DNA of 64,000 nucleotides from positions 21,948,001-22,012,000 of the forward strand of contig OZ316775.1 in NCBI GenBank assembly GCA_973851085.1, written 5' to 3'. The position numbers and the translations under genes are program-made. Positions 1 to 64,000 of the stretch are shown here, piece after piece; position 1 is the first letter of the stretch, and the number at the start of each line of letters is the position of its first letter. A model generated the notes under the pieces. It was not told the origin of the DNA. It searched no databases and saw only the letters and a program-made list of their open reading frames with translations. Origin of the DNA: Ptychomitrium polyphyllum (lineage: Eukaryota).

Positions 1-2300
1 CAGATCAGTCAAAAGCTCGAACTTCAACAGCATACAACTGTATAAACACCTCACGTGGGGTGTCGTAACAGAGTAACTATTCTAAGACATACTGTCGATT
101 ACAAAAATGTTTTCAAGCTATCTCATAACAAGAACAGAGTAGGTCATTTCACTGCAAAAAACAGTTTACCCGTGCTACTACTAACTTCCGTGATAGGCAA
201 GGCACCTCTGCTTGTGGCTCTAAATTCAACAAGCTTAAGAAGCAGCTCTAACGAAGATGCAAGAAGCCCTTAATAAGCCGCTTAATCTGTATACAAATCG
301 TGCGAACGACTCTTTCCTAAAAGTGGTGCATAAGCTCACGACTAGTACTTCGAAGTTGCAATAAGAAGCCCCCCGGACACTAGATGGAACCGAAGACAGA
401 AAACGGCCAGAAGCCTGACGAAAAGGCCAGCACAAACAAACAACCTCAAGTTCCTCAAGCCAAGCACCTTCAGAATAGTGATTCTGGCACACTGGATCTT
501 AAGAAAACAAGGAGCTGCAGGATCTGGACAACTTATCATATGTAAGAAATTCCCATGTTCAAGCTCATGCGTAATGTAATGCAGACAAACTACGTCCAGA
601 AAGATGACTGCTGTCGCTACCAGAAGAAAACGTGAAAGATCGAATAACAGGGCCCCGCAATTCAAACATGATCGTAAAGCAGATGGAACTGCGAATCAAG
701 GCTCGCATGACGCGATCAGAACTAGATCTAGAATGAAAGGACCGTTCATTAATTCAAACGAAAGCCAAATAAGGAACTTAATGCTGCAGTTCAGAAGGCA
801 CGAAATTAAAGTTAAGGTAAGGTTCTAAAGCCATGCGGTGCCCAACGCACCAGAACCGGAACTGCAATTAGATTCGTCAACAGGAGGCTCTACACGAATA
901 GGCGTCGACAGAGGCATGGTTTCAGCGGGTGCCTTTTCTTTGTTCAATGAAGGAGAGAACTGAGAATTGTTCATGAATAGATCGCGGGGATGCATTGCAC
1001 TTCCTAATTAGTCAAGATGAGAACACACACCAGATTCACATCTGGTCTTGAGTTGTTCCGCGGGCGCCATAAGTGGCGTTGCCTCCGCTGCGAATTATTG
1101 CCTTCCAGTTGTGAAGCCTCAAAGGAGCGCCGAGGGTGACTCAAGGCAATACAGGCACACATGCAGAGAGTGCTTGAAGTCCCCGTAAATTCACGTTTAG
1201 ATCGCGTTCCACAAAGCCTCGCCACGGCTCCTTCCTCCTCCTCTCCTCTCTCCCTCCTTCCTCTCACCACCACAACAAAACTCTCCACCTCCCTCTCCAG
1301 CGCGGCCAACAGAAAACTTCAACTCTCTTGGCTACTCACCAAATCTCCAACCTCCAAATGTTCAACTCCCGCCACTACTCCAACCAAAAAAACCGTATCC
1401 CCTCGCCAATCTCGATTAGGGTTTAATTACCACCGCAAGCACTCTCTTTAATCACAGCAACCACCGCGATCACCTCACACGCCGCAGATCGCCAGCTCCG
1501 CAGCTCCGCAACCTCCTCCACGCGAAATCACGCCACCAGAACGACGACGCACGCTTTCCAAGACCCTAGCGCAACCGATCCGCCGGCAAATCGGACGGCT
1601 GGAAGACGAATTCCAATCAAATCGGGGACGGCGGAGCCAGTAGGAGCAGTGTCGGAGCACGAGGAGTGACCGGGCGGGTGCTACGATGAGCATCCGGCAG
1701 GGCACAAGAGCGAGGACGCCGAGAGCGGACGGCTATGGCGTTTCGAGCTTCGGGGCCAAATGAGGGCAGCGACAAAGGATGTGGCGACAAAGCCGTAGCC
1801 CTGCGCGACCGCTCTAGAGTTTCCTAGCCCATCCTCCCGGCACCCGCCCGCCCGCGTCCGTAGCCCGCTATGGTCCACAAGCCGGGGGTGTGCGTTGCGA
1901 ATCGCGGGGTCGCTCAACCGGTTCCGATATTCGCGGGAGGGTCCGGTCGCGTCCCGTCACTCAGCGGGCGCCACTTGGGCGCGCCACCCTGGACAATTCG
2001 AGGCCGCGGGCCAAACGGGGGCTCGCAGCCCTAAATTGCCCCAGAAATAACTTGGAGCCTGCCAATTATTTGCAACTGAAGTAATTTTCCCTCATTCTGA
2101 CTCGTTTATTTGTGGAGGTGTTGGGCCCCCTTCCGTTTTGGTGTGCATGCTGCGGTTTCAACGAGATCCCAAGTCCCACCCCTTGGGTCGCCCTTTTGCC
2201 GTTTTTACCACTCGGCTGGTAGGGTGGCTTATGCCGTCCAGCTCCTGGGGCAAAATGGCTGCCATTGCACCCGGCGAGCTCAAATTTCTTTAAGCACTTT
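1..2300 (-). other. GC-rich island, probably promoter/5'UTR/first exon(s) of an unidentified minus-strand host gene continuing beyond the left edge
   Basis: CpG-rich and non-decayed compared with the AT-rich flank. GA-rich UTR-like tract (~1230-1300) and telo-box AAACCCTAA on the minus strand (1416-1424). Candidate short coding exon MHPRDLFMNNSQFSPSLNKEKAPAETMPLSTPIRVEPPVDESNCSSGS (~850-995) followed by a GTGCGT donor-like site. No protein family recognised. Confidence 0.35.
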
Positions 2301-4016
2301 TCTTTGACTTGCTAAAGGTTGGGATTCGTTTGTGACGGAATATAAATTTAAAATTTAAAATTTTAATTTGTTAATTGCTGAATAGAAAAACGTAAGGAAA
2401 TCATAAGTTTTATGAGCACAGAACGTATGTCAGTTTTATGTCTTTTGAAAACAGTAAATGGAGGGGGCTCTCAGCTTCATCACAAATCAATTGATTTAAA
2501 GCAGAAACGAGATTTCAAGAATTGATAAGTCAATTAAATCTATAAGTTCAGTGTTTCATTTGAGAGACCACGGATTTTAAAGGCAAATCACTTTTGTGGT
2601 GGAATAAATATATGTTAATTTTTTTTAGAAAGAATAAAATTCGATTATATTGTTTTGTATTCAAAAAATTGGTTGTAGTAAAGATAATTCATTAGTTGTC
2701 ATTGATGTGAGGAAGTTGAGGCCTCCCTGTAATATTCTATTACAATAATTTAGGAATAATTGTTTAATTTTAGATTGTTGGAGTATTCAAATATAAATAG
2801 TTATAATATAAATAATGACTTTCAATTTCTTAGAAGTTGGCATTAGCTAAGTATTTGTTGATTAGAAATATAGCATCAATACTTAAACAAGATTGAGTGT
2901 ATGCTTCTAAAATGTACAAAAATATATATGTATTTCTTTTCAAGAATCATATCATGAGCATTAGTAAAATTCAAATGTAATAAAGCAAAAGTTGTAGTAT
3001 ATAATATACTACACAGTGTAAAAACATTTAAATGGAGTTCAATTGTGCTTTGAGAGGTATAAGATTTCAAAGTGACTTATAATTAATACTTAAGTTTGTA
3101 TTAAATTATTGCTATTTTTATTTTTTTGTTTATAGCATTTTCACATTAAATATATGTGGTAACAAAATGAAGCATGTATTTTTATATGAAAATTCTTCAT
3201 GTACAAGATTGGCCAATTTTAATGAATGTAGGTGCTTTACAATGTTTAGTCAAATTTTATATTATCAAGTCCATGAAGAATAATTGATTGTATTTTTTAT
3301 GATTTTTTTTTTTTTTTCTAACAACTTGGAATGTGAGCATAAAAAATGCTTATAAAAAGAACATTGGCTTTACATAAATGTAGCAATTTTATTTTACATT
3401 TTAGAAATACTCGTACATAGGACATAAGTATTAAATATAATGTTTTCTTTCCTTAAAAGAGGTAGACATTCTACTTTATAATGCTAAAATCAACATATAT
3501 TTATGTAATATATGTAAACAAAACCAATTGATGTAAGAGTTGTTTTATTTTGGTATGTTCCCGTTTTAGTGAAGGCTGTAAATTTGTACTATGACATGTG
3601 TAAGGATAGTGTAAAAGATCTAAGTTAATTTAAAAAAAAGTGTAGTAAGTGTTGTAAATTTAAAAGTAAAAATTAGTAGAATCTACAATATTTGGTTCGT
3701 TTGGTGCACCATCCCAAAATTTGAAAGACAAAGTATTTACTCATGTGGTCTGCAAAGAAAGGGGAAAGCCTCATCTATCACCCATGAATGAGTGCAATAG
3801 GACAAAAGCACAAAGGACACACCCCTTGTGGAAAGAATTGTATGAAAGTCCTAGAAAGGAATGTTTTGAGTAGCCACTGATAATTTCATTGTTTCCTACT
3901 GGCATTGGAGCCCACCTTGGCACCTTGGACTTCTGGAACACACAACACACACATGTGGAGAGGAACATGGGGGCCGCTGGGGTCCTCTACAGTAACAAAA
4001 GTTACATCACCACTCT

Positions 4017-4257
4017 TGTAAACCTCAAATGGGACTCCTGTAAACCTCAAATGGGACTCCTGCAAACCTCAAATGGGACTCCTGTAAACCTCAAATGGGA
4101 CTCCTGTAAACCTCAAATGGGACTCCTGTAAACCTCAAATGGGACTCCTGCAAACCTCAAATGGGACTCCTGTAAACCTCAAATGGGACTCCTGTAAACC
4201 TCAAATGGGACTCCTGCAAACCTCAAATGGGACTCCTGCAAACCTCAAATGGGACTC
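4017..4257. repeat. 22-bp minisatellite, 11 head-to-tail copies of TG(T/C)AAACCTCAAATGGGACTCC
   Basis: Read directly. Only position 3 varies (T,T,C,T,T,T,C,T,T,C,C) and the last copy is truncated by 1 nt. No spacers. Confidence 0.97.
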
Positions 4258-4944
4258 TAAGAAAGGCACCCTGCTTCCCTACCATACCAAGTCATCATGG
4301 AAAAGCCTTGGCTTCTTAGAATTTATAGCATCTCAACAAAGTTGAAGTCAATAATCCTGCTCACTAGCCAACAACAAAATATTCACTACTGTACCAGGCC
4401 ATCTTCTTTGAATTGACAATATCTACCAAATCATAACTTGTTCACACCACAGTAATTGACTGTAGTCCTGCCTTGCCAATGTGTTATTGAGTTCCAACAG
4501 TTTGGAGAAGTAAACATGAGAAATGGCACTTAAACTTCACTAGTATCAATAAGACTATATTGTTTTGTCTTGTACTGTTTAAACTGTTGATACCAGACAA
4601 AGGAGGGGATATGGTATGATCTTGTGCACTGTACTAGGTGTCTTGGAGCAATTTTCAAATACCATGAAATCCTTCAAGCTTTTAGTAGGAGCTTTTCTTG
4701 TCCATCTATAGTAGCATAGACTGACAAGCAGGCAGTGCATCTAAGATCGTGTTAAGTTCAACAGCGTGAGTTAGAGGCCCTCCCAAGGGCTGACAAACCA
4801 GTTTCAGATGGAAGAATGGTTGCATATACTAGGAAAAATATGAATTATCACAAACTGATTCCATTTCAATCTTCCTAACCTATGCTGCACTTGAAGAGTC
4901 TTTCCGGCATATCCTTCCAAAGCATTAAATACAACGCCAAAACT

Positions 4945-5030
4945 AGGTTTGGCACATAGAGAACTTCATCAAATTTTTTATTTCTCCTCTTAAAATACAA
5001 ATACATTGTATGCCAAAATTCCTGTTGGCC
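4945..5030 (-). mobile_element. Small degenerate Ty1/Copia pol fragment (protease/post-protease region)
   Basis: Minus strand reads RGEIKNL(frameshift)DEVLYVPNL, resembling the Copia 'VLYVP.L' motif. Very short and isolated. Confidence 0.3.
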
Positions 5031-5973
5031 AAAAATTTCATAATAAACATATAAGGTTAAACACTCTACATTACCACAAGGAATGTGACTTTTGAAGAAT
5101 ATTGAATGAAATTAATGTTATTTATTAATAATAGATGCTAAGTTTCAAATCCACCACAACCAAAATGTTTTCTTGGATAAATATAGTTAGCTATGAATTT
5201 TTTTAAATATTGTTACAAGAAGCTTATGTATACCACATGTCTTTATTAAAAACTTAATGTAAATTCCACTTCTTATACATAATTACATTCCAGGGTTCCA
5301 TTTGCACCAACTTAACGTTTGCTTCAAGATGCCTTTTCAAGTAATTTTTATTTTGTTTACCTTTAATAGATATTAAGCTTGGAATTGATGGTTAACAAAC
5401 TTTCCATAGCTTGTGGTTACAAAAAATTCTAATATGATTACAATTGTATCTATTAAATTTGTAAGTGCATTATAATTTAGCTTCTAAATCAATGTAGAAG
5501 CTAAATTCAACAAGTTTTGTGTAAGTGACTAAAATCTCGAATATATTACTTAAATATTTTAAATTGACTTGTATTTTAAAGTAAGAAATTATGTTTTTCA
5601 AAGATGCATTTAAAATCTCTATGCCAAAAATCCTTCATATAGGATCCAATATATTAATATTAATGAAGCACATATGTCATTATCCATTGTCTTTTATCAT
5701 TTATTTCTTATGGTATACTAATTATTTTATTTACATGTTGAATGTCACTCATAAAACCATTGTTGATATATAAATCAAATCACATAAAGGCCTTAAAGTT
5801 ATTTTGCTTTCAAAAAAAATAACACCAAGTTGAAGCAAAATAGTTGGCATTAATTAGTTAATATATATAATTAAAGAAAAAAAAAAATTGGATTCAGAAT
5901 TAAAATCAAGGATATAATATTAATTAAATATATATCCATAATGGGCATGATATTAATGTTTAAAAAAATTTGT

Positions 5974-6300
5974 TATCACATGACGTGGCATCAAGTGCCG
6001 AGCCATGTCAAATGAATGTGGTATAATTGAATTTAAGAATTTTTTCATCCATTTAATACAAATTAGGGTTTGGAGGAAGTATTGAGTAGAGAAACTTCTT
6101 TGACTTGGCATTCTTTGCTTAATCAAACTTTATAAGTGTATTTTGAAAGACCTTATGTTTTAATTTTTTCTTGGAGATGGTAGTTTAATAATTTAGTAAA
6201 GCTTTGGGATTTGTCTACTTCTTGCACTCTTGGATTCATCCTTTGTAGAATAAAAGCTACAAAAATTTGTAGTATAGTGATTTTTTCTTTATTCACTTGG
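5974..6300 (+). repeat. Element X terminal repeat A1
   Basis: Starts TATCACATGACGTGGCATCAAG; aligns over its full length with 25324-25650 (~80% by eye). Confidence 0.9.
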
Positions 6301-9099
6301 CAAAGAATTTTGCTTGTAATTTCTAAATTATAAAATATTTTATTTCTTCCTTTTCACTTCCATCTTTAGAGTTATACAATTGAGATTTGAAGTTTTCTTG
6401 AAATTCCAATTAACTTGAAGTTTGTTAAATGAAGTGAAGGAAGCCTCAAATTTTGAGAAGATCCTTAAAAATTTGAATTACAGCTCGTCAGGCAACCAAC
6501 GATTGTCCGCGGCAAAGACAAACAACCACTGGTTGCTTGTTAATGATCATTATTTGTTTGAGGGAGTGAAGATTCCATTGCTGATAGAACCCTGCACTTT
6601 TGAAGAAAGATTTTTGTTTGTGGACAAGGTTTCATTTTGGAATTCCTACAAAGTTTATCCTTCATTAACTTTTTTATTTTTAAATTTGTTTTAGATTCAT
6701 TTTTCCTTCCTATTTCACATGTTTTGAATGTTTATGTCTTTAGAAGGTTTGTTAAAGCATAATAGAGAGGTTTTTGAATTGTGATAGTATATGTGGTATT
6801 TGTTTAGTTATTGAAGGATTTGCTATAGTACTTTAACATTATTTCCTTTTTTTTTTTGTGTCGCAAGACTTTACCACTTGTAGCTATCTACTATAGGCGA
6901 GTGCTAGTAGCTGTAGTCCATTTAAAAATTTTACAATTCGTTCTTTGAAAAAGAGGATCCAATTTTTGGATTTTTGAATTTTGTACTTGGTATTTTTCTT
7001 TATTGCAAGCATTATTACCAAGGATTTCTGGTATTGCTTTATTTTATATTGTACGTAGTTTGTGTTTATAGTTGTACTATAGGGATGAAGTTAGGTTAAT
7101 GGCCAGCAAAATCTTTCTTTTTGCATCAAGTAGGTGGTGCTTGTATAAATTGTAGTGATTGGTAGGTGATGACTCATGACCTGCAAGTTTGGTGGTGATG
7201 GTAGGTGTAAGCCAAATAAACCTCCACTAGTAGAAGGAATATTAGTTCACACAATTCTACTTCTATATGCAATTATTACGTTGCGTTGTAGTCCACTTGA
7301 AAATTGCCTAATTGAACCAATTTTCTAATTGGATAAATTCCTCCATATTTAGCCTAACATTGATGTTGTAGCATTAATTACAATATAAGTCATTAGCATA
7401 TGGCTAACTATATTATTAAATTACATACTAAATATCTAGCCAAGGTCTTCCCAATCTCAACCTTCAAGTCACCACTTTAATCCGTTTCAATCCTAAAGGG
7501 CAGCAAACTACTGAGGCCGTCTCCATGGTCCAAAACTCTAGATCTTAGATTTTTTAAAAACTAGACTTCAATAGGCTTTAGTACAATCAATTCTTGTAGC
7601 AATTGGACTTGTGACCACCAAAATGTGCCTTGCCAAGTTTGGACTTATAAGACTGCCAAATTAAAGGACCTCCTTCACTTCAAACGGCCGCTATTTCTTC
7701 CATTCTTTTCCAAATTGAACTTTCTTTGACTTGTTGAAAAGTTTATAACCTCTTCTACTAATATTTTGAATTTTAGCTTTTTCAATTGCACCATGACGGA
7801 CTAACGGCTCAAAATCCGTGCCCTAAATGTTGCCCCTTTCTTGCTCCAACACTAACTTCCCTTATTAAATACTTAATCACTTCTTTGCTCATAATTAATT
7901 CCTATTTGCTAAAAACTAAATGTGTCAACTAAATCCAAAACCTATTTCCAAAATTTAACTTCAAACACCTAACTTCAAACCCTAATTTTAAGCCGTAATT
8001 TCAATGCTTATTTTTAAAACCTAACTCTCTTTGCTTTATCAACAAAACTTCTTTTGCTAAAACTAATGGTGTGCTAACAACTAAATTTTGCTTGAAAATT
8101 CACTTTGTTTGTTTCTTTACTTTTCTTTTTTTAGGAAACTTCACTACCCTACTCCATTTCCATTGGCTGCTGAAATTTTTAGACCACTTGACCCTAATCC
8201 ATATTTTGACCTTCTTCTAAATGTAGCTACTCTTCTAAATTTAGCCAATATTTTGAAATTAGCTAATATTCTAGATTTCTATCACTATTCTAAAATTTGA
8301 TTTTTCCATTATATTTAGCCCTGTTCTAATTTTAGCTAATATTCTAAATTATGCTATTTTTTAGAACTTTGATGGTTATTACAAATTTAGCAGTGTTCAA
8401 ATTTTGAATGGTTTTTAACTTTCAACATCCAAGTCTAAATTTTGCCATTGCTCTACTTTTAGCTATTATTCTAAATTTTACTTCTGTTCTTAAGCTTCAA
8501 CTGCTATTTTAATTTTAGCTATCATTCTTATGAGTAGTAATTCCTTATCTAATTACCTTCCTTCTTACTTATTACATTTTGGATACTTGTTTATCTTTCT
8601 GAAACTCTGTTTATTTATTGGATTTAATCATTATAGGCCATGAGCGTTTGCTAAATTATACTAAGATCTCCTTAAAGATCAACTACATCCCTAATTTGGC
8701 CCTTTGGCCCTACTTAGGCATAATTTCATTTACAAATATCAGTTTTAAACAATTTTTAAGAGGAAAAACCATAATGTACTAATTCCATAGCTGTTCCAAA
8801 CAAACTAATCACAAGACAAGGCATCAGGATTCCAGAATGTGGAACAAAATAAGTCCAAGTAAATTAGAGGTATAGAGCTACAACAATATACAAAAAATAA
8901 GGCCTGAAGGTCTGAGCTAGACCACAAGAGATGCGTTGTCGAGACTAAAGAGCTCTTCAGCCTTAACTCCTACATATACTCGAACTACAAGCCTTAAAAG
9001 TTTCTTGAGAAGCTTCATTGACATTGCTTTGTAATCAAGCAACTTTGAGTTGTTATTTGGCAAGTTTGATGTGTTTGAAGTATACAAAGGCAAATTGGT

Positions 9100-11060
9100 C
9101 CTTCAAGAATATATATGCGTTCTTCAAAGTAAAGAAGACTGTCTTCTAATTTGAATTTAGCACGTTCTTCAAGAGGTTGTTGCAACAACGCTTGATTTCA
9201 ATAATAAGAGGGTCCATTATAGATGCCACGTATACCTGGTCAAGGAACAATGAATCTACCGGAGTTGAAATGGTGGTTGTGCGTATACAAAACCGTTTAA
9301 GTTTCAACAAAATTGCTTGTTGTTGATCGTTTGCTGCCTCTTCCTTGCTTTAACTTAAAGTATGATTGCCTTGACAAAGCATCTAATAATCCTTGCTATT
9401 TTTTGGATTGATATGTGATACAAGTTTTCAGCTATTTTTTGGGTTGATATGGAGTATGTCTCTATCCCAATTTGTGAAAACTTTTTAAAATGGAATGCAA
9501 TTGGATAGAGTCTTCCTTCTTCCCCCGTTTGTAACAAAACTACTCCTAATGCAAAGTCGGAAGCATCTATCTCAAGATAAAATTACTTCCAAAAGTCCGG
9601 ATGGACCAGAATAGGAGTTGTGGTAAAAGTTCACTTCAAACTTTGGAATGCATCCTCAACATCGGATCTCCATTCAAGTTTTTCCATGCATGTTAGTCGC
9701 GTGAGTGGTATAACTATTCAGGAATAGTCCTTGATGAAGATCCTATAGAAGTTTGCAAATTTAAAAAAAACATTGGACATCATGTACCAATTTTGGCCTC
9801 GTCCAATTGCTAAATGCTTTGACTTTCTTTGGATCCATCAATAGTCTTTTTTTGGAGATGATATATCCAAGGAATTCCACTTGAGGTTTGTGGAACATAC
9901 ATTTCTCCAGCTTGGCATACAAATCGGCATCTTGTAATTTTTGTAGGACTAGGTGGATATGTGGTTTATGTTCTTCTAGATTCTTTGAATAGATCAAGAT
10001 ATCATCCAGATAGCATACAATAAAATCATTGAGGCACTCCCGAAATATGACATTCATCAAGTGTTGAAAAATGGCGGGTGCATTGGTAAGTTCAAAAGGC
10101 ATGACATTGTATTCAAAATGTCCATACAAAATGCCATCTTCCATTTGTCTCCTTCTTTGATGCATATTAAATTGTAGGCTCTTCGTAAGTCTATTTTGGT
10201 ATAGATCTTTGCTTTGTTAAGTTGATCAAAAAGTCTAGATATCAGCGGCAATGGATATTAGTTCTTCACCGTCAATTTGTTGAGGTCGTGGTAATTGATA
10301 TACAATTGTAAGGATCCATCTTTCTTCTTTATAAAAAGTATTGGAGCACCAACATGAGACTTTGAATGTTGTATGAAGTTCTTGGCTATATACTCCCTCA
10401 GTGATAAAAGCTCATTTTGGGATAACTAAAAATAGGTCCAAATGGTGGCTGGGCACCATCTTGGAAGTCTATGACACAGTCGTAAGGACAATGTTTTGGT
10501 AGGGTGTTAACATTATTTTTTTCCAAAATATCATTGAATTTCTTATATTTTTATGAAAATTATTGAAGATGAAGCCACAACTTTGGACATTGGAATTGCA
10601 TACACAACAAAAGAAGTACTAGTCTTTGTTGCCCTCATAAATGCTATAGCTCTAATAAAGAGAGGCTTTTTAGATCTATAAAATCCTTTAGCTTCTTCCA
10701 TAGGCTTAATAGTTACACACTCTAATGATGGAAATTCTATTTTGCGGGATGCCCAATCTACCTGCTGGTTATACTTTTCAAGCCAAGAAAGCCCTAGAAT
10801 GATGGAACTTGATAGAGACCTAATGACATTAAATATCACTTGATTACTATAATTGTTCAATGTTATTGTTAATGGATTGGTCTTATGAATAACATCTCTA
10901 GAAGATAGCAATCAACCATCTATGACTTCTACATGGACGCGTTTGGATATTCTACTGAAAAAGAACTATGAGTTTTCATAATTTCTTTGTCAATAAAGAA
11001 AATAGAGGCTTCTAAATCTATTAGAATAAGGCTTTTGAGGTTTTGAATACCTAAGCAAAC
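9100..11060 (-). pseudogene. Gypsy Z pol remnant (protease-RT-RNase H)
   Basis: ORF fragments 10929..11135, 10543..10911 (IILGLSWLEKYN), 10057..10251, 9761..10165 ([16 protein letters not shown]...YLDDILIYS) and 9355..9537; many stops and frameshifts. Confidence 0.9.
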
Positions 11061-11690
11061 AAGTTTAATAAAACAAGAAGAAGGATGGGTTGATAAGATA
11101 AGACCTTTGTTTTCTTGTGAAGGAAGCGGATCCAACCGTACGGTCCTTACTGTGGCTGGAGGTTCTGGTTTTCCTACAAAGTGTTCAGTATTGTGGTTGT
11201 ATCTCTCATTTGATATGTACGTAGAGGTTTGTCTGGGTAGTTATCAACTGTGTGGCCAAATTTTTTAGAGTAGAAACACAACCCTTGCTGCCTTCAGCAC
11301 TTTTTTTCAGGTTGAGTAAGGGGCTTGAAGCAAATCGCATCAATTTGCATGGCTTCCACTTCCAAATACTTATTAGACGTAGACAGGGCTGTAACTATTG
11401 AAAAGTTGGTAAAAGGCCTAGGCGTAATCAAAGTGTATTTATTTTGTGGACTTAAAAATAGACATTATCGCACTTCAAAGCTTGACTGATGGCTTCATCA
11501 AGTGTTTAGAGGTCTGACATGGATAGCAATAAATCCTTAATCTTGTTGTATACTCTCCAATGAAAATGACTGATCAGCGCTTCTTCTCTTCAATTGATGT
11601 CATATGCAAGTTGTCAAAATTTTGATGCATAAATTGATATAGAATGTGGTCTTTGGCGCAAGGCACAAATCTTAGTAGTTGCAAAACAAA

Positions 11691-12826
11691 TCTTGCAAAT
11701 CTCGTAATGCACCTTAACATACAACACGCATGCCAATTTTATACACCCCACATGCACATGGTTAAGCCCCATTATTATACTCAATGTTCCAGGCTTGATT
11801 TCCAATTCTTCCTATTCATTTATCTGAAGACATCCAATTGGTTGATAGCCAATGGTTAGGTGCAGATTTCCATTCATATCCAAGGCCCTATTTGGTGTTA
11901 CTTCCATTCCATTTGGTCTAACCGCACTTAGTGGTGTCTCCCTGCCACCATTCATGAGCTCTATATGATTCCAAGATCACCCCGGGCCACCACTATGCAA
12001 GCGTGAAGTCACCACCTCAACCTAGTGATAACAAACGCACTTTTTTGAACTCACAAGTTCCTTTTGTGAAATTGGCCACCAACTAGCTCATAATGGTGTG
12101 GAAGTTTCTGTGGTGAAGTTCCAACACTAGCTCTATTAATTGAAACTTACGTTTAGTTCCTATCGAGACACTATGGGAGTGAAAAGGATGACCAATCCTT
12201 ATCTATAGTACTTTCTCTGGGATTCGGCATGCCTTATGATCCTTTATAGCTGGTTGAATCCCGTTACACCCAAAACTTTAGAAGACCATGCGATCTCTTT
12301 TGGGACTTAATTGCTAGAAGCCTCCAAAACTTCTTGCGAACCTTCAAGGAGCCATTTCTTCTATTACCGGTGTCCAAATCTATCAAGCAATCATTCTATT
12401 GTCATCTACTCTTTGCGTAGATGCAGATAATGTTTTGGTAGATATGCCTCTTCTAAGGTTAGGGACGCTTGAGGAGTCCCTCCCTCCACTAACACACTCC
12501 AGTACAGTCACAGTTTAAGCCTTCCATAGTCCAGAATAGCCTTTGGATAGCCCCGACTTTGGAATGTCATACTTTTAGCTTTGTTGTAGGATTTGAGCGA
12601 TTCTTAGCATTCTAGAATCAACTTATTGTGAGGCATTTAATTCCTATAATTTCTTCCTCGAGGCTCTTAGTCTTAATGGACAAGGATGATTTTTCTCTTT
12701 GGGGTCTTCCCACGTTAGGCCCACTTGGGTCACTGTACTATCAAAGCCACAAGTCTCAAACATTATTCTGGAGTCACCCTTGTGTCCTTAAATTTGCGGG
12801 CACTCCTTGAAGAGAGATACGCAACA
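11691..12826. mobile_element. Solo LTR V1 (~1.14 kb) inserted in the gag of Gypsy Z
   Basis: Homologous end to end with 38454-39596; ends ...GCAACA; flanks ACAAA / ATAAA (5-bp TSD with one C>T); interrupts Z gag coding. Confidence 0.8.
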
Positions 12827-12985
12827 ATAAAGCTTGTCATGGTTTCCAAATGCTTTTGCAAATGCAATTAAGAATACATTAATGTTGCTAAGTATGGGGG
12901 AATTTTTCTCAAAAAGAAGTACAAAACCAGAATAATGTATGTCTTGAGAGCAACAAGTTCATCAAACCAACATGCAAAGCGTCCA

Positions 12986-15900
12986 TGTTGTAAAAAGTGG
13001 AATATATAAAGTGATCCTAGTTGAAGTTTTTTTGTGTAGGACTAGAGCTTGATACGTCGCTAATGGTCAAAGGGGTGTCAAGGAAGAAGCCATAGAAGAT
13101 ATAGAGGCTAGGATTAAGAAAAAACAATAAGGATTTTTTATGGCTGTTAGGGTCAAGTCGGCGGCTACGGCGGCTAGGATTGGCCGCCACATGGCATCCA
13201 TTAGTAAAACAAATACAAGGCCGCCGAGTGGCACACTTTGGTGGATGATTCTAAAGTATAAGTAAAGGGGATTTAGAAATGGGAGTCATCTTGTTCCACA
13301 CTTCTCTTGTTGCAACTTTGCTCTCTCTTCTTGTTTGTTGTACTAGCTTTGTTGCATTTCTTCAATAAGTTATGGATCTACTTACACTTAATTCTACCTT
13401 TTGAAGTAGCTTGAAGTGTTTATAGTTGTTGTTATTGTGTGGAGCAAGATCACTTGGTAGTAATTGAAGATAGAGTTAGAAATGCCTAACTTTGAGGTTT
13501 TCCACATGTAGGTGCTTGGTTTGATGTTTTTCAGCTCTTATAGGATTGTGGATGTTGAAACTCCTTAGATAGTGAATTGCTTTGAGTGATGATAAGACCG
13601 TGATAGTATCTTTGTTGGAATTCAAGATCCCTAACACCAAATTATTGTGCTTGGTTTTGTTGTTTTGTAAACTCTTTGGCAAGAGTGCTTATTGAGTGGA
13701 CATAGTGAGTTGAAGGGCTTCTCTTCAGACTCATAGTTGTAAAAACTTGTGAGAAGCATAGGAGTCAAGGAAATAGTTTGTTTGGAGATACAGTTGTTAC
13801 CTCTCTTCTTAAGGCATGGCTTCAAGTGAAGGTGAAGGTTTGAGGATCATTCAAAAATTTTATGGTAAGAACTTCTACCAATGGAAGGTTATGATGGAGA
13901 TCTAATTGGCTTCTTTGGACCTTTGAAACATCATAGATGAGAGTGAGGCTGCTCCACCATTGTTGGCGGATGCAAAGGAGAAGAAGGAGTTTCAACGTCG
14001 TGAGAAGAAGGCTTTTGGCATCCTTGCCACCAACCTCGATGATGCCAACTTCGCCCATATCATTTCTTGCAAATGACTAGCAAAAGCGTGGAAGATGCTT
14101 TGCAACATCTATGAGAGCAAGAACCTCTCCAACATCATCTTCACAAGGAAGAAGTCCTTGAATTGCAAAATGGAAGAAGTACACGACCTCATGGCGCATG
14201 TGAACAAGTTGAAGGCCCTTGCAAGGCAACTTGCCATTGTGGACAAGCCATTGGAGGATTTGGATGTTGTGATTACATTGCTCATGAGCTTGCCGGAGTC
14301 TTATAGCTATCTCATAGTGGCTTTAGAATCCATTCCCATCAAGGACTTCACCATGGACTATGTGACGGCAAGATTGAGCCACGAGGAAACCAAGAGGAAG
14401 GAGAAGGCAACTTCAAGTGAGGATTCGGCCCTCTTTTTAAGGCAAGGTAAGCCCACCTATTCTAACCAATGTCCAAACCTTGGAACTTGCTTTGTGTGTG
14501 GAAAACCAGGTCAGTTTGGTCAAAATTGCTACAAGGCCAAAAGAGGAGAGAGGGAGGATGCCAACCATGTGATGGACCACCTTGGAGGTGGTGATTGTAC
14601 CTTCATGACAAGAAAAGAGGCACCTATTATGGCCCTATCCAAGTGGATAGTTGATTCGGGCGCCACAAAGCACATGAATCCTTACAAGTACTCATTTCAT
14701 ACTTACAAGACAATTCTAGCCACTAGTGTGCTAATGGGTGACAATGGCGTAGTGGAGGCCATTGAAATGGGTTCCATTGTAGTGGATGTTGTTGTAGGGG
14801 GCAAGACCAAGAGGATCACCTTCAAGGGCATGCTCCATGTGCCAAAGATGAAGTCTAACATCCTCTCAATGAGCAAACTTGTAATGGAAGGGTTTGTGGC
14901 TCATTTCAATGTAATTAGATGTGTTGTGAGTCATTGGGTAGAGGTGTTATTGCCACGGGGTTGAGGGATGGCAACTTGTACTTCATCAAGTGTAAGAAGG
15001 TGAATGGAAAGGAGGTGGCGGCCTTTGCTGAATTTCTCAAGATGAAATCAAGTTTGGCATAGGCATGGCCGCCTTGGGCACTTGAATGTAAAGGCCATGA
15101 AAGAGCTCCAAAGCATGGTAAGTGGCTTGGATTTGGGTACAACATGCGACAAGGTTAAGGAACTCGCTTATGAAGGTTGCATCCAAGGCAAGCAACAAAG
15201 GGCGTTGTTTCCAAATGGAGTGGCAACTCGGGCAAGCACATTGTTGGAAATTGTGCATTTCGATGTGTGTAGGCCTATGAAGACTCCATCCATAGGAGGC
15301 GCAAGGTATTTCCTCACCTTCATTGATGATTTTTTCGAGGAAAGTATAGGTGTTCATCCTCAAGGCCAAGAGTGAGTGCATTGTAAGGTTCAAGGAGTTC
15401 AAGGCGCATGTGGAGAAGCAATGTGAGTCCAAGATCAAGGTGTTGCGTTTGGATAATGGTGGTGAGTTCTTATCCAAGTGTTTTGATGACTTCTTGAGGA
15501 GTAAAGGCATTTCAAGGCAAACCTCTACAACAAAATGGAGTTGCTGAGAGGGCAAACCGCACCATTGTGGAGATGGCAAGGAGCATACTTCATGCTCAAT
15601 ATCTTAGGCATGAGTTGTAGGCAAAAGCAGTGGTGAATGCAGTGTACATAAGAAATAGGTGCTCCACAAGTGCCCTTGCATCCATGACCCTTGAAGAAGC
15701 TTGGAGTGATAATAAACCTTGTATTTCACACATGAGGACCTTTGGATGCCTTGCATGTGCAAAGATTCCAGATTGCATGAGGTCCAAGCTTGATGCAAAG
15801 GGTACAAAGTGTGTATTCTTTGGTTATTGTGAAGGCAGCAAAGCATATAGGCTGATGTGTGTAGAGAGCAAGAAGATCATCAAGAGTCGTGATGTTGAGT

Positions 15901-18232
15901 TCTTGGAGCACAAGAGTGCTTGTGAGCACTTGGAGAGGTGTCCAAGTGGGAGTAATGGTGTGATTGTGGATACATCCTCCATTTCAACAAAGCAAGAAAG
16001 TGGAGATGTGGATGGAGGTGAAGGAACAATGGAGGGAGAGAATAAGACGACTTCCACCCTTAAGACTAGTAGAGGAGCTTCACTAGATGATGGTGAGCAT
16101 CTTCATCAAAGTGAGGAAAATCAACCTCTAAATGAAAGAGAAGTGGATGTTTATAAGAGGAGAGGCCTGTAATGAGTGGTAGGAGGTAATCCATGAGAAA
16201 GAAGAGGCCACTTGGTGTATGGTGGAAGAACCCCATCTTCCTCCAAGTGAGTGCAGAACATGCCAATATTGACCTCTTTATTGATTCTTTAACTATGTGC
16301 AATGCCTTGAAGTCCACAGATGCCATGAAGTAGGAGAAGGCCATGGAAGAGGAGTACAAATCACTCATGGACAATGACAAATGGTACTTGACTCAACTTC
16401 CTCTACTTTGTTCTTCCATAGGTTGCAAGTGGGTATTTAGAACCAAGAGAGATGCTTTGGGTGCAATTGTGAGGCACAAGGCAAGACTAGTTGTCAAAAG
16501 ATACTCACAAGTTGCTGATATGGACTTCAATGACACATTTGCACCTGTAGCAAAGTTCACCACCATTAGAACCATCTTGGCCATAGCGGCGGCAATGGAC
16601 TTGGAGGTTCACCAGATGGATGTAAAGACTGTTTTTTTAAATGGAGACTTAGAAGAAGACATCTACATGGAGCAACCTCCAGGATTTGTACATGAAGGTT
16701 TAGAACACCTTGTTTGCAGGTTGAAAAAGGCCTTGTACGGGCTCAAGCAATCACCAAGGGCATGGTACCAACGCATTGATGCATTCTTTAGAAAGGAAAG
16801 GTTTGTGAAAAGCGAGGCGGATCTTTCCTTGTACGTGATGCAAACCATAGAGTTCTTATTGATTGTGATTTTGTATGTAGATGACCTGATCATAATGGCC
16901 AACCTTTTAGAGAAGCTAGAATGATTGAAGGCCAAATTAGAGGAGGAGTTTGAGATGAGTGATTTGGACGAGTTGCATTATTGTCTTGGAATAGATTTTG
17001 TGGGGGATTGTGCAAAGATGACCATCACCATGAGCCAAAAAATATATATTGAGGAGGTGTTGAAGCAATTCAACATGGAAGACTGCAAGGTAGTGGGAAC
17101 GCCTTTGGAGGCTAATTGGAGGTTCATGAAGCTAAGTGATTAGGAATATGCTCGAATGGAGGGCAAAATGCAAGGCATTCTATATAAGGCAGGAGTAGGG
17201 TGCTTCATATATGCTATGGTGGACACAAGGTTTGATCTTGTATTTTTGGTGAGTGTTGTGAGCCAACACACGTCCAAGGCCGGCTCCATGCACTAAGCAA
17301 CCATGAAGAGGATCATGAGGTACTTGAAGGGCACCTTGGACTTTGTATTGTGTTTGGGAGGTGATAACATTGAGTTGCAGGGATTTTGTGATGCGAATTG
17401 GATTGGAGATGCACATGATAGGCGCTTCACATTGGGGTATGTGTTCCTTGTTGGAGTGGAAGCCATCTCTTGGAACTGTAAGAGGCAACCCACAATTGCA
17501 AACTCAACTATGAAGGCGGAGCACATGGCGGCAAGTCATGGTGCTATGGAAGCAATGTAGCTAAGGCAACTCTTGGTCTTGTACAAGTGGATGCAATACC
17601 TATTATGTGTGACAATCAAGTATATCTTGCCTTTGCCAAGAATCCCAAGCATCACTCACGAACAAAAAACATCGACATCCAACATCACTTTATAAGAGAG
17701 AAGATTGAAGATGGAGTGATATATATGAGGTATTATGTATCAGAGGGCATGCTTGCTGATTTCTTAACAAAAGCATTGGTCAAAAATAGACACCACTTGT
17801 TGAAAAGGTCAATTGGATTAAAAGTCCTTTGACCAGTAGCAAAGTGGGAGTGTTGAAAATGGTGGAATATATAAAGTGATCCTAGTTGAAGTTTTCTTGT
17901 GTAGGACTAGAGTTTGATACGTTGCTAATGGTCAAAGGGGTGTCAAGAAAGAGGCCATAGAAGATGTAGAAGCTAGAATTAAGAAAAAGCAACAAGGATT
18001 TTTTATGGCTGTTAGGGTCAAGTCAGCGGTTACGGCGGCCAGGATTGGCCGCCACATGACACCCATTAGTAGAACAAATACAAGGCCGCCGAGTGGCACA
18101 CTTTGATGGATGATTCTAAAGTATAAGTAAAGGGGTTTTAGAAGTGGGAGTCATCTTGTTCCACACTTCTCTTGTTGTAACTTTGCTCTCTCTTCTTGCT
18201 TGTTGTACAAGTTTTGTTGCATTTTTTCAATA
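12986..18232 (+). mobile_element. Copia U: full-length, decayed Ty1/Copia LTR retrotransposon nested in the gag of Gypsy Z
   Basis: LTRs 12986-13367 and 17851-18232 (382 bp, ~27 mismatches by hand count). TSD GTCCA / GTCCG. PPT AAAGTGGGAG at 17841-17850. Domain order gag-ZnK-PR(WIVDSGAT)-INT-RT(LYVDD)-RH. Confidence 0.96.
13816..17832 (+). pseudogene. Copia U gag-pol polyprotein, disrupted
   Basis: ORF pieces 14095..14964 (CFVCGKPG, WIVDSGATKHM), 15082..15547 (integrase: HFDVC, LRLDNGGEF), 15630..16172, 16343..17143 (RT: HQMDVKT, LYGLKQSPRAW) and 17303..17832 (RNase H: CDNQ, KNIDIQHHF). Confidence 0.95.
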
Positions 18233-18799
18233 GTCCGTAGAATATTGTTGTGGTTGAAGCAAGGTAAAAAATTGAACTTGGTTTACAAAGTTTTGAAATT
18301 TTGAGTGCATACCATCAAACTTCTCTGGAAGGCTGATTCTTGGTTCTTTGGTTGTTGACATTTTATTCCTGGCTTGAACTTGTCTGTTTTGTTCAAAATC
18401 AAGTATAGACAATGAAGCACCTAAGTTGACTTGAGATAGCAATTGTAGTATTTCCGCTCCTTGACCATTGTGTATAATCAAATACTATACTTTGTTTTGC
18501 TTGGATAAAGTCTCGTTCTTGATTTTCAATGCTTCAGAGGCATTGATAATGGAATCTAACTTCGTTTCTTTTTAATTAGTCATATTGATTTCTTCATTCC
18601 TTGACATAGAAATAAATGGAAATAGATAAAAATTGTTAATTATGCAAGAAACCAAAGGAAATTCTAGAGGAAATATCAATCTCAAGGAGGGTAATCCGCA
18701 ACGTGTAGAGTGCTATAGTGCTTTTGAAAAAGAGGAGTGATCAGCTCTTTATCAAGAAAAACCAAACTTTGATATTATTATATGTCAGTATTGACAAAC

Positions 18800-19219
18800 T
18801 GTTATGAACAGAGGATCCATACAACAAGGCTTCAAGATTCCAGAATGTGGAACAAGATAAGTCCAAGTATATTAGAGGTATAGAGCTACAATAATGTACA
18901 AAAGACAAGGCCTGAAGGTCTGAGCTAGACTACAAGAGATGTATTGTCGAGTCTGAAGAGCTCTTTAGCCTCGACTCCTATATATACTCGAACTACAAGC
19001 TTTGGAAGCTTCTTGAGAAGCTTCATCTACATTGCTTTGTACTCAAGCAACCTTGAGTTGCTTCCTTGGAAGTTTCTTAGGCTGAAATAACTTCCTTGGA
19101 AGCTTCCTAGGCCAAGGCAACTTCCTTGGATGCTTCCTAATCCAAAGGTAACTTCCTTCGAAGCTTCCTAAATCTTCTATGAACCTTTCTTGATGCTTCT
19201 AATATGTATGTTTGTGATA
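18800..19219 (-). repeat. 5' LTR of Gypsy Z
   Basis: Minus strand T(A)TCACAAAC...TAACA; matches 8792-~9060; TATA-like TATATATAG; internal ~30-bp repeats at ~19040-19170. Confidence 0.9.
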
Positions 19220-19329
19220 ATAGCTCATAGTAAGCGTAGGTGCAGGTTGCCTTTAAGCCTATAAATAGTTGCAAGTACTGAAGTAGTTTTGTTTATGGTG
19301 CAAATGAGAATTTGATATTTTTGATTTCC

Positions 19330-21480
19330 TTCACCAGACTATTTGGAAGGTGACTACATTGAAGATTTTGAATCAGAGGTAGATATCAATTTTTACTCAA
19401 GGCAGTGGTCCATCTACTTTGTCACAAATGGCGCAAGCTACAAATGCGGCTTTCTCTATTAGAGAAGAGCCGCCAACATTTGATCTATTACAATTATTCA
19501 TTGTTCATCTAGAGGTTGAATATATTGATTTTAGGCGTAATCAAATGCAACGCATTCAAGATTTTTTTCATAAAAAGGAAGATACTCTACGTACCATGTA
19601 TGACTATTTGACACAATTTGTAGTAGAATCTAAAGAAATATTTGTTGGGAATCAACTTGTCAAGATGTTTTTGTCCAAGACTAGTAAACGGCTTTTGAAT
19701 TTGGCTACACCAAAGATCATTCTCAACTATAATAGGAAGGAAATTTTGTTGTGATAAGAGTGGTTGCTATAGGAAACGTTGGATCTTTTTGCATCTAGTT
19801 GATCAAATATTAGGTTTTTTTTATATAACTTTTATTTTATAATACAAACTACAACTTTCATTTACTTTTTAGCTACTTCTATATCTTTGGTTTTTGTTTT
19901 CCAAAATAATCCAAGTCTTTATTAACAATTCTATTTCTTCTTTCTTTTAAATCCGACTTATATATTCTTCTATATATTGAAACTCAAAGGTCCTATGTTC
20001 TTAAGATTTTAATGGGACAAGCACAAGACTTTCAAAGTACAACCTTCAAAATCTCTTATTAACAATCCAAATGGTTGTTAAGAACCATGTCCTCAAAAAG
20101 TTCACTCTTTCTATCATAGCTTCTTAACTCCCCTCCCTCTTCATTTATTTTACAATTCTATAACTTCCTTTCTACAATAAATCTATGCTTAAAAGTTTAT
20201 CTCCATACTATTTATTTTACAATAAAAATTTCATCAAAATTTCAACCTTAAAGCCCTTCCAATCATCTCCAATGGTTCAAAACATGTAGCTCCAAACTCT
20301 ACTGTAAATTGCCCTCAAATCCTGGTTGCATTTTGCCTTATATCACCTACTATAAGAATCCATTACTCTTGAAATTTCTATGCCATCATTTCTGTTGCGA
20401 GCTTTTTATAAAGCCATCACAAGCTCCTGTTAAAGTGAGAGAGGCTGAAAGATAACGAAAGGGCGGTGGTCATCCGCCTCTTATCATTCCACATCAGCTT
20501 TATCTCTCCACATCAGCCCCTATTCCTCTTTTTCAAGTCCTTATCTAATCATATCTTCAAATGGAAAACAACCCAAATCATTTTCTTTTGTTTTTCTTTA
20601 TTATTTTTCTTCTAGTTTAAACTTCTAGGAAAAAATTACAAAAGAATACAAAATCAACCCTCACAAATCATAAATAGGTAATAAAAAACTATAATAAAGG
20701 GAAGAAAGTAGAAAAAAAATTGAAATTTAACAAGAAACAACTTATGAATAATATCATTGTCGAAGTAGGATGAAATTCCAAGTCATGAATTTGTTTAATT
20801 GCATAAGTTCCAATTGCTAAACTAGTCCAAGTTCTATTCTTGTTGGATTTGTTGAATAGAACAGTAGCCCTTGACTTGCAACTGCTAACAAAAATGGCAG
20901 GCAGAAAAATACTACAGTAAATCATCCTGTTCATCCTGAGTAAAGATAAGATGCAATTTTACCTCCAAAACAAATGAAATTGTGGTTTCACTAGGACCTT
21001 TTTTAATCCAATTATTTCTTTTTCATAATACTCTTTTCCAAATACACTAATTTAAATTCCACAAAATAACAATTACTAATTAAGTTTTAAACTGTATAGT
21101 TAAATACATCGCGAGAACGCTTGCCCAAGCATTTGCTAAAGCTAAGAAATGGAATAGGGCTCTCTGCCAATATAATGCCATTGACATGGTTTTGTGGATG
21201 ATAGATATTGCTACGTTAAAGAGGGCTTTTTTAGCCACAAATAATTTGGTTGACATCTAGTCTAAGAAGAGTTTGGATTGTTGGAGGTATGATGAAGTTG
21301 GCCATATCAAGAATTATTCCAATTGTCCTAAGAAGAGACAAATTCATCTAAATGACAAGTTTAAGAAAAAAGTGGAAGTGGCTAAATTAAAAGAAAAGGC
21401 CAAAAAAAAAAATTGAAGTGTAATCATTATAGAAGGTTTAACCATAATGAGGATCATTGTTTCATTTTACATCTACAAAA
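19330..21480 (+). pseudogene. Element X gag remnant (split by solo LTR W), with two degenerate CCHC zinc knuckles
   Basis: ORF 19419..19754 ends at the W junction and resumes at ~21120 as LAQAFAKAKKWNRALCQY. Knuckle-like CWRYDEVGHIKNYS (~21279-21320) and CNHYRRFNHNEDHC (~21419-21460). Confidence 0.65.
19750..21119. mobile_element. Solo-LTR-like insertion W (~1.37 kb) in element X gag
   Basis: Starts TGTGATAAGAG and ends GAGAACG (CA>CG). Flanks TTTGT / CTTGC (5-bp TSD with two C/T differences). Non-coding and interrupts the gag frame. Confidence 0.6.
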
Positions 21481-22299
21481 GCAATCTATGTTTAAAAATG
21501 AAAAAACATTAGAAGCAAAGATTATAGACCTTAAGAAGAAATTGAAAATTGTGGCTTCATTTAGCCAAGTCAGAGAGTATTGTGCAACTTCAGGTGTTGC
21601 AACAAATAATCCTACTCCAAATTTTTATGTGTTAGGTGCATCAAGGGAGATAGTAGCGGTTGTTGCTACATGTGCCCAAATGATAATCAAGATGGTGGCA
21701 TTCACCACGCGTGAGCCACAAGAAAGGTTGCGTGTTTGCCATGCTAGGGTGTCAAATGAAATAGGCCAAATTCAATTGTCATTGTCATTTAGGCTTGCAA
21801 ATGCTGGATTTGTAGCTTAACCTTACAATCCTACTTTAACTTATGATGGAAAAATAACTTCTGGAAGATTTGCACATACCTTGGCTTATAAAGTATTGCA
21901 AATGCCTATTTTCTCCAATATTGAGATGATGGCATTAGATTTTAAGCTAGCCAACGTCTTTCAACTGGCAACCAAGTGGTGGGAAGGCAAAGTGGCAATG
22001 CCATTTTTTGAAGTGGTTCAAGCAATCACTAAGGCGTCCACAAATGAGGACTTAATTAAATTACAAGTTAAACTTCCGGTTGAAGCCATTTCTATCTTTG
22101 AAGAAGGCGCTTCATAGCAGAGTGAGTTAAAAACTACATTTGATATATCATTGGTGACTAGAGTGGCTTATTTATCTAATATTGCAGCTAGGCCTACTCG
22201 AGAGCGCTAGAATGTGCAACTAGAAGTGGTATAATTGATTAAAGATAATAATGTACTTGTTAAAAGCCGTATAGGTGGCAATGCCATTCATGTTGTACT

Positions 22300-22620
22300 A
22301 TTTTGTATTATAATAGACTATGGTGCTCAGCGGATTATGATTGATTAATAGCTTGCCTAAAAGTTTGATTTTGAGGCTATAAATCTTAAACCTTGTCATT
22401 TTATCATTGTTACCTTAGTTGGAAGTACAAAGCAAGTTACAAGTAATACATGGCAACCATTGCAGTTGATTTTCTATATTGATTATGGACCTCTTTATTC
22501 ACACTTATCTCTACAGTGTGTAGTGATTAGTGCTATCAACTATGATATTTTAATTGGTCAACAAGCACTTGATCCTCTCGGTTTTGGTTGCAACAATTGG
22601 ACCAAAGAGGCATGGAGTAG
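22300..22620 (+). pseudogene. Element X retropepsin-type aspartic protease remnant
   Basis: IIIDYGAQRIMI (degenerate D[ST]GA active site, ~22308-22345) and downstream AINYDILIGQQAL (retropepsin 'ILG' motif; ORF 22460..22687). Confidence 0.7.
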
Positions 22621-22981
22621 ACCGGGTTGGGCAACAGAAAATGGAAAAAGCAATTCATTCCTATGGCATTTGCAGCGGCCACCTTGACTATGTTAGCAGA
22701 GATTTTTTATGGATGCAATACACTGGCAATAGATTTATCTTGTGGATCTATTTTATTGGAGAGAATATTTGCATGTATGTTCAATTTTGTAGATCAACAG
22801 GATTCACTACCATTAAAAGTGCTCACACGCCATTGCAAGGATTTACTTCTATCTTGGAACACGCATACAGAGCTATCTCGGCAATGTTGGGATAGTGGAT
22901 TTTGTAAAATCTTTGGAAGTACCAGTTGCTTTATTTTTATCTACCTCTACCCACCTTATTTGTTGGCATCCATTAACAAAA

Positions 22982-23545
22982 GGTGTTATCTTCATAAAGT
23001 TATTTGCGAGCATTAGTATTGGCTTGGCAGCAATTTTGGAAGTTGGAATGAAGGTTAGGTGGTACATTCATGTGGATATTAGACTTATATCCAAGAAAAC
23101 CGCTCAATATCACCTCCAAAGTTTGTTGGCTCAATATCTTACGCAATTAATTTTTTTTGCTGTTCAAGGTTGTTTTGATCAACTTCTTCAAAATGTCATC
23201 TTAATAAATGATGAAGATTTAAGGAGGTTAGGCTACATTGACTTGCTCATTGCTAGTTGGCCTTGCCAAGGTCACTGACGTACTGGGACAGGTCAAAATT
23301 TAGATGATTCTCGATCCAGTCTTTTTGTAGTTTTGATGCGGCTCACTGAGTCATAGTTTATTCATTAATTCTAGTCATCAAGGTACATATTTGAGAATGT
23401 GCCTTGGAGGATACACAACAAAATATTGTAGAAGATGGACATTATAATTGCCAATTCCTTAATCCTCCAACCTTTGTAGATGTCGCCCCATTGGGATCTT
23501 ACACACATTGTGCTCATTGGTTTTGGACCAACTTGGCCCCATTTC
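22982..23545 (+). pseudogene. C5 DNA-cytosine methyltransferase domain (DNMT3-like motif layout) within element X pol, disrupted
   Basis: GVIFIKLFASISIG (motif I-like, from ELFxGIG); YIHVDI (II); IDLLIASWPCQGH*R (IV, catalytic PC); DSRSSLF (V); YIFENVP (VI); after a frameshift VDVAPLGSYTHCAHWFWTNL (VIII-like HRxRxFWTN). Motifs IX/X are not seen because the sequence is cut at ~23550. Confidence 0.88.
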
Positions 23546-23559
23546 ATATGATCTATCTA

Positions 23560-24233
23560 GGATCTTTTGCATTTCAACCACGTGGGCCTGGCATGGTGGA
23601 GGGTGGTTTGGAGATTATTGGAGCAACTAGGATTTAGTGGAGGGTGGTTTGGAGATTATTGCGGCAACTAGGATTTGGAGTTTGGGCCGTCAGTCCCTTA
23701 TTGTGCAGTGTAGGAGCTGAAATTTGGAGGGTTTATAGAAGAAATTATAAGCTTTTCAACAAGCCAAAGAATGCCCAATTTGAAAAAGTATAAAAGAAAT
23801 GGCGGCCGTTTGAAGTGAAGAGTGTCCAATGGTCGGCACTCTTGTAAGCCCAACTTTGGCAAGGCACATTTTGGTGGTCCCAAGTTTGATTGCTATAAAA
23901 TTCAATTGTGTTAAAGCCGCTTGAAGTCTAGTTTTTAGAAAATCTAAGATCTACAGATTTGGACCACAAAGACGGCAACGGCGGTCAATTTTAGATAATT
24001 AGTAGGTAATCTAAGAATATAGTTGGCCATATGCTATTAAATTACATAATAATTGATGCTACAACATCGATGTTGAACTAAATATAGAGAATTTTATTTA
24101 ATTAAGAAGCTGGATTCAACTAAGCAATTTTCAATTGCACTACAACACAACATAAGTAATTGCATATAGAAATAGGATTGTGTGAATTAATATTCCTTCT
24201 ATTAGGAGAGGTTTATTTGGCTCACAGCTACCA
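23560..24233 (+). mobile_element. Partial LTR Y2 (same family as Y1, opposite orientation) at the site of the RT/RNase H/integrase-core deletion of element X
   Basis: ~23680-24233 is the reverse complement of 7199-~7815 and ends ...GGCTCACAGCTACCA. A 41-bp tandem duplication lies at 23596-23677. Left boundary approximate. Confidence 0.75.
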
Positions 24234-24236
24234 TGA

Positions 24237-24892
24237 ATGGTTATAGACTATCATTCTAGCAAAGAAGTATCATTGACATCTTACAGCCCTTATTAATTGT
24301 TTTATGAAAGAGAGCATATTTTGCCTAGCTCAATACATGAGAAGCTGACTTTAATTGTGGACTTAAATGACCCTAATATTTGGGCTCAATGTCTATATAA
24401 TCAAGGGGAAGTTTTCAAAAGAACATACCTATGGCCATAGAAAATCTATCCATTGCTCATCTTTGTAATACTTTGCGTTATACTTGTATCCATAGTAGAG
24501 CTTATTGACCTTAATTGCAGTAATTCTCCAAGGAAGCTTATGTATATTTACAACATGAAGCGCCTACTATGCTTGAGGTAAAGGTGAAGCACACCATTCT
24601 ACGTATAAAAGATGTGTTGCTTAGTGGTATTTTGTTGTTGGAAAGCAAGAATGAGCTAAAGTGTCAGAAGAGTTTTAAGAAGTGTGCTCCACGACACCTT
24701 TCTATTGATGGTATTGTATATTTTAAGCAACCAGTAGTGCTATCTGGCCTTCTTTGCTTTATTTGTGGTAAGAAGTAAGAAGCAACTACTATGCTATAAT
24801 GTGATCAGTGCGAACACGATCAGCATATGGCATGTTTGAATGCACCTCTTTTAACCTTACCTTTTGGAGATTAGGTTTGCCTTCATTGTAAG
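24237..24892 (+). pseudogene. Element X integrase C-terminal region plus PHD finger, disrupted
   Basis: DYHSSKEVSLTSYSPY*LFYEREHILP (integrase 'YR.S...SPY.LL.GR' region), then MAIENLSIA...EAYVYLQ. PHD CFIC-x10-CDQC-x4-H-x2-C-...-GD*VCLHC at 24755-24889 (C4HC3, conserved Trp mutated to TAG). Confidence 0.85.
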
Positions 24893-25219
24893 AATTTTTT
24901 TAGCCTTGTTTCATCTATTAATAAAAATTGAGGATTTTATGAGAATTTGCCACATGTTGGATAATTTTTTGTTACAAATTCAAAGTTGGAGTTAGGCGTG
25001 AAGATTGACAAGGAATTCAACATTAAAACTATCAAAGGCAATTAAAGATGGAGCTCATATTGTACCCGGCCAAAGAATTCCCTAGTCATTTTTTTTATAG
25101 TTTTCTTAGCTTATTTGAATTACCATGACATCAACGTGGCATTCTTTTTTACCTATGTATGATTGTAGTACTAGTAATATGATGGAACTATATTATCAAC
25201 TTGAAGGGGGGCACTTGAG

Positions 25220-25752
25220 AATATGCTTATTATACATTCTTGTTTAGTTATTGTTTGCTACAAAATTGATTATGATTGAAATACTCAATTTGTTGCGTTA
25301 ACAATCTTTATTTTTACTACAGCTGTCACATGACGTGGCATCAAGTACCAAGCCACATCAAATGAATGTGGTATAATTGTTCTAAGAAGTATTTCATCCA
25401 TTTAGTACAAATTAGGGTTTGGAGGAGGTATTAAGTAAAGAAACTTCCTTCCCTTGGCATTCTTTGCTTAATCAAGCTTTGTGAGTGTGTTTTGAAAGAC
25501 TTGCTGTTTTAATTTTTTCTTGGAGATGATAGTTTAATCATTTAATAAAGCTTTAGGGTTTTGTCTGCTTCTTGCACTCTTGGATTCATCTTTTATGGAA
25601 TGTAAGCCGCATGACTTTGTAGTGTAGTGATTTCTTCTTTGTTCTCTTGAAATGTGATTACTATATATTCCTGTTTAATTTATATTTGCCACAAAACAAA
25701 TTATGATTGTAATACTCAATCTGTTGTATTGACATTTTTTATTAACAATACG
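25220..25752 (+). repeat. Element X right end: B1 (25220-25321) - GC - A2 (25324-25650) - B2 (25651-25752)
   Basis: B1 vs B2: gapless alignment with 20 mismatches over the first 93 nt. A2 matches A1. B1 is preceded by the polypurine tract. No B copy lies upstream of A1. Confidence 0.88.
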
Positions 25753-26808
25753 TTGTGTAATATAATACAATGATTTTATTATGCTTTCAATCCAACCATA
25801 TATTTATTTATAATTATTTTTTGGAATAACAATATAAAGAAATTTAATTTAATTCTAAAAATTTGATGATTTTTTTAAAACACATTTTGGACAATAATGA
25901 ATTCCATTCAAATAATAGTTTTTAATTAAATATTTCATTATTGCATGAATTCTTTAAAAAAGGATTGTCATAATATTTAAACTCATTAATCAATTAAAAG
26001 ACTTATAAATTCTTGTATCTATGTATATTGAAGGTATAAAAAGAAAAAAATAGTAGAAAATTAAGAAGTATACTAAGTATGTCATGTGAATATTTTTAAA
26101 TATTTAATTTTATATATAAATGTAATTTAAACATAGATTTAAGATTATTAAAGAATTTTAAATATTATACGGTTTAGCTTTTTCAAATAATATGAACCTA
26201 ATTTGGAATTCAAATAGTTTTTTTAAATTTTAATTGTGTAGCTTATTGAACTTCGAAATACTTTGTGTTTAAATGGAAAAAGAATTCAAGAATATTTCAA
26301 ATAAGAGTGAAGTCTTGTGATTTCTATATTTGAATATGTATCATTTATGACTTGTTATTATAGTTTCTATTACATCCAATAAAATAATTAATCCCTTTAC
26401 CAAAAAAACAAAACCAATATTTTTTTTTATTGTATTTTTTTTTACTAATATTTTACTTTTTAAATGATGAAATAATTTTTTTTAAATATTGTTTACGTAA
26501 TTTCTTGGATCTAATTCCATAAATATCTTTAAAATGATTTAAAAACTTTTGGAAGCATTCTATGTTTTTTTTATTATAATATAATTTCTAATTTTTAATA
26601 AATAGAATTTATTTTATAATTTTATAATTTTAAAAAATTTAATGAAATAAAATGCATTCAAGAATCTTAGTTTTATATACCTTCAAAACTTTGGAATCAC
26701 TTGGTATTTTTTAATAATTATAGAAATAATTATTTGAATTTTTAACAAGTTATCATCAGTTTTATTAATAATGTTGGTAAAAAATCAAAATACTATGATA
26801 AAAAAAAA

Positions 26809-26837
26809 TATATATATATATATAAGTATATATATAA

Positions 26838-26869
<32 letters not shown>

Positions 26870-26872
26870 ATA
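26809..26872. repeat. Imperfect (TA)n microsatellite
   Basis: Read directly. Confidence 0.9.
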
Positions 26873-29800
26873 CACATGTATATACAAATACAAACAAGTG
26901 CCGCCATCTCACAAAAATTAAAAAAAACACAAATGATTTTTGTCGATTCTTTGCTAAATAATCAATGTTGATTGGAATACATCTTTATCTTGAGATCGAT
27001 TATACCACATGATAAAAAAGACATCATTATTAATGAACTATCATAAATAAAATTTAAATTGCAAAGATTCATAGATTAAAAAATCACAATGTAACAATAT
27101 TAAAAATGGTTTTAGAATTTGGTTGAAGAAATTAAAAGTTGCAATTAATAACCAATTTGTTTTAAAGAAATAATTTTCAATAAGAATTTTTTTTTAAATA
27201 ATTTTCAAATTATAAAATAACAATGAATTTATGAAAAAGAAACCAATGTATTAAACATAGTTTTAGAATGTCAAATAATAATCCAAATTTCACAAAATAA
27301 GATGTAAAAAAAAGAAGTTACTACTTGTATAAAAACATCAACTAAATTTTTAACAACATTTTGGATTGATGTAAGATTTTTGCCATAACATTACAATTTG
27401 ATTTGAAATTCAATGTAATGATTATTTTTAATTTATCAACTTTGAATATAAGATGAAAAAAATGGCTCTTCAAAATTTTATTCATACAGTGATAGTTAAA
27501 ATTTGTAAATTGGTGCCTTTAGAGATTAATTTAAGGGTGCAAATATGAAGAGTGTTGCAATTGCAATTCAAGCCTTGGATTTGTGCTTCCATCATGCATG
27601 GAGATCCTCGCGTCCTAATTTAAAATTATAATAATGCCTAAGGAAAAATAAAATACATTAAAGATTTCTACACTCGATTTAATGATAATAATTTCCGAAT
27701 TTTATGGCTTTTATGTCATTGAAATGGGATTATTTCTACATTTATTTGGTGGTCCGAAATTTGCTTTAAAATCCAAATGTATCATAAACCATATTATCTT
27801 TAAATGAATTGAAAGTCATTTGAAAGGTCTACAAAAGAGTGTATTATATGTTGTTAATATTATAGCCCAATTCAATGGTTAGATTAAGATTTATATCAAA
27901 TAGAATAATCAAAATTAATAGGCAAAGGAAGCTTTGGAATTATGTAGAAATTCTATATCTTTTTATATTTTTGAATGCTTTCATCTTTTGATTTGGTATG
28001 ACACTTGTATTGTATCTTTTATTGAGCCAAAATTTTAAAGGGTTTAATATAAAGTCAAAAACCTAATATTGATTTAGTCGTTGAATTTAGAATTAGAATA
28101 AATAAATCAAAATAGATTGTAAGTAATCTATCTATATAATTTAAAATTCATAAAGAAATTATGATTCAAACATTTATTTTTTATTTGATTAGACAAAGAT
28201 ATAGAAAGGAAAAACAACTTGTACTTTATTTCAAAGTCAAAAAAATTAATACAATCTAATAGGTGAATGCTTTAATGAAAAGTAGTTTATCTGCTTGATA
28301 ATAGTTTATTTGGCCATTCTTATATGAGACAAATTCTTTGTGTATTGAACAAATTGTTGGCAACAAAATTTAGCAAACACAATGTTATGTAGTGGTTTGG
28401 AAGATAATTTCGTTTGAATATTGGCCTCTAGTACAAATACCCAACTTACAAACTTGTGCTCTTGACCAATGGATTGCTAGAACGTGTTGTGCACTCGTAG
28501 TGTAATCTAATCTGCCCCTCATTTTGCACATAGAATTTGAGCAATAGTAAATCAAAATAAACTTGTACAAACACATTTGTCCTTATGCAAACTTGGGTTA
28601 TAGTTTCTCTAATCCTTACGGTAATCATGAATATGCTCAATACAACAACATACAACATACAGTAAGTACATACGGCTAGAAAGGGCTTCGTCCTTTAGGG
28701 GTCAAAGGTCAAAGAGGAGACACAGGAGTCACAGTAACTGCCATCAGCAAAGTCAGTAACTTTCCATCGAATCCACTTGCTTGATACAATGCCTGTTTTT
28801 CTGTTGGGGCTTTTTGGGCTGCCCATTGGCGTGCTTGGAGTGTTTTCAATGTGTTTGCCGAGGTCCAGAAAGTATGGAATCATGTCCTCTGGCATGGCTT
28901 CACCAGACCAGTTACACTGTACACTGTATTTACTTCCTGACTATGGAAGTCATTCTCCTTCTACAGTGCTTGTACTGACACGTTAGGGCTGGTTTAGTAT
29001 GTGGAGTTGACGTCAAGAACTGGTTAATTCCCTCTCTTCAGTGGTCAAGAAGTTGAAATAATATTTCATCATTTTGGATCAGGATCATGGCAATTATGTA
29101 TGTTGGTGACTATTTGGTGACAAATTTCCCAAATTTTTGATTTGCAATGCTCTGGTGACTATATTATAATTATAATTTGATGGGCTAAAGGGTGGAGAGA
29201 CGTTTTTAGAGAAGAGAATTATTTACAAATCAAATCCTTTTTCAACCCAATTTTAATAGTGATTTCACCTCCTTTCTGTTAATTACATTTGTGATTGGAG
29301 CATGTTCTATAATGTCATAATGTATTAATCCACATCACTACCACACATGTTACAATGAATGCATCTTGGTTCACTCATCCACTTTCTGAAATAAAGGTAA
29401 TGAATTCACAGGTAACTGTAATGTTTCATCTCATTTGAAATGTTCATTTGTCCAACAAAGTAAGCAACAGTAGTTTTCATCAGGTTGTAAGTAATTAACT
29501 TGACTACATTATTATGTATTCTTATTCTATACTTTGTGTTTGCACCTTATCTCACCAATGTTCCAGTTAATCAATAGGGATGGTGCAAATTTTGGGGAAA
29601 CCAAGCATGCAATCCAAGAAAAGTTTTAAAAGAATTTTTTGTAAGAACCGCAAATTATTCCATTTTGTCAAGTGTTGGTAATGTAGCTGACTTTGTCCCA
29701 GCAGACTGCCCTGCATAGCCTGAAGCAAGGAGTCCACATTGGACCTAGAAATGAGGATTGTATGGTGTTTGGTTTGGTGAACCTATAAATTTAATAGATA

Positions 29801-32451
29801 TTTCTTGCTTGAAAAAATGAAATATGTGATTGTTGCTAAGATAAGGTTGATATTAAATCTAAACTTGTATGTGAAGACCTTCACTATTAAATTTCTAAAG
29901 AACAATGTATTATAGATAATTTTGAATTCAGCTATCTTTGTCATTTGAATAATGATAATGATGTGTAAAATTTGAAGTTATTACTTTCATTGGAAGAAAG
30001 GTGTCTTCATTTAAGATTTAAAAATCCAAACTCAATAAAAACTATGTTAATTATTTGATGTAAACAAGTTGATATTCAAAAAACATAAAGATGCTTATAT
30101 AGTAATTTGTTTTATTGTTTGTTGTTTAATTCCACATAAGATTTTAAAATAATAACTAAAAAAATATCAATTTCACTGTTTCCATTGTTATTGAGGTAGA
30201 TGTTTGGTAGTAAAAATCATAATAAATGATTTGCTTCTAATCATTCAAAATCCTATGTAGTTATGTTATAACTTAATTTCTTATTTTAGATTCTTTGATT
30301 TTAAAACAAAATCATTAAACATTGTTCATTTTGATTTAATTTTATATGTATATAGAAATAAATTTTTTTTTAATTAACTATGATTGTAAATATATCAAAT
30401 GAATCATTGTTACATTTGTTTTTTCTAAATCTCTTATCAGAAATAATAAAATAAAATCCAAATTATACGTTGTTTAACATACATGATACTTAATATCCTT
30501 GCAAAATATTACAATATAAAGGTATATATGCGAATTTCAATATTTAAATCCTAAACACACATTTTTAAAATGTAAAGTCAAGATTCATTATATGCCATAT
30601 TTGGCTATATCATTAAAATGAAAGCATCTAGTCTTTGATTTTATTAAATATGAGCTTATTTACAATATAATATAAACTTTACATAATTTTTTAGTGACAT
30701 ACAAAAGATATTATGAATATTTGAATGAACAAAAAATAAATAATATTCATGATAAATTTAAGAATGTATTTGCAAAATACAACATTCCTAATGAAATGTA
30801 TATGTTACCATATGATAAACCAACTTACAATTGCATCAAATAAAATAAAGAAATTTATAATTACCAATATATGCTTTAATTTTATAAATAATAAACTTGA
30901 AGATGTTAAGAAAAAACACTTGAATAGATATGATAATGATTACATCTTTAGACATGTTTAAAACTTGGCTTTAATGGTGCAAAATGATATATTTCTTTAA
31001 TAAGACGAAGTTCTAACACTTAAATTTGCCAAAGTGGAATTAAAAAATCCTTAAAAAATTAAATATTTTTCCATTTTTTCAATGTATTATGCAACAAGAT
31101 ACAAAATTGGATAAGCATGCAAAAATTAAAGTGATTGTTTTATGACCAAGAATAAATGTTTTAATTTGGCTTCTATCAAATTGGAAATATTTGTAACATT
31201 CATTTGGAAATAAAATAAGATGACTAAAATTTCCAAAAAATTATATAATTCATTGGTTTAAATAGTTTTGCTAGTATTAATTGAAAAAGCTATATGAGCT
31301 TTTTAAATAGATGTCAAACTTCTTATTTTATTTTAATTAAATTATTCCTCCTAATATAAATGCATTGTCTGATTGCAAAATATTGCACAAAATTTGGAAG
31401 TTGTAAAAGTCACTACTGTCACAGATATAGATAGTCTAAAGAACCTTCTAGAACCTTTTGGTATATCATAATAGACTCTTTAAAAACTTCAATGTCTCCA
31501 TAGCCGTTTCTCTTCTTTAAGAAACTTTCTAAGAAAGTTCTACAACCTTAAGAAACTTCTAGGGAAGGTTCCATATCTTTGGAAGCTTCTTAGGAAGGTT
31601 CCACCATCTTGAAAAAATTCCAAGGAAGATTCTATAGACTTCTAGAACATTTTTAAGCCTTTGTAGAAAGCTTCTTTAGAAATATCCTAAGAGATATAAA
31701 TGTCATGGTATAAGTAGAAAGCAAAACAAGATATACCTTAGTCTTTGCCAATACAAGTTGTGATTATATTGTATCTTACCTTATTCTAGTCTTTATAACA
31801 TTTCTTATTAATCATTAATTCTTTGAAAGCTAATTCTTAGAAAACACTTCGTTTTTGCTTTTTTTTTTTTAAGTCCTTAATAGTTTGACAAAGCTCTCTT
31901 CAACTTTACTAGAGCTAAGGTTCTTCAATAAAAATAATGGATTTATCCATCTTCTTTAGGATTCTATAGTTTCTTAGAGGTTGCAGATTACCTTCTTCTA
32001 AATTGACACCATAAGTTGGTTTCTTCTTTTAAAACCAAGTACAATTCCTTTTAAAGAAAGATCAATCTTTCAAAGAAATGAGAATTACCCTTCTTTGAAG
32101 ATATTCATACTTTTCTTGTCTCAGACAGTCTTAGATAATATATAATGTGCTTGGAACATCAAATAATTGGTTTACAACTATTTGCAAACCTTCAAAAATT
32201 ATTTAATACAGTTTGAGCGGAACTTGCTTGCTTCAATATACAAAAAATTTAATGCAGTGCTCTTGGCATGCCGAAGAATCTAATGGTAATATTTCTATTT
32301 TATATTAAGAAAATTATTCAATTGTAAGAGGCTAATATTGAAAGAAAAGGCTTACGATAGAATCATGTAGAACCAAAGATTAATATGTCAGACAAGTTTT
32401 ATGGATTGAAATTAAAATTGACAACTTTTGTTCAACAAATAAGGTTCTTTC

Positions 32452-32852
32452 TGTTGAAAAGGGTGGAACATATACAATGATCATAGTTGAAGTTTCCTTG
32501 TGTAGGACTATAGCTTGATAGGTTGCTAATGGTCAAAGGGGTATCAAAGAAGAGGCCATAGAGGATATGGAGGCTAAGATTAAGAAAAAACAACAAGGAT
32601 TTTATATGGCGGCTAGGGTTATGGCGGTCGTTAGGGTTAGGATGGCCGCTACGGCGGCTAGGGTTGGCCGCTACATGGCACTCATTAATGGAGGCAAATG
32701 CATGGCCGTCAAGTGGCATACTTTGATGGATGAATTTGAAGTATAAGTAAAGGGATTTTAAAAGTGGGAGTCATCTTGCTCCTTACTTCTCTTGCTACGA
32801 CTTTGCTCTCTCTTCTTGCTTGTTGTACTAGCTTTGTTGCATTTCTTCAATA
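32452..32852 (+). mobile_element. Solo LTR of the Copia U family inserted in Gypsy T gag
   Basis: Matches the U LTRs end to end (TGTTGAAAA...TTCAATA) with ~19 extra nt of a GGCGGCTAGGGT-type motif; TSD CTTTC / CTTCC. Confidence 0.93.
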
Positions 32853-33689
32853 CTTCCTTGATTTGTATCAATCTTGCTATCTTGATGGCACTATTCAAGA
32901 GGGATTTGCAGCCACTCTTCTATCAAATAATGCACTATTGTGGTTTGCATTATTAATGGAGAAGCAATCATTATTACTGAGCAACTTGTATGCTTTCATG
33001 GAAGCATTGACATAAAACTTTGGAGATATTGACTAAGAGAAGGTGGCTGAAACAAGGATTCAAAGTCTACAACAAAGATAGCACTCAATTGCAACATATA
33101 TTGCAAAATTGCATCAACTAGCTTGCGACCTTAATTGGAACAATAAATTTGGTCACAAAATTCCAATGTGACGTGAGCGAGAATATAAAGAACTTGTTAC
33201 TCACAATGCTAAGGGTTGATACATTGGATAAATTCATCAGTTAAGCAATAGCATGTGACAATAGACTATTTTAGAGGTGCTAAGAACAATGCTTGGGATA
33301 GCAACCGGTACATCAAAGTATAGCAACTACTTCTCCAAAAATATTAGAAACTTGACTACAAAAAATTTAACCTGTGCAAATTGATGCTGCCTAATTTAGA
33401 AATTTGACTCCCAAAAAAATAGATATGCGTCAAAGAAGAAATCTATATTTGTATTGTGGCAAATTTAGATATAAAGTGCGCAATTGTCAAATCAAGGGAT
33501 CTACTTTTAAGACTCAAAGCACAATGGTAGAATTGGAAAATGAAGTTGTCTAGTCATAGTAGGAACCATAAAACAAAACACCATAAAAAAATGACCATTA
33601 AGTCAATGTTTTTTATTAATTCCAACTCCTACCTTTTGTTTTATATTTATTATAAATATCAAATTGTTAGATGATGAAATAATTAGTAA

Positions 33690-36600
33690 AGCTTTTTTGG
33701 ACACTGCTGCAATCACATGCTTCATGGATAAGGATTTTGCAATTAACACCACATGCTTGTGAACAAAATTATCCCGTACATGTTGAAATTACTGATAGTC
33801 AATCTCTTGCATCTAGTAGTGTTATTGAAGAAAATTCAACCTTTGGAAGTTGTTTTAAAATACTAAGCATTTAAAATTGTCTTCAACATCATGCATTGCC
33901 AAACAAATTCTATTGTCTTGGGCTTTCTTTGGTTTGAATTATATAATCCAAGACATTGTTTAGCACTCATGGAATTTAGTCTGAAGGAAAAGACGTTAAG
34001 GTACAAGAAATCTTGGACCATCATTTATTAGACCTAAAGCATTCATGAAAGCGGCAAAGCATAAATCAATCTATGCAATTTATGCTACGCCAATGTCCAG
34101 CTCTATACCAGAGACTAATCATTGCATACTTCATCAACACCAAGATTATAAAGACATTTTTGAGAAGAAGAAAGCAGACATATTACCAAAGCATCGGCCT
34201 TATGTTTGTGCCATTGAGTTGCAAGAAGAAGCCCAACCACCTTCAAAACCTATCTATAATCTATCACAAATCGAATTAACTGCCCTGAGAGAATATAAGG
34301 ATGGAAATCATGGAAAGGGCTTCATCCAACATTCTAAATTACTTGTTGGAGCATTGATTTTATTTGTAAAGAAAAAAGATGGATCATTACGTATGTGTGT
34401 GGACTATTTAGACCTCAATAAAGTGACCAAGAAGAATCGCTATCCATTACCATTAATCTTAGGACTTCTAAAGCAACTCAACCAGGCAAAGATATTTACT
34501 AAGATTGATCTTAGAAGAGCCTACAATCTCGTACGAATCAAAGAAGGAGTTGAATGGAAGACACCCTTTCAATCTAAATATGGTCATTTTGAATATAATG
34601 TCATGCCTTTTAGCCTTATTAATGCCCTTGCAGTCTCTCAACATATAATGAATGATTCCTTCCATGAACATATGGACGATTTTGTAATCATTTATTTTTA
34701 TGACAATTTAATATATTCAAAGGATGAACAAGACCACAAATGTCATGTACAACTGGTCTTAGAAAAACTATGCTAGCAAAGTTTATATGTCAAATTAGAA
34801 AAGTGCCTTTTCTATTATTCATTGGTTGAAAATGTAGACTACATTATTTCCAAAGGAGGAATCCATATGGATAAGAAGATAATAAGCACTATTATGAAGT
34901 AGAATACGCCAAGATCAATTTAAGATGTTTAATGCTTCTTATAATTTGTAACCTTCTATAGAATATTCATCAAGGACTGTTCCAAGATTGCGACACAATT
35001 GAAACAACCTACAGGGAAGCAAAAATTCACTTGGAATGAAGAGGTGAAAAAAACGTTTCAAGGTCTTAAGAAGTCATTCACGTTGGCTCCAATCTTTATT
35101 CATTCAACTTTGTCAAAGCTATTATATTTGGAAGCAAACGCCTGAGATTTTGCATTTGAATCAATATTCTTATAATATAATGAAGATTGGAAATACATCC
35201 TATTGCATTTTATTCAAAGAAATTTTCAGCTGTAAAGATCAACTATGATATAAATGATAAGGAATTACTTGCAATTGTGGATAGATTTGAAGAATGGCAA
35301 CACTTGTTGGAAGGAGCTCAACATACCATCACAATATACAAAGGCCACAAAAATTTGGAGTACTTCATGAGTGTGCGCATTTTGAAGCGCTGTCAATCAA
35401 TGTGGAATATTTGGCTTTGCAAATTGGCTGTGATATTACCTATCATCTTAATAGCTTACATGGTAAGTCAAGTGCCTTATCTTGTAGATTGTCTTTAGTT
35501 CTTCAACTTGGAGAAGATGTTTTAAATCAATTAAGGATTATTTTATTAAAGCCACAAAATCTTCAATTGAAAACAACATTTATTACCACAACATCCCATT
35601 TCAACAAAATTTGAAAAGCTTTAAAGAATCATATCTTTGTTTCAAATATGAGGAGGCGCTTCTAAAACAATGGAAGTACTTCAAATAGTGATGAGTACTT
35701 TGAATTCCAAGAATACCTACTTTAATATAAAAAATACCTATGCGGGCACTCATGAAGCACTCCAAGTTCTTGTGACGTGCTTGAAGGATCTTCAATTGCA
35801 TATGTACCTATCCAAGAATACCTACTTCTAGGTTGTATGCAATTGAAGATCCTTCAAGCACGTCATAATTTTCTAGTGGATGGGCATTGTAGATTCAATA
35901 AAACAATGGAGTTAATTGTTTGAGACTATTAGTGGCCACAAATGTCAAAATATGTAAAGGACTCTGTTTGATCATGCGACATTTGCGTAAGGGCCAAGGT
36001 ACTAAGACACCAATCTCATAGTTTCTTTCATTTGCTTCCACTTCCATAAAATCCATGGTTATCATTATCAATGGATTTCATTACAAACTTCCCAAATTGC
36101 AATTTAAAAAGTTCTATCTTAGTAGCCGTGGATTGATTTACAAAGATGGCGTATTTCATTCCATATAAGAAGATGGTAACAAGAGAAAAAATTGCCAAAT
36201 TGTTCCTTGATCACATCTACCGCACAAATGGACTACCAAATGATATTATATCCAATCAAGGATTACAATTCATTTCCAACTTTTGGAAGGCTCTATAATA
36301 GCTGTTGCGTCTAAAGATCAACCTTTCTTTAGCATACCATCTATAGACTAATGGTCAAACCAAACGTGTGAATCAACTTTCAAAGTAGTATCTTTACTGC
36401 AACATGAACTACTAGCAAGACAACTAGATGAACATCTTACCTTTGGCGGAGTTTGCTTATAATATTACGATGCATTCTTCAACAACTCAAAATCCATTCT
36501 TTACAAACTATAGCCATCATCCTCAAGCAAATCCATTTCAACTGAAGCATGTTGGAAGTCCTGCAATAGAGGATTTTGCAGTTCAACTTGCTAAAATCCA

Positions 36601-37110
36601 CCAAGAACTTGCTTTCTAGTTACAACAAACTCAAGATTGGTATAAAACTTCTGTAGATTGTCATTGAAAAGACCATCCAAAGTACAAGGTTGGAAATAGT
36701 GTATGGCTCCTACGATGAAACATACAAACAAAAAGATCGTTGGACCAATTGGACTATCAAAGGTTGGAACTACTTGAAATTAGCAAAAAAATAAATTTGG
36801 TCAATTATTGCCTCATACTACCATCAACCATGCAATTTCATTCTAACGTTCTACATATCTTTGTTGGAAACCTACAATAAGTCATGTATAGTACAGAAGG
36901 TTGTTTTTCAGCCTCTTTCTATGGAATTCAATAATGAAATGGAGTATGAAATCAAAGAAATCTTAGATTCACGCATCAAAAATGGACGTGTGGAATACCT
37001 TATACATTGGTAAGGATATGGCATGAATGACCAAACATGGAAACCTTTGATGAACGTAACAAATGCATCTAACAAGGTATGCAAATTTCACCAAAGATAT
37101 CCTCAAAAAT
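33690..37110 (+). pseudogene. Gypsy T pol (PR-RT-RH-INT-chromodomain), disrupted
   Basis: ORF fragments 34045..34776 ([26 protein letters not shown]), 35187..35498 (HPIAFYSKK...KELLAIV) and 36428..36619; chromodomain read manually. Confidence 0.93.
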
Positions 37111-38453
37111 CAGATTATTGGTGATATATTATAATAAACCAATAGCCATTAGCTTCACAAAGAAGATTTTCCATAGGCAAGTATAAAAGGGAGGGAGCAA
37201 TATCTAATCTTCAATTATATGCAGCATTATTTCCAAGCTAAATCATCTCTAGATCCTAGATAGTATGTCAAATCTTTGTGTTATCATGGATATGCGTAAA
37301 GAGTAGTTGGCCGTACCTTCTTCAGCAACTGCAGTTGTGAAATCAACTCAACTTTTTCAACCTTCAGTATTAAAGGATCTAAGCCAAGAAATGATAGAGA
37401 TATTCCAATGTTAAGTGCGACCTTGTGCAGAAGTCTTGGCCAATTGCCTTTTACATTCCAGTCTTAATTCAGATGCTTGAGCTCTAATTATTTTGCTAGA
37501 AATTGGAAGAGTCACTTCTTAAAGATTAGAGATCATGTTTGGAGGATGTTTTCAAAGATTTAATTAAAATGAAATTCTGAACTAGAACATTTTAAGAACA
37601 AAATTCTTGGCTAATGGTCATCACGGCTTCTTGCAAAGATCAACTAAACCAGTGGACAATAAACAACAAGCATAATATATTGCTTCTCTTTTTCAATAAA
37701 TTTTAGAATTTGTGAAGATGTGACAAGCAAGCTATAAGAAGAATTCTTCATGAATTTCCTTGCTAAAGAGGAAGTGATGTCACAAACATAGATTATACAA
37801 CATAGTCTTTTATGACATTCTATAACCTTATTATATATAATAGTAGATTCTTAAAATACTTTCAATGTCTCCATAGCCAATTCTACTTCCCTAAAAAAAT
37901 TCTTAAGAAGGCCTAAACCACTTCAGAAAACTTCCCTAAAAACTTTTACGACTTTTGAAAACTTCCTAGGCTGATTCTATCACTTTGTAAAACTTGCTAA
38001 AAAGATTCCACCATCTTAGTAATCTTCCAAATAAGATTCCAACTCGTTAGAAGTTTCTTAGGAAGATTCCACCATCTTGGAAAATTTCCATGGAAGGTTC
38101 CATAGACTTCTTGAACATTTTAAAGCCTAGTAGGAAGCTTCTTTAGAAGTATCCTAGGAGATACAAGTGTAATGGTATAAATAAGAGACAAGACAAGGTA
38201 TACCTTAGTCTTGCCAACACAAGTTGTTAATCATATTATATCTTGCCTTGCTCTAGTCTTTGTAACATTTCTTGTTAGTCATTAGCTCTTTGAAAGTTAA
38301 TTCTTGAAAAACCCTTTGTCTCAATTTGTTGTTTTTTGTGTCCTTAATAACCATATCACCATTTAAATTATAACATGCTATTCTTTGGAAGGAAATAATG
38401 AATGGTATCTATCTGTGACATTGTTATAATGAAATATACATTATGAATGAAAC

Positions 38454-39596
38454 TGTCGCAACCCATGCGATGTACCTTAATAAGCGTCACAAATGCCAAC
38501 CTTATACACCTTCACATGCACATGGTTAGCCCCCATTTCTACTCTCCAAAATTAAAGCTTATTTTCCAATTCTTCCTATTTATTATCCTACAACATATAA
38601 TTGATCAATAGCCAATGATTAAGTGCGGACTTCCATTCATGTTCAAGGCCTCACTTTGTATTACTTTCATTTCACATGGCCTAACCGCACTTAGTAGTAT
38701 CTCCTCACCACCATTCATGATCCCCATTTGATTCCAATGTCACTTTGGGCCATCATGGTGCCTGCATCAAAACACCACCTCAAATTTGTGATACCTTGTG
38801 CACACTTTAGAACTCACTAATTCCCTTCATAAAACTAGCCACCCACCAGCTCATAATGGTATAGGAGTTCTTGTGCTGAAGCCCCAAGACTCCCCTTTCA
38901 TTACTACTGGGACACTATGGGAGTAAAGAGAGGGAATAGTCTTCTTTTATACTACTCTATGAAAGATTTGGCAGCCTCCTTGGCCCTTCGTAATAGGCCA
39001 AACCCTGATACACCCAAAACTTTGGAAAACCATCTGATCTCCCTAAGAACTTTGCCGCTAGAAGCCTCTGGAACTTCCTGCGGACCTCCAAGGTCCAATA
39101 TCTTCTACGTCTGGTCTCCAAATCTATCAAGCAACTACTCTATCGTCATCTATTCTTTGCCTAGACGCCGATAGACTCTTCAAACGTCCAATTTGAGTTA
39201 GTATTTTGGGATATATGTCTCTCTCAAAGTTCAAGACTCCCAAGTAGTCCCTCCTAGAACTTTCCCAGTCTAGTACAGTCACAGTCCAAGACAGCCACAG
39301 TCTAGAAGAACCCTTATGCAGCCCCAATTTTGGAGTTCAATATCTTCTAGCTCCCTTGTCCAATTTGAGCAAACTTAGCATTCTAGAATCAACTCTTTGT
39401 GAAGCATTTAATCCCTATGACTTTTTCCTTATAGCTCTTAGTCTCTATGGCAACAATGTTCTTCCCCTTTGAAACTTTTTTTACACTAGATCCACTCGGG
39501 TTACCTCACCATTGACACCACAATTCTCGGACGTCACTTCGAGGTCCCCTTTGTGCCCTTAGTGTTACAAATATTCTTTAGAAGAAGTACACAACA
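38454..39596. mobile_element. Solo LTR V2 (same family as V1)
   Basis: TGTCGCAACC...CACAACA; collinear homology with 11691-12826. The flanks (GAAAC / GCTAT) do not form a TSD. Confidence 0.8.
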
Positions 39597-41899
39597 GCTA
39601 TTAATTTAATGCAAGTTTATGATATTTCATGAATTTTCATTTATATGTCATTGTGATCATTTCATGCTTAAGATACAAGTGAGTTTTTGAATGTTGTATC
39701 CATATATGATTAAACACAAAAACAATGAGAAAATACAAAATTAAATATGTGCAAAGTGTTTAAAAGTTAAAATGGAGTTATTATATTTTCAAAGAATTTG
39801 GAGCTAGCCAATTAGGAAATTGCTTCCTTTATTCACTTTCAACTTTTTGACTTAATCTTTAGATACACATTGCATTTGAAAATACACTCTGAATTTTAAT
39901 TCAAAAAAGAGTAAGGAAAATTTTATATTGTAATAAAAAATTTGGTTTCTTAAGCCGTATTCAAATATTGTATTTAAATTTGAAATTTTGATAGAAAATC
40001 AAAAATTTTGAAAGACTTCATTGTAATCTTTATAATTTATCTTAAATTCATAGTTGCACTGAATTTTTTAATTTTCAAAATTTTCAAAATGAAACATAAA
40101 TTTAAATGTAATCTTTGTAAGTGCTTTTTGATTTTTTATATGGTAAATAAAATTGAACTAAAATATTTTTTGTAAGTGAGTTAATTTAATTGAAACAACA
40201 TGAAGGAAAAAATGTCAATATTTCCTATATTATAGCTAAAATTTATAATTGAGGATTCATAAAATATCTCAAAATATTTATTCAATTAGCCACATGTATA
40301 TGTAAGTGTAACATAGTTATTCATTTTATAAATATATCACATTAAAATTCTAATACCTCAAAATCCAAAAAGAATGTTTTAATTTTAATATTTTAATTTA
40401 GTTTGGAGTTGGTTTTATATATGTTATTATAATAAGCCATTAATGTAGGCTTGCCTTGAAGATATGCAATCCATTGTTGGCCTTTGCTTCTTAAATTTAC
40501 CATCTCAAATCTATATTACTTTATTACACCCTTCCTTGCTCTTCTTCATCCTCTTGATCTCATTTTTTGTAAAGACAATGCTTCATTCACTCTTTAATTT
40601 ATTTAACGTTGATTCCAATATATCCTAAGAAAATCTTGATACATAAATTAGATTTTGTCAATGTTCTTTCCACTATTGAAACAAAACATGGTTAAAAATA
40701 CAAATCTAGTGATGAACAAATAGCTATTAAATTACAAATATTGTGTTAAAAGATGTTAATACTATCCAATAAAAAACAACACATGTACAAAGATAATTTG
40801 AGAGAGTAGGAAAGGTGTAGACATGAAAAGGAGTTACAAATATGGAGGACGATGGGTGAAGTGCATGGAAAATTAATGAGATCAAGATGATTAAAAATGT
40901 TAATCAAATAGGATTTATATGGACATTTGATGGAAGAAGTGATGGTTGGATAGTAGACAATGGTGCATCTTGTATTAAGGATTTTTCCATAAGAATAATC
41001 TCATGTATTAACATATAAAGAATTTTATTAGAAAATATTTTTTGGATCATTTTATCATGAGATATGTTATAAAATGAATACACATGTCATATCCTATATT
41101 AATTTGATGTCATCTTAATATAGATTAATGTTACAATCACATCAAATCGACATTGGTTATAATGATATCAAAACCACATTAATATAATAGTATAATAATA
41201 TAAATCAAAATTCTATCAATGCGACACAAACGTATTGTGAATAAGTATTGTAAAAATGACATGTCATGTCATTTTGAATAAATTTTGATACCATTTTAAT
41301 TTATGTCATTTTGCTATCATTTTGGCATTGTTTTAATCAAACTATTTTACATCTTCTCAAATAATGATTCTTTCCAATCAAAGTGACATCAAAATAACAT
41401 AAAAATGACAATGATTAAATATTCATAGAAGCCAAAAGTTAATTTAATATTAAAATTAGGATATTGCTATTGTCACCCAATTAATCTGAATCCACTAATT
41501 ACTACAAAACTGTCATTACATCAAACCACTTGCTTGATACTACATTTTAGCCGTTTCAAAAATACCAAGAATTTTCTTGTGACTAGAACACGTCCGCTTA
41601 TTGTGGCTGGTAGTGCCGCATTGTCTGCAACACCTTACACTTTTTGTAGCATGTTCAAATTCAAAAAGGTTGAGTTTTATAGAAGATTTTGCCTTATTCT
41701 TAGCGCCAACAAGCTAACTTTTTGGCTGCAAATTAACTATTATTAGAAGTTGACTTGCTTTTAGCTCTATAATCAATGCGCATACGACAACTTGCTATGT
41801 TAGAGATTAATGCAAGTATTGGCCTTACAGCAGGTGAAAATCAAGGTGAAATTAATTGAGGTGATTGGGTGCTTATTCTGCCTGCACAGCAACGCTATA

Positions 41900-42720
41900 G
41901 AAATGTCAATGTTGATGAACATCATTTATGAAGATGGGCGCACCTGTGAAGAGATTTGCAATTGTATGGACATGGAGTAAATCCAGTGTGTTCCTTAATA
42001 CACATGTGCATGCCAATAGCAACACATTGGTAGCTGCCTATTGCTTTTGCACATTCAACAACTTCTTTATGTGGGGCAATACATATTCCACAAGCTAAGC
42101 TAAAAGCAGCATGCATTATGTGTGCAATATACAATCATATTTGTTTGCCACAACTACCTTGAATTTGGTACCTTGGTGTGTGAACATCAGCATAATTTGT
42201 TCTTGAATAATGCACAGATCACTGGTGGACATTTATAAAAATTGTTTGAGCATGGCATGCGCTCCTTTAATAGGAGATATTGTTGTGTTCTTAGTCTAGA
42301 AGCAGCCCTTAGTTCAAGCATTGATGAACTTATGTTTCAAGGGGAGCCAAATCTACTCTGAAGCAGCCCTTAGTTCAAGCATTGATGAACTTATGTTTCA
42401 AGGGGAGCCAAATCTACTCTGTATATACCAAAATTATTGGCACATATTTGAAATTGGAACTAAGGTCTCTGCATAGTTGTTGAATTGTTCCAGAATGCTT
42501 ATGCAGCTAATGATTGGCCATGCCTTTATTAATCCATTGCATTGTTCTCCATTGCTGACAAACTTCTTGCATCTTGCTAGCATGTTTTTTTCTATGCTCT
42601 CCATCCTTGATGGCCATCCTTCATTTAGTTGTGAAAAGAATTGTGGATAATGTAATTGTGGACATGTATGAGGTGGTGGCAATACAACTTCAAACTCTGA
42701 TGGCAATACTAGTAATTAGT
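41900..42720 (-). mobile_element. Mutator-like (MULE) transposase remnant, C-terminal part
   Basis: Minus strand reads IWLPLKHKFINA*TKGCF*TKNTTISPIKGAHAMLKQFL*MSTSDL, matching the MULE 'W..KEKFV.AWT...HFGNT.T.R.EGAH..LK' motif. No TIRs confidently found. Confidence 0.6.
42299..42420. repeat. Exact 61-bp tandem duplication
   Basis: 42299-42359 is identical to 42360-42420. Confidence 0.97.
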
Positions 42721-45700
42721 GGAAGAGGGTTAATGGGTGATAGTAGCAAAAATGGGGTTGACAACAACAATACCCTAAAATTATTGTCTCCAAGCTCACA
42801 GATGTACTCCTAAATCAAGCATTTAGGAGTACATTTGGTAAGTCAGCAATATGCAAGGTCTTCCAAAATTCACATACTGTATCTTACTTATATTATCTTT
42901 TGCACAAGGCAAGTGAGAAACCCTGTTATGAGGAGTACCAGTACTATTGAAAAATCAATTTTTAAGTTGCCTTCTATGTTGCATGCTTATCAGAACCTGG
43001 ACTCTTGGGATTGACTACGTGATAGGATCTCTTGGCTGAAATTATAACTATGCCTTTTTCATTTTTAAATAGGCTGAGAAATGTGAACTGATGAATTTAA
43101 TATGTATCACTATTCTATTCATTACCATGATGGTGATATCACTTTTAATGGATTGTTGGTTTCATTGGATCCCAAAACGTAATGATGGAATATAGGTCCA
43201 ATTGATCAACAAAAGGAAATTCAAGAAAAAGAAAATCAATTTACTTGCAAAAGAAATATGAAAGAAAAGAAGAGTGGACATGATATATTTTCTCACCCTG
43301 ACAGGATGATACATTCTCGTGTTCTGTAGCATGAAGATCACTGTTAACTCATTACAACTTTCTTGCTTGCTACTTCAGCAATGTAACTGGCCATACATCC
43401 AAAGTTCCATCACCTACAAGGTAAGTTCCTACATTTTACTGCATAAATTCCCTAGAACTGTCACCTCAATTAAGTCTTTGGGGACATTTCTGCTATTTTT
43501 CTGCAGTGGCATTTCTGATGTGTACTTGTACAAAATTAGACTCTACCTACACCATGCCACATGCTGAGCAACTTTAGGCTTTACCAAATCACTTGGCAAG
43601 CCCAGCTGTGCTTGCCAAATTTGAGTGAGAATAGCATGACAAAGCAATAGAAGCAAACCTACTCATCAGTAAACATCAAAATCACAAAATTTGTCAATTT
43701 GTGTCATTTTAACCTAAACCATTTTGATTTCGTTTAGATTTCCTTTTGACATCATTCGTGTCCTTTTGTTAATCTAAAATCTATGTCAGTTCATATAATC
43801 CTCATATCATTTTAATATGAGGAACGGGGAAATGACATATAATCATCTCAATTTCATACCCATGCAAGCATAATATAAAATGGTTTTTGGAGCTGGAAAA
43901 TAATGATATAAAGTCCAAGATATGAATGTTGAGTCGTGGGTGGCCGTTTTCCAACTCAAAAAGGAGCCCACCTTGAAACATGGAGGCTGGTGTGCCATGC
44001 ATGTGTCTGTGCGGCAACTCACAGAATCTCACTTCAAAGCCGTTCATCTCTGGGCAGTCCTTAGACTCTTGTCAGACTTTTCTGTGCTTATCCTTCATTC
44101 AAAACATGTCATGACATCATGGTGGAGACCTTGGAGGCATGTGAATATGCTACTTATAATTTGTGTTGTTTCTACGATGCTTCGGAAGAGTGAGGATACT
44201 GACCGTTTTGGCTGACATGAATTAAGGGTGTATTTGTGTTTGGACTGCAGCAGTTTGCACCATGCTTACCAAGTCGTTGTCAGGAGAGACTCTTTACATA
44301 TAAGATCAATGGGTGGGAGCTCAATGAAGTGCGCAGTTTTCATTGGTGGAGATCAAGGTTATCCTTGGTTGGATTTACAAAATCTAAAACCTTAGGTTTT
44401 AGTCCAAGTAGATTTTCTTGAATGAAATTTTTTCTTGAAATCAATAGGAAAAGTGTGCAGAGTCTTCTTTAGGACTTAAAATTACTTATTTCTTTCAACC
44501 TCCAAGAGATTCTAAATTCTTAAAGTAAAAAGTAAACTTTGGGCCCAATGTTTTTAGAAATCTAAATTTAAGATATTTAAATAAGGATCTAAATAACCAA
44601 TAACTTTTAGAGTTGGATATCTTAGAGCTTTATTTTTTTGTAAATTGATTTGAGACTTTTATGTATGTTATTATTGTTCTATATTATTTTCATTAAGGAT
44701 TGTTGCTTTCTTATTTGAATTTACACCTAAATTTTAGACCATATTTTATTTGGAATTCATGTATTTGGTGAAATATACTTTGTTTATAATAGTATCATCT
44801 TTTAAATAAGGTACTACTTGTATTTTTGAATTAGAATTCAAATTCATAAATTTAACTATATCTATTTATATATAAGAAGTTGTAATATGAAGGTGAGTAT
44901 TTTGAATGTGAGTTAGTGTAATTGGCTTTAAAATGGAATGAAAGGCCTAATATCTATACTGTAGATGGTTGGATTTACTCTATGGAATTCAAGCTCACTT
45001 TTGAAGTGTTCAATTTTAGATTTTATCTTCCATGTTTAATAAAAAAATTCAAAAGTTGAAGCAACTGATTATTTTTTCAAAAAGTAAAAAATTAATAATA
45101 AATGATGATGAAGGTATATAACATTGAAATCATCAAGACATGAATTTAGTTTAATGACATACTACACAAACTTCTTATAACTTAAATGGAATAAACTCTT
45201 TATAATGAAAATGCACCTTTAAATGATACTTATATTTTGAAAAAAAGGTCTAAAAGTGGACATTGAAGAATGTTATGCTTGCCCACAATATTTTTTTCAT
45301 TTCATAGTACATGGTTTACTTTGTGATTCACTTTTATTAGAAATATTACCACACTTCATGGATATGATTAAATAAACATCTTTTGGTTTTTGCAAATAAA
45401 GCATTTAATTTTAATCTTTTTGATTATATTGGAGGTATTTAAAAAAATTAATCCATTAGGATCTTTTTGTGTCATTTTCCATTATCTAAAATAGCCAATA
45501 CTTCAATTTGATATGAATAGTGCATCATGTTAAAAGGCAGATGTACAAAGAAATTTGTGCATAGATGTTATTTTGGAACTTTTTTGTTTTATAGGTTATT
45601 ATTTTATTTTATTTTATTTATAACTATTTGACATGCTCTCTATTTAATCATTATTATGCAAGAGAACAAATGTTATTGTAAAACCAATGCTCGACATAAT

Positions 45701-48700
45701 GCAAGTTTATATATAACTTTTTATAGTCCAAAATTAAGTTGTAAAGAAAATTTATAATTACAAATAGGGCCAATGTATCTTTATATAAATTGACAATTTG
45801 TCACTTTATAAACTAAAGCCCATTATAAAACATAGGCAATATTTGCAAATTACTCATCTTTCAATAAAAACATATTCACCAATCATATGTCTTTTTTCTC
45901 TACATATATCATTCAATTACAAATAACACCATACATATGGAATATACTTCAAAATAAGAAAATAATAAATTGATAATTCAAAACATCATTAATCTTTGTA
46001 AATAAAAGATTATTATTTTTGTAAAAATGTTCATTCTGATTAAAGCCACAACATCTAATATTTAGTATTTTTATTGAAGATAATATAAAACATTTTTAAT
46101 GCTAGAATCTTAAAAAGAATTAGCACTTAAAAAATACAAATGTCTTTATCATATATCATGCTTTATCTACTTCATTATCAATTAAAAGAATTTTGAATAA
46201 TAGCAAAAATCATAGATTTGCAACAAAAATCTTCCATAAATGCAAAAAATTGAAAAAAAGTTGTTACATGAATAAAATTAAAACAAGGCTCATTTTATTC
46301 ATTTATATTTATTAAAATATAAGTTTTAAAATATAAAATTTAATGTTTCTTTTGGAAGTAGTTACAATCAAAATATGGAAATGTTTTGATTAGAATTTGT
46401 TGGAATAAATTCAAGTGGTATATGTTTAAATAAAAATAGGATGTTTATTGTATAGTTTTCAAAAACAGTAGAAAGAATTAATTCTTATTGTGCAATTCTT
46501 CTTGCATAGTTTTGCATAATACTTTTATAAAAGGACAAAAGTAAATTCTTTTACTACATAGTTTTTATGAAGGATTAAGACAAAGTGATATGGAATAGAA
46601 AAGAAGAAATTTACATACAAAAGGTTTAGATATTTTTTGAGTAAAAGTTGAACAAGATAAGAGAGAAGATTTTGCAATATGGTTGAATTTAATAAAAATC
46701 ATAAATATCATGAAATTGCAGTTGTAATAAATCATTCAATATTAGGACTTCTTTGAAAAGCTTATGATGGAATAAAAACTGTGCTATTCACTGTTGGAGA
46801 GGCGGTAGAGACTTGAGCATTTAAAAGCCTTTGCTTATTTATTACGGATTATGTATACAAAAGTAAGTAATAGAAAGAGACATAATAAAGTTTTGGTTGG
46901 AAGAAAATAAGTGAATGATGGATGAAGACATTTTTGTTTCAGTTTTTGGAAAGGTAAAAATGAAGGTAATAAATGCTAGACACGGAAAGTCTTACTACTT
47001 ACTTGGTGAATGATGGAAATTTAACTTTTTTGATTTGTGGATGAAATGCATACTTACATACATATTCACACTCTTAAATTCCTCATCAATCAAGAAAATA
47101 GATAAATACAAAAATAAAGTAGAAATAGAAATAGAAAATATAAAATATACATAAATATGTAAATACATAAAATGTATGTACGTGTGTTATTTTTCTGCAC
47201 TTGGAGGTATCAGCAGAAGGGGGGAACAACTTTCATTTCTTAGTACAACTTGTTGCTGGTTGGTTCCAATGTCTCTGTACCCATTCTTACATGTCAATTC
47301 TCTATTATTGTCCTCTCATATCACATGACAGCTTGGTTGTGAAATGTGATGTTCTGTTGTTGCATGCTGCATCTCCAACCAAATACCGTTGAATGCTGCT
47401 GCCCTTCCTGCAAGGTGCAAATCTTATCAATCTCATTTCTGAATCCTTCTGTCGCTGGCTCAGCAAGAGCCTCCAAGTAAAGTGCACAAACATTCACTAC
47501 TTATAATTAATAGTAGTTCAACATGTGGAAAACGAGAACAAGGAAAAAGTAGGGTATATGTACAGGACAGTGAAATCATAACATTGTAGTGTGTAACACC
47601 CTTTCCAAATCAGGAAAGGGAGGGTACTTTGGTTTGTCAGATATTCACCCCACACAAGTGTAACCATGAATTCATGAAGAAGATTTGTAGGGATCTAGTC
47701 TCCAAAGAGTAGGTTCTAGTTCCTCTCTAGAATATCATGCCTTCTTCAAATTTTAGGTTTCTAAAGCTAGGAAAAAAATCAAAACCTTAAATTTACAACC
47801 ATAAAACTTAGAGTCGAATTTTATAAATATAATATTTATGCATGTAACAACAATTTTGGAATTTTGGAAACTTTACATACATGTCTCAATCCTATTCATA
47901 TTGGATGATGTGCATATTAGTAAAAATGAACTAAAAAAACGTTTGTTGAGGATGACTTTTCAAAAAAGAGAATTGTTTTTCTTAATATTTTCAGCATTTA
48001 AAATATAAAAAAAAGTGTCTTTTTTTCTTTCAGAATGCCACAAATATATGAACTATAGAGAATTAACACTGAACTCCTAAATGCCCCCAATCATCCCTAA
48101 ACTTGCTTATTTTCATGAAGTGGTTATAATGAAAAGTGGTGTTACTGGAAGGCAATGTGTCTGAACATAAATACATTCATCAATATGGTTTTCAAGTGGA
48201 GATATGCAAAGTTTTACACAGGCTAATCGTATGGATGCAAACATCACAATGTTTGATTGAGTCCAGATTACATGCTTTTTCTACCGATCTTTAGCTTGGC
48301 ATGGATTATATGGACATGAAAAGTTCTGCACTTCGGCAGAAGTTTTAAGAGATTGTTGTAGTAAGGACTTTGTACAATATGCCCAAGTTTCAATATCGAA
48401 AGTTTAATACAGAAGATTCTGTTGCATGTTAAAGTTCTGGTTTTCCTGCAAGTTGAAGCAACCACTTTCCTGTAAACGTTTGAACAGTGCATGGGACTAC
48501 CTTTGCCAAAGAAATGAACATGCAAAGGGGCCACCTTTGCCAAAGAAATGAACGTCCCAAGCTTCATCCACCTCAATTTATAGAACAATTTCTATTCTGT
48601 TGACGGTTGGGCCCCTGAAACACACCAATTACGGTAGATGACATCGGTTTTCCTTGAATGCGTCAACAAGCTGAAGTAGTCCATGCTCCTATAATAACCT

Positions 48701-49899
48701 AATTTTTGTTTCACAATATAATAGAAAGAATTCTTTCTTTGTAAACTTGTAAAGTTAAGTACCTATTTCCAGCAACTGGAAGCTTGGAAGTCGCAAACTG
48801 GGTTCCTGCAATACGCATGTGAGTGACAGACTTTCTATCTTCGTTACAGCCTGCACCTGTCAATTATCAACAAGTAAAGGTCAGCGAAAATCTGAACTGA
48901 GGAAAGGTGAAATGCCTACGTAGAATGAATAAGTGATAAAACCAGTGAAGATCTGTGCAGGAAATACTACCAAGGTGCAACAATTTGTATTAGCAGCAAG
49001 CCATAAATACGAGTCCCAGCTTATGCACATCCTATAGCTATCGATCCAGCTTGGACAGAAGCTTACCTCGTCATGAAATCTATCCAGACTTCTGGACTTT
49101 TTCAGATAGCGTCCAGAACAGGCCAGTATCCATTCTGCTCTAATCCAAAATTTGCCAGGACTTAAGCCACCTTGTCTGCCTCTGATATTCAACATCACAA
49201 CATGAAAACGAGTTTTAACGAGGAACACATACAAATAATTTGCTCCTGATCTATGTTTTTCCACGTTGATTTTACTGATGATGCTTGTTAGTATATTTAG
49301 ATAGAGAAGTGCAGTACAATGTATCAAGAAGATTAGAAATACCACAATGAAAACCATACACTTGCCAGTAGCTGCAGTTTTTGAGCGCGGTGCAAGCTGC
49401 AGATGGCAACTCCAGTCTTGCCTCTATATTTCGGAACATTCTGCTTAGTGATGCTGGTCTGGAGAGTCTTGTCTCTCTAAATTTTTTGTAAGAATGTTAA
49501 GCAATTGGACAAGGTTGAAGACACATGCCGATTGATATAACGAAACTCGCTCGTTAGAATGTCGTATTCATAAAAACATCATATAACTTGACAAAACATG
49601 ATTCGTTTATACCATTGAATGCAAAAATTCAAAAGCCCGTGTGGTTTGTGAATGCTGTGAGTTGTGTATTGAGTAATGTGAAGTACACCAAGTTCCATCG
49701 AAAGTCTTGTGTCGAGCTGTTTAATACGTCTTCTGATGCCTTCTAGGCTCTCACCAAGACTCTTGTTGCCTTCTTGTAAACGTTGAACTTTAACTTCAGT
49801 CATGCCTGTGCTATGATTTGTAACGTCGTTAGCATTAAGTCCTGTTTAGAGTAAGCTGAGACCGTACATGCGGTCCTAGGTTTCTTATCTTCTAGGGAC

Positions 49900-51100
49900 A
49901 TGACGCATTTGGCTATTAAGCTGAGCAGTCCATCCGAGATCTTGGGGCACTTGCTTTCCCTCCTCCTAGTGCTGGACATTCACGTGTACAAGAGGTGAGA
50001 CTCACTCATTTGCCATACTCGTGATTTGGGGCTCTCTGTGTTCGACAGGCAAGGCAAGATATATATTTCATAGTTACTCGCTATGCTGTGAGAGGCTAGC
50101 AAAGTACTGGGTTTTGGTCAACATTTGCGATGAACCAGGGGTATAGTTTTTTTGACCTAAATGCAAGGAGGTGATTTAGTGTGAAACACAGCAAACAAGA
50201 CTCGAAGTTTGAGTCCATTGAATCTATGAGTGTGCTCACGGATGGAGGTCTAGAGTGTCAAAATTTGCATGCTAATAATGAGGACTTTAATCCGACATCA
50301 GTATTTGTTTCAAAACCTATTGCCAAGACATCCTGAAGATTGCCGTCTATGCCATATCACACCAATTGCATTGAGAGTCCTCCAGAGGTAAATATGGTTG
50401 TCGACACTATCGACCAGAACTACAAGATTTTTGTGATGCCGATTGGAAATGAGGGAGATGATATGAGTAAGATTGACTTTCTCACGGTTGTTCATGATTC
50501 TAAATCCATTCAATAGTGGAGCTCAAGCAACGGGCTTCCGATGCGGGGAGATGGGGTTCATTGTTATGTCAGATACAGCGTATTCTTCAATGGACTTCTG
50601 TACGTTTTGATTTGTCGTGATCAAGAGAGGAATATTGGCTCTGAAGTTACAACCATCATGTCGACGATTCCTAAAATGATATTCACCATTTGCCTGAACT
50701 CATTCTGAGCAATAATTCGTTATTTCCTGCATAATGGCTTCAAAATCCTTAAATTTACGGATAGTCATGCATTAGGGCGATATGCCTGGGACGGCCTAAC
50801 ATATGTTATATACAAACTCAACTGGAGGATAGGACGCACAACAGAGTATCTCAAATGACTAAGGCAGTGATTGTCAAAACTTCTATGTGCCTGGTCTTAG
50901 TGCGAGGTCACATCACATTTCTTTGAATGCGTTGGGTTTTCGTGAATATATTGTAATATTTAGCAAGTCATCTGGAAGCTCTCTAGTGTATGATCTATGC
51001 AAGTGTTCGTTCAATTTGTTGCCTCCAAACCACTTGGAAGTGAACGGCCCTGGACTAGTTGTAACTTAACCAGTCTCTCCAGAAATTGCTGCTACGTTTT
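49900..51100 (+). pseudogene. F-box protein (F-box plus kelch/beta-propeller-like) pseudogene, apparently intronless
   Basis: Manual translation: KLSSPSEILGHLLSLL...KR*DSLIC (F-box), FFDLNARR*F, TDGGL, VFVSKPIAKTS*RLPSMP (cf. VCNP.T..W..LP), VDTIDQNYKIFV, SVFFNGLLY, VYDL...LLPPNHL. Several Trp>stop changes and frameshifts. Confidence 0.72.
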
Positions 51101-52043
51101 CAATTCTTTTGGTTGTAACGTCCGCTTGAATTGCTGCTCCCCAGTGCCCGTGATTTCGAGACCATTGGCTTTCTCTCTCCGTCTAACACTTAGCCTAGAC
51201 AGGATTTACAACGTAGAATTCTTGTCCATTTCACGAAACTAGCGCCTCAGTATCAAGCGCATATCGGACGGATAGGATATCGGTATCACATGGGTAAAGA
51301 GTAGATATCAATCGAAACGTGCACTATTAAACTTCCTGGGATTCGTCAAGTCTGTGTCTGCTTGTGTGGCACTGGAATGCGACTAGAGGCCCATTGGATT
51401 AGGCGTTAAAAACCTGTTTTGGCCATTCATTGTGCGTCGATTGCAATGAATATTAGGGACTGGAACAAGATATTTGGCTAGATTTGAGGGGAGGTAGTTG
51501 GAAAAATCTCTGCAAAGCGATTTGGATTGTTGAAAGATTTGTTGATCCAGAGAATCGTGACTGCTTCTCAGATTGATAAAATCATAATCTAGCGGGGTGG
51601 AGGTGGTAGCAACAACGTTGTATGTATTGCGGAATCAACTCCTTCAAACTCTAACAAGAATCGATCTTTACTCCCTGGGCTGTGTCTTCTTCACCTGAGT
51701 CCCCTTGTACATTTTCCAAGACGTCTCAGTACTAAAGACCAATGCCAGTGCATTCTTGAAAACGTCATCATTTCTAGCCCCTCGTTGTGTCTGCAGTGAT
51801 GATTTATCGGCGCATGGAATTTTACATCTCGCACAGAACAGTTCGAAGTGAACAAAAGTGATTCATTAGATTGCTTCAAGATGTATTTAGACGACAGTTT
51901 GGAATAAAACATATAAATTAAAGTAAAATTACTACTACCGTCAGCAAGCCGACTCTCTTGTGGCAATCTGGGTTAACTTCTTCAGAAAGCATCTGGTGTT
52001 GCACGCGAAACTGAAGAATCATAGGACGTCCTGAAGGTGGAAC

Positions 52044-55000
52044 ATGAGTCGAGATAAGTCAATAGCTGGGCCAACAGGCGCAATCTTTTGCGGAAGTGGC
52101 ACCACTCCCCTGTTCGCTGCCAATCCCGTGCACATCTCCTCCGGCTATGGAAGTCCGCAAGGTCGCAATGCGAGCCCGAATCATCGCAGCGCAACCACTG
52201 AACTCAATCCTCCCCGTTACACTGACCAGGAGGCAGGTCCCCCCACGCAGAAGCCACGCATCAAGCAGAACCGGAAATGCCGAGATATCGTGTTCCTCGT
52301 CCTATTCTTCTCTTACGGCATCGGCATTATCATTGAATCCAGCTATGCGTTCAACAAAGGCGACCCCCGCAGGCAATGGCTCAATCCGCCCACAGAATCC
52401 TCAAACGTTTAGAAGGGCATTGTGTCGATGATGTTCTCATGAAAAAGTTTTAGTGTTGGCAGGTTAGTGTATGGTTTGGACTACAAAGGCAACACCTGCG
52501 GCGACAACAAAGGCTCTGTGAATCTGAAAGACTATGATATCCGTTACTGGTTAAACCCCAACCAAGTGTACAGGAGTGGGCTTACTTCGGATCCCTTCAC
52601 CCTCGGTGACGCGCGCAGCATTTGCCTCGCGAGATGTCCTACCCCGAGTGCGACAACTCTGTCCTGGGTTTGCGACTATCCGGAAGGTTCTATCAACTGG
52701 ACCATGTCCAAGTGGAATGCTCGGAATTACAACTATTTCAGCATTCTGACGGCCGAGCAGCAGTCTTCTTCTTTCAATCTGACGGGACCTTGTTACCCTG
52801 TTCTCTTCGTCAGCACTAATGGTAACTTAACCCTACCAAGTGAGTCTCGGCTAGTGAATCATATTTATGCTATCACAGATATTAAGCTCACGGCACTGAA
52901 CTCGGGTGTATGTTTGTGAGACAGTTTTTTGGAGTTGTCAACTGGATGAAGCACCGTCAAATGCAACATTGACCATTTGGCAGAGCGCTGGAGGTGTTCA
53001 GATAAACGCAGGGAGTGTGATAGTCCAAGCGATTCAAAATGCTCTCTCAACTCCCGGTGCTGTTGCCAAGGTGCGAACGCTATTCGACTGCCTTCCTAGT
53101 TAGGACATTGCTTTTTTATCTTGTTTTTGGCTGCAAGACAGCAACCAATCATTTTAAGATCCGGATTTTTGTTTAGGTTATATGAGGGAAAGTCATGATT
53201 CATGAATTGCTGTAAAGAGGAGGAACCGTATGTTGCATTCGTTCCGGCCTCAAAACATTGACTTCTTCGAACTGGTCTCTGATGAGTGGCGTATGCTTTG
53301 TACGTCTACAGAGGTACATTGCAGATTTGGGAAGAGCATGGCAAGTGCTTGTGGTGTGCGGTAGCATATCCCCGCTCTTGCTCTCAATTGCCTATCTCAT
53401 CCTTGTTCGATACTTTGTGGGCGCATTGACGTGGATCACGGTTATCCTTCTCAATGTCCTGACGATCCTGGTGACGCTCTTTTTCTACGTCAAAGGTACG
53501 CATTGTAGTTGGGATCATTCCATGATTGGAACTACCATGTACAAATTGATTGATCATGTTGAAAATTAATCTGTTAATGGAGCTATGCTGTGCAGCTGGA
53601 TGGATTGGCAAGGATGTTGTGGTAGGCGCAATAGGAAATGGTGCCGATAAAGTGCTATCGTCTTCTACGAGGGTACTGACTTTATTCGCTACACTTCATC
53701 TTGTGAACATTCTCATCAATGGTCGAATCAAAACCCTCTTTCTCTTCTCGTTTTATAACACTGAAGTGAACGTTTCCTTGGTGGTGAACATTTATGATCT
53801 ATCCTTTCTCGTTGTTCAGGAAGCACAGCACTTGAAGATAGTAGCTGTAATCATGACAATCGTTTTTGTGGTTGTGGTGCTGATCACGCTTGTTCTGCTC
53901 AAGCGTCTCATAATTGCTGTTGCAGTGATCAAGGTAGAAAACTTCAACTTTGTCTGAGTTTACATTTACCTGGCTGAATTTGCCTTGATACTTGATGAGT
54001 TGAGCAATGAAGGTTCATTAAGTTTCAAAGTAGGTAATTCTCTTGACATGGTGCAGGTAGCTGCAAAGGCGATTGGGGCAATACCAAGCCTAATTTTATA
54101 TCCATTAGTCCCATTTCTGTTCCAAGGTATTTTCTTGATTTATTGGGTAGCTGGGCTACTCTACCTGTTTAGTGCCGGAGATGTGACACCGAATATTTGT
54201 AACTACAGCTGTGCCGCTTATGATCTGATCCTCGGCCATGTAAACGATGCCAACTGTTGTGGATATAGCTTCCACCACAGCAAGAACTTCACATGGGCTA
54301 TTTTGTATCACTTTTTCGGTTTATTCTGGACAACCCAATTTATTACGGCTTGCTGTTTGACAACAATTGCCGGTGCAGTAGCTGCATATTACTGGGCGAG
54401 AGGCGAAAGTTCAGTGAGTCTAAGTTGATACTTGAATTCAACCCCACTTTAATTTATTTCAGATTAGATTTTCCCCCTTGATCTAATTTTCTTAGTATTT
54501 TTTTCTTGGGGAGCATTTGAATTAGGCTGTTTTGTTTTTGTGAGATTATGTCTGCTAATTGTTTTTGTTTGTTGTCCAGGACCTGGGTTGGTTGCCTGTG
54601 CTGTCGTCAGCGTACAGGGTGTTACGGTATAGTTTAGGATCCATGGCTTTGGGGTCCTTAATAGTGGCTATCATCGAAATGATTCGGTTTCTCTTGGAGC
54701 TTCTCCGGAAAAAGCTCAAGGCTCTGGAAGCAGCACCGGGTGGATGCTTAATTTCAATAGGTTGCTGTTGTGCTGAGTGTTGCTTGGGTTGCATCGAATG
54801 GACCAGTAAATTCATCAACCGCAATGCATACATCGTTGTAAGTGATCATTTTGACCATGAAACACTAAACATTTTGTTGACAGTCGCTTGTCCACTTGAA
54901 ACTGCCCAACTGGTTATGTGAACGTTTTGTGATGACACAGTTGATTTCACCTGTATCCTGTGCAGGTTGCAATTTCTGGAAAAGGCTTCTGCCGGGCTGC

Positions 55001-55551
55001 AGAAAAAGCAACAGGGCTAATTGCGAATAACGTTTTGAGAGTTGCAGCTGTGAACATCATAGGTGACATGGTATTATTTCTGGGGAAGGTTGTCGTGAGT
55101 TTGGCATGCGCACTCTTTGCCTTCCTAATGCTGGACTCAACCAAGTATAAGTTCGGCTCCGACAGAGTGTCCTCGCCTCTCTTCCCTGTGCTGGTGAGCA
55201 TCTCCTCTTTCGATGCAAATGCATCATTTTTGGTTCATAAGAACACATCGAGCAGTTAGTGAAAATTTAATTAAACCTTTTGGCTTGGTTCCTTTCTGAT
55301 GAAGATTGTGTGTTGGACGACAGTTCTGTTGGTTTGTAGGCTACCTAGCAACCGGCATGTTCTTCGGGGTGGTGGAGATGGCGATCGACACGATCTTGTT
55401 GTCGTTCTGTATAGACTCCGAAGAGCATAATGGCACTCCCATGTTTGCTCCTCCGATGCTCATTGACACGCTTTCCTTGCACGCCAAGCGAGTGGAGGTA
55501 GACGAGGCTGCACGAGTTGCCAAAGCTGCTCGCAATCACCAGAGCCTGTGA
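52044..55551 (+). CDS. CTL1: Choline transporter-like protein (CTL/SLC44 family; similar to Arabidopsis CTL1/CHER1), 10 exons, ~759 aa
   Basis: Exons 52044-52372, 52463-52821, 52925-53070, 53312-53495, 53596-53672, 53820-53933, 54057-54413, 54580-54837, 54966-55193 and 55324-55551 (2280 nt, in frame). Motifs RKCRD..FL, RLVYGLDYKGNTCG, RYSLGS.ALGSLI, KFINRNAYI..AI.GK.FC, VEMAIDTILLSFC.D. Intron 1 is GC-AG, the others GT-AG. Confidence 0.95.
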
Positions 55552-56781
55552 TGATCATAAGAAGCGAATAAGTTTCCACCAGCTTACAGTTAGACTTCGA
55601 GGCTCAATCTGATTCGAAGCTTGTTAAGATCATTTGTAGAAAATTGATTAGAGATTAACAAATTCTATACATTTCCACACATACCTCCATCGTGCAGGTT
55701 ACCTTGCTTGTAAATATGGTGGATATCACATACCTTGTCCTTTCAATAGAAAATTTGTGTGAAACTTTTTGCAGTTGATGCAGAACACTTCTGAGCAGAG
55801 CCTTGCGAAAAAGGTCGGAGTCTCTCTTGATAGGGCAGTACTCGTACACAAAGCAGTACGTGTTGATCAATCTGTCTGTGTCATGGCTAAGTCACGATGA
55901 CATGTATTCACTATCGTTTGTCTTACTGAAGATTCCATCATTTTTGTAACTGTTCACCGAAGAAAGTGAGCCCTTTTAAGTGTGGCGACTTATACGTGAG
56001 CCATAAATATAAGCCTCATGTACGTTGTTTTAGATTCCCTGTCACAGCTTCGATCTTCATATGACGTGAGCAATTTCAACTTTTTATTTCACTTCAAAAT
56101 TTGTGTGCCAAGCTACAGGTCGGACTTTTCTTCGTCCTTGCTTCGTTGGTGACCGTACATGTAAAACCAACAAGAAAGGCTAGAACTTGTGGAACTTTGC
56201 CCACATATCCCTGTCGTGCATACTCATCTTTTCAGGGTTGCGGCAGACAGAAAGGGAATCTTTCCTGGCCCTCGCTCAGCTTTGATAAACAATCAAAGCT
56301 CAATCAAGCCAGGGCATGCAGTACAGGATTGTTTTCCAGTAGCCCATGTAAGAAATACCAAGTTCGTCAGAATGATATTCCACACACTGCCCGGGGTCCA
56401 GAGGTGTGACAGAAGAGGGGCAAAATAGTTGCTGAAACGTGCCGTGTAAGCTTCCCAGTTTCAGCACGTTTTTTACACTTCTCTGTTGCATTTGCTCAGG
56501 GAAAATGATACACGAGGCTCAGTGTGACATTAACCAGTAACAGCCTGGGCGGTTAGACAAGCGGAACTCCTACTCCACTTCCAAAAAGGTGGGGAGGAAT
56601 CCTACTTTACGTCGTTCCTCATTCTGTTTCCTACCAGTTGAGGTCAATGCAACATTATCCGATCATTGATGAGGTGAAAAACTTCTCTCGGTTTGAAAAA
56701 GAATCTTTCTTTTAATTCATAGATGAGCCACCCCTTTGTCTAGTTTGCATGCATTTCGTCCAATTGTGCGTAGTTGGAAAC

Positions 56782-57168
56782 ATGCAGGATAGGATGGCTG
56801 CGATGGACCATCCGAGCAAGTCAAGAACCGTCACGTCGTTGAATCGAACGCGACACATCGACCCTGCGACGGCAACTGCAGTCGATATGGCAAGTTAGCA
56901 CATCCTCAAGGGGACAACGGTTGCGCTGATCATGCTGGTCGTAATTCATGCGCTTTCCAGGGCAGGCAAGAAGCTCACGGTTTAGTGTCTCGTCGAGTTT
57001 CCGATTCTCAACAAGGTCGTGAACGTGAAGAACTTCGAGAGGATGTTGCGCTTGATGGTCGCTAATCGCATCACCATGGGAGTCTTGGAATTCGCCGGCA
57101 CTGCGCGTGCTCGATGTTTTTATAAGTTGAATCCAGTCGGGAAGTTCTTTGCGGTAAACGGTAACGAT
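56782..57168 (+). pseudogene. Plant class II (COMT-like) O-methyltransferase pseudogene, N-terminal dimerisation domain/first exon only
   Basis: MAAMDHP...AVDMAS*HILKG...ALSRAGKKLTV*...KNFERMLRLMVA...FYKLNPVGKFF (cf. LDRILRLLAS...YGLAPV.K.F). In-frame TAG at 56896 and 56983. No SAM-binding exons found downstream. Confidence 0.65.
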
Positions 57169-59048
57169 GTACGCGTGAACACTGCATACTGCGACGGTCC
57201 AACTCTGCATACCTTTGCTGCAACTTCGGAAAGTGAAACGTTTCCAGCAAACGATTACAATTTGGTTGATTACGTTTCGTGCATTACAGGTAGTACATGA
57301 AAACGAAGCTGAAATGAAAGAATCACTTTGTTAGGATCTAAATTTCTATGACTTGTTAAACCCAGTCACTCTTACTGATTAACTCGAAATAAAAAATAAT
57401 CCAAAATAATAGGTAACCCAAAACAGGAGAAGCTGATCCATGTTCCCGCACGACACACATTCTCACAAACGAAGAACTTTATTTATATCACAAACTGATT
57501 GCCATTAATTCGTACAAATGGATTTACTGGTTGAAACCATAATTCATCCCTCCATGAGCTACAATCCATCTCTAGTAGTATTGAAACTGAAAACTCTATA
57601 CAACTAGGTTGTCATACTTCTTGTAAGGATAAGCTGTTCTTGAAATGTTGACACTGTATTGTATGCTAGATCATTGATAGAACTTGAGTTCTTTGATTTT
57701 TGCAACAAACCCTTCTAAACCTCCAATAATTGCAAAAATTCTAACCAATATGCCAATTGTAATGACAAGCTAAAATAAACATTAAATTGATTAAAATACT
57801 TTTTGCTCTTGGAAAGTTGTATGTATGTATGTATATATGTGTATATAAAAGTATAATAACCAAAATCATTTTATCAATTAATAATTCAATTTTGAACAAA
57901 ACCACCAGCATATACATCATGGTATTATATTAATTAACATCAAAAATTAAATATCTAATGTGCAAAATTAATTTAAAACAACATTTTTTTAAATATGAAG
58001 ATTCAAAATAAATAAAAATAAGAATTAGAAACTCTTAAAACATTTATGATTGAATTAAAACTTAAGCTTTAAATTTGGTGATGCAGAAACATATAATATA
58101 TGATAGCTATTTAAAAATAAAATTGTTAAAATAAAATGAAAAATAATAATATGAAAATGGTATTAATTTTAAGAATTATAAAAAAATCACATAAATCAAT
58201 CTAAAAAAATCAAATGCACTATGACTTTATAGTAAGACAAAAAATTACAACACTTTGAATATTGCCAAGACCTTCAAAAAAATCCATCAATGCGTAGAAA
58301 AGTATAATAGCTAAATTAATAAAATAAACTGTTGTTAGAACAATGATAACAAATAAAATTAATAAAATTAGTTGAAAATAAAAACTTGTAATCTACAATA
58401 TTTCTAAGATTATTAGATATATAATAACTACTCTATTCTATATAATTTATTTATTTATTAAATATTGAAAATTTATTAAAAAACACTTGCTAACATATGA
58501 AGATGTAATAATGAACCTTAGTATAAATGAAGGTATAAAGCTCAAATTTTTAACCAAAAATGCTTCCAACCAAAGCAAAATAGACATAGCATACATTGGC
58601 AAAAAAATGATAAAATATTGCAAAAATCAAATCAAATAATATAGTAGCAATACATAATAATTTATAATTACAGGAATAATAACCATTATATTAACAATGG
58701 CAACTTGAATTTGTAGTCAATGATATAAGTAATGATATTTTATTTGACATGATTTTTTTGAATATAATATTTAATAAACAATATAGAAATTTAGTAAAAT
58801 ATAAGAATAATGTAAGCAATAAAAGTATCTTTCTACATAGGATATTTAGATGATTTATCTATAATAGATGGAATTGAGGCTTGAATTTTCAATATTACAT
58901 TGTATTATTTGTATGTAAAGGCTATTTCTCTAAAAGCATTAGATATTTTATAAAAATGACTTGATGGAAGTTCATTGAATATTTAGTAATTTGAATATTT
59001 ACTAAGTAATATTAATAGATTGTTGTTGTTGTAAAACGTTAATGGAAT

Positions 59049-59589
59049 TGTTAGGGACACAAGAAACAAGAAGCAGAAACGAAGTGTTTCCCAAGAATTA
59101 GCTTCCAAAGAACTAATGATTAATAAGAACTTGATACAAAGACTAGAACAAGGCAAGATTTAAGATGATCCACAACTTTTGTTGGCAAGACTAAGGAATA
59201 ACTTGTTTTGCTTCCTATTTATTCTATGACGTTTGTATTTCCTATGATACTTCTAAAGAAGCTTTTTACAAGGCTTAAGAATGTTCTGGAAGTTTAGAGA
59301 ACCTTCCCAAAAAAATTTCTAAGATGTTGGAACGTTCCTAAGAAGCTTCCAAGAAGTTGGAACCTTCATAGGAAGTTTCTTAAGGTAGCGGAACCTTCCT
59401 AGGAAGTTTTCCTAGGATGATAGAACCTTCCTAGGAAATTTTCTAAGGTGGAAGAACTTTCATAGGAAGCTTCCTAAGAACATGGAAAGGCTATGGAGAC
59501 ATTTTAAAGTATTCTAAGAAGCTATTATAGTATATTAGAAGGTTCTAGAATGTTCTAAGGACTATATTGTATGATCTATGTCCGTGACA
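59049..59589 (-). mobile_element. Solo LTR of the Gypsy T family
   Basis: Reverse complement TGTCACGGACATAG...TCCCTAACA matches the T LTRs; TSD GGAAT / GGAAC. Confidence 0.92.
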
Positions 59590-62500
59590 GGAACCACCTA
59601 TGAGATTGCAGAATAATTGCAATTTATTATAATAAAGTCATTATTTGTAAATGTATACATATATACAAATGAATGTTGATTTTGCTAAAAACTTGTTTAT
59701 AAATTTTAAATTAGAAGAATATAAGAAAACATGTATTAGACCAATTTAATCAATTAAAAAACTTAAAAATCGAATTTTATATTAATGGTATAATCATAGA
59801 TGTTATAGAAATTTTAGATATTGAATTAAAGAATGGAAGTTGAGCTAATATATGATGTATAGAAGAAAACATCATAATAAATGTCCATTTTTTTTCACTC
59901 AATGAACAACCATCATGGTAAGCAATGCTATATATCTTATATAAAGAAATTTTTTAGTAACCATATAAACAATATTAGCACCAATTGTACATGTAATTTA
60001 TTGGAGTACAATAATCATTATACCAATTTTTTACCAAAAGCCGCTTGATCCAATTCATGATATTGATCTAAATGCTTTCATAATATCATTTTGTACATCT
60101 CTATCACTTATCAAAGGGTGTATAAATAGATTGCCTATAAAAAACCATTACAACAACTTGAGGACCCTTGCTTGCAATACAAGGATCAATTGATATATTA
60201 AATGATATTTTTTGAAAAATCATCAATCAATAATTCACAAACATTATGTTATAAAAATGTGAAATTGAATGAAAATCTTACCAAGTGAAATGTACCATAC
60301 AATGTGGGAATGGTAGAGCTTCTGCTTTTACCATTGCTATTACAATATAGAAGACCGCATAATACCATTTGCATTGTCAGTCTCTGCTTTTGTAGCACCT
60401 TTTATCTTTGATGTATTTAGCAAGTATTGAGTTTTTCTCCCGTGTTCTGTCGAAGGTACTATTCTGGCCTATAATTTGAGAAGGGATAGTTTAATGAAAA
60501 AGGAATCAGGAGGTAGTAAATAAGGCCCTGACGAAGATCTGAAGGTTCTTAGTGGTAGACTGGAACATTTATAAACAACTAGTGGAATTTGTATAAACAA
60601 CTTCCACTATCTTTCTAGATACTAGCTGGGCACAGGTAGACATGAAAGAAGAAAGTGATAAGAAAGTGTCGTGTTCTTCTGATTCTTATTGCTTAGAAGC
60701 CTGATTATTCATGGAGCTCATTATGGAGCAAATCATTGTCCTCGGTAGATTTTCAGCTCCAAGAATGATCCAAATTAGGCAATTCTTCCATTTTTATAAT
60801 TAGTTTTTTTTAATTTGAAACAATAAAAAATCCATTCTTGAAGAAGAAACTCATGATAATTCTTTTGAAAATCTTTTGTTCTTTTTAAAGTCATCAACTT
60901 TAATAATAAATAGAATAGAGTGGAAAGGCCTAGTGGTAATCTTTATTCTTTAAACTTTTTTCTTGTCTAAGATGTCATTATATATTTTAGAGTTATTAAA
61001 TGTCCCTAATAATTTAATTGCAAGATTGGTGGATTTTTCTACCTCATCTATAATTATTTTTCAGTACATTTACTATATTCTATCAATGCTTGCCACATCA
61101 ACTTATGAAAATATTGTCTGATACTTCAAAAATACTTTGAAAAGTTGTGTTTTGGAATTTTAGTAGACGCTAATTAAATTTTTTGCTTGCATAAAAAAAG
61201 AATCAAATTGTAAGTTTTGTTTCTACTTGTGGAAAAAAATAGAAGTCATTGGCAGCCAATAGGTTTCATCTATTGGCTTTCCAACATTAAGTTAAAAAAG
61301 CCTTGCAAAAAGTATTAAAGAAAAAATTATTCAATTAAATTATATTGTCTATTTAGCAATATATGATTGTTGAAATTTGGAAATATTTTCATATTTAGCT
61401 TCTAAGTAAGTTGGATTGAATTTTTTACCTTTTTGCTCTAATAGTTGACTAGTTATGTACTCATAAGCTATATTTTTATTTTGAATTGAGTATGAAAATA
61501 CATTCTAAGTCCAACATGTGCTTGTCAAAATTGCTGCATTTTATGTTATATATGTGGCATTTGAAAAAGTCATCTTTGAGTACCTTTGGTGTAAAGTATA
61601 AATTCAATCTTTAAAAGAACAATCTCATTCATGTTAAAAAATTTGATTGAGCTTGAAGCCATTTGTAAGTCCAATCCATCAATTTAAGCTTTACATCATA
61701 TTAGCTTCTTGCTTCATATATGCATGTATGATATTTTATTACTTTTTTGTATTTCAACACAAAAGAAAATACAAATAAAAATGGTATTTGATGTCATCCA
61801 TTCTAAATATTTTATTATAGTTCCAAATATAAGTTTTTGAATTACTTTCACTAACATAAAATGTCAAAAAGATTTTGATTGGAATAACAAAACACCTTAG
61901 AGATTCTTTAATAATAATATCATTTTATAAATTGTTCAACATAATAATTTTTTTCTTATAAGTACTTTCAAATTTTTCTAATACAAATGCATTTGCCTTA
62001 GCTTCCAAATAATAGATGTTGTACATATTAAATACTATTTGGATCGTATCCAGAATTTTACCTTGTTTTAAGTATAAAATATACTTTATTGCACCTCTTT
62101 TAATCCTTTGTTTTTTTTTCCTTCTTATTTAACATGATTTATTTGATTTCTTATTTAACGGTATCTTTTCATCTAAATTATGTAATGGTTTCCATTTATT
62201 TAATACCTTTATTAGTATCATTTCATCTAATTGTATCATTTCAATTATTATACCTCTTCATTAAACTTGGTTAATTTAACTTGCCATATAATTTATAAAA
62301 TTTAGTTCTTTCACTAACTTTATTTGATGATAGTCTATTACCAAATTATATATAAATAGCCTTTAAATTTTTTTTATTCATAGCCTTCTCTACCAAACTA
62401 AGTTTTGGTATTTTTTAAAAGAATCAATGGTTATCTTTTATTATTCCAATGTTAAAAAAAAATGGATGATAAATGAAATTTGTCACCAATAGTTAATTTG

Positions 62501-62886
62501 CCAATTATTGATTACAATTACAAAAACAATTATAAACTTTTGTGACAAGGTAGCTTGTATATTTGTGAATATTGTAATAAGAAATAATTTATGGCTTGTA
62601 TATGGCTCATTTCATCTTAAAATGAATTCAAAAATATAATTCTAAATTTTAAAAAAGAACTACCTACAAATTAATATGATTTTTTTAAGATAATTTTTAA
62701 AAGAAAGTTGAAATTTGACCTTTTAGTTTTTATATAAAATATTTGGTGATAAAAATTGTAAATTAAACTTTTTACATATAAGTTGAAGTTCAAAGCCTAC
62801 AACTTTATTCATGCATAACATTCAAATTTTTTTTTCTAATTGTGTCTTATATTAAATCTTTAAAAAAAACATCAAGGTACAAAGAG

Positions 62887-62908
62887 TATATATGTATATG
62901 TATATGTA

Positions 62909-62948
<40 letters not shown>
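62887..62948. repeat. (TATATG)n/(TA)n microsatellite
   Basis: Read directly. Confidence 0.9.
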
Positions 62949-62955
<7 letters not shown>

Positions 62956-64000
62956 AGAGATTCAATCAAATATTGTGTTGTTGGCTTTTCATCTGTAATT
63001 TAGAAGTTTAGCAAATATGTTATTTATGAGCATTACTAGTATTTTGGGCAATTTGGAAATTAAAACTTTGTATACTGTAATTAAAAATTGCAATTACTAA
63101 GGATGTAAATAAGAATGATGTATATCTAATGAAACTTTGATAAAGGTGCAACTTATAAAGTATTTCAATTGGAAGCTTTCAAATTTTTTTAATATGTATT
63201 ATTTCATAAACACTACATTTTAATAAAAATTATCAAAATTATAGTGTTTGCTATTAGATTGTATTAGAAAGAATCAAAATCATTTTATTTGCAAAAAAAT
63301 CTATCAAATTCTTATTATTAGTGATAGGACATTTTATTTGATAAAACTATGACAATACTTCATGTCTTTTCACTAATAATATGAGTTTTAGGAATCTTTT
63401 AAATTTGAAATTGATTAGAATATTCCTTATTGAATAAGATTTTCAAGTATAATTTGAAATTGATGTAAGAAATCTCAAGCTTAATGTTTAGAATTTTTGA
63501 TATCCTTAAAATTCATAGCATTCTTTAACAACCCTTTTTATTAACAACTTTTGCAATAACATGAAACCTTAAGGAATTTATGCAATAATCATGACTTTTA
63601 CTCACGGATTAAACAACATGACCACATTGAAACGTTTCTTCAAAAAGTAGCTCCCTTCATTATTCTAAATTGTAATCTACTATGGCCATCATCAATATGA
63701 AATACAAAATTTATAATGACTCAAAATCAAAAATTAAAAAAAAAGTGAAGTCTTGAACAAAGTTCTTACAAGATTCCCCAGAATAAAATTTGCTGGAATG
63801 GATGTGGAATCTGACACTTTCAATATAGATGACTAGAAAGAGGTTGGTTGTATAAACGATGACCTGGCTGAGGTCACTTGCCTTACGTCAGACCTCTGCC
63901 GTGCATCCCATCCCTGGGGTACGCTCCGTGCAGCTTCGGCTGCCTTGTCGAACTCCCGGGTGGTCCTTCACCGGAGTGGAGTGATTGCAGAATCAACGGC

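Follow-up and report, generated by a model that had tools for sequence, protein, structure and literature searches.

The window, a 64-kb stretch of DNA from the moss Ptychomitrium polyphyllum, harbors a dead Gypsy retrotransposon carrying nested insertions, the ends of which read TTGT-A1...PPT-B1-GC-A2-B2-TTGT (PPT, polypurine tract; Table 1). This split-direct-repeat layout, A...PPT-B-A-B between outer TTGT tetranucleotides, had been described in an initial annotation, and all of its features were recovered in place, with the repeat lengths given there (327 and 102 bp) recomputed as 321 and 110 bp solely through a different assignment of the 6–7 nt by which the end of A and the start of B overlap. 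No additional copy of A or B was found within the 64-kb window, and none of B either before or after A1. The first letters of A1, TA at 5974, are decayed from TG, the dinucleotide at this position in other copies (variants at A2 25330 and loose contig ends), and the terminal TACG of B2 stands in exact register with the CA end of B1. Two 4-bp flanks match by chance with a probability of ~0.013–0.014 at the base composition of the window; taken alone, the putative TTGT target site duplication (TSD) is modest evidence for the insertion ends. The two pairs of repeats differ in divergence: A1 and A2 have 278 matches and 41 mismatches and B1 and B2 have 83 matches and 26 mismatches (76% identity), that is, 41/319 versus 26/109 differing sites (Fisher p = 0.009), and the last 45 columns of the A1/A2 alignment are also rich in differences (11/45). 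A U3 effect was ruled out as the cause of the excess in B, the two halves of A being alike (p = 0.74).

Both halves of the copy are collinear with one intact relative (L001) across the nested insertions. The larger inserted block comprises an LTR-like repeat, a minus-strand Gypsy element (reverse transcriptase, RT, at 9764–10216) and a Copia element (12986–18240), and an unrelated insert of 1.4 kb lies inside ORF1 at ~19744–21115. A deletion of ~2.95 kb, visible as a gap from 4568 to 7524 in the L001 alignment, took the end of the methylase, the RT, the RNase H and the integrase core. What survives includes part of a Dnmt3-like methylase at ~22976–23597 (PF00145, E = 3.8e-05) and a PHD finger (PF00628, E = 1.9e-06); the methylase domain, together with the self-priming site considered below, adds to what the initial annotation held.

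Table 1. Features of the retrotransposon copy and of its nested insertions, in window positions
Feature	Position	Strand	Remarks
Left TSD, TTGT	5970..5973	+	Adjoins A1; chance 4-bp match ~0.013
A1, left terminal repeat (promoter part and R-U5 of the B+A LTR)	5974..6294	+	87% identity to A2
TATA-like box, predicted	6080..6085	+	~30 nt before the predicted self-primer; equal spacing in A2 and L001
Predicted self-primer (RNA 5' end)	6110..6118	+	Complementary to 6300–6308
Primer-binding site directly 3' of A1	6294..6308	+	Starts with the CACTTG motif, which also begins B
5' untranslated region, first part	6309..7204	+	6886–7118 71% identical to L001 643–876; collinear to ~7204
Younger nested insertions, ~12 kb, foreign to the element	7205..19229	.	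L001 alignment breaks near 7204, continues from 19238
Broken ORF1: gag, zinc knuckle, protease, Dnmt3-like cytosine methylase	19265..23597	+	48–60% identity to L001 ORF1 (tblastn)
Inserted fragment, family of 7205–7873, inverted	23598..24226	-	At the deletion of ~2.95 kb
Broken integrase C-terminal part and PHD finger	24228..24928	+	55–57% identity to L001 ORF2 residues 814–1047
Polypurine tract	25203..25211	+	Same place in L001 and L003
B1, first part of the functional LTR	25212..25321	+	Begins CACTTGA, ends TACA
Putative internal attachment junction CA-GC-TG, palindrome	25320..25325	+	Spacer GC = 25322–25323
A2	25324..25643	+	Starts TG
B2	25644..25752	+	Joined to A2 via a single copy of the shared motif; ends TACG (CG, decayed CA)
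Right TSD, TTGT	25753..25756	+	Directly after B2

Protein content and classification

L001 and a second intact relative, L003, encode gag, protease, a Dnmt3-like methylase, RT, RNase H, a DDE (rve) integrase, H2C2 and a PHD finger, with the domain order protease-RT-RNase H-integrase of Ty3/Gypsy elements and the DDE core present in both. The nearest PDB structures to a relative's integrase are the Ty3 and foamy-virus (PFV) integrases, and the best PDB matches of its methylase domain are DNMT3A/B, with DNMT3A/B/C accounting for the first 29 of 45 PDB matches. The initial annotation had assigned a Gypsy-type DDE integrase to the element; this is borne out by rve in the intact relatives, but in the window itself the D,D,E core is absent and only the integrase tail and the PHD finger survive. 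The check proposed there, rve versus tyrosine recombinase in intact relatives, came out in favor of rve: no tyrosine recombinase was found in the main ORFs of L001 and L003, and none of their 24 other frames (≥90 aa) matches any Pfam family. Among 38 related proteins, rve is present in 7 and PF00589 is listed for none; the closest named ones come from Sphagnum fallax and Marchantia polymorpha, and no Klebsormidium nitens protein is named among the 38 or among the cluster members examined. A protein search with the integrase tail and PHD finger of the window matched none of 178 candidates, and a representative search returned 187 sequences, mostly short fragments without context. Viral contigs yielded no relative by protein and no match to the junction pattern, while the five junction-pattern matches in prokaryote genomes, which showed no relationship to L001 in tblastn or blastn searches, were taken as chance.

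By domain order and structural neighbors, the copy can be classed as Gypsy-Dnmt3, a decayed member of a family with a DDE integrase. The TG...CA ends and 4–6 bp TSD usual for Ty3/Gypsy are present in decayed form (TA...CG, TTGT on both sides), with TG and CA preserved at the internal junction and in other copies, the TSD being known from this one copy only; two complete LTRs are not found at the ends of the integrated copy, which has A only at the left and B-A-B at the right. The Dnmt3-like C5 methylase in the polyprotein and the A-coding-B-A-B repeats are those of Gypsy-Dnmt3. As such, the layout is not new on an element of this kind, because a legend sentence in a 2018 paper (de Mendoza et al. 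2018, PMC5890265) states that KnitGypsy-Dnmt3 from the charophyte K. nitens has the same repeats as a DIRS retrotransposon, in the order A-coding-B-A-B. Compared by description, the two elements share Gypsy domains, a Dnmt3-like methylase in the polyprotein and the repeat order, whereas the present family lives in a land-plant-type host and has its methylase in the gag-protease ORF before a stop codon and its PHD finger after the integrase. The main text of that paper is silent on circular forms, target site, priming, PHD and polypurine, so the ends and mechanism of KnitGypsy-Dnmt3 appear not to have been analysed in that part of it. Within the literature searched, which misses most subscription journals, Repbase Reports and theses, no mechanism for the layout was found, and two Marchantia papers searched by term hold no description of such element ends.

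The same order of repeats raises the question of whether this is a PAT/Ngaro-like element mobilized by a tyrosine recombinase, its own or one acting in trans. PAT, Ngaro and Viper are defined by the layout A1-B1-A2-B2, which TOC and kangaroo share, and the internal repeat junction is considered the likely insertion site of these elements (PMC4157794). The present family differs in its DDE integrase, PPT, self-primer, TG/CA ends and 4-bp TSD. Since the rve integrase of the intact relatives is itself intact and no frame for a recombinase was found in them, and since the ends, PPT and TSD suit DDE chemistry, a tyrosine-recombinase origin is extremely improbable. Tyrosine-recombinase elements are not known to have TG/CA ends, a PPT or a TSD.

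Priming sites and the internal junction

The extent of the functional LTR follows from its priming sites. The PPT lies directly before B (in the window, L001 and L003) and a predicted self-priming site directly after A, as in Ty3/Gypsy elements, where a PPT precedes and a primer-binding site follows the LTR; the functional LTR should therefore be B+A, in agreement with the initial annotation. In L001, the predicted self-primer is a 16-nt perfect complement of its binding site, a length reached by 0 of 5000 shuffles, whereas the 9-nt perfect complement plus G-U pair of the window copy is weak alone (150 of 5000 shuffles reach 9). Between the two, primer and binding site covary at one substitution and one 1-nt indel. 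An LTR-internal sequence complementary to a site just behind the LTR is likewise known from Tf1/Sushi and plant Tcn1 (PMC7175516, PMC6317226); L001, with 16 nt, exceeds the 10-bp threshold of the latter source, and the window copy has 9 nt plus the G-U pair. Those elements have ordinary paired LTRs and a chromodomain, in contrast to the PHD finger, methylase and split ends found here.

Within B+A, CA-NN-TG with a 2-nt spacer is kept in all three diverged elements, the B parts of which differ by ~30%: CA-GT-TG in L001 and CA-GC-TG in L003, there inside GACA/TGTC inverted repeats. L001 and L003 are contigs without flanks that read PPT-B-A(-PBS), as a collapsed ordinary LTR element would; the LTR and the junction motif can thus be taken from them, the split ends cannot. 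Other copies were surveyed among contigs of one sample, probably the source of the window, in two sets (X1 and X2; 162 and 175 contigs placed), where loose ends appear as short consensus lines not phased into whole elements; both flanks and the TSD come from the window copy only. Two further sets, X3 and X4, contributed nothing of use. An unrelated flank precedes the start of A (25324) in 6 contigs of X1 and 6 of X2 (agreement 0.53–0.54), and A runs on into the priming site, with loose ends behind 25643, in 4 and 5 contigs, respectively. B ends in ACACAACA followed by unrelated flank in 6 of 35 contigs (agreement 0.59), and A-to-B joints occur in two other copies. These breaks support the view, already advanced in the initial annotation, that TG/CA attachment ends sit inside the LTR, and that they are used by independent copies.

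The survey also bears on whether this is an ordinary Gypsy element with B+A LTRs at both ends, the window copy of which later lost its left B and gained a right one. Two contigs with ambiguous sequence before the start of B could be ordinary LTR ends, which are conceivable in that the start of B and the end of A also read CA-NN-TG across their shared motif, and B2 is diverged beyond expectation. Such a history, however, requires two exact breaks at one conserved junction plus a chance TTGT (0.013), while at least six other copies break at the start of A and six at the end of B, two others have A-to-B joints, and this layout has also been reported from K. nitens (PMC5890265). A later rearrangement has in this way largely been refuted already, and we consider it very unlikely.

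A proposed route of integration and its implications

Taken together with integrase chemistry known elsewhere, the layout indicates that the insertion probably arose when integrase opened a cDNA circle, formed by end joining, at the CA-NN-TG junction inside the LTR. Transcription would start inside A1, ~135 nt in, behind the TATA-like box, so that A alone suffices at the left end. The sequence supports pairing of the RNA 5' end with the site after A, which would prime the minus strand in the manner of Tf1, and priming of the plus strand from the PPT that precedes B, giving linear cDNA BA-internal-BA. CA(C/T)TTG is present at both predicted cDNA ends and once at the A2|B2 join; the ends may be joined via this motif into an A|B joint, and the circle step is inferred. 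Integrase would then cut the palindromic junction of the left LTR behind both CA dinucleotides, with a 2-nt stagger, leaving two ends equal to 3'-processed retroviral ends. Insertion of such ends would duplicate 4 bp, drop the 2-nt spacer and leave A-internal-B-A-B, the product observed. HIV-1 and foamy integrases can cut palindromic LTR-LTR junctions to CA-3' ends (PMC4372172), and the likeness extends to a DDE enzyme turning a palindromic CA...TG junction of 2-LTR circles into integration-ready ends (PMC4372172; see also PMC1180852, PMC1905944). In those viruses, cleavage takes place where the true cDNA ends have been joined, as a side route, and ordinary LTRs are restored (PMC4372172), whereas here the junction is heritable, lies mid-LTR and appears to serve as the regular route. 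In bacteria, the IS3 family, for example IS911, offers another parallel, with an rve-type DDE enzyme opening a circle at a two-end junction with a short spacer, although these are DNA transposons without reverse transcription.

It should be noted that the model predicts equal ages for the A and B pairs, and the greater divergence of B1/B2 counts against it. Moreover, since its two junctions are equal, the circle should also give rise to a mirror form, A-B-A-internal-B. One contig reads 3'UTR-PPT-B followed by 182 nt that are not A (from table coordinates), which fits one-LTR-circle or mirror products and is also obtainable by B1xB2 recombination.

The same internal attachment site could also be used with no closed circle, through a linear concatemer or repair joining. 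In one version, a third RT jump via the shared end motif would produce a BA-internal-BA-B(A) concatemer that is cut at two junctions; in another, integrase would act on the linear cDNA, cutting its left junction, and repair after strand transfer would join the short B to A2. Both give the same product and explain the use of the left junction; the shared motif is part of the primer-binding site, at which RT is active in any case, and template mixing at the jump could account for the excess divergence of the A2 end and B2. The sequence gives no distinction between linear and circular routes, and the contig just described fits circle-derived products. On balance, a linear route seems somewhat unlikely and the end-joined circle remains preferred.

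We rate as about even the chance that a widespread streptophyte clade of Gypsy elements (moss, liverwort, charophyte) has shifted its attachment site to mid-LTR and integrates obligately from a microhomology-joined circle, a route reached separately from that of tyrosine-recombinase elements. The Gypsy-7a element of Chlamydomonas, which is active in laboratory strains, might represent this system too, its B being 8 bp long. The cDNA circles of retroviruses and LTR retrotransposons are mostly regarded as dead ends. If the proposed route is true, this would be an LTR retroelement with an end-joined circle as its normal integration precursor. Junction cleavage is known only from HIV-1 and foamy integrases, as a side reaction (PMC4372172), and the family would be a natural case of an internal palindromic junction as a regular substrate, which would make the question of a circular precursor testable by genome counts and integrase assay. 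Split direct repeats are also shown not to be diagnostic of tyrosine-recombinase elements, LTR finders will mis-draw such elements and solo A-B remnants, and methylase-carrying retrotransposons extend to mosses and liverworts.

End layout and decay of the outer element

The split-repeat layout described in the initial annotation, A1...PPT-B1-GC-A2-B2 with TTGT outside, is real, with all parts lying where they had been placed at the ends of this Gypsy-Dnmt3 retrotransposon. In the repeat alignment of the window copy, A1 and A2 are 87% identical, and B1 and B2 76%. No B stands next to A1, and further copies of A or B are absent from the 64-kb window. A 4-bp match between the flanks has a chance of ~1.3% for the window, and the length of the target-site duplication (TSD) is known from one copy.

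Relatives of the element were reached via its methylase domain. Because the intact relative L001 (9317 nt) aligns across both halves of the window copy (6886-7118, 19238-19743, 21116-23597 and 24227-25650), the left and right ends belong to one element, which is split by ~12 kb of younger insertions and also carries a 1.4 kb insert. A deletion of ~2.95 kb took out the methylase end, the integrase core and all that lay between; stops and frameshifts occur throughout, and the copy is dead. The LTRs of the nested Copia are less diverged (8.5%) than A1 and A2 (12.9%), consistent with the nesting order.

Coordinates of the element ends and of other features in the window
Feature	Position	Remark
Left TTGT	5970-5973	directly abuts A1
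A1	start 5974	begins TA
Polypurine tract (PPT)	25203-25211	right end, then B1
B1	25212-25321	3' end CA, then GC
A2	25324-25643	begins TG
B2	25644-25752	ends CG, in register with CA of B1
Right TTGT	25753-25756	directly after B2
Insertion block	7205-19229	bordered by GTAGG/GTAAG
Second LTR-like repeat	7205-7873, 23629-24234	two inverted copies within outer element; begins TGT(A/G)AGCC
Nested Copia	12986-18240	LTR pair 91.5% identical; postdates outer element; GTCCA/GTCCG as near-TSD; TGG-type primer site absent
Additional Copia LTR copy	32452-32852	
Another Gypsy-like element	31431-38350	LTR-like repeats; RT at 34000-34776
Inverted third copy of its repeat	59048-59589	
Choline-transporter-like host gene	53958-54428	exon-sized frame; PF04515, E 4.7e-26
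22-nt tandem array	3968-4301	
Exact 61-nt tandem duplication	42299-42421	

Coding capacity and enzyme type

In L001 and in L003, another intact relative, domain searches found gag, a zinc knuckle, protease and C5 methylase in the first part, and RT, RNase H, an H2C2 finger, an rve core (E ~1e-13) and PHD in the second. Their integrase is nearest to those of Ty3 and foamy virus, and their methylase to DNMT3A/B. Of the integrase region, the window copy retains the tail and PHD only. Integration by a tyrosine recombinase is hardly credible: besides the rve core in both relatives, none of their 24 other frames of at least 90 aa matches Pfam, and among 38 related proteins rve is listed for seven and phage integrase for none, which bears out the DDE (rve) integrase first proposed.

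At all three related loci, ORF1 and ORF2 are in frame and separated by TAG followed by CAR-YYA (L001:5083-5091, L002:2081-2089, L003:4661-4669), the leaky-stop context of tobacco mosaic virus. RT-integrase would then be made by readthrough of the ORF1 stop, with gag-protease-methylase in excess. Among named proteins, those of Sphagnum fallax and Marchantia polymorpha are nearest, which suggests a non-seed land plant as host; 11 of the 38 matches are annotated as hypothetical host genes of M. polymorpha (P0183-P0189, P0192, P0195, P0198, P0202), as is one relative (P0003) in S. fallax. Given these gene annotations, methylase-bearing Gypsy elements reach bryophytes.

Priming sites and the internal attachment junction

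In the window, as in L001 and L003, the PPT lies immediately 5' of B. In L001, the 16 bases just 3' of A are perfectly complementary to a stretch within A (0/5000 shuffles as long), and the self-priming helix is part of the region's predicted fold (z -4.2). The window retains nine complementary bases, weak evidence alone (150/5000 shuffles equal), and its primer and binding site co-vary with those of L001 by one matched substitution and one matched 1-nt indel. Tf1 has the same self-priming arrangement (PMC7175516, PMC6317226). With the PPT directly before B and the predicted priming site directly after A, the functional LTR is, on sequence grounds, B+A. A TATA-like box lies ~30 nt 5' of the predicted primer in A1, A2 and L001, so transcription could start from A alone.

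The B|A junction reads CA-GC-TG in the window and L003 and CA-GT-TG in L001, lies within GACA/TGTC inverted repeats in both intact relatives, and is kept although the B parts differ by ~30% among the three. Contigs were drawn from two runs (X1, X2) of one sample, probably the source of the window, and their counts are not from independent samples. Among the matches listed, unrelated sequence lies exactly 5' of 25324 in 6/162 (X1) and 6/175 (X2) contigs (agreement 0.53-0.54), and 5' of A in 4+2 contigs of the B-region alignment; B ends in ACACAACA before an unrelated flank in 6/35 (agreement 0.59). A-start and B-end are thus termini of several independent insertions. Also among the matches listed, the A end continues into the priming site in four (X1) and five (X2) contigs, and two contigs hold A-to-B joints. 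The predicted integrase attachment site is inside the LTR, at B|A; here too, as for the B+A LTR, the initial annotation had read the ends correctly. An ordinary element rearranged later is improbable; L001 and L003 lack flanks, and their junctions would look identical even if their own ends were ordinary. One X2 contig (record 2, on window 25210-25313), read from table coordinates, runs from 3'UTR through PPT and B into 182 nt unlike A, and is apparently a right end without A2-B2.

Proposed route of integration

Standard reverse transcription from the predicted priming sites would yield BA-internal-BA. The end of A and the start of B each carry CA(C/T)TTG; the window's A|B joint has a single copy of it, and the two contig joints hold a diverged version. 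Through this common motif the cDNA ends may join. Cutting the left B|A junction thereafter would give exactly A-internal-B-A-B, B2 being the left LTR's B transferred to the right end, since RNA cannot template B2. Cleavage after both CA of CA-NN-TG would leave 2-nt 5' overhangs, as in processed retroviral ends; on 2-LTR circles, HIV-1 and foamy integrases are capable of such junction chemistry (PMC4372172). The A-end/B-start motif also reads CA-NN-TG (window 6294-6299, 25212-25218; L001 8550-8558, 9022-9028), possibly a vestige of ancestral ordinary LTR ends.

We regard a circle, end-joined cDNA opened at the internal CA-NN-TG junction, as the probable route; it would also be predicted to yield a mirror form of the layout, A-B-A-internal-B. 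Against it count the 26/109 differences of B1/B2 vs 41/319 of A1/A2 (p=0.009, post hoc) and two contigs with ambiguous sequence 5' of B; the final 45 alignment columns of A, together with the whole of B (window 25594-25752), are ~2x as diverged as the remaining A, and B2 is more distant than B1 from both relatives. A linear concatemer, or joining after insertion, is the rather unlikely alternative to the circle.

The layout itself is already known, in one line, because the Fig. 4 legend of de Mendoza et al. 2018 (PMC5890265) gives KnitGypsy-Dnmt3 DIRS-type repeats with Gypsy domains; its main text names neither circles, target sites, priming nor PPT. A literature search, thin on subscription journals and Repbase, found no published mechanism for split-end Gypsy layouts. 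New from the window are an LTR defined by its predicted priming sites, self-priming with covariation, a conserved junction with a 2-nt spacer, microhomology of the ends, and termini in multiple copies.

Follow-up and report, generated by a model that had tools for sequence, protein, structure and literature searches.

The window (the whole analysed stretch of 64,000 nucleotides from Ptychomitrium polyphyllum, OZ316775.1:21948001–22012000) holds, from about 5974 to 25752, an element interrupted by several nested insertions, here called element X, which, judging by its sequence, is almost certainly a decayed Ty3/Gypsy retrotransposon carrying a DNMT3-like C5-methyltransferase (MTase). Its recognizable coding parts lie on the plus strand. 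The gag region is in two pieces: a 5' part at 19295–19739, which starts with MVQMR and matches the gag of the related loci L001 and L034, and a 3' part at 21096–22300, found by tblastn with an intact ORF1 and containing two zinc-knuckle remnants (21279 and 21419). The remnant of an aspartic protease (PR) follows at 22301–22600, with IIDYGAQ at 22310 in the place of the DSGAQ of intact relatives; this remnant has no Pfam match, and the protease of the relatives matches PF13650/PF13975 weakly. Next come the MTase remnant (22982–23597), a foreign LTR fragment on the minus strand (23598–24226), and the C-terminal remnant of an integrase (INT; 24228–24751), 50–56% identical to residues 814–1042 of the L034 pol and ending in the remnant of a PHD finger (24752–24889; PF00628, E = 1.5e-6). 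Element X is colinear with the intact loci from gag (19295–19739, and again from 21096) through the protease to position 23597 in the MTase, and colinearity resumes at 24228. This copy lacks the intervening stretch of about 3 kb, which comprises MTase motifs IX–X, the end of ORF1 with the ORF1/pol junction, the reverse transcriptase (RT), the RNase H (RH), and the greater part of the integrase; roughly 630 nt of foreign LTR stand in its place. This copy is dead, broken by stops, frameshifts, and deletions.

The foreign LTR fragment is an inverted copy of 7206–7873, and ATGGTAG precedes both starts, possibly reflecting a target preference or a rearrangement. Also nested in element X is a minus-strand Gypsy element (8791–19075, RT at 9721–10535; LTR parts at 8816–9067 and 18824–19075, 88.5% alike), within which a younger copia element with gag and RT is inserted (12986–18232; LTRs 93% alike); a third copy of the copia LTR lies at 32452–32852. 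The gag of element X is split by about 1.36 kb of inserted DNA that begins with TG and ends in CA (about 19745–21107), probably a solo LTR.

The terminal repeats of element X are split, in the order A1...B1-A2-B2; this one copy shows no pair of complete, identical LTRs at its flanks. The 5' terminal repeat A1 (5974–6302) is 86.8% identical to 25326–25649 over 325 columns, and toward the other end a purine tract (25203–25211) is followed by B1 (25212–25321, ending in CA), A2 (25324–25649), and B2 (25644–25752), all on the plus strand. B2 is identical to B1 in 86 of 111 columns, with an alignment score of 111 where the best of 418 other windows reached 47; upstream of A1, no copy of B was found. 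TTGT stands both before A1 (5970–5973) and after B2 (25753–25756) as a candidate 4-bp target duplication, the terminal dinucleotides being decayed at both outer ends and the right end being placed by alignment. At the B1/A2 border (25319–25326), the window, L001, and L034 have in common the palindrome ACAGCTGT (CA-GC-TG), which, we infer, looks like a junction of two integrase ends; alternatively, B may have been duplicated locally, giving the split layout seen in the one copy. At what we take to be the moss rate, the identity of the A repeats suggests an age of several million years. Programs that recognize LTR elements by a pair of full LTRs may overlook this family or misplace its limits. 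Within the accessible literature, we did not find split repeats of the form A...B-A-B with a candidate 4-bp duplication described, and KnitGypsy-Dnmt3, a Gypsy element of Klebsormidium nitens (de Mendoza et al. 2018, PMC5890265), has according to its legend DIRS-like terminal repeats, non-canonical as are those of the window. Membership of the element in DIRS was nonetheless rejected: the ORFs of L001 and L034 carry an rve integrase and have no match to a DIRS/Ngaro (tyrosine) recombinase family.

The initial annotation had placed an intronless MTase with motifs I, II, IV, V, VI, and VIII inside the element, and this description holds for most of its parts. Motifs I to VI lie in one frame up to 23404, with four stops within 22982–23404: a mutated motif I-like KLFASISIG (22997–23023), motif II YIHVD (23063–23077), motif IV WPCQG (23258–23272), motif V (23300–23326), and motif VI YIFENV (23384–23401), after which comes a frameshift. 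Motif VIII (23506–23532) had been described as HRxRxFWxN; the relatives do show HRxRxxWxN, but the window copy itself reads a decayed HCAHWFWTN. The remnant has lost about 160 nt near 23550 and is truncated before motifs IX–X, which are absent from it. Read through with X at the stops, the frame matches PF00145 with 23 bits (E = 6.4e-5), above the curated cut-off of 22, while single stop-free ORFs of the remnant have no Pfam match, PF00145 included. The X-read frame is also 57–61% identical to two intact proteins (E = 1e-43 to 1e-46; 616 candidates); the remnant used alone as a PDB query gave no significant match. The absence of introns follows from the colinearity of the DNA with intact elements.

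Intact relatives place this domain firmly in a retroelement. A search with an intact MTase scored 7,989 candidates and yielded 43 long proteins; of 2,783 cluster representatives (E up to 0.001), the best 150 were examined. Among the matches listed, protease, RT, RH, or integrase accompanies the MTase in 130 of 195 MTase-bearing rows, most of the remaining rows being short, and in 110 of the 113 such rows of at least 800 aa, as expected if the homologues share the retroelement context claimed at the outset. The loci L001 and L034 are near-complete and encode gag-PR-MTase, a TAG, and RT-RH-INT-PHD in the same frame, with Pfam matches in the order PF00078, PF17917, PF17919, PF17921, and PF00665, that is, a Ty3/Gypsy RT/RH and a DDE integrase; PF00145 scores 45–46 bits in intact relatives. 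This order, together with the colinear remnants in the window, bears out the identification as a Gypsy element with a DNMT3-like MTase. The window region is a nest of insertions, and one might therefore suspect that a host DNMT3 fragment was captured by, or nested in, a single decayed element by chance, yet the probability of this is negligible: L001, L002, and L034 refute it, the DNA is colinear across protease and MTase with three other loci, the long relatives are retroelement polyproteins in the proportion just given among the matches listed, and the dN/dS of the MTase is about 0.1. L034 (positions 1–9285) is a fully intact element of the moss type, circularly assembled, inside a cyanobacterial genome assembly, and is most likely plant contamination there.

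The named relatives among the matches listed are 1 from Sphagnum fallax, 12 from Marchantia polymorpha, 1 from Closterium, and 1 from Monoraphidium. The Marchantia gene models Mp4g09160, Mp8g17980, and Mp6g11220 are among them; some bryophyte gene models for a “DNA methyltransferase” are thus retrotransposon ORFs.

Two domain orders occur among the matches listed: PR-MTase-RT-RH-INT(-PHD) and RT-RH-MTase-INT-PHD. The MTase tree (FastTree) was built from 123 of the 195 rows (matches of at least 280 aa, with an assignable architecture in all but 6 hand-picked rows), L001, the window copy, and, as outgroup, 8 of 30 distant phage MTases from a scan of viral contigs. In this tree the window MTase, whose row fills 43% of the alignment columns, falls within a 14-row group that includes the Sphagnum protein (support 100), itself inside a 30-row group with Marchantia (support 96), and the RT-RH-MTase-INT-PHD order forms one 77-row group (branch support 98), all among the matches listed. 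The RT tree likewise gathers the RT-RH-MTase-INT-PHD order (42 rows, support 100) and leaves the PR-MTase-RT order unresolved. The members of this sister lineage are among proteins P0036–P0198 and include Monoraphidium neglectum. P0043, P0044, and P0168 form a small separate clade in which the proteins end 17 residues past MTase motif X; here, too, an MTase may close ORF1.

The enzyme of the intact relatives is complete, with motifs I–X including the catalytic Cys, ENV, and RxR, and it is under purifying selection: dN/dS is 0.09–0.10 in the two unsaturated pairs of three, near the protease value and somewhat above that of RT. It is closest to DNMT3 and its motif order is unrearranged; sequence ranking against the PDB puts DNMT3C/B/A first (E about 5e-10), before DRM (2e-5) and M.HhaI (1e-3); DNMT3 also ranks first with an AlphaFold model of low confidence (pLDDT 56). 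With phage MTases as the outgroup of the MTase tree, the DNMT3 label rests on the PDB ranking. A DRM-type enzyme was rejected, given the unrearranged motif order and the ranking of DNMT3 above DRM. One could still suppose that the domain methylates RNA, or that it is a non-methylating, DNA-binding or anti-silencing decoy. In agreement with this, KnitGypsy-Dnmt3 gave no methylation in yeast, a result its authors call inconclusive in the accessible text (PMC5890265), and motif IV has EC rather than PC in 51 of 124 domains among the matches listed. The Cys is retained in the EC domains, however, and 122 of the 124 full-length domains (matches listed; alignment columns) preserve Cys (IV), Glu (VI, of ENV), and Arg (VIII), while DNMT3-class DNA enzymes rank first in the PDB comparison, and we hold a role of this kind to be very doubtful. 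Related Dnmt3 domains on Symbiodinium retrotransposons methylate CG de novo in yeast, according to the same text (PMC5890265), and the moss host enzyme DNMT3b is described as a de novo CG/CHH enzyme (PMC6453930, accessible text).

The base composition of L001, L034, and the window copy carries no signature of self-methylation. CpG observed/expected is 0.70–0.78 in L001 and L034, and in the window copy decay by context is 0.40 for CG, 0.36 for CHG, and 0.29 for CHH. Compared with L002, 216 of 367 differences of the window copy are C>T or G>A, in all three contexts, an excess that fits ordinary host methylation; the decay pattern as a sign of self-methylation was rejected, CG, CHG, and CHH being struck alike.

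The place where the reading frame of the enzyme stops departs from the initial annotation, which had proposed a single pol polyprotein, gag-PR-MTase-RT-RH-INT-PHD. The order is right, but relatives of the moss type close ORF1 with the MTase, at an in-frame TAG. In all three moss-type DNA loci that cover the junction (L003 does not reach it, and in the window copy it is deleted), gag-PR-MTase closes at this TAG with pol, or the start of it, in frame directly behind, and the MTase thus belongs to the Gag side and not simply to pol. The expected PR-MTase-RT/INT in one ORF does occur in distant rows such as P0029, the MTase and RT sharing an ORF in at least eight more distant rows, whereas the moss-type loci are split. 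The proteins agree with the DNA: among the matches listed, RT is absent from the same protein in 27 of the 29 other rows of the 30-row clade, and 26 of the 29 end 81–192 aa past motif X. Two Marchantia gene models of this clade join MTase to RT and skip part of the linker; seen as gene models, they look spliced around a stop.

The bases after the TAG are CAATCA, CAGTTA, and CAATCA in the three loci, each of which reads CARYYA, a match with a chance of about 0.0015 per locus on base composition. The hexamer is kept although synonymous divergence between the junction loci approaches saturation (dS from 0.8 to above 1.4), and the TCA to TTA change behind the TAG alters the amino acid and keeps CARYYA. 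The three loci, being related, do not count as independent origins of the signal. The RNA folds behind the TAG share no common structure across the three loci. The TAG-CARYYA stop is likely read through to make pol. The junction may be likened to the env of SIRE1, which is reached by stop-codon readthrough. CARYYA after UAG is the readthrough signal of tobacco mosaic virus (TMV), where it is needed for readthrough, and the Type I UAG-CARYYA of TMV/BNYVV has the same stop and hexamer in frame (PMC2754532, accessible text); here it lies between gag-PR-MTase and RT-RH-INT-PHD, with readthrough predicted from the nucleotides. That the stop is real and not read through, pol coming from a spliced or separate RNA or from reinitiation, has a precedent of sorts in Tca2, whose gag and pol are separated by a stop with an unclear bypass (PMC2194720, accessible text), but seems improbable to us: the frame is preserved, CARYYA is present in all three loci at saturated synonymous divergence, and the three loci share no start codon behind the stop, the first Met of L034 lying about 117 codons in, inside RT.

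Contigs of the host runs also touch this region. On the MTase-to-RT stretch of L002, two runs from one sample yielded 185 and 216 of them, some reaching from the tail of the MTase into the start of RT. The sample may be the source of the window itself, so these runs are not independent; run X3 yielded none. The junction, a stretch of 91 bases, is covered in part or whole by five contigs. One runs across the stop, with no difference listed at 2078–2088, and another starts two bases before it; a third is aligned only from the stop's second base onward and may not contain the stop, and the remaining two begin beyond it.

If the stop is leaky, the enzyme would be abundant in the particle and the cDNA methylated before integration. 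We consider it probable that gag-PR-MTase ends at a leaky TAG-CARYYA, with the enzyme packed in Gag-like amounts and likely methylating new cDNA before integration; methylation of the cDNA inside the particle by the element's own MTase is, taken by itself, moderately probable. ORF1 (gag-PR-MTase) would be made in excess of pol and would build the particle, while readthrough of the TAG by ribosomes would yield RT, RNase H, and the integrase-PHD. The protease would then free the MTase inside the particle, where it would meet the naked new cDNA and, as a de novo enzyme of the DNMT3 type, could methylate it before integration, so that the methylated copy would be quiet and host-like on arrival. 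The integrase PHD may read the histone H3 tail and likely guides integration: its closest solved matches are CHD4, PHF12, UHRF1, KDM5 PHD1, and PHF21A, and we take the CHD4, PHF12, UHRF1, and KDM5-type matches to be mostly readers of unmodified H3 tails. Chromoviruses carry a chromodomain where the integrase PHD sits. Bulk production of the MTase is not needed family-wide, because the distant rows and the 77-row sister lineage keep the MTase inside pol. The lack of methylation by KnitGypsy-Dnmt3, the closest described enzyme, in yeast and the unremarkable base composition also weigh against methylation of the cDNA.

The presence of the PHD on the integrase in both architectures, and the position of the MTase directly before the integrase in the sister lineage, could also be read differently, with the enzyme acting at or after integration, as a readthrough product or in the pre-integration complex, tethered by the PHD and methylating the insertion or its flanks. 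CHD4, UHRF1, KDM5 PHD1, and PHF21A, all among the closest solved matches, are presumably readers of unmethylated H3K4, the mark state that the ADD domain of DNMT3 reads. In the moss type, however, the stop lies between the MTase and the PHD, the distance from one to the other is about 1,100 residues, and the protease would likely cut them apart, which makes action at this later step unlikely. More tentatively, we picture an ancient Gypsy lineage, widespread in green plants (mosses, liverworts, zygnematophytes, and chlorophytes), that pairs an active DNMT3 as writer with a PHD as reader. Its land-plant branch would use a leaky stop of viral type, carry MTase at Gag level in its particles, integrate pre-methylated copies, and follow an integrase-based cycle with split repeats that differs from the canonical LTR cycle.

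Retrotransposons of this kind were already described in 2018; the junction, the split repeats, and the domain order of the sister lineage appear to be new within the accessible literature. As described in the accessible text, KnitGypsy-Dnmt3 shares the Gypsy domain set, an intronless and unrearranged Dnmt3-like domain, and purifying selection (PMC5890265). It has the domain in the Pol ORF, while the moss-type relatives have it at the end of ORF1 before TAG-CARYYA; its host is a charophyte, here a land plant; and, comparing by description, its main text makes no mention of a PHD, which the moss type has. SymbioDIRS-Dnmt3 and SymbioLINE-Dnmt, from the same source, are C5-methyltransferases on retrotransposons as well, with a tyrosine recombinase or of the LINE type, and the EpiLTRs of Cymbomonas and Euglena carry a C5-methyltransferase that is a sister of DNMT4, with DAM and a chromodomain (bioRxiv 10.64898/2026.05.21.726589, accessible text). 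A “streptophyte” Gypsy-DNMT3 is cited in the accessible parts of that preprint and of PMC12344493, where the LTR elements are given as Copia. The PHD-bearing Gypsy of Chlamydomonas (Gypsy-7a_cRei) is a Gypsy polyprotein with a PHD and no MTase in its domain legend (10.1101/2022.06.16.496473). Full-text searches found no description of an MTase-Gypsy in land plants, of the TAG-CARYYA junction, or of the RT-RH-MTase-INT-PHD order, though subscription papers, figures, Repbase, and bioRxiv supplements may hold bryophyte sequences; the text of the REXdb paper makes no mention of methyltransferase, methylase, PHD, or readthrough, and that of the Physcomitrium TE paper none of methyltransferase. The role of transposon-encoded DNA methyltransferases has been a question from 2018 on, and the difficulty of working with the known hosts is part of the reason; the relatives in Marchantia and mosses put it into tractable plants.

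Outside element X, the window has a tandem array of a 22-base repeat at 3968–4301 and a further Gypsy element at 31431–38350 (RT at 34000) with LTR copies, of which an inverted solo copy lies at 59051–59589. A host choline transporter-like gene, which marks the host as a true moss, occupies about 52000–57300; in one frame with exons, identity is 90% to a protein of Ceratodon purpureus and 69–72% to proteins of Physcomitrium and Sphagnum.
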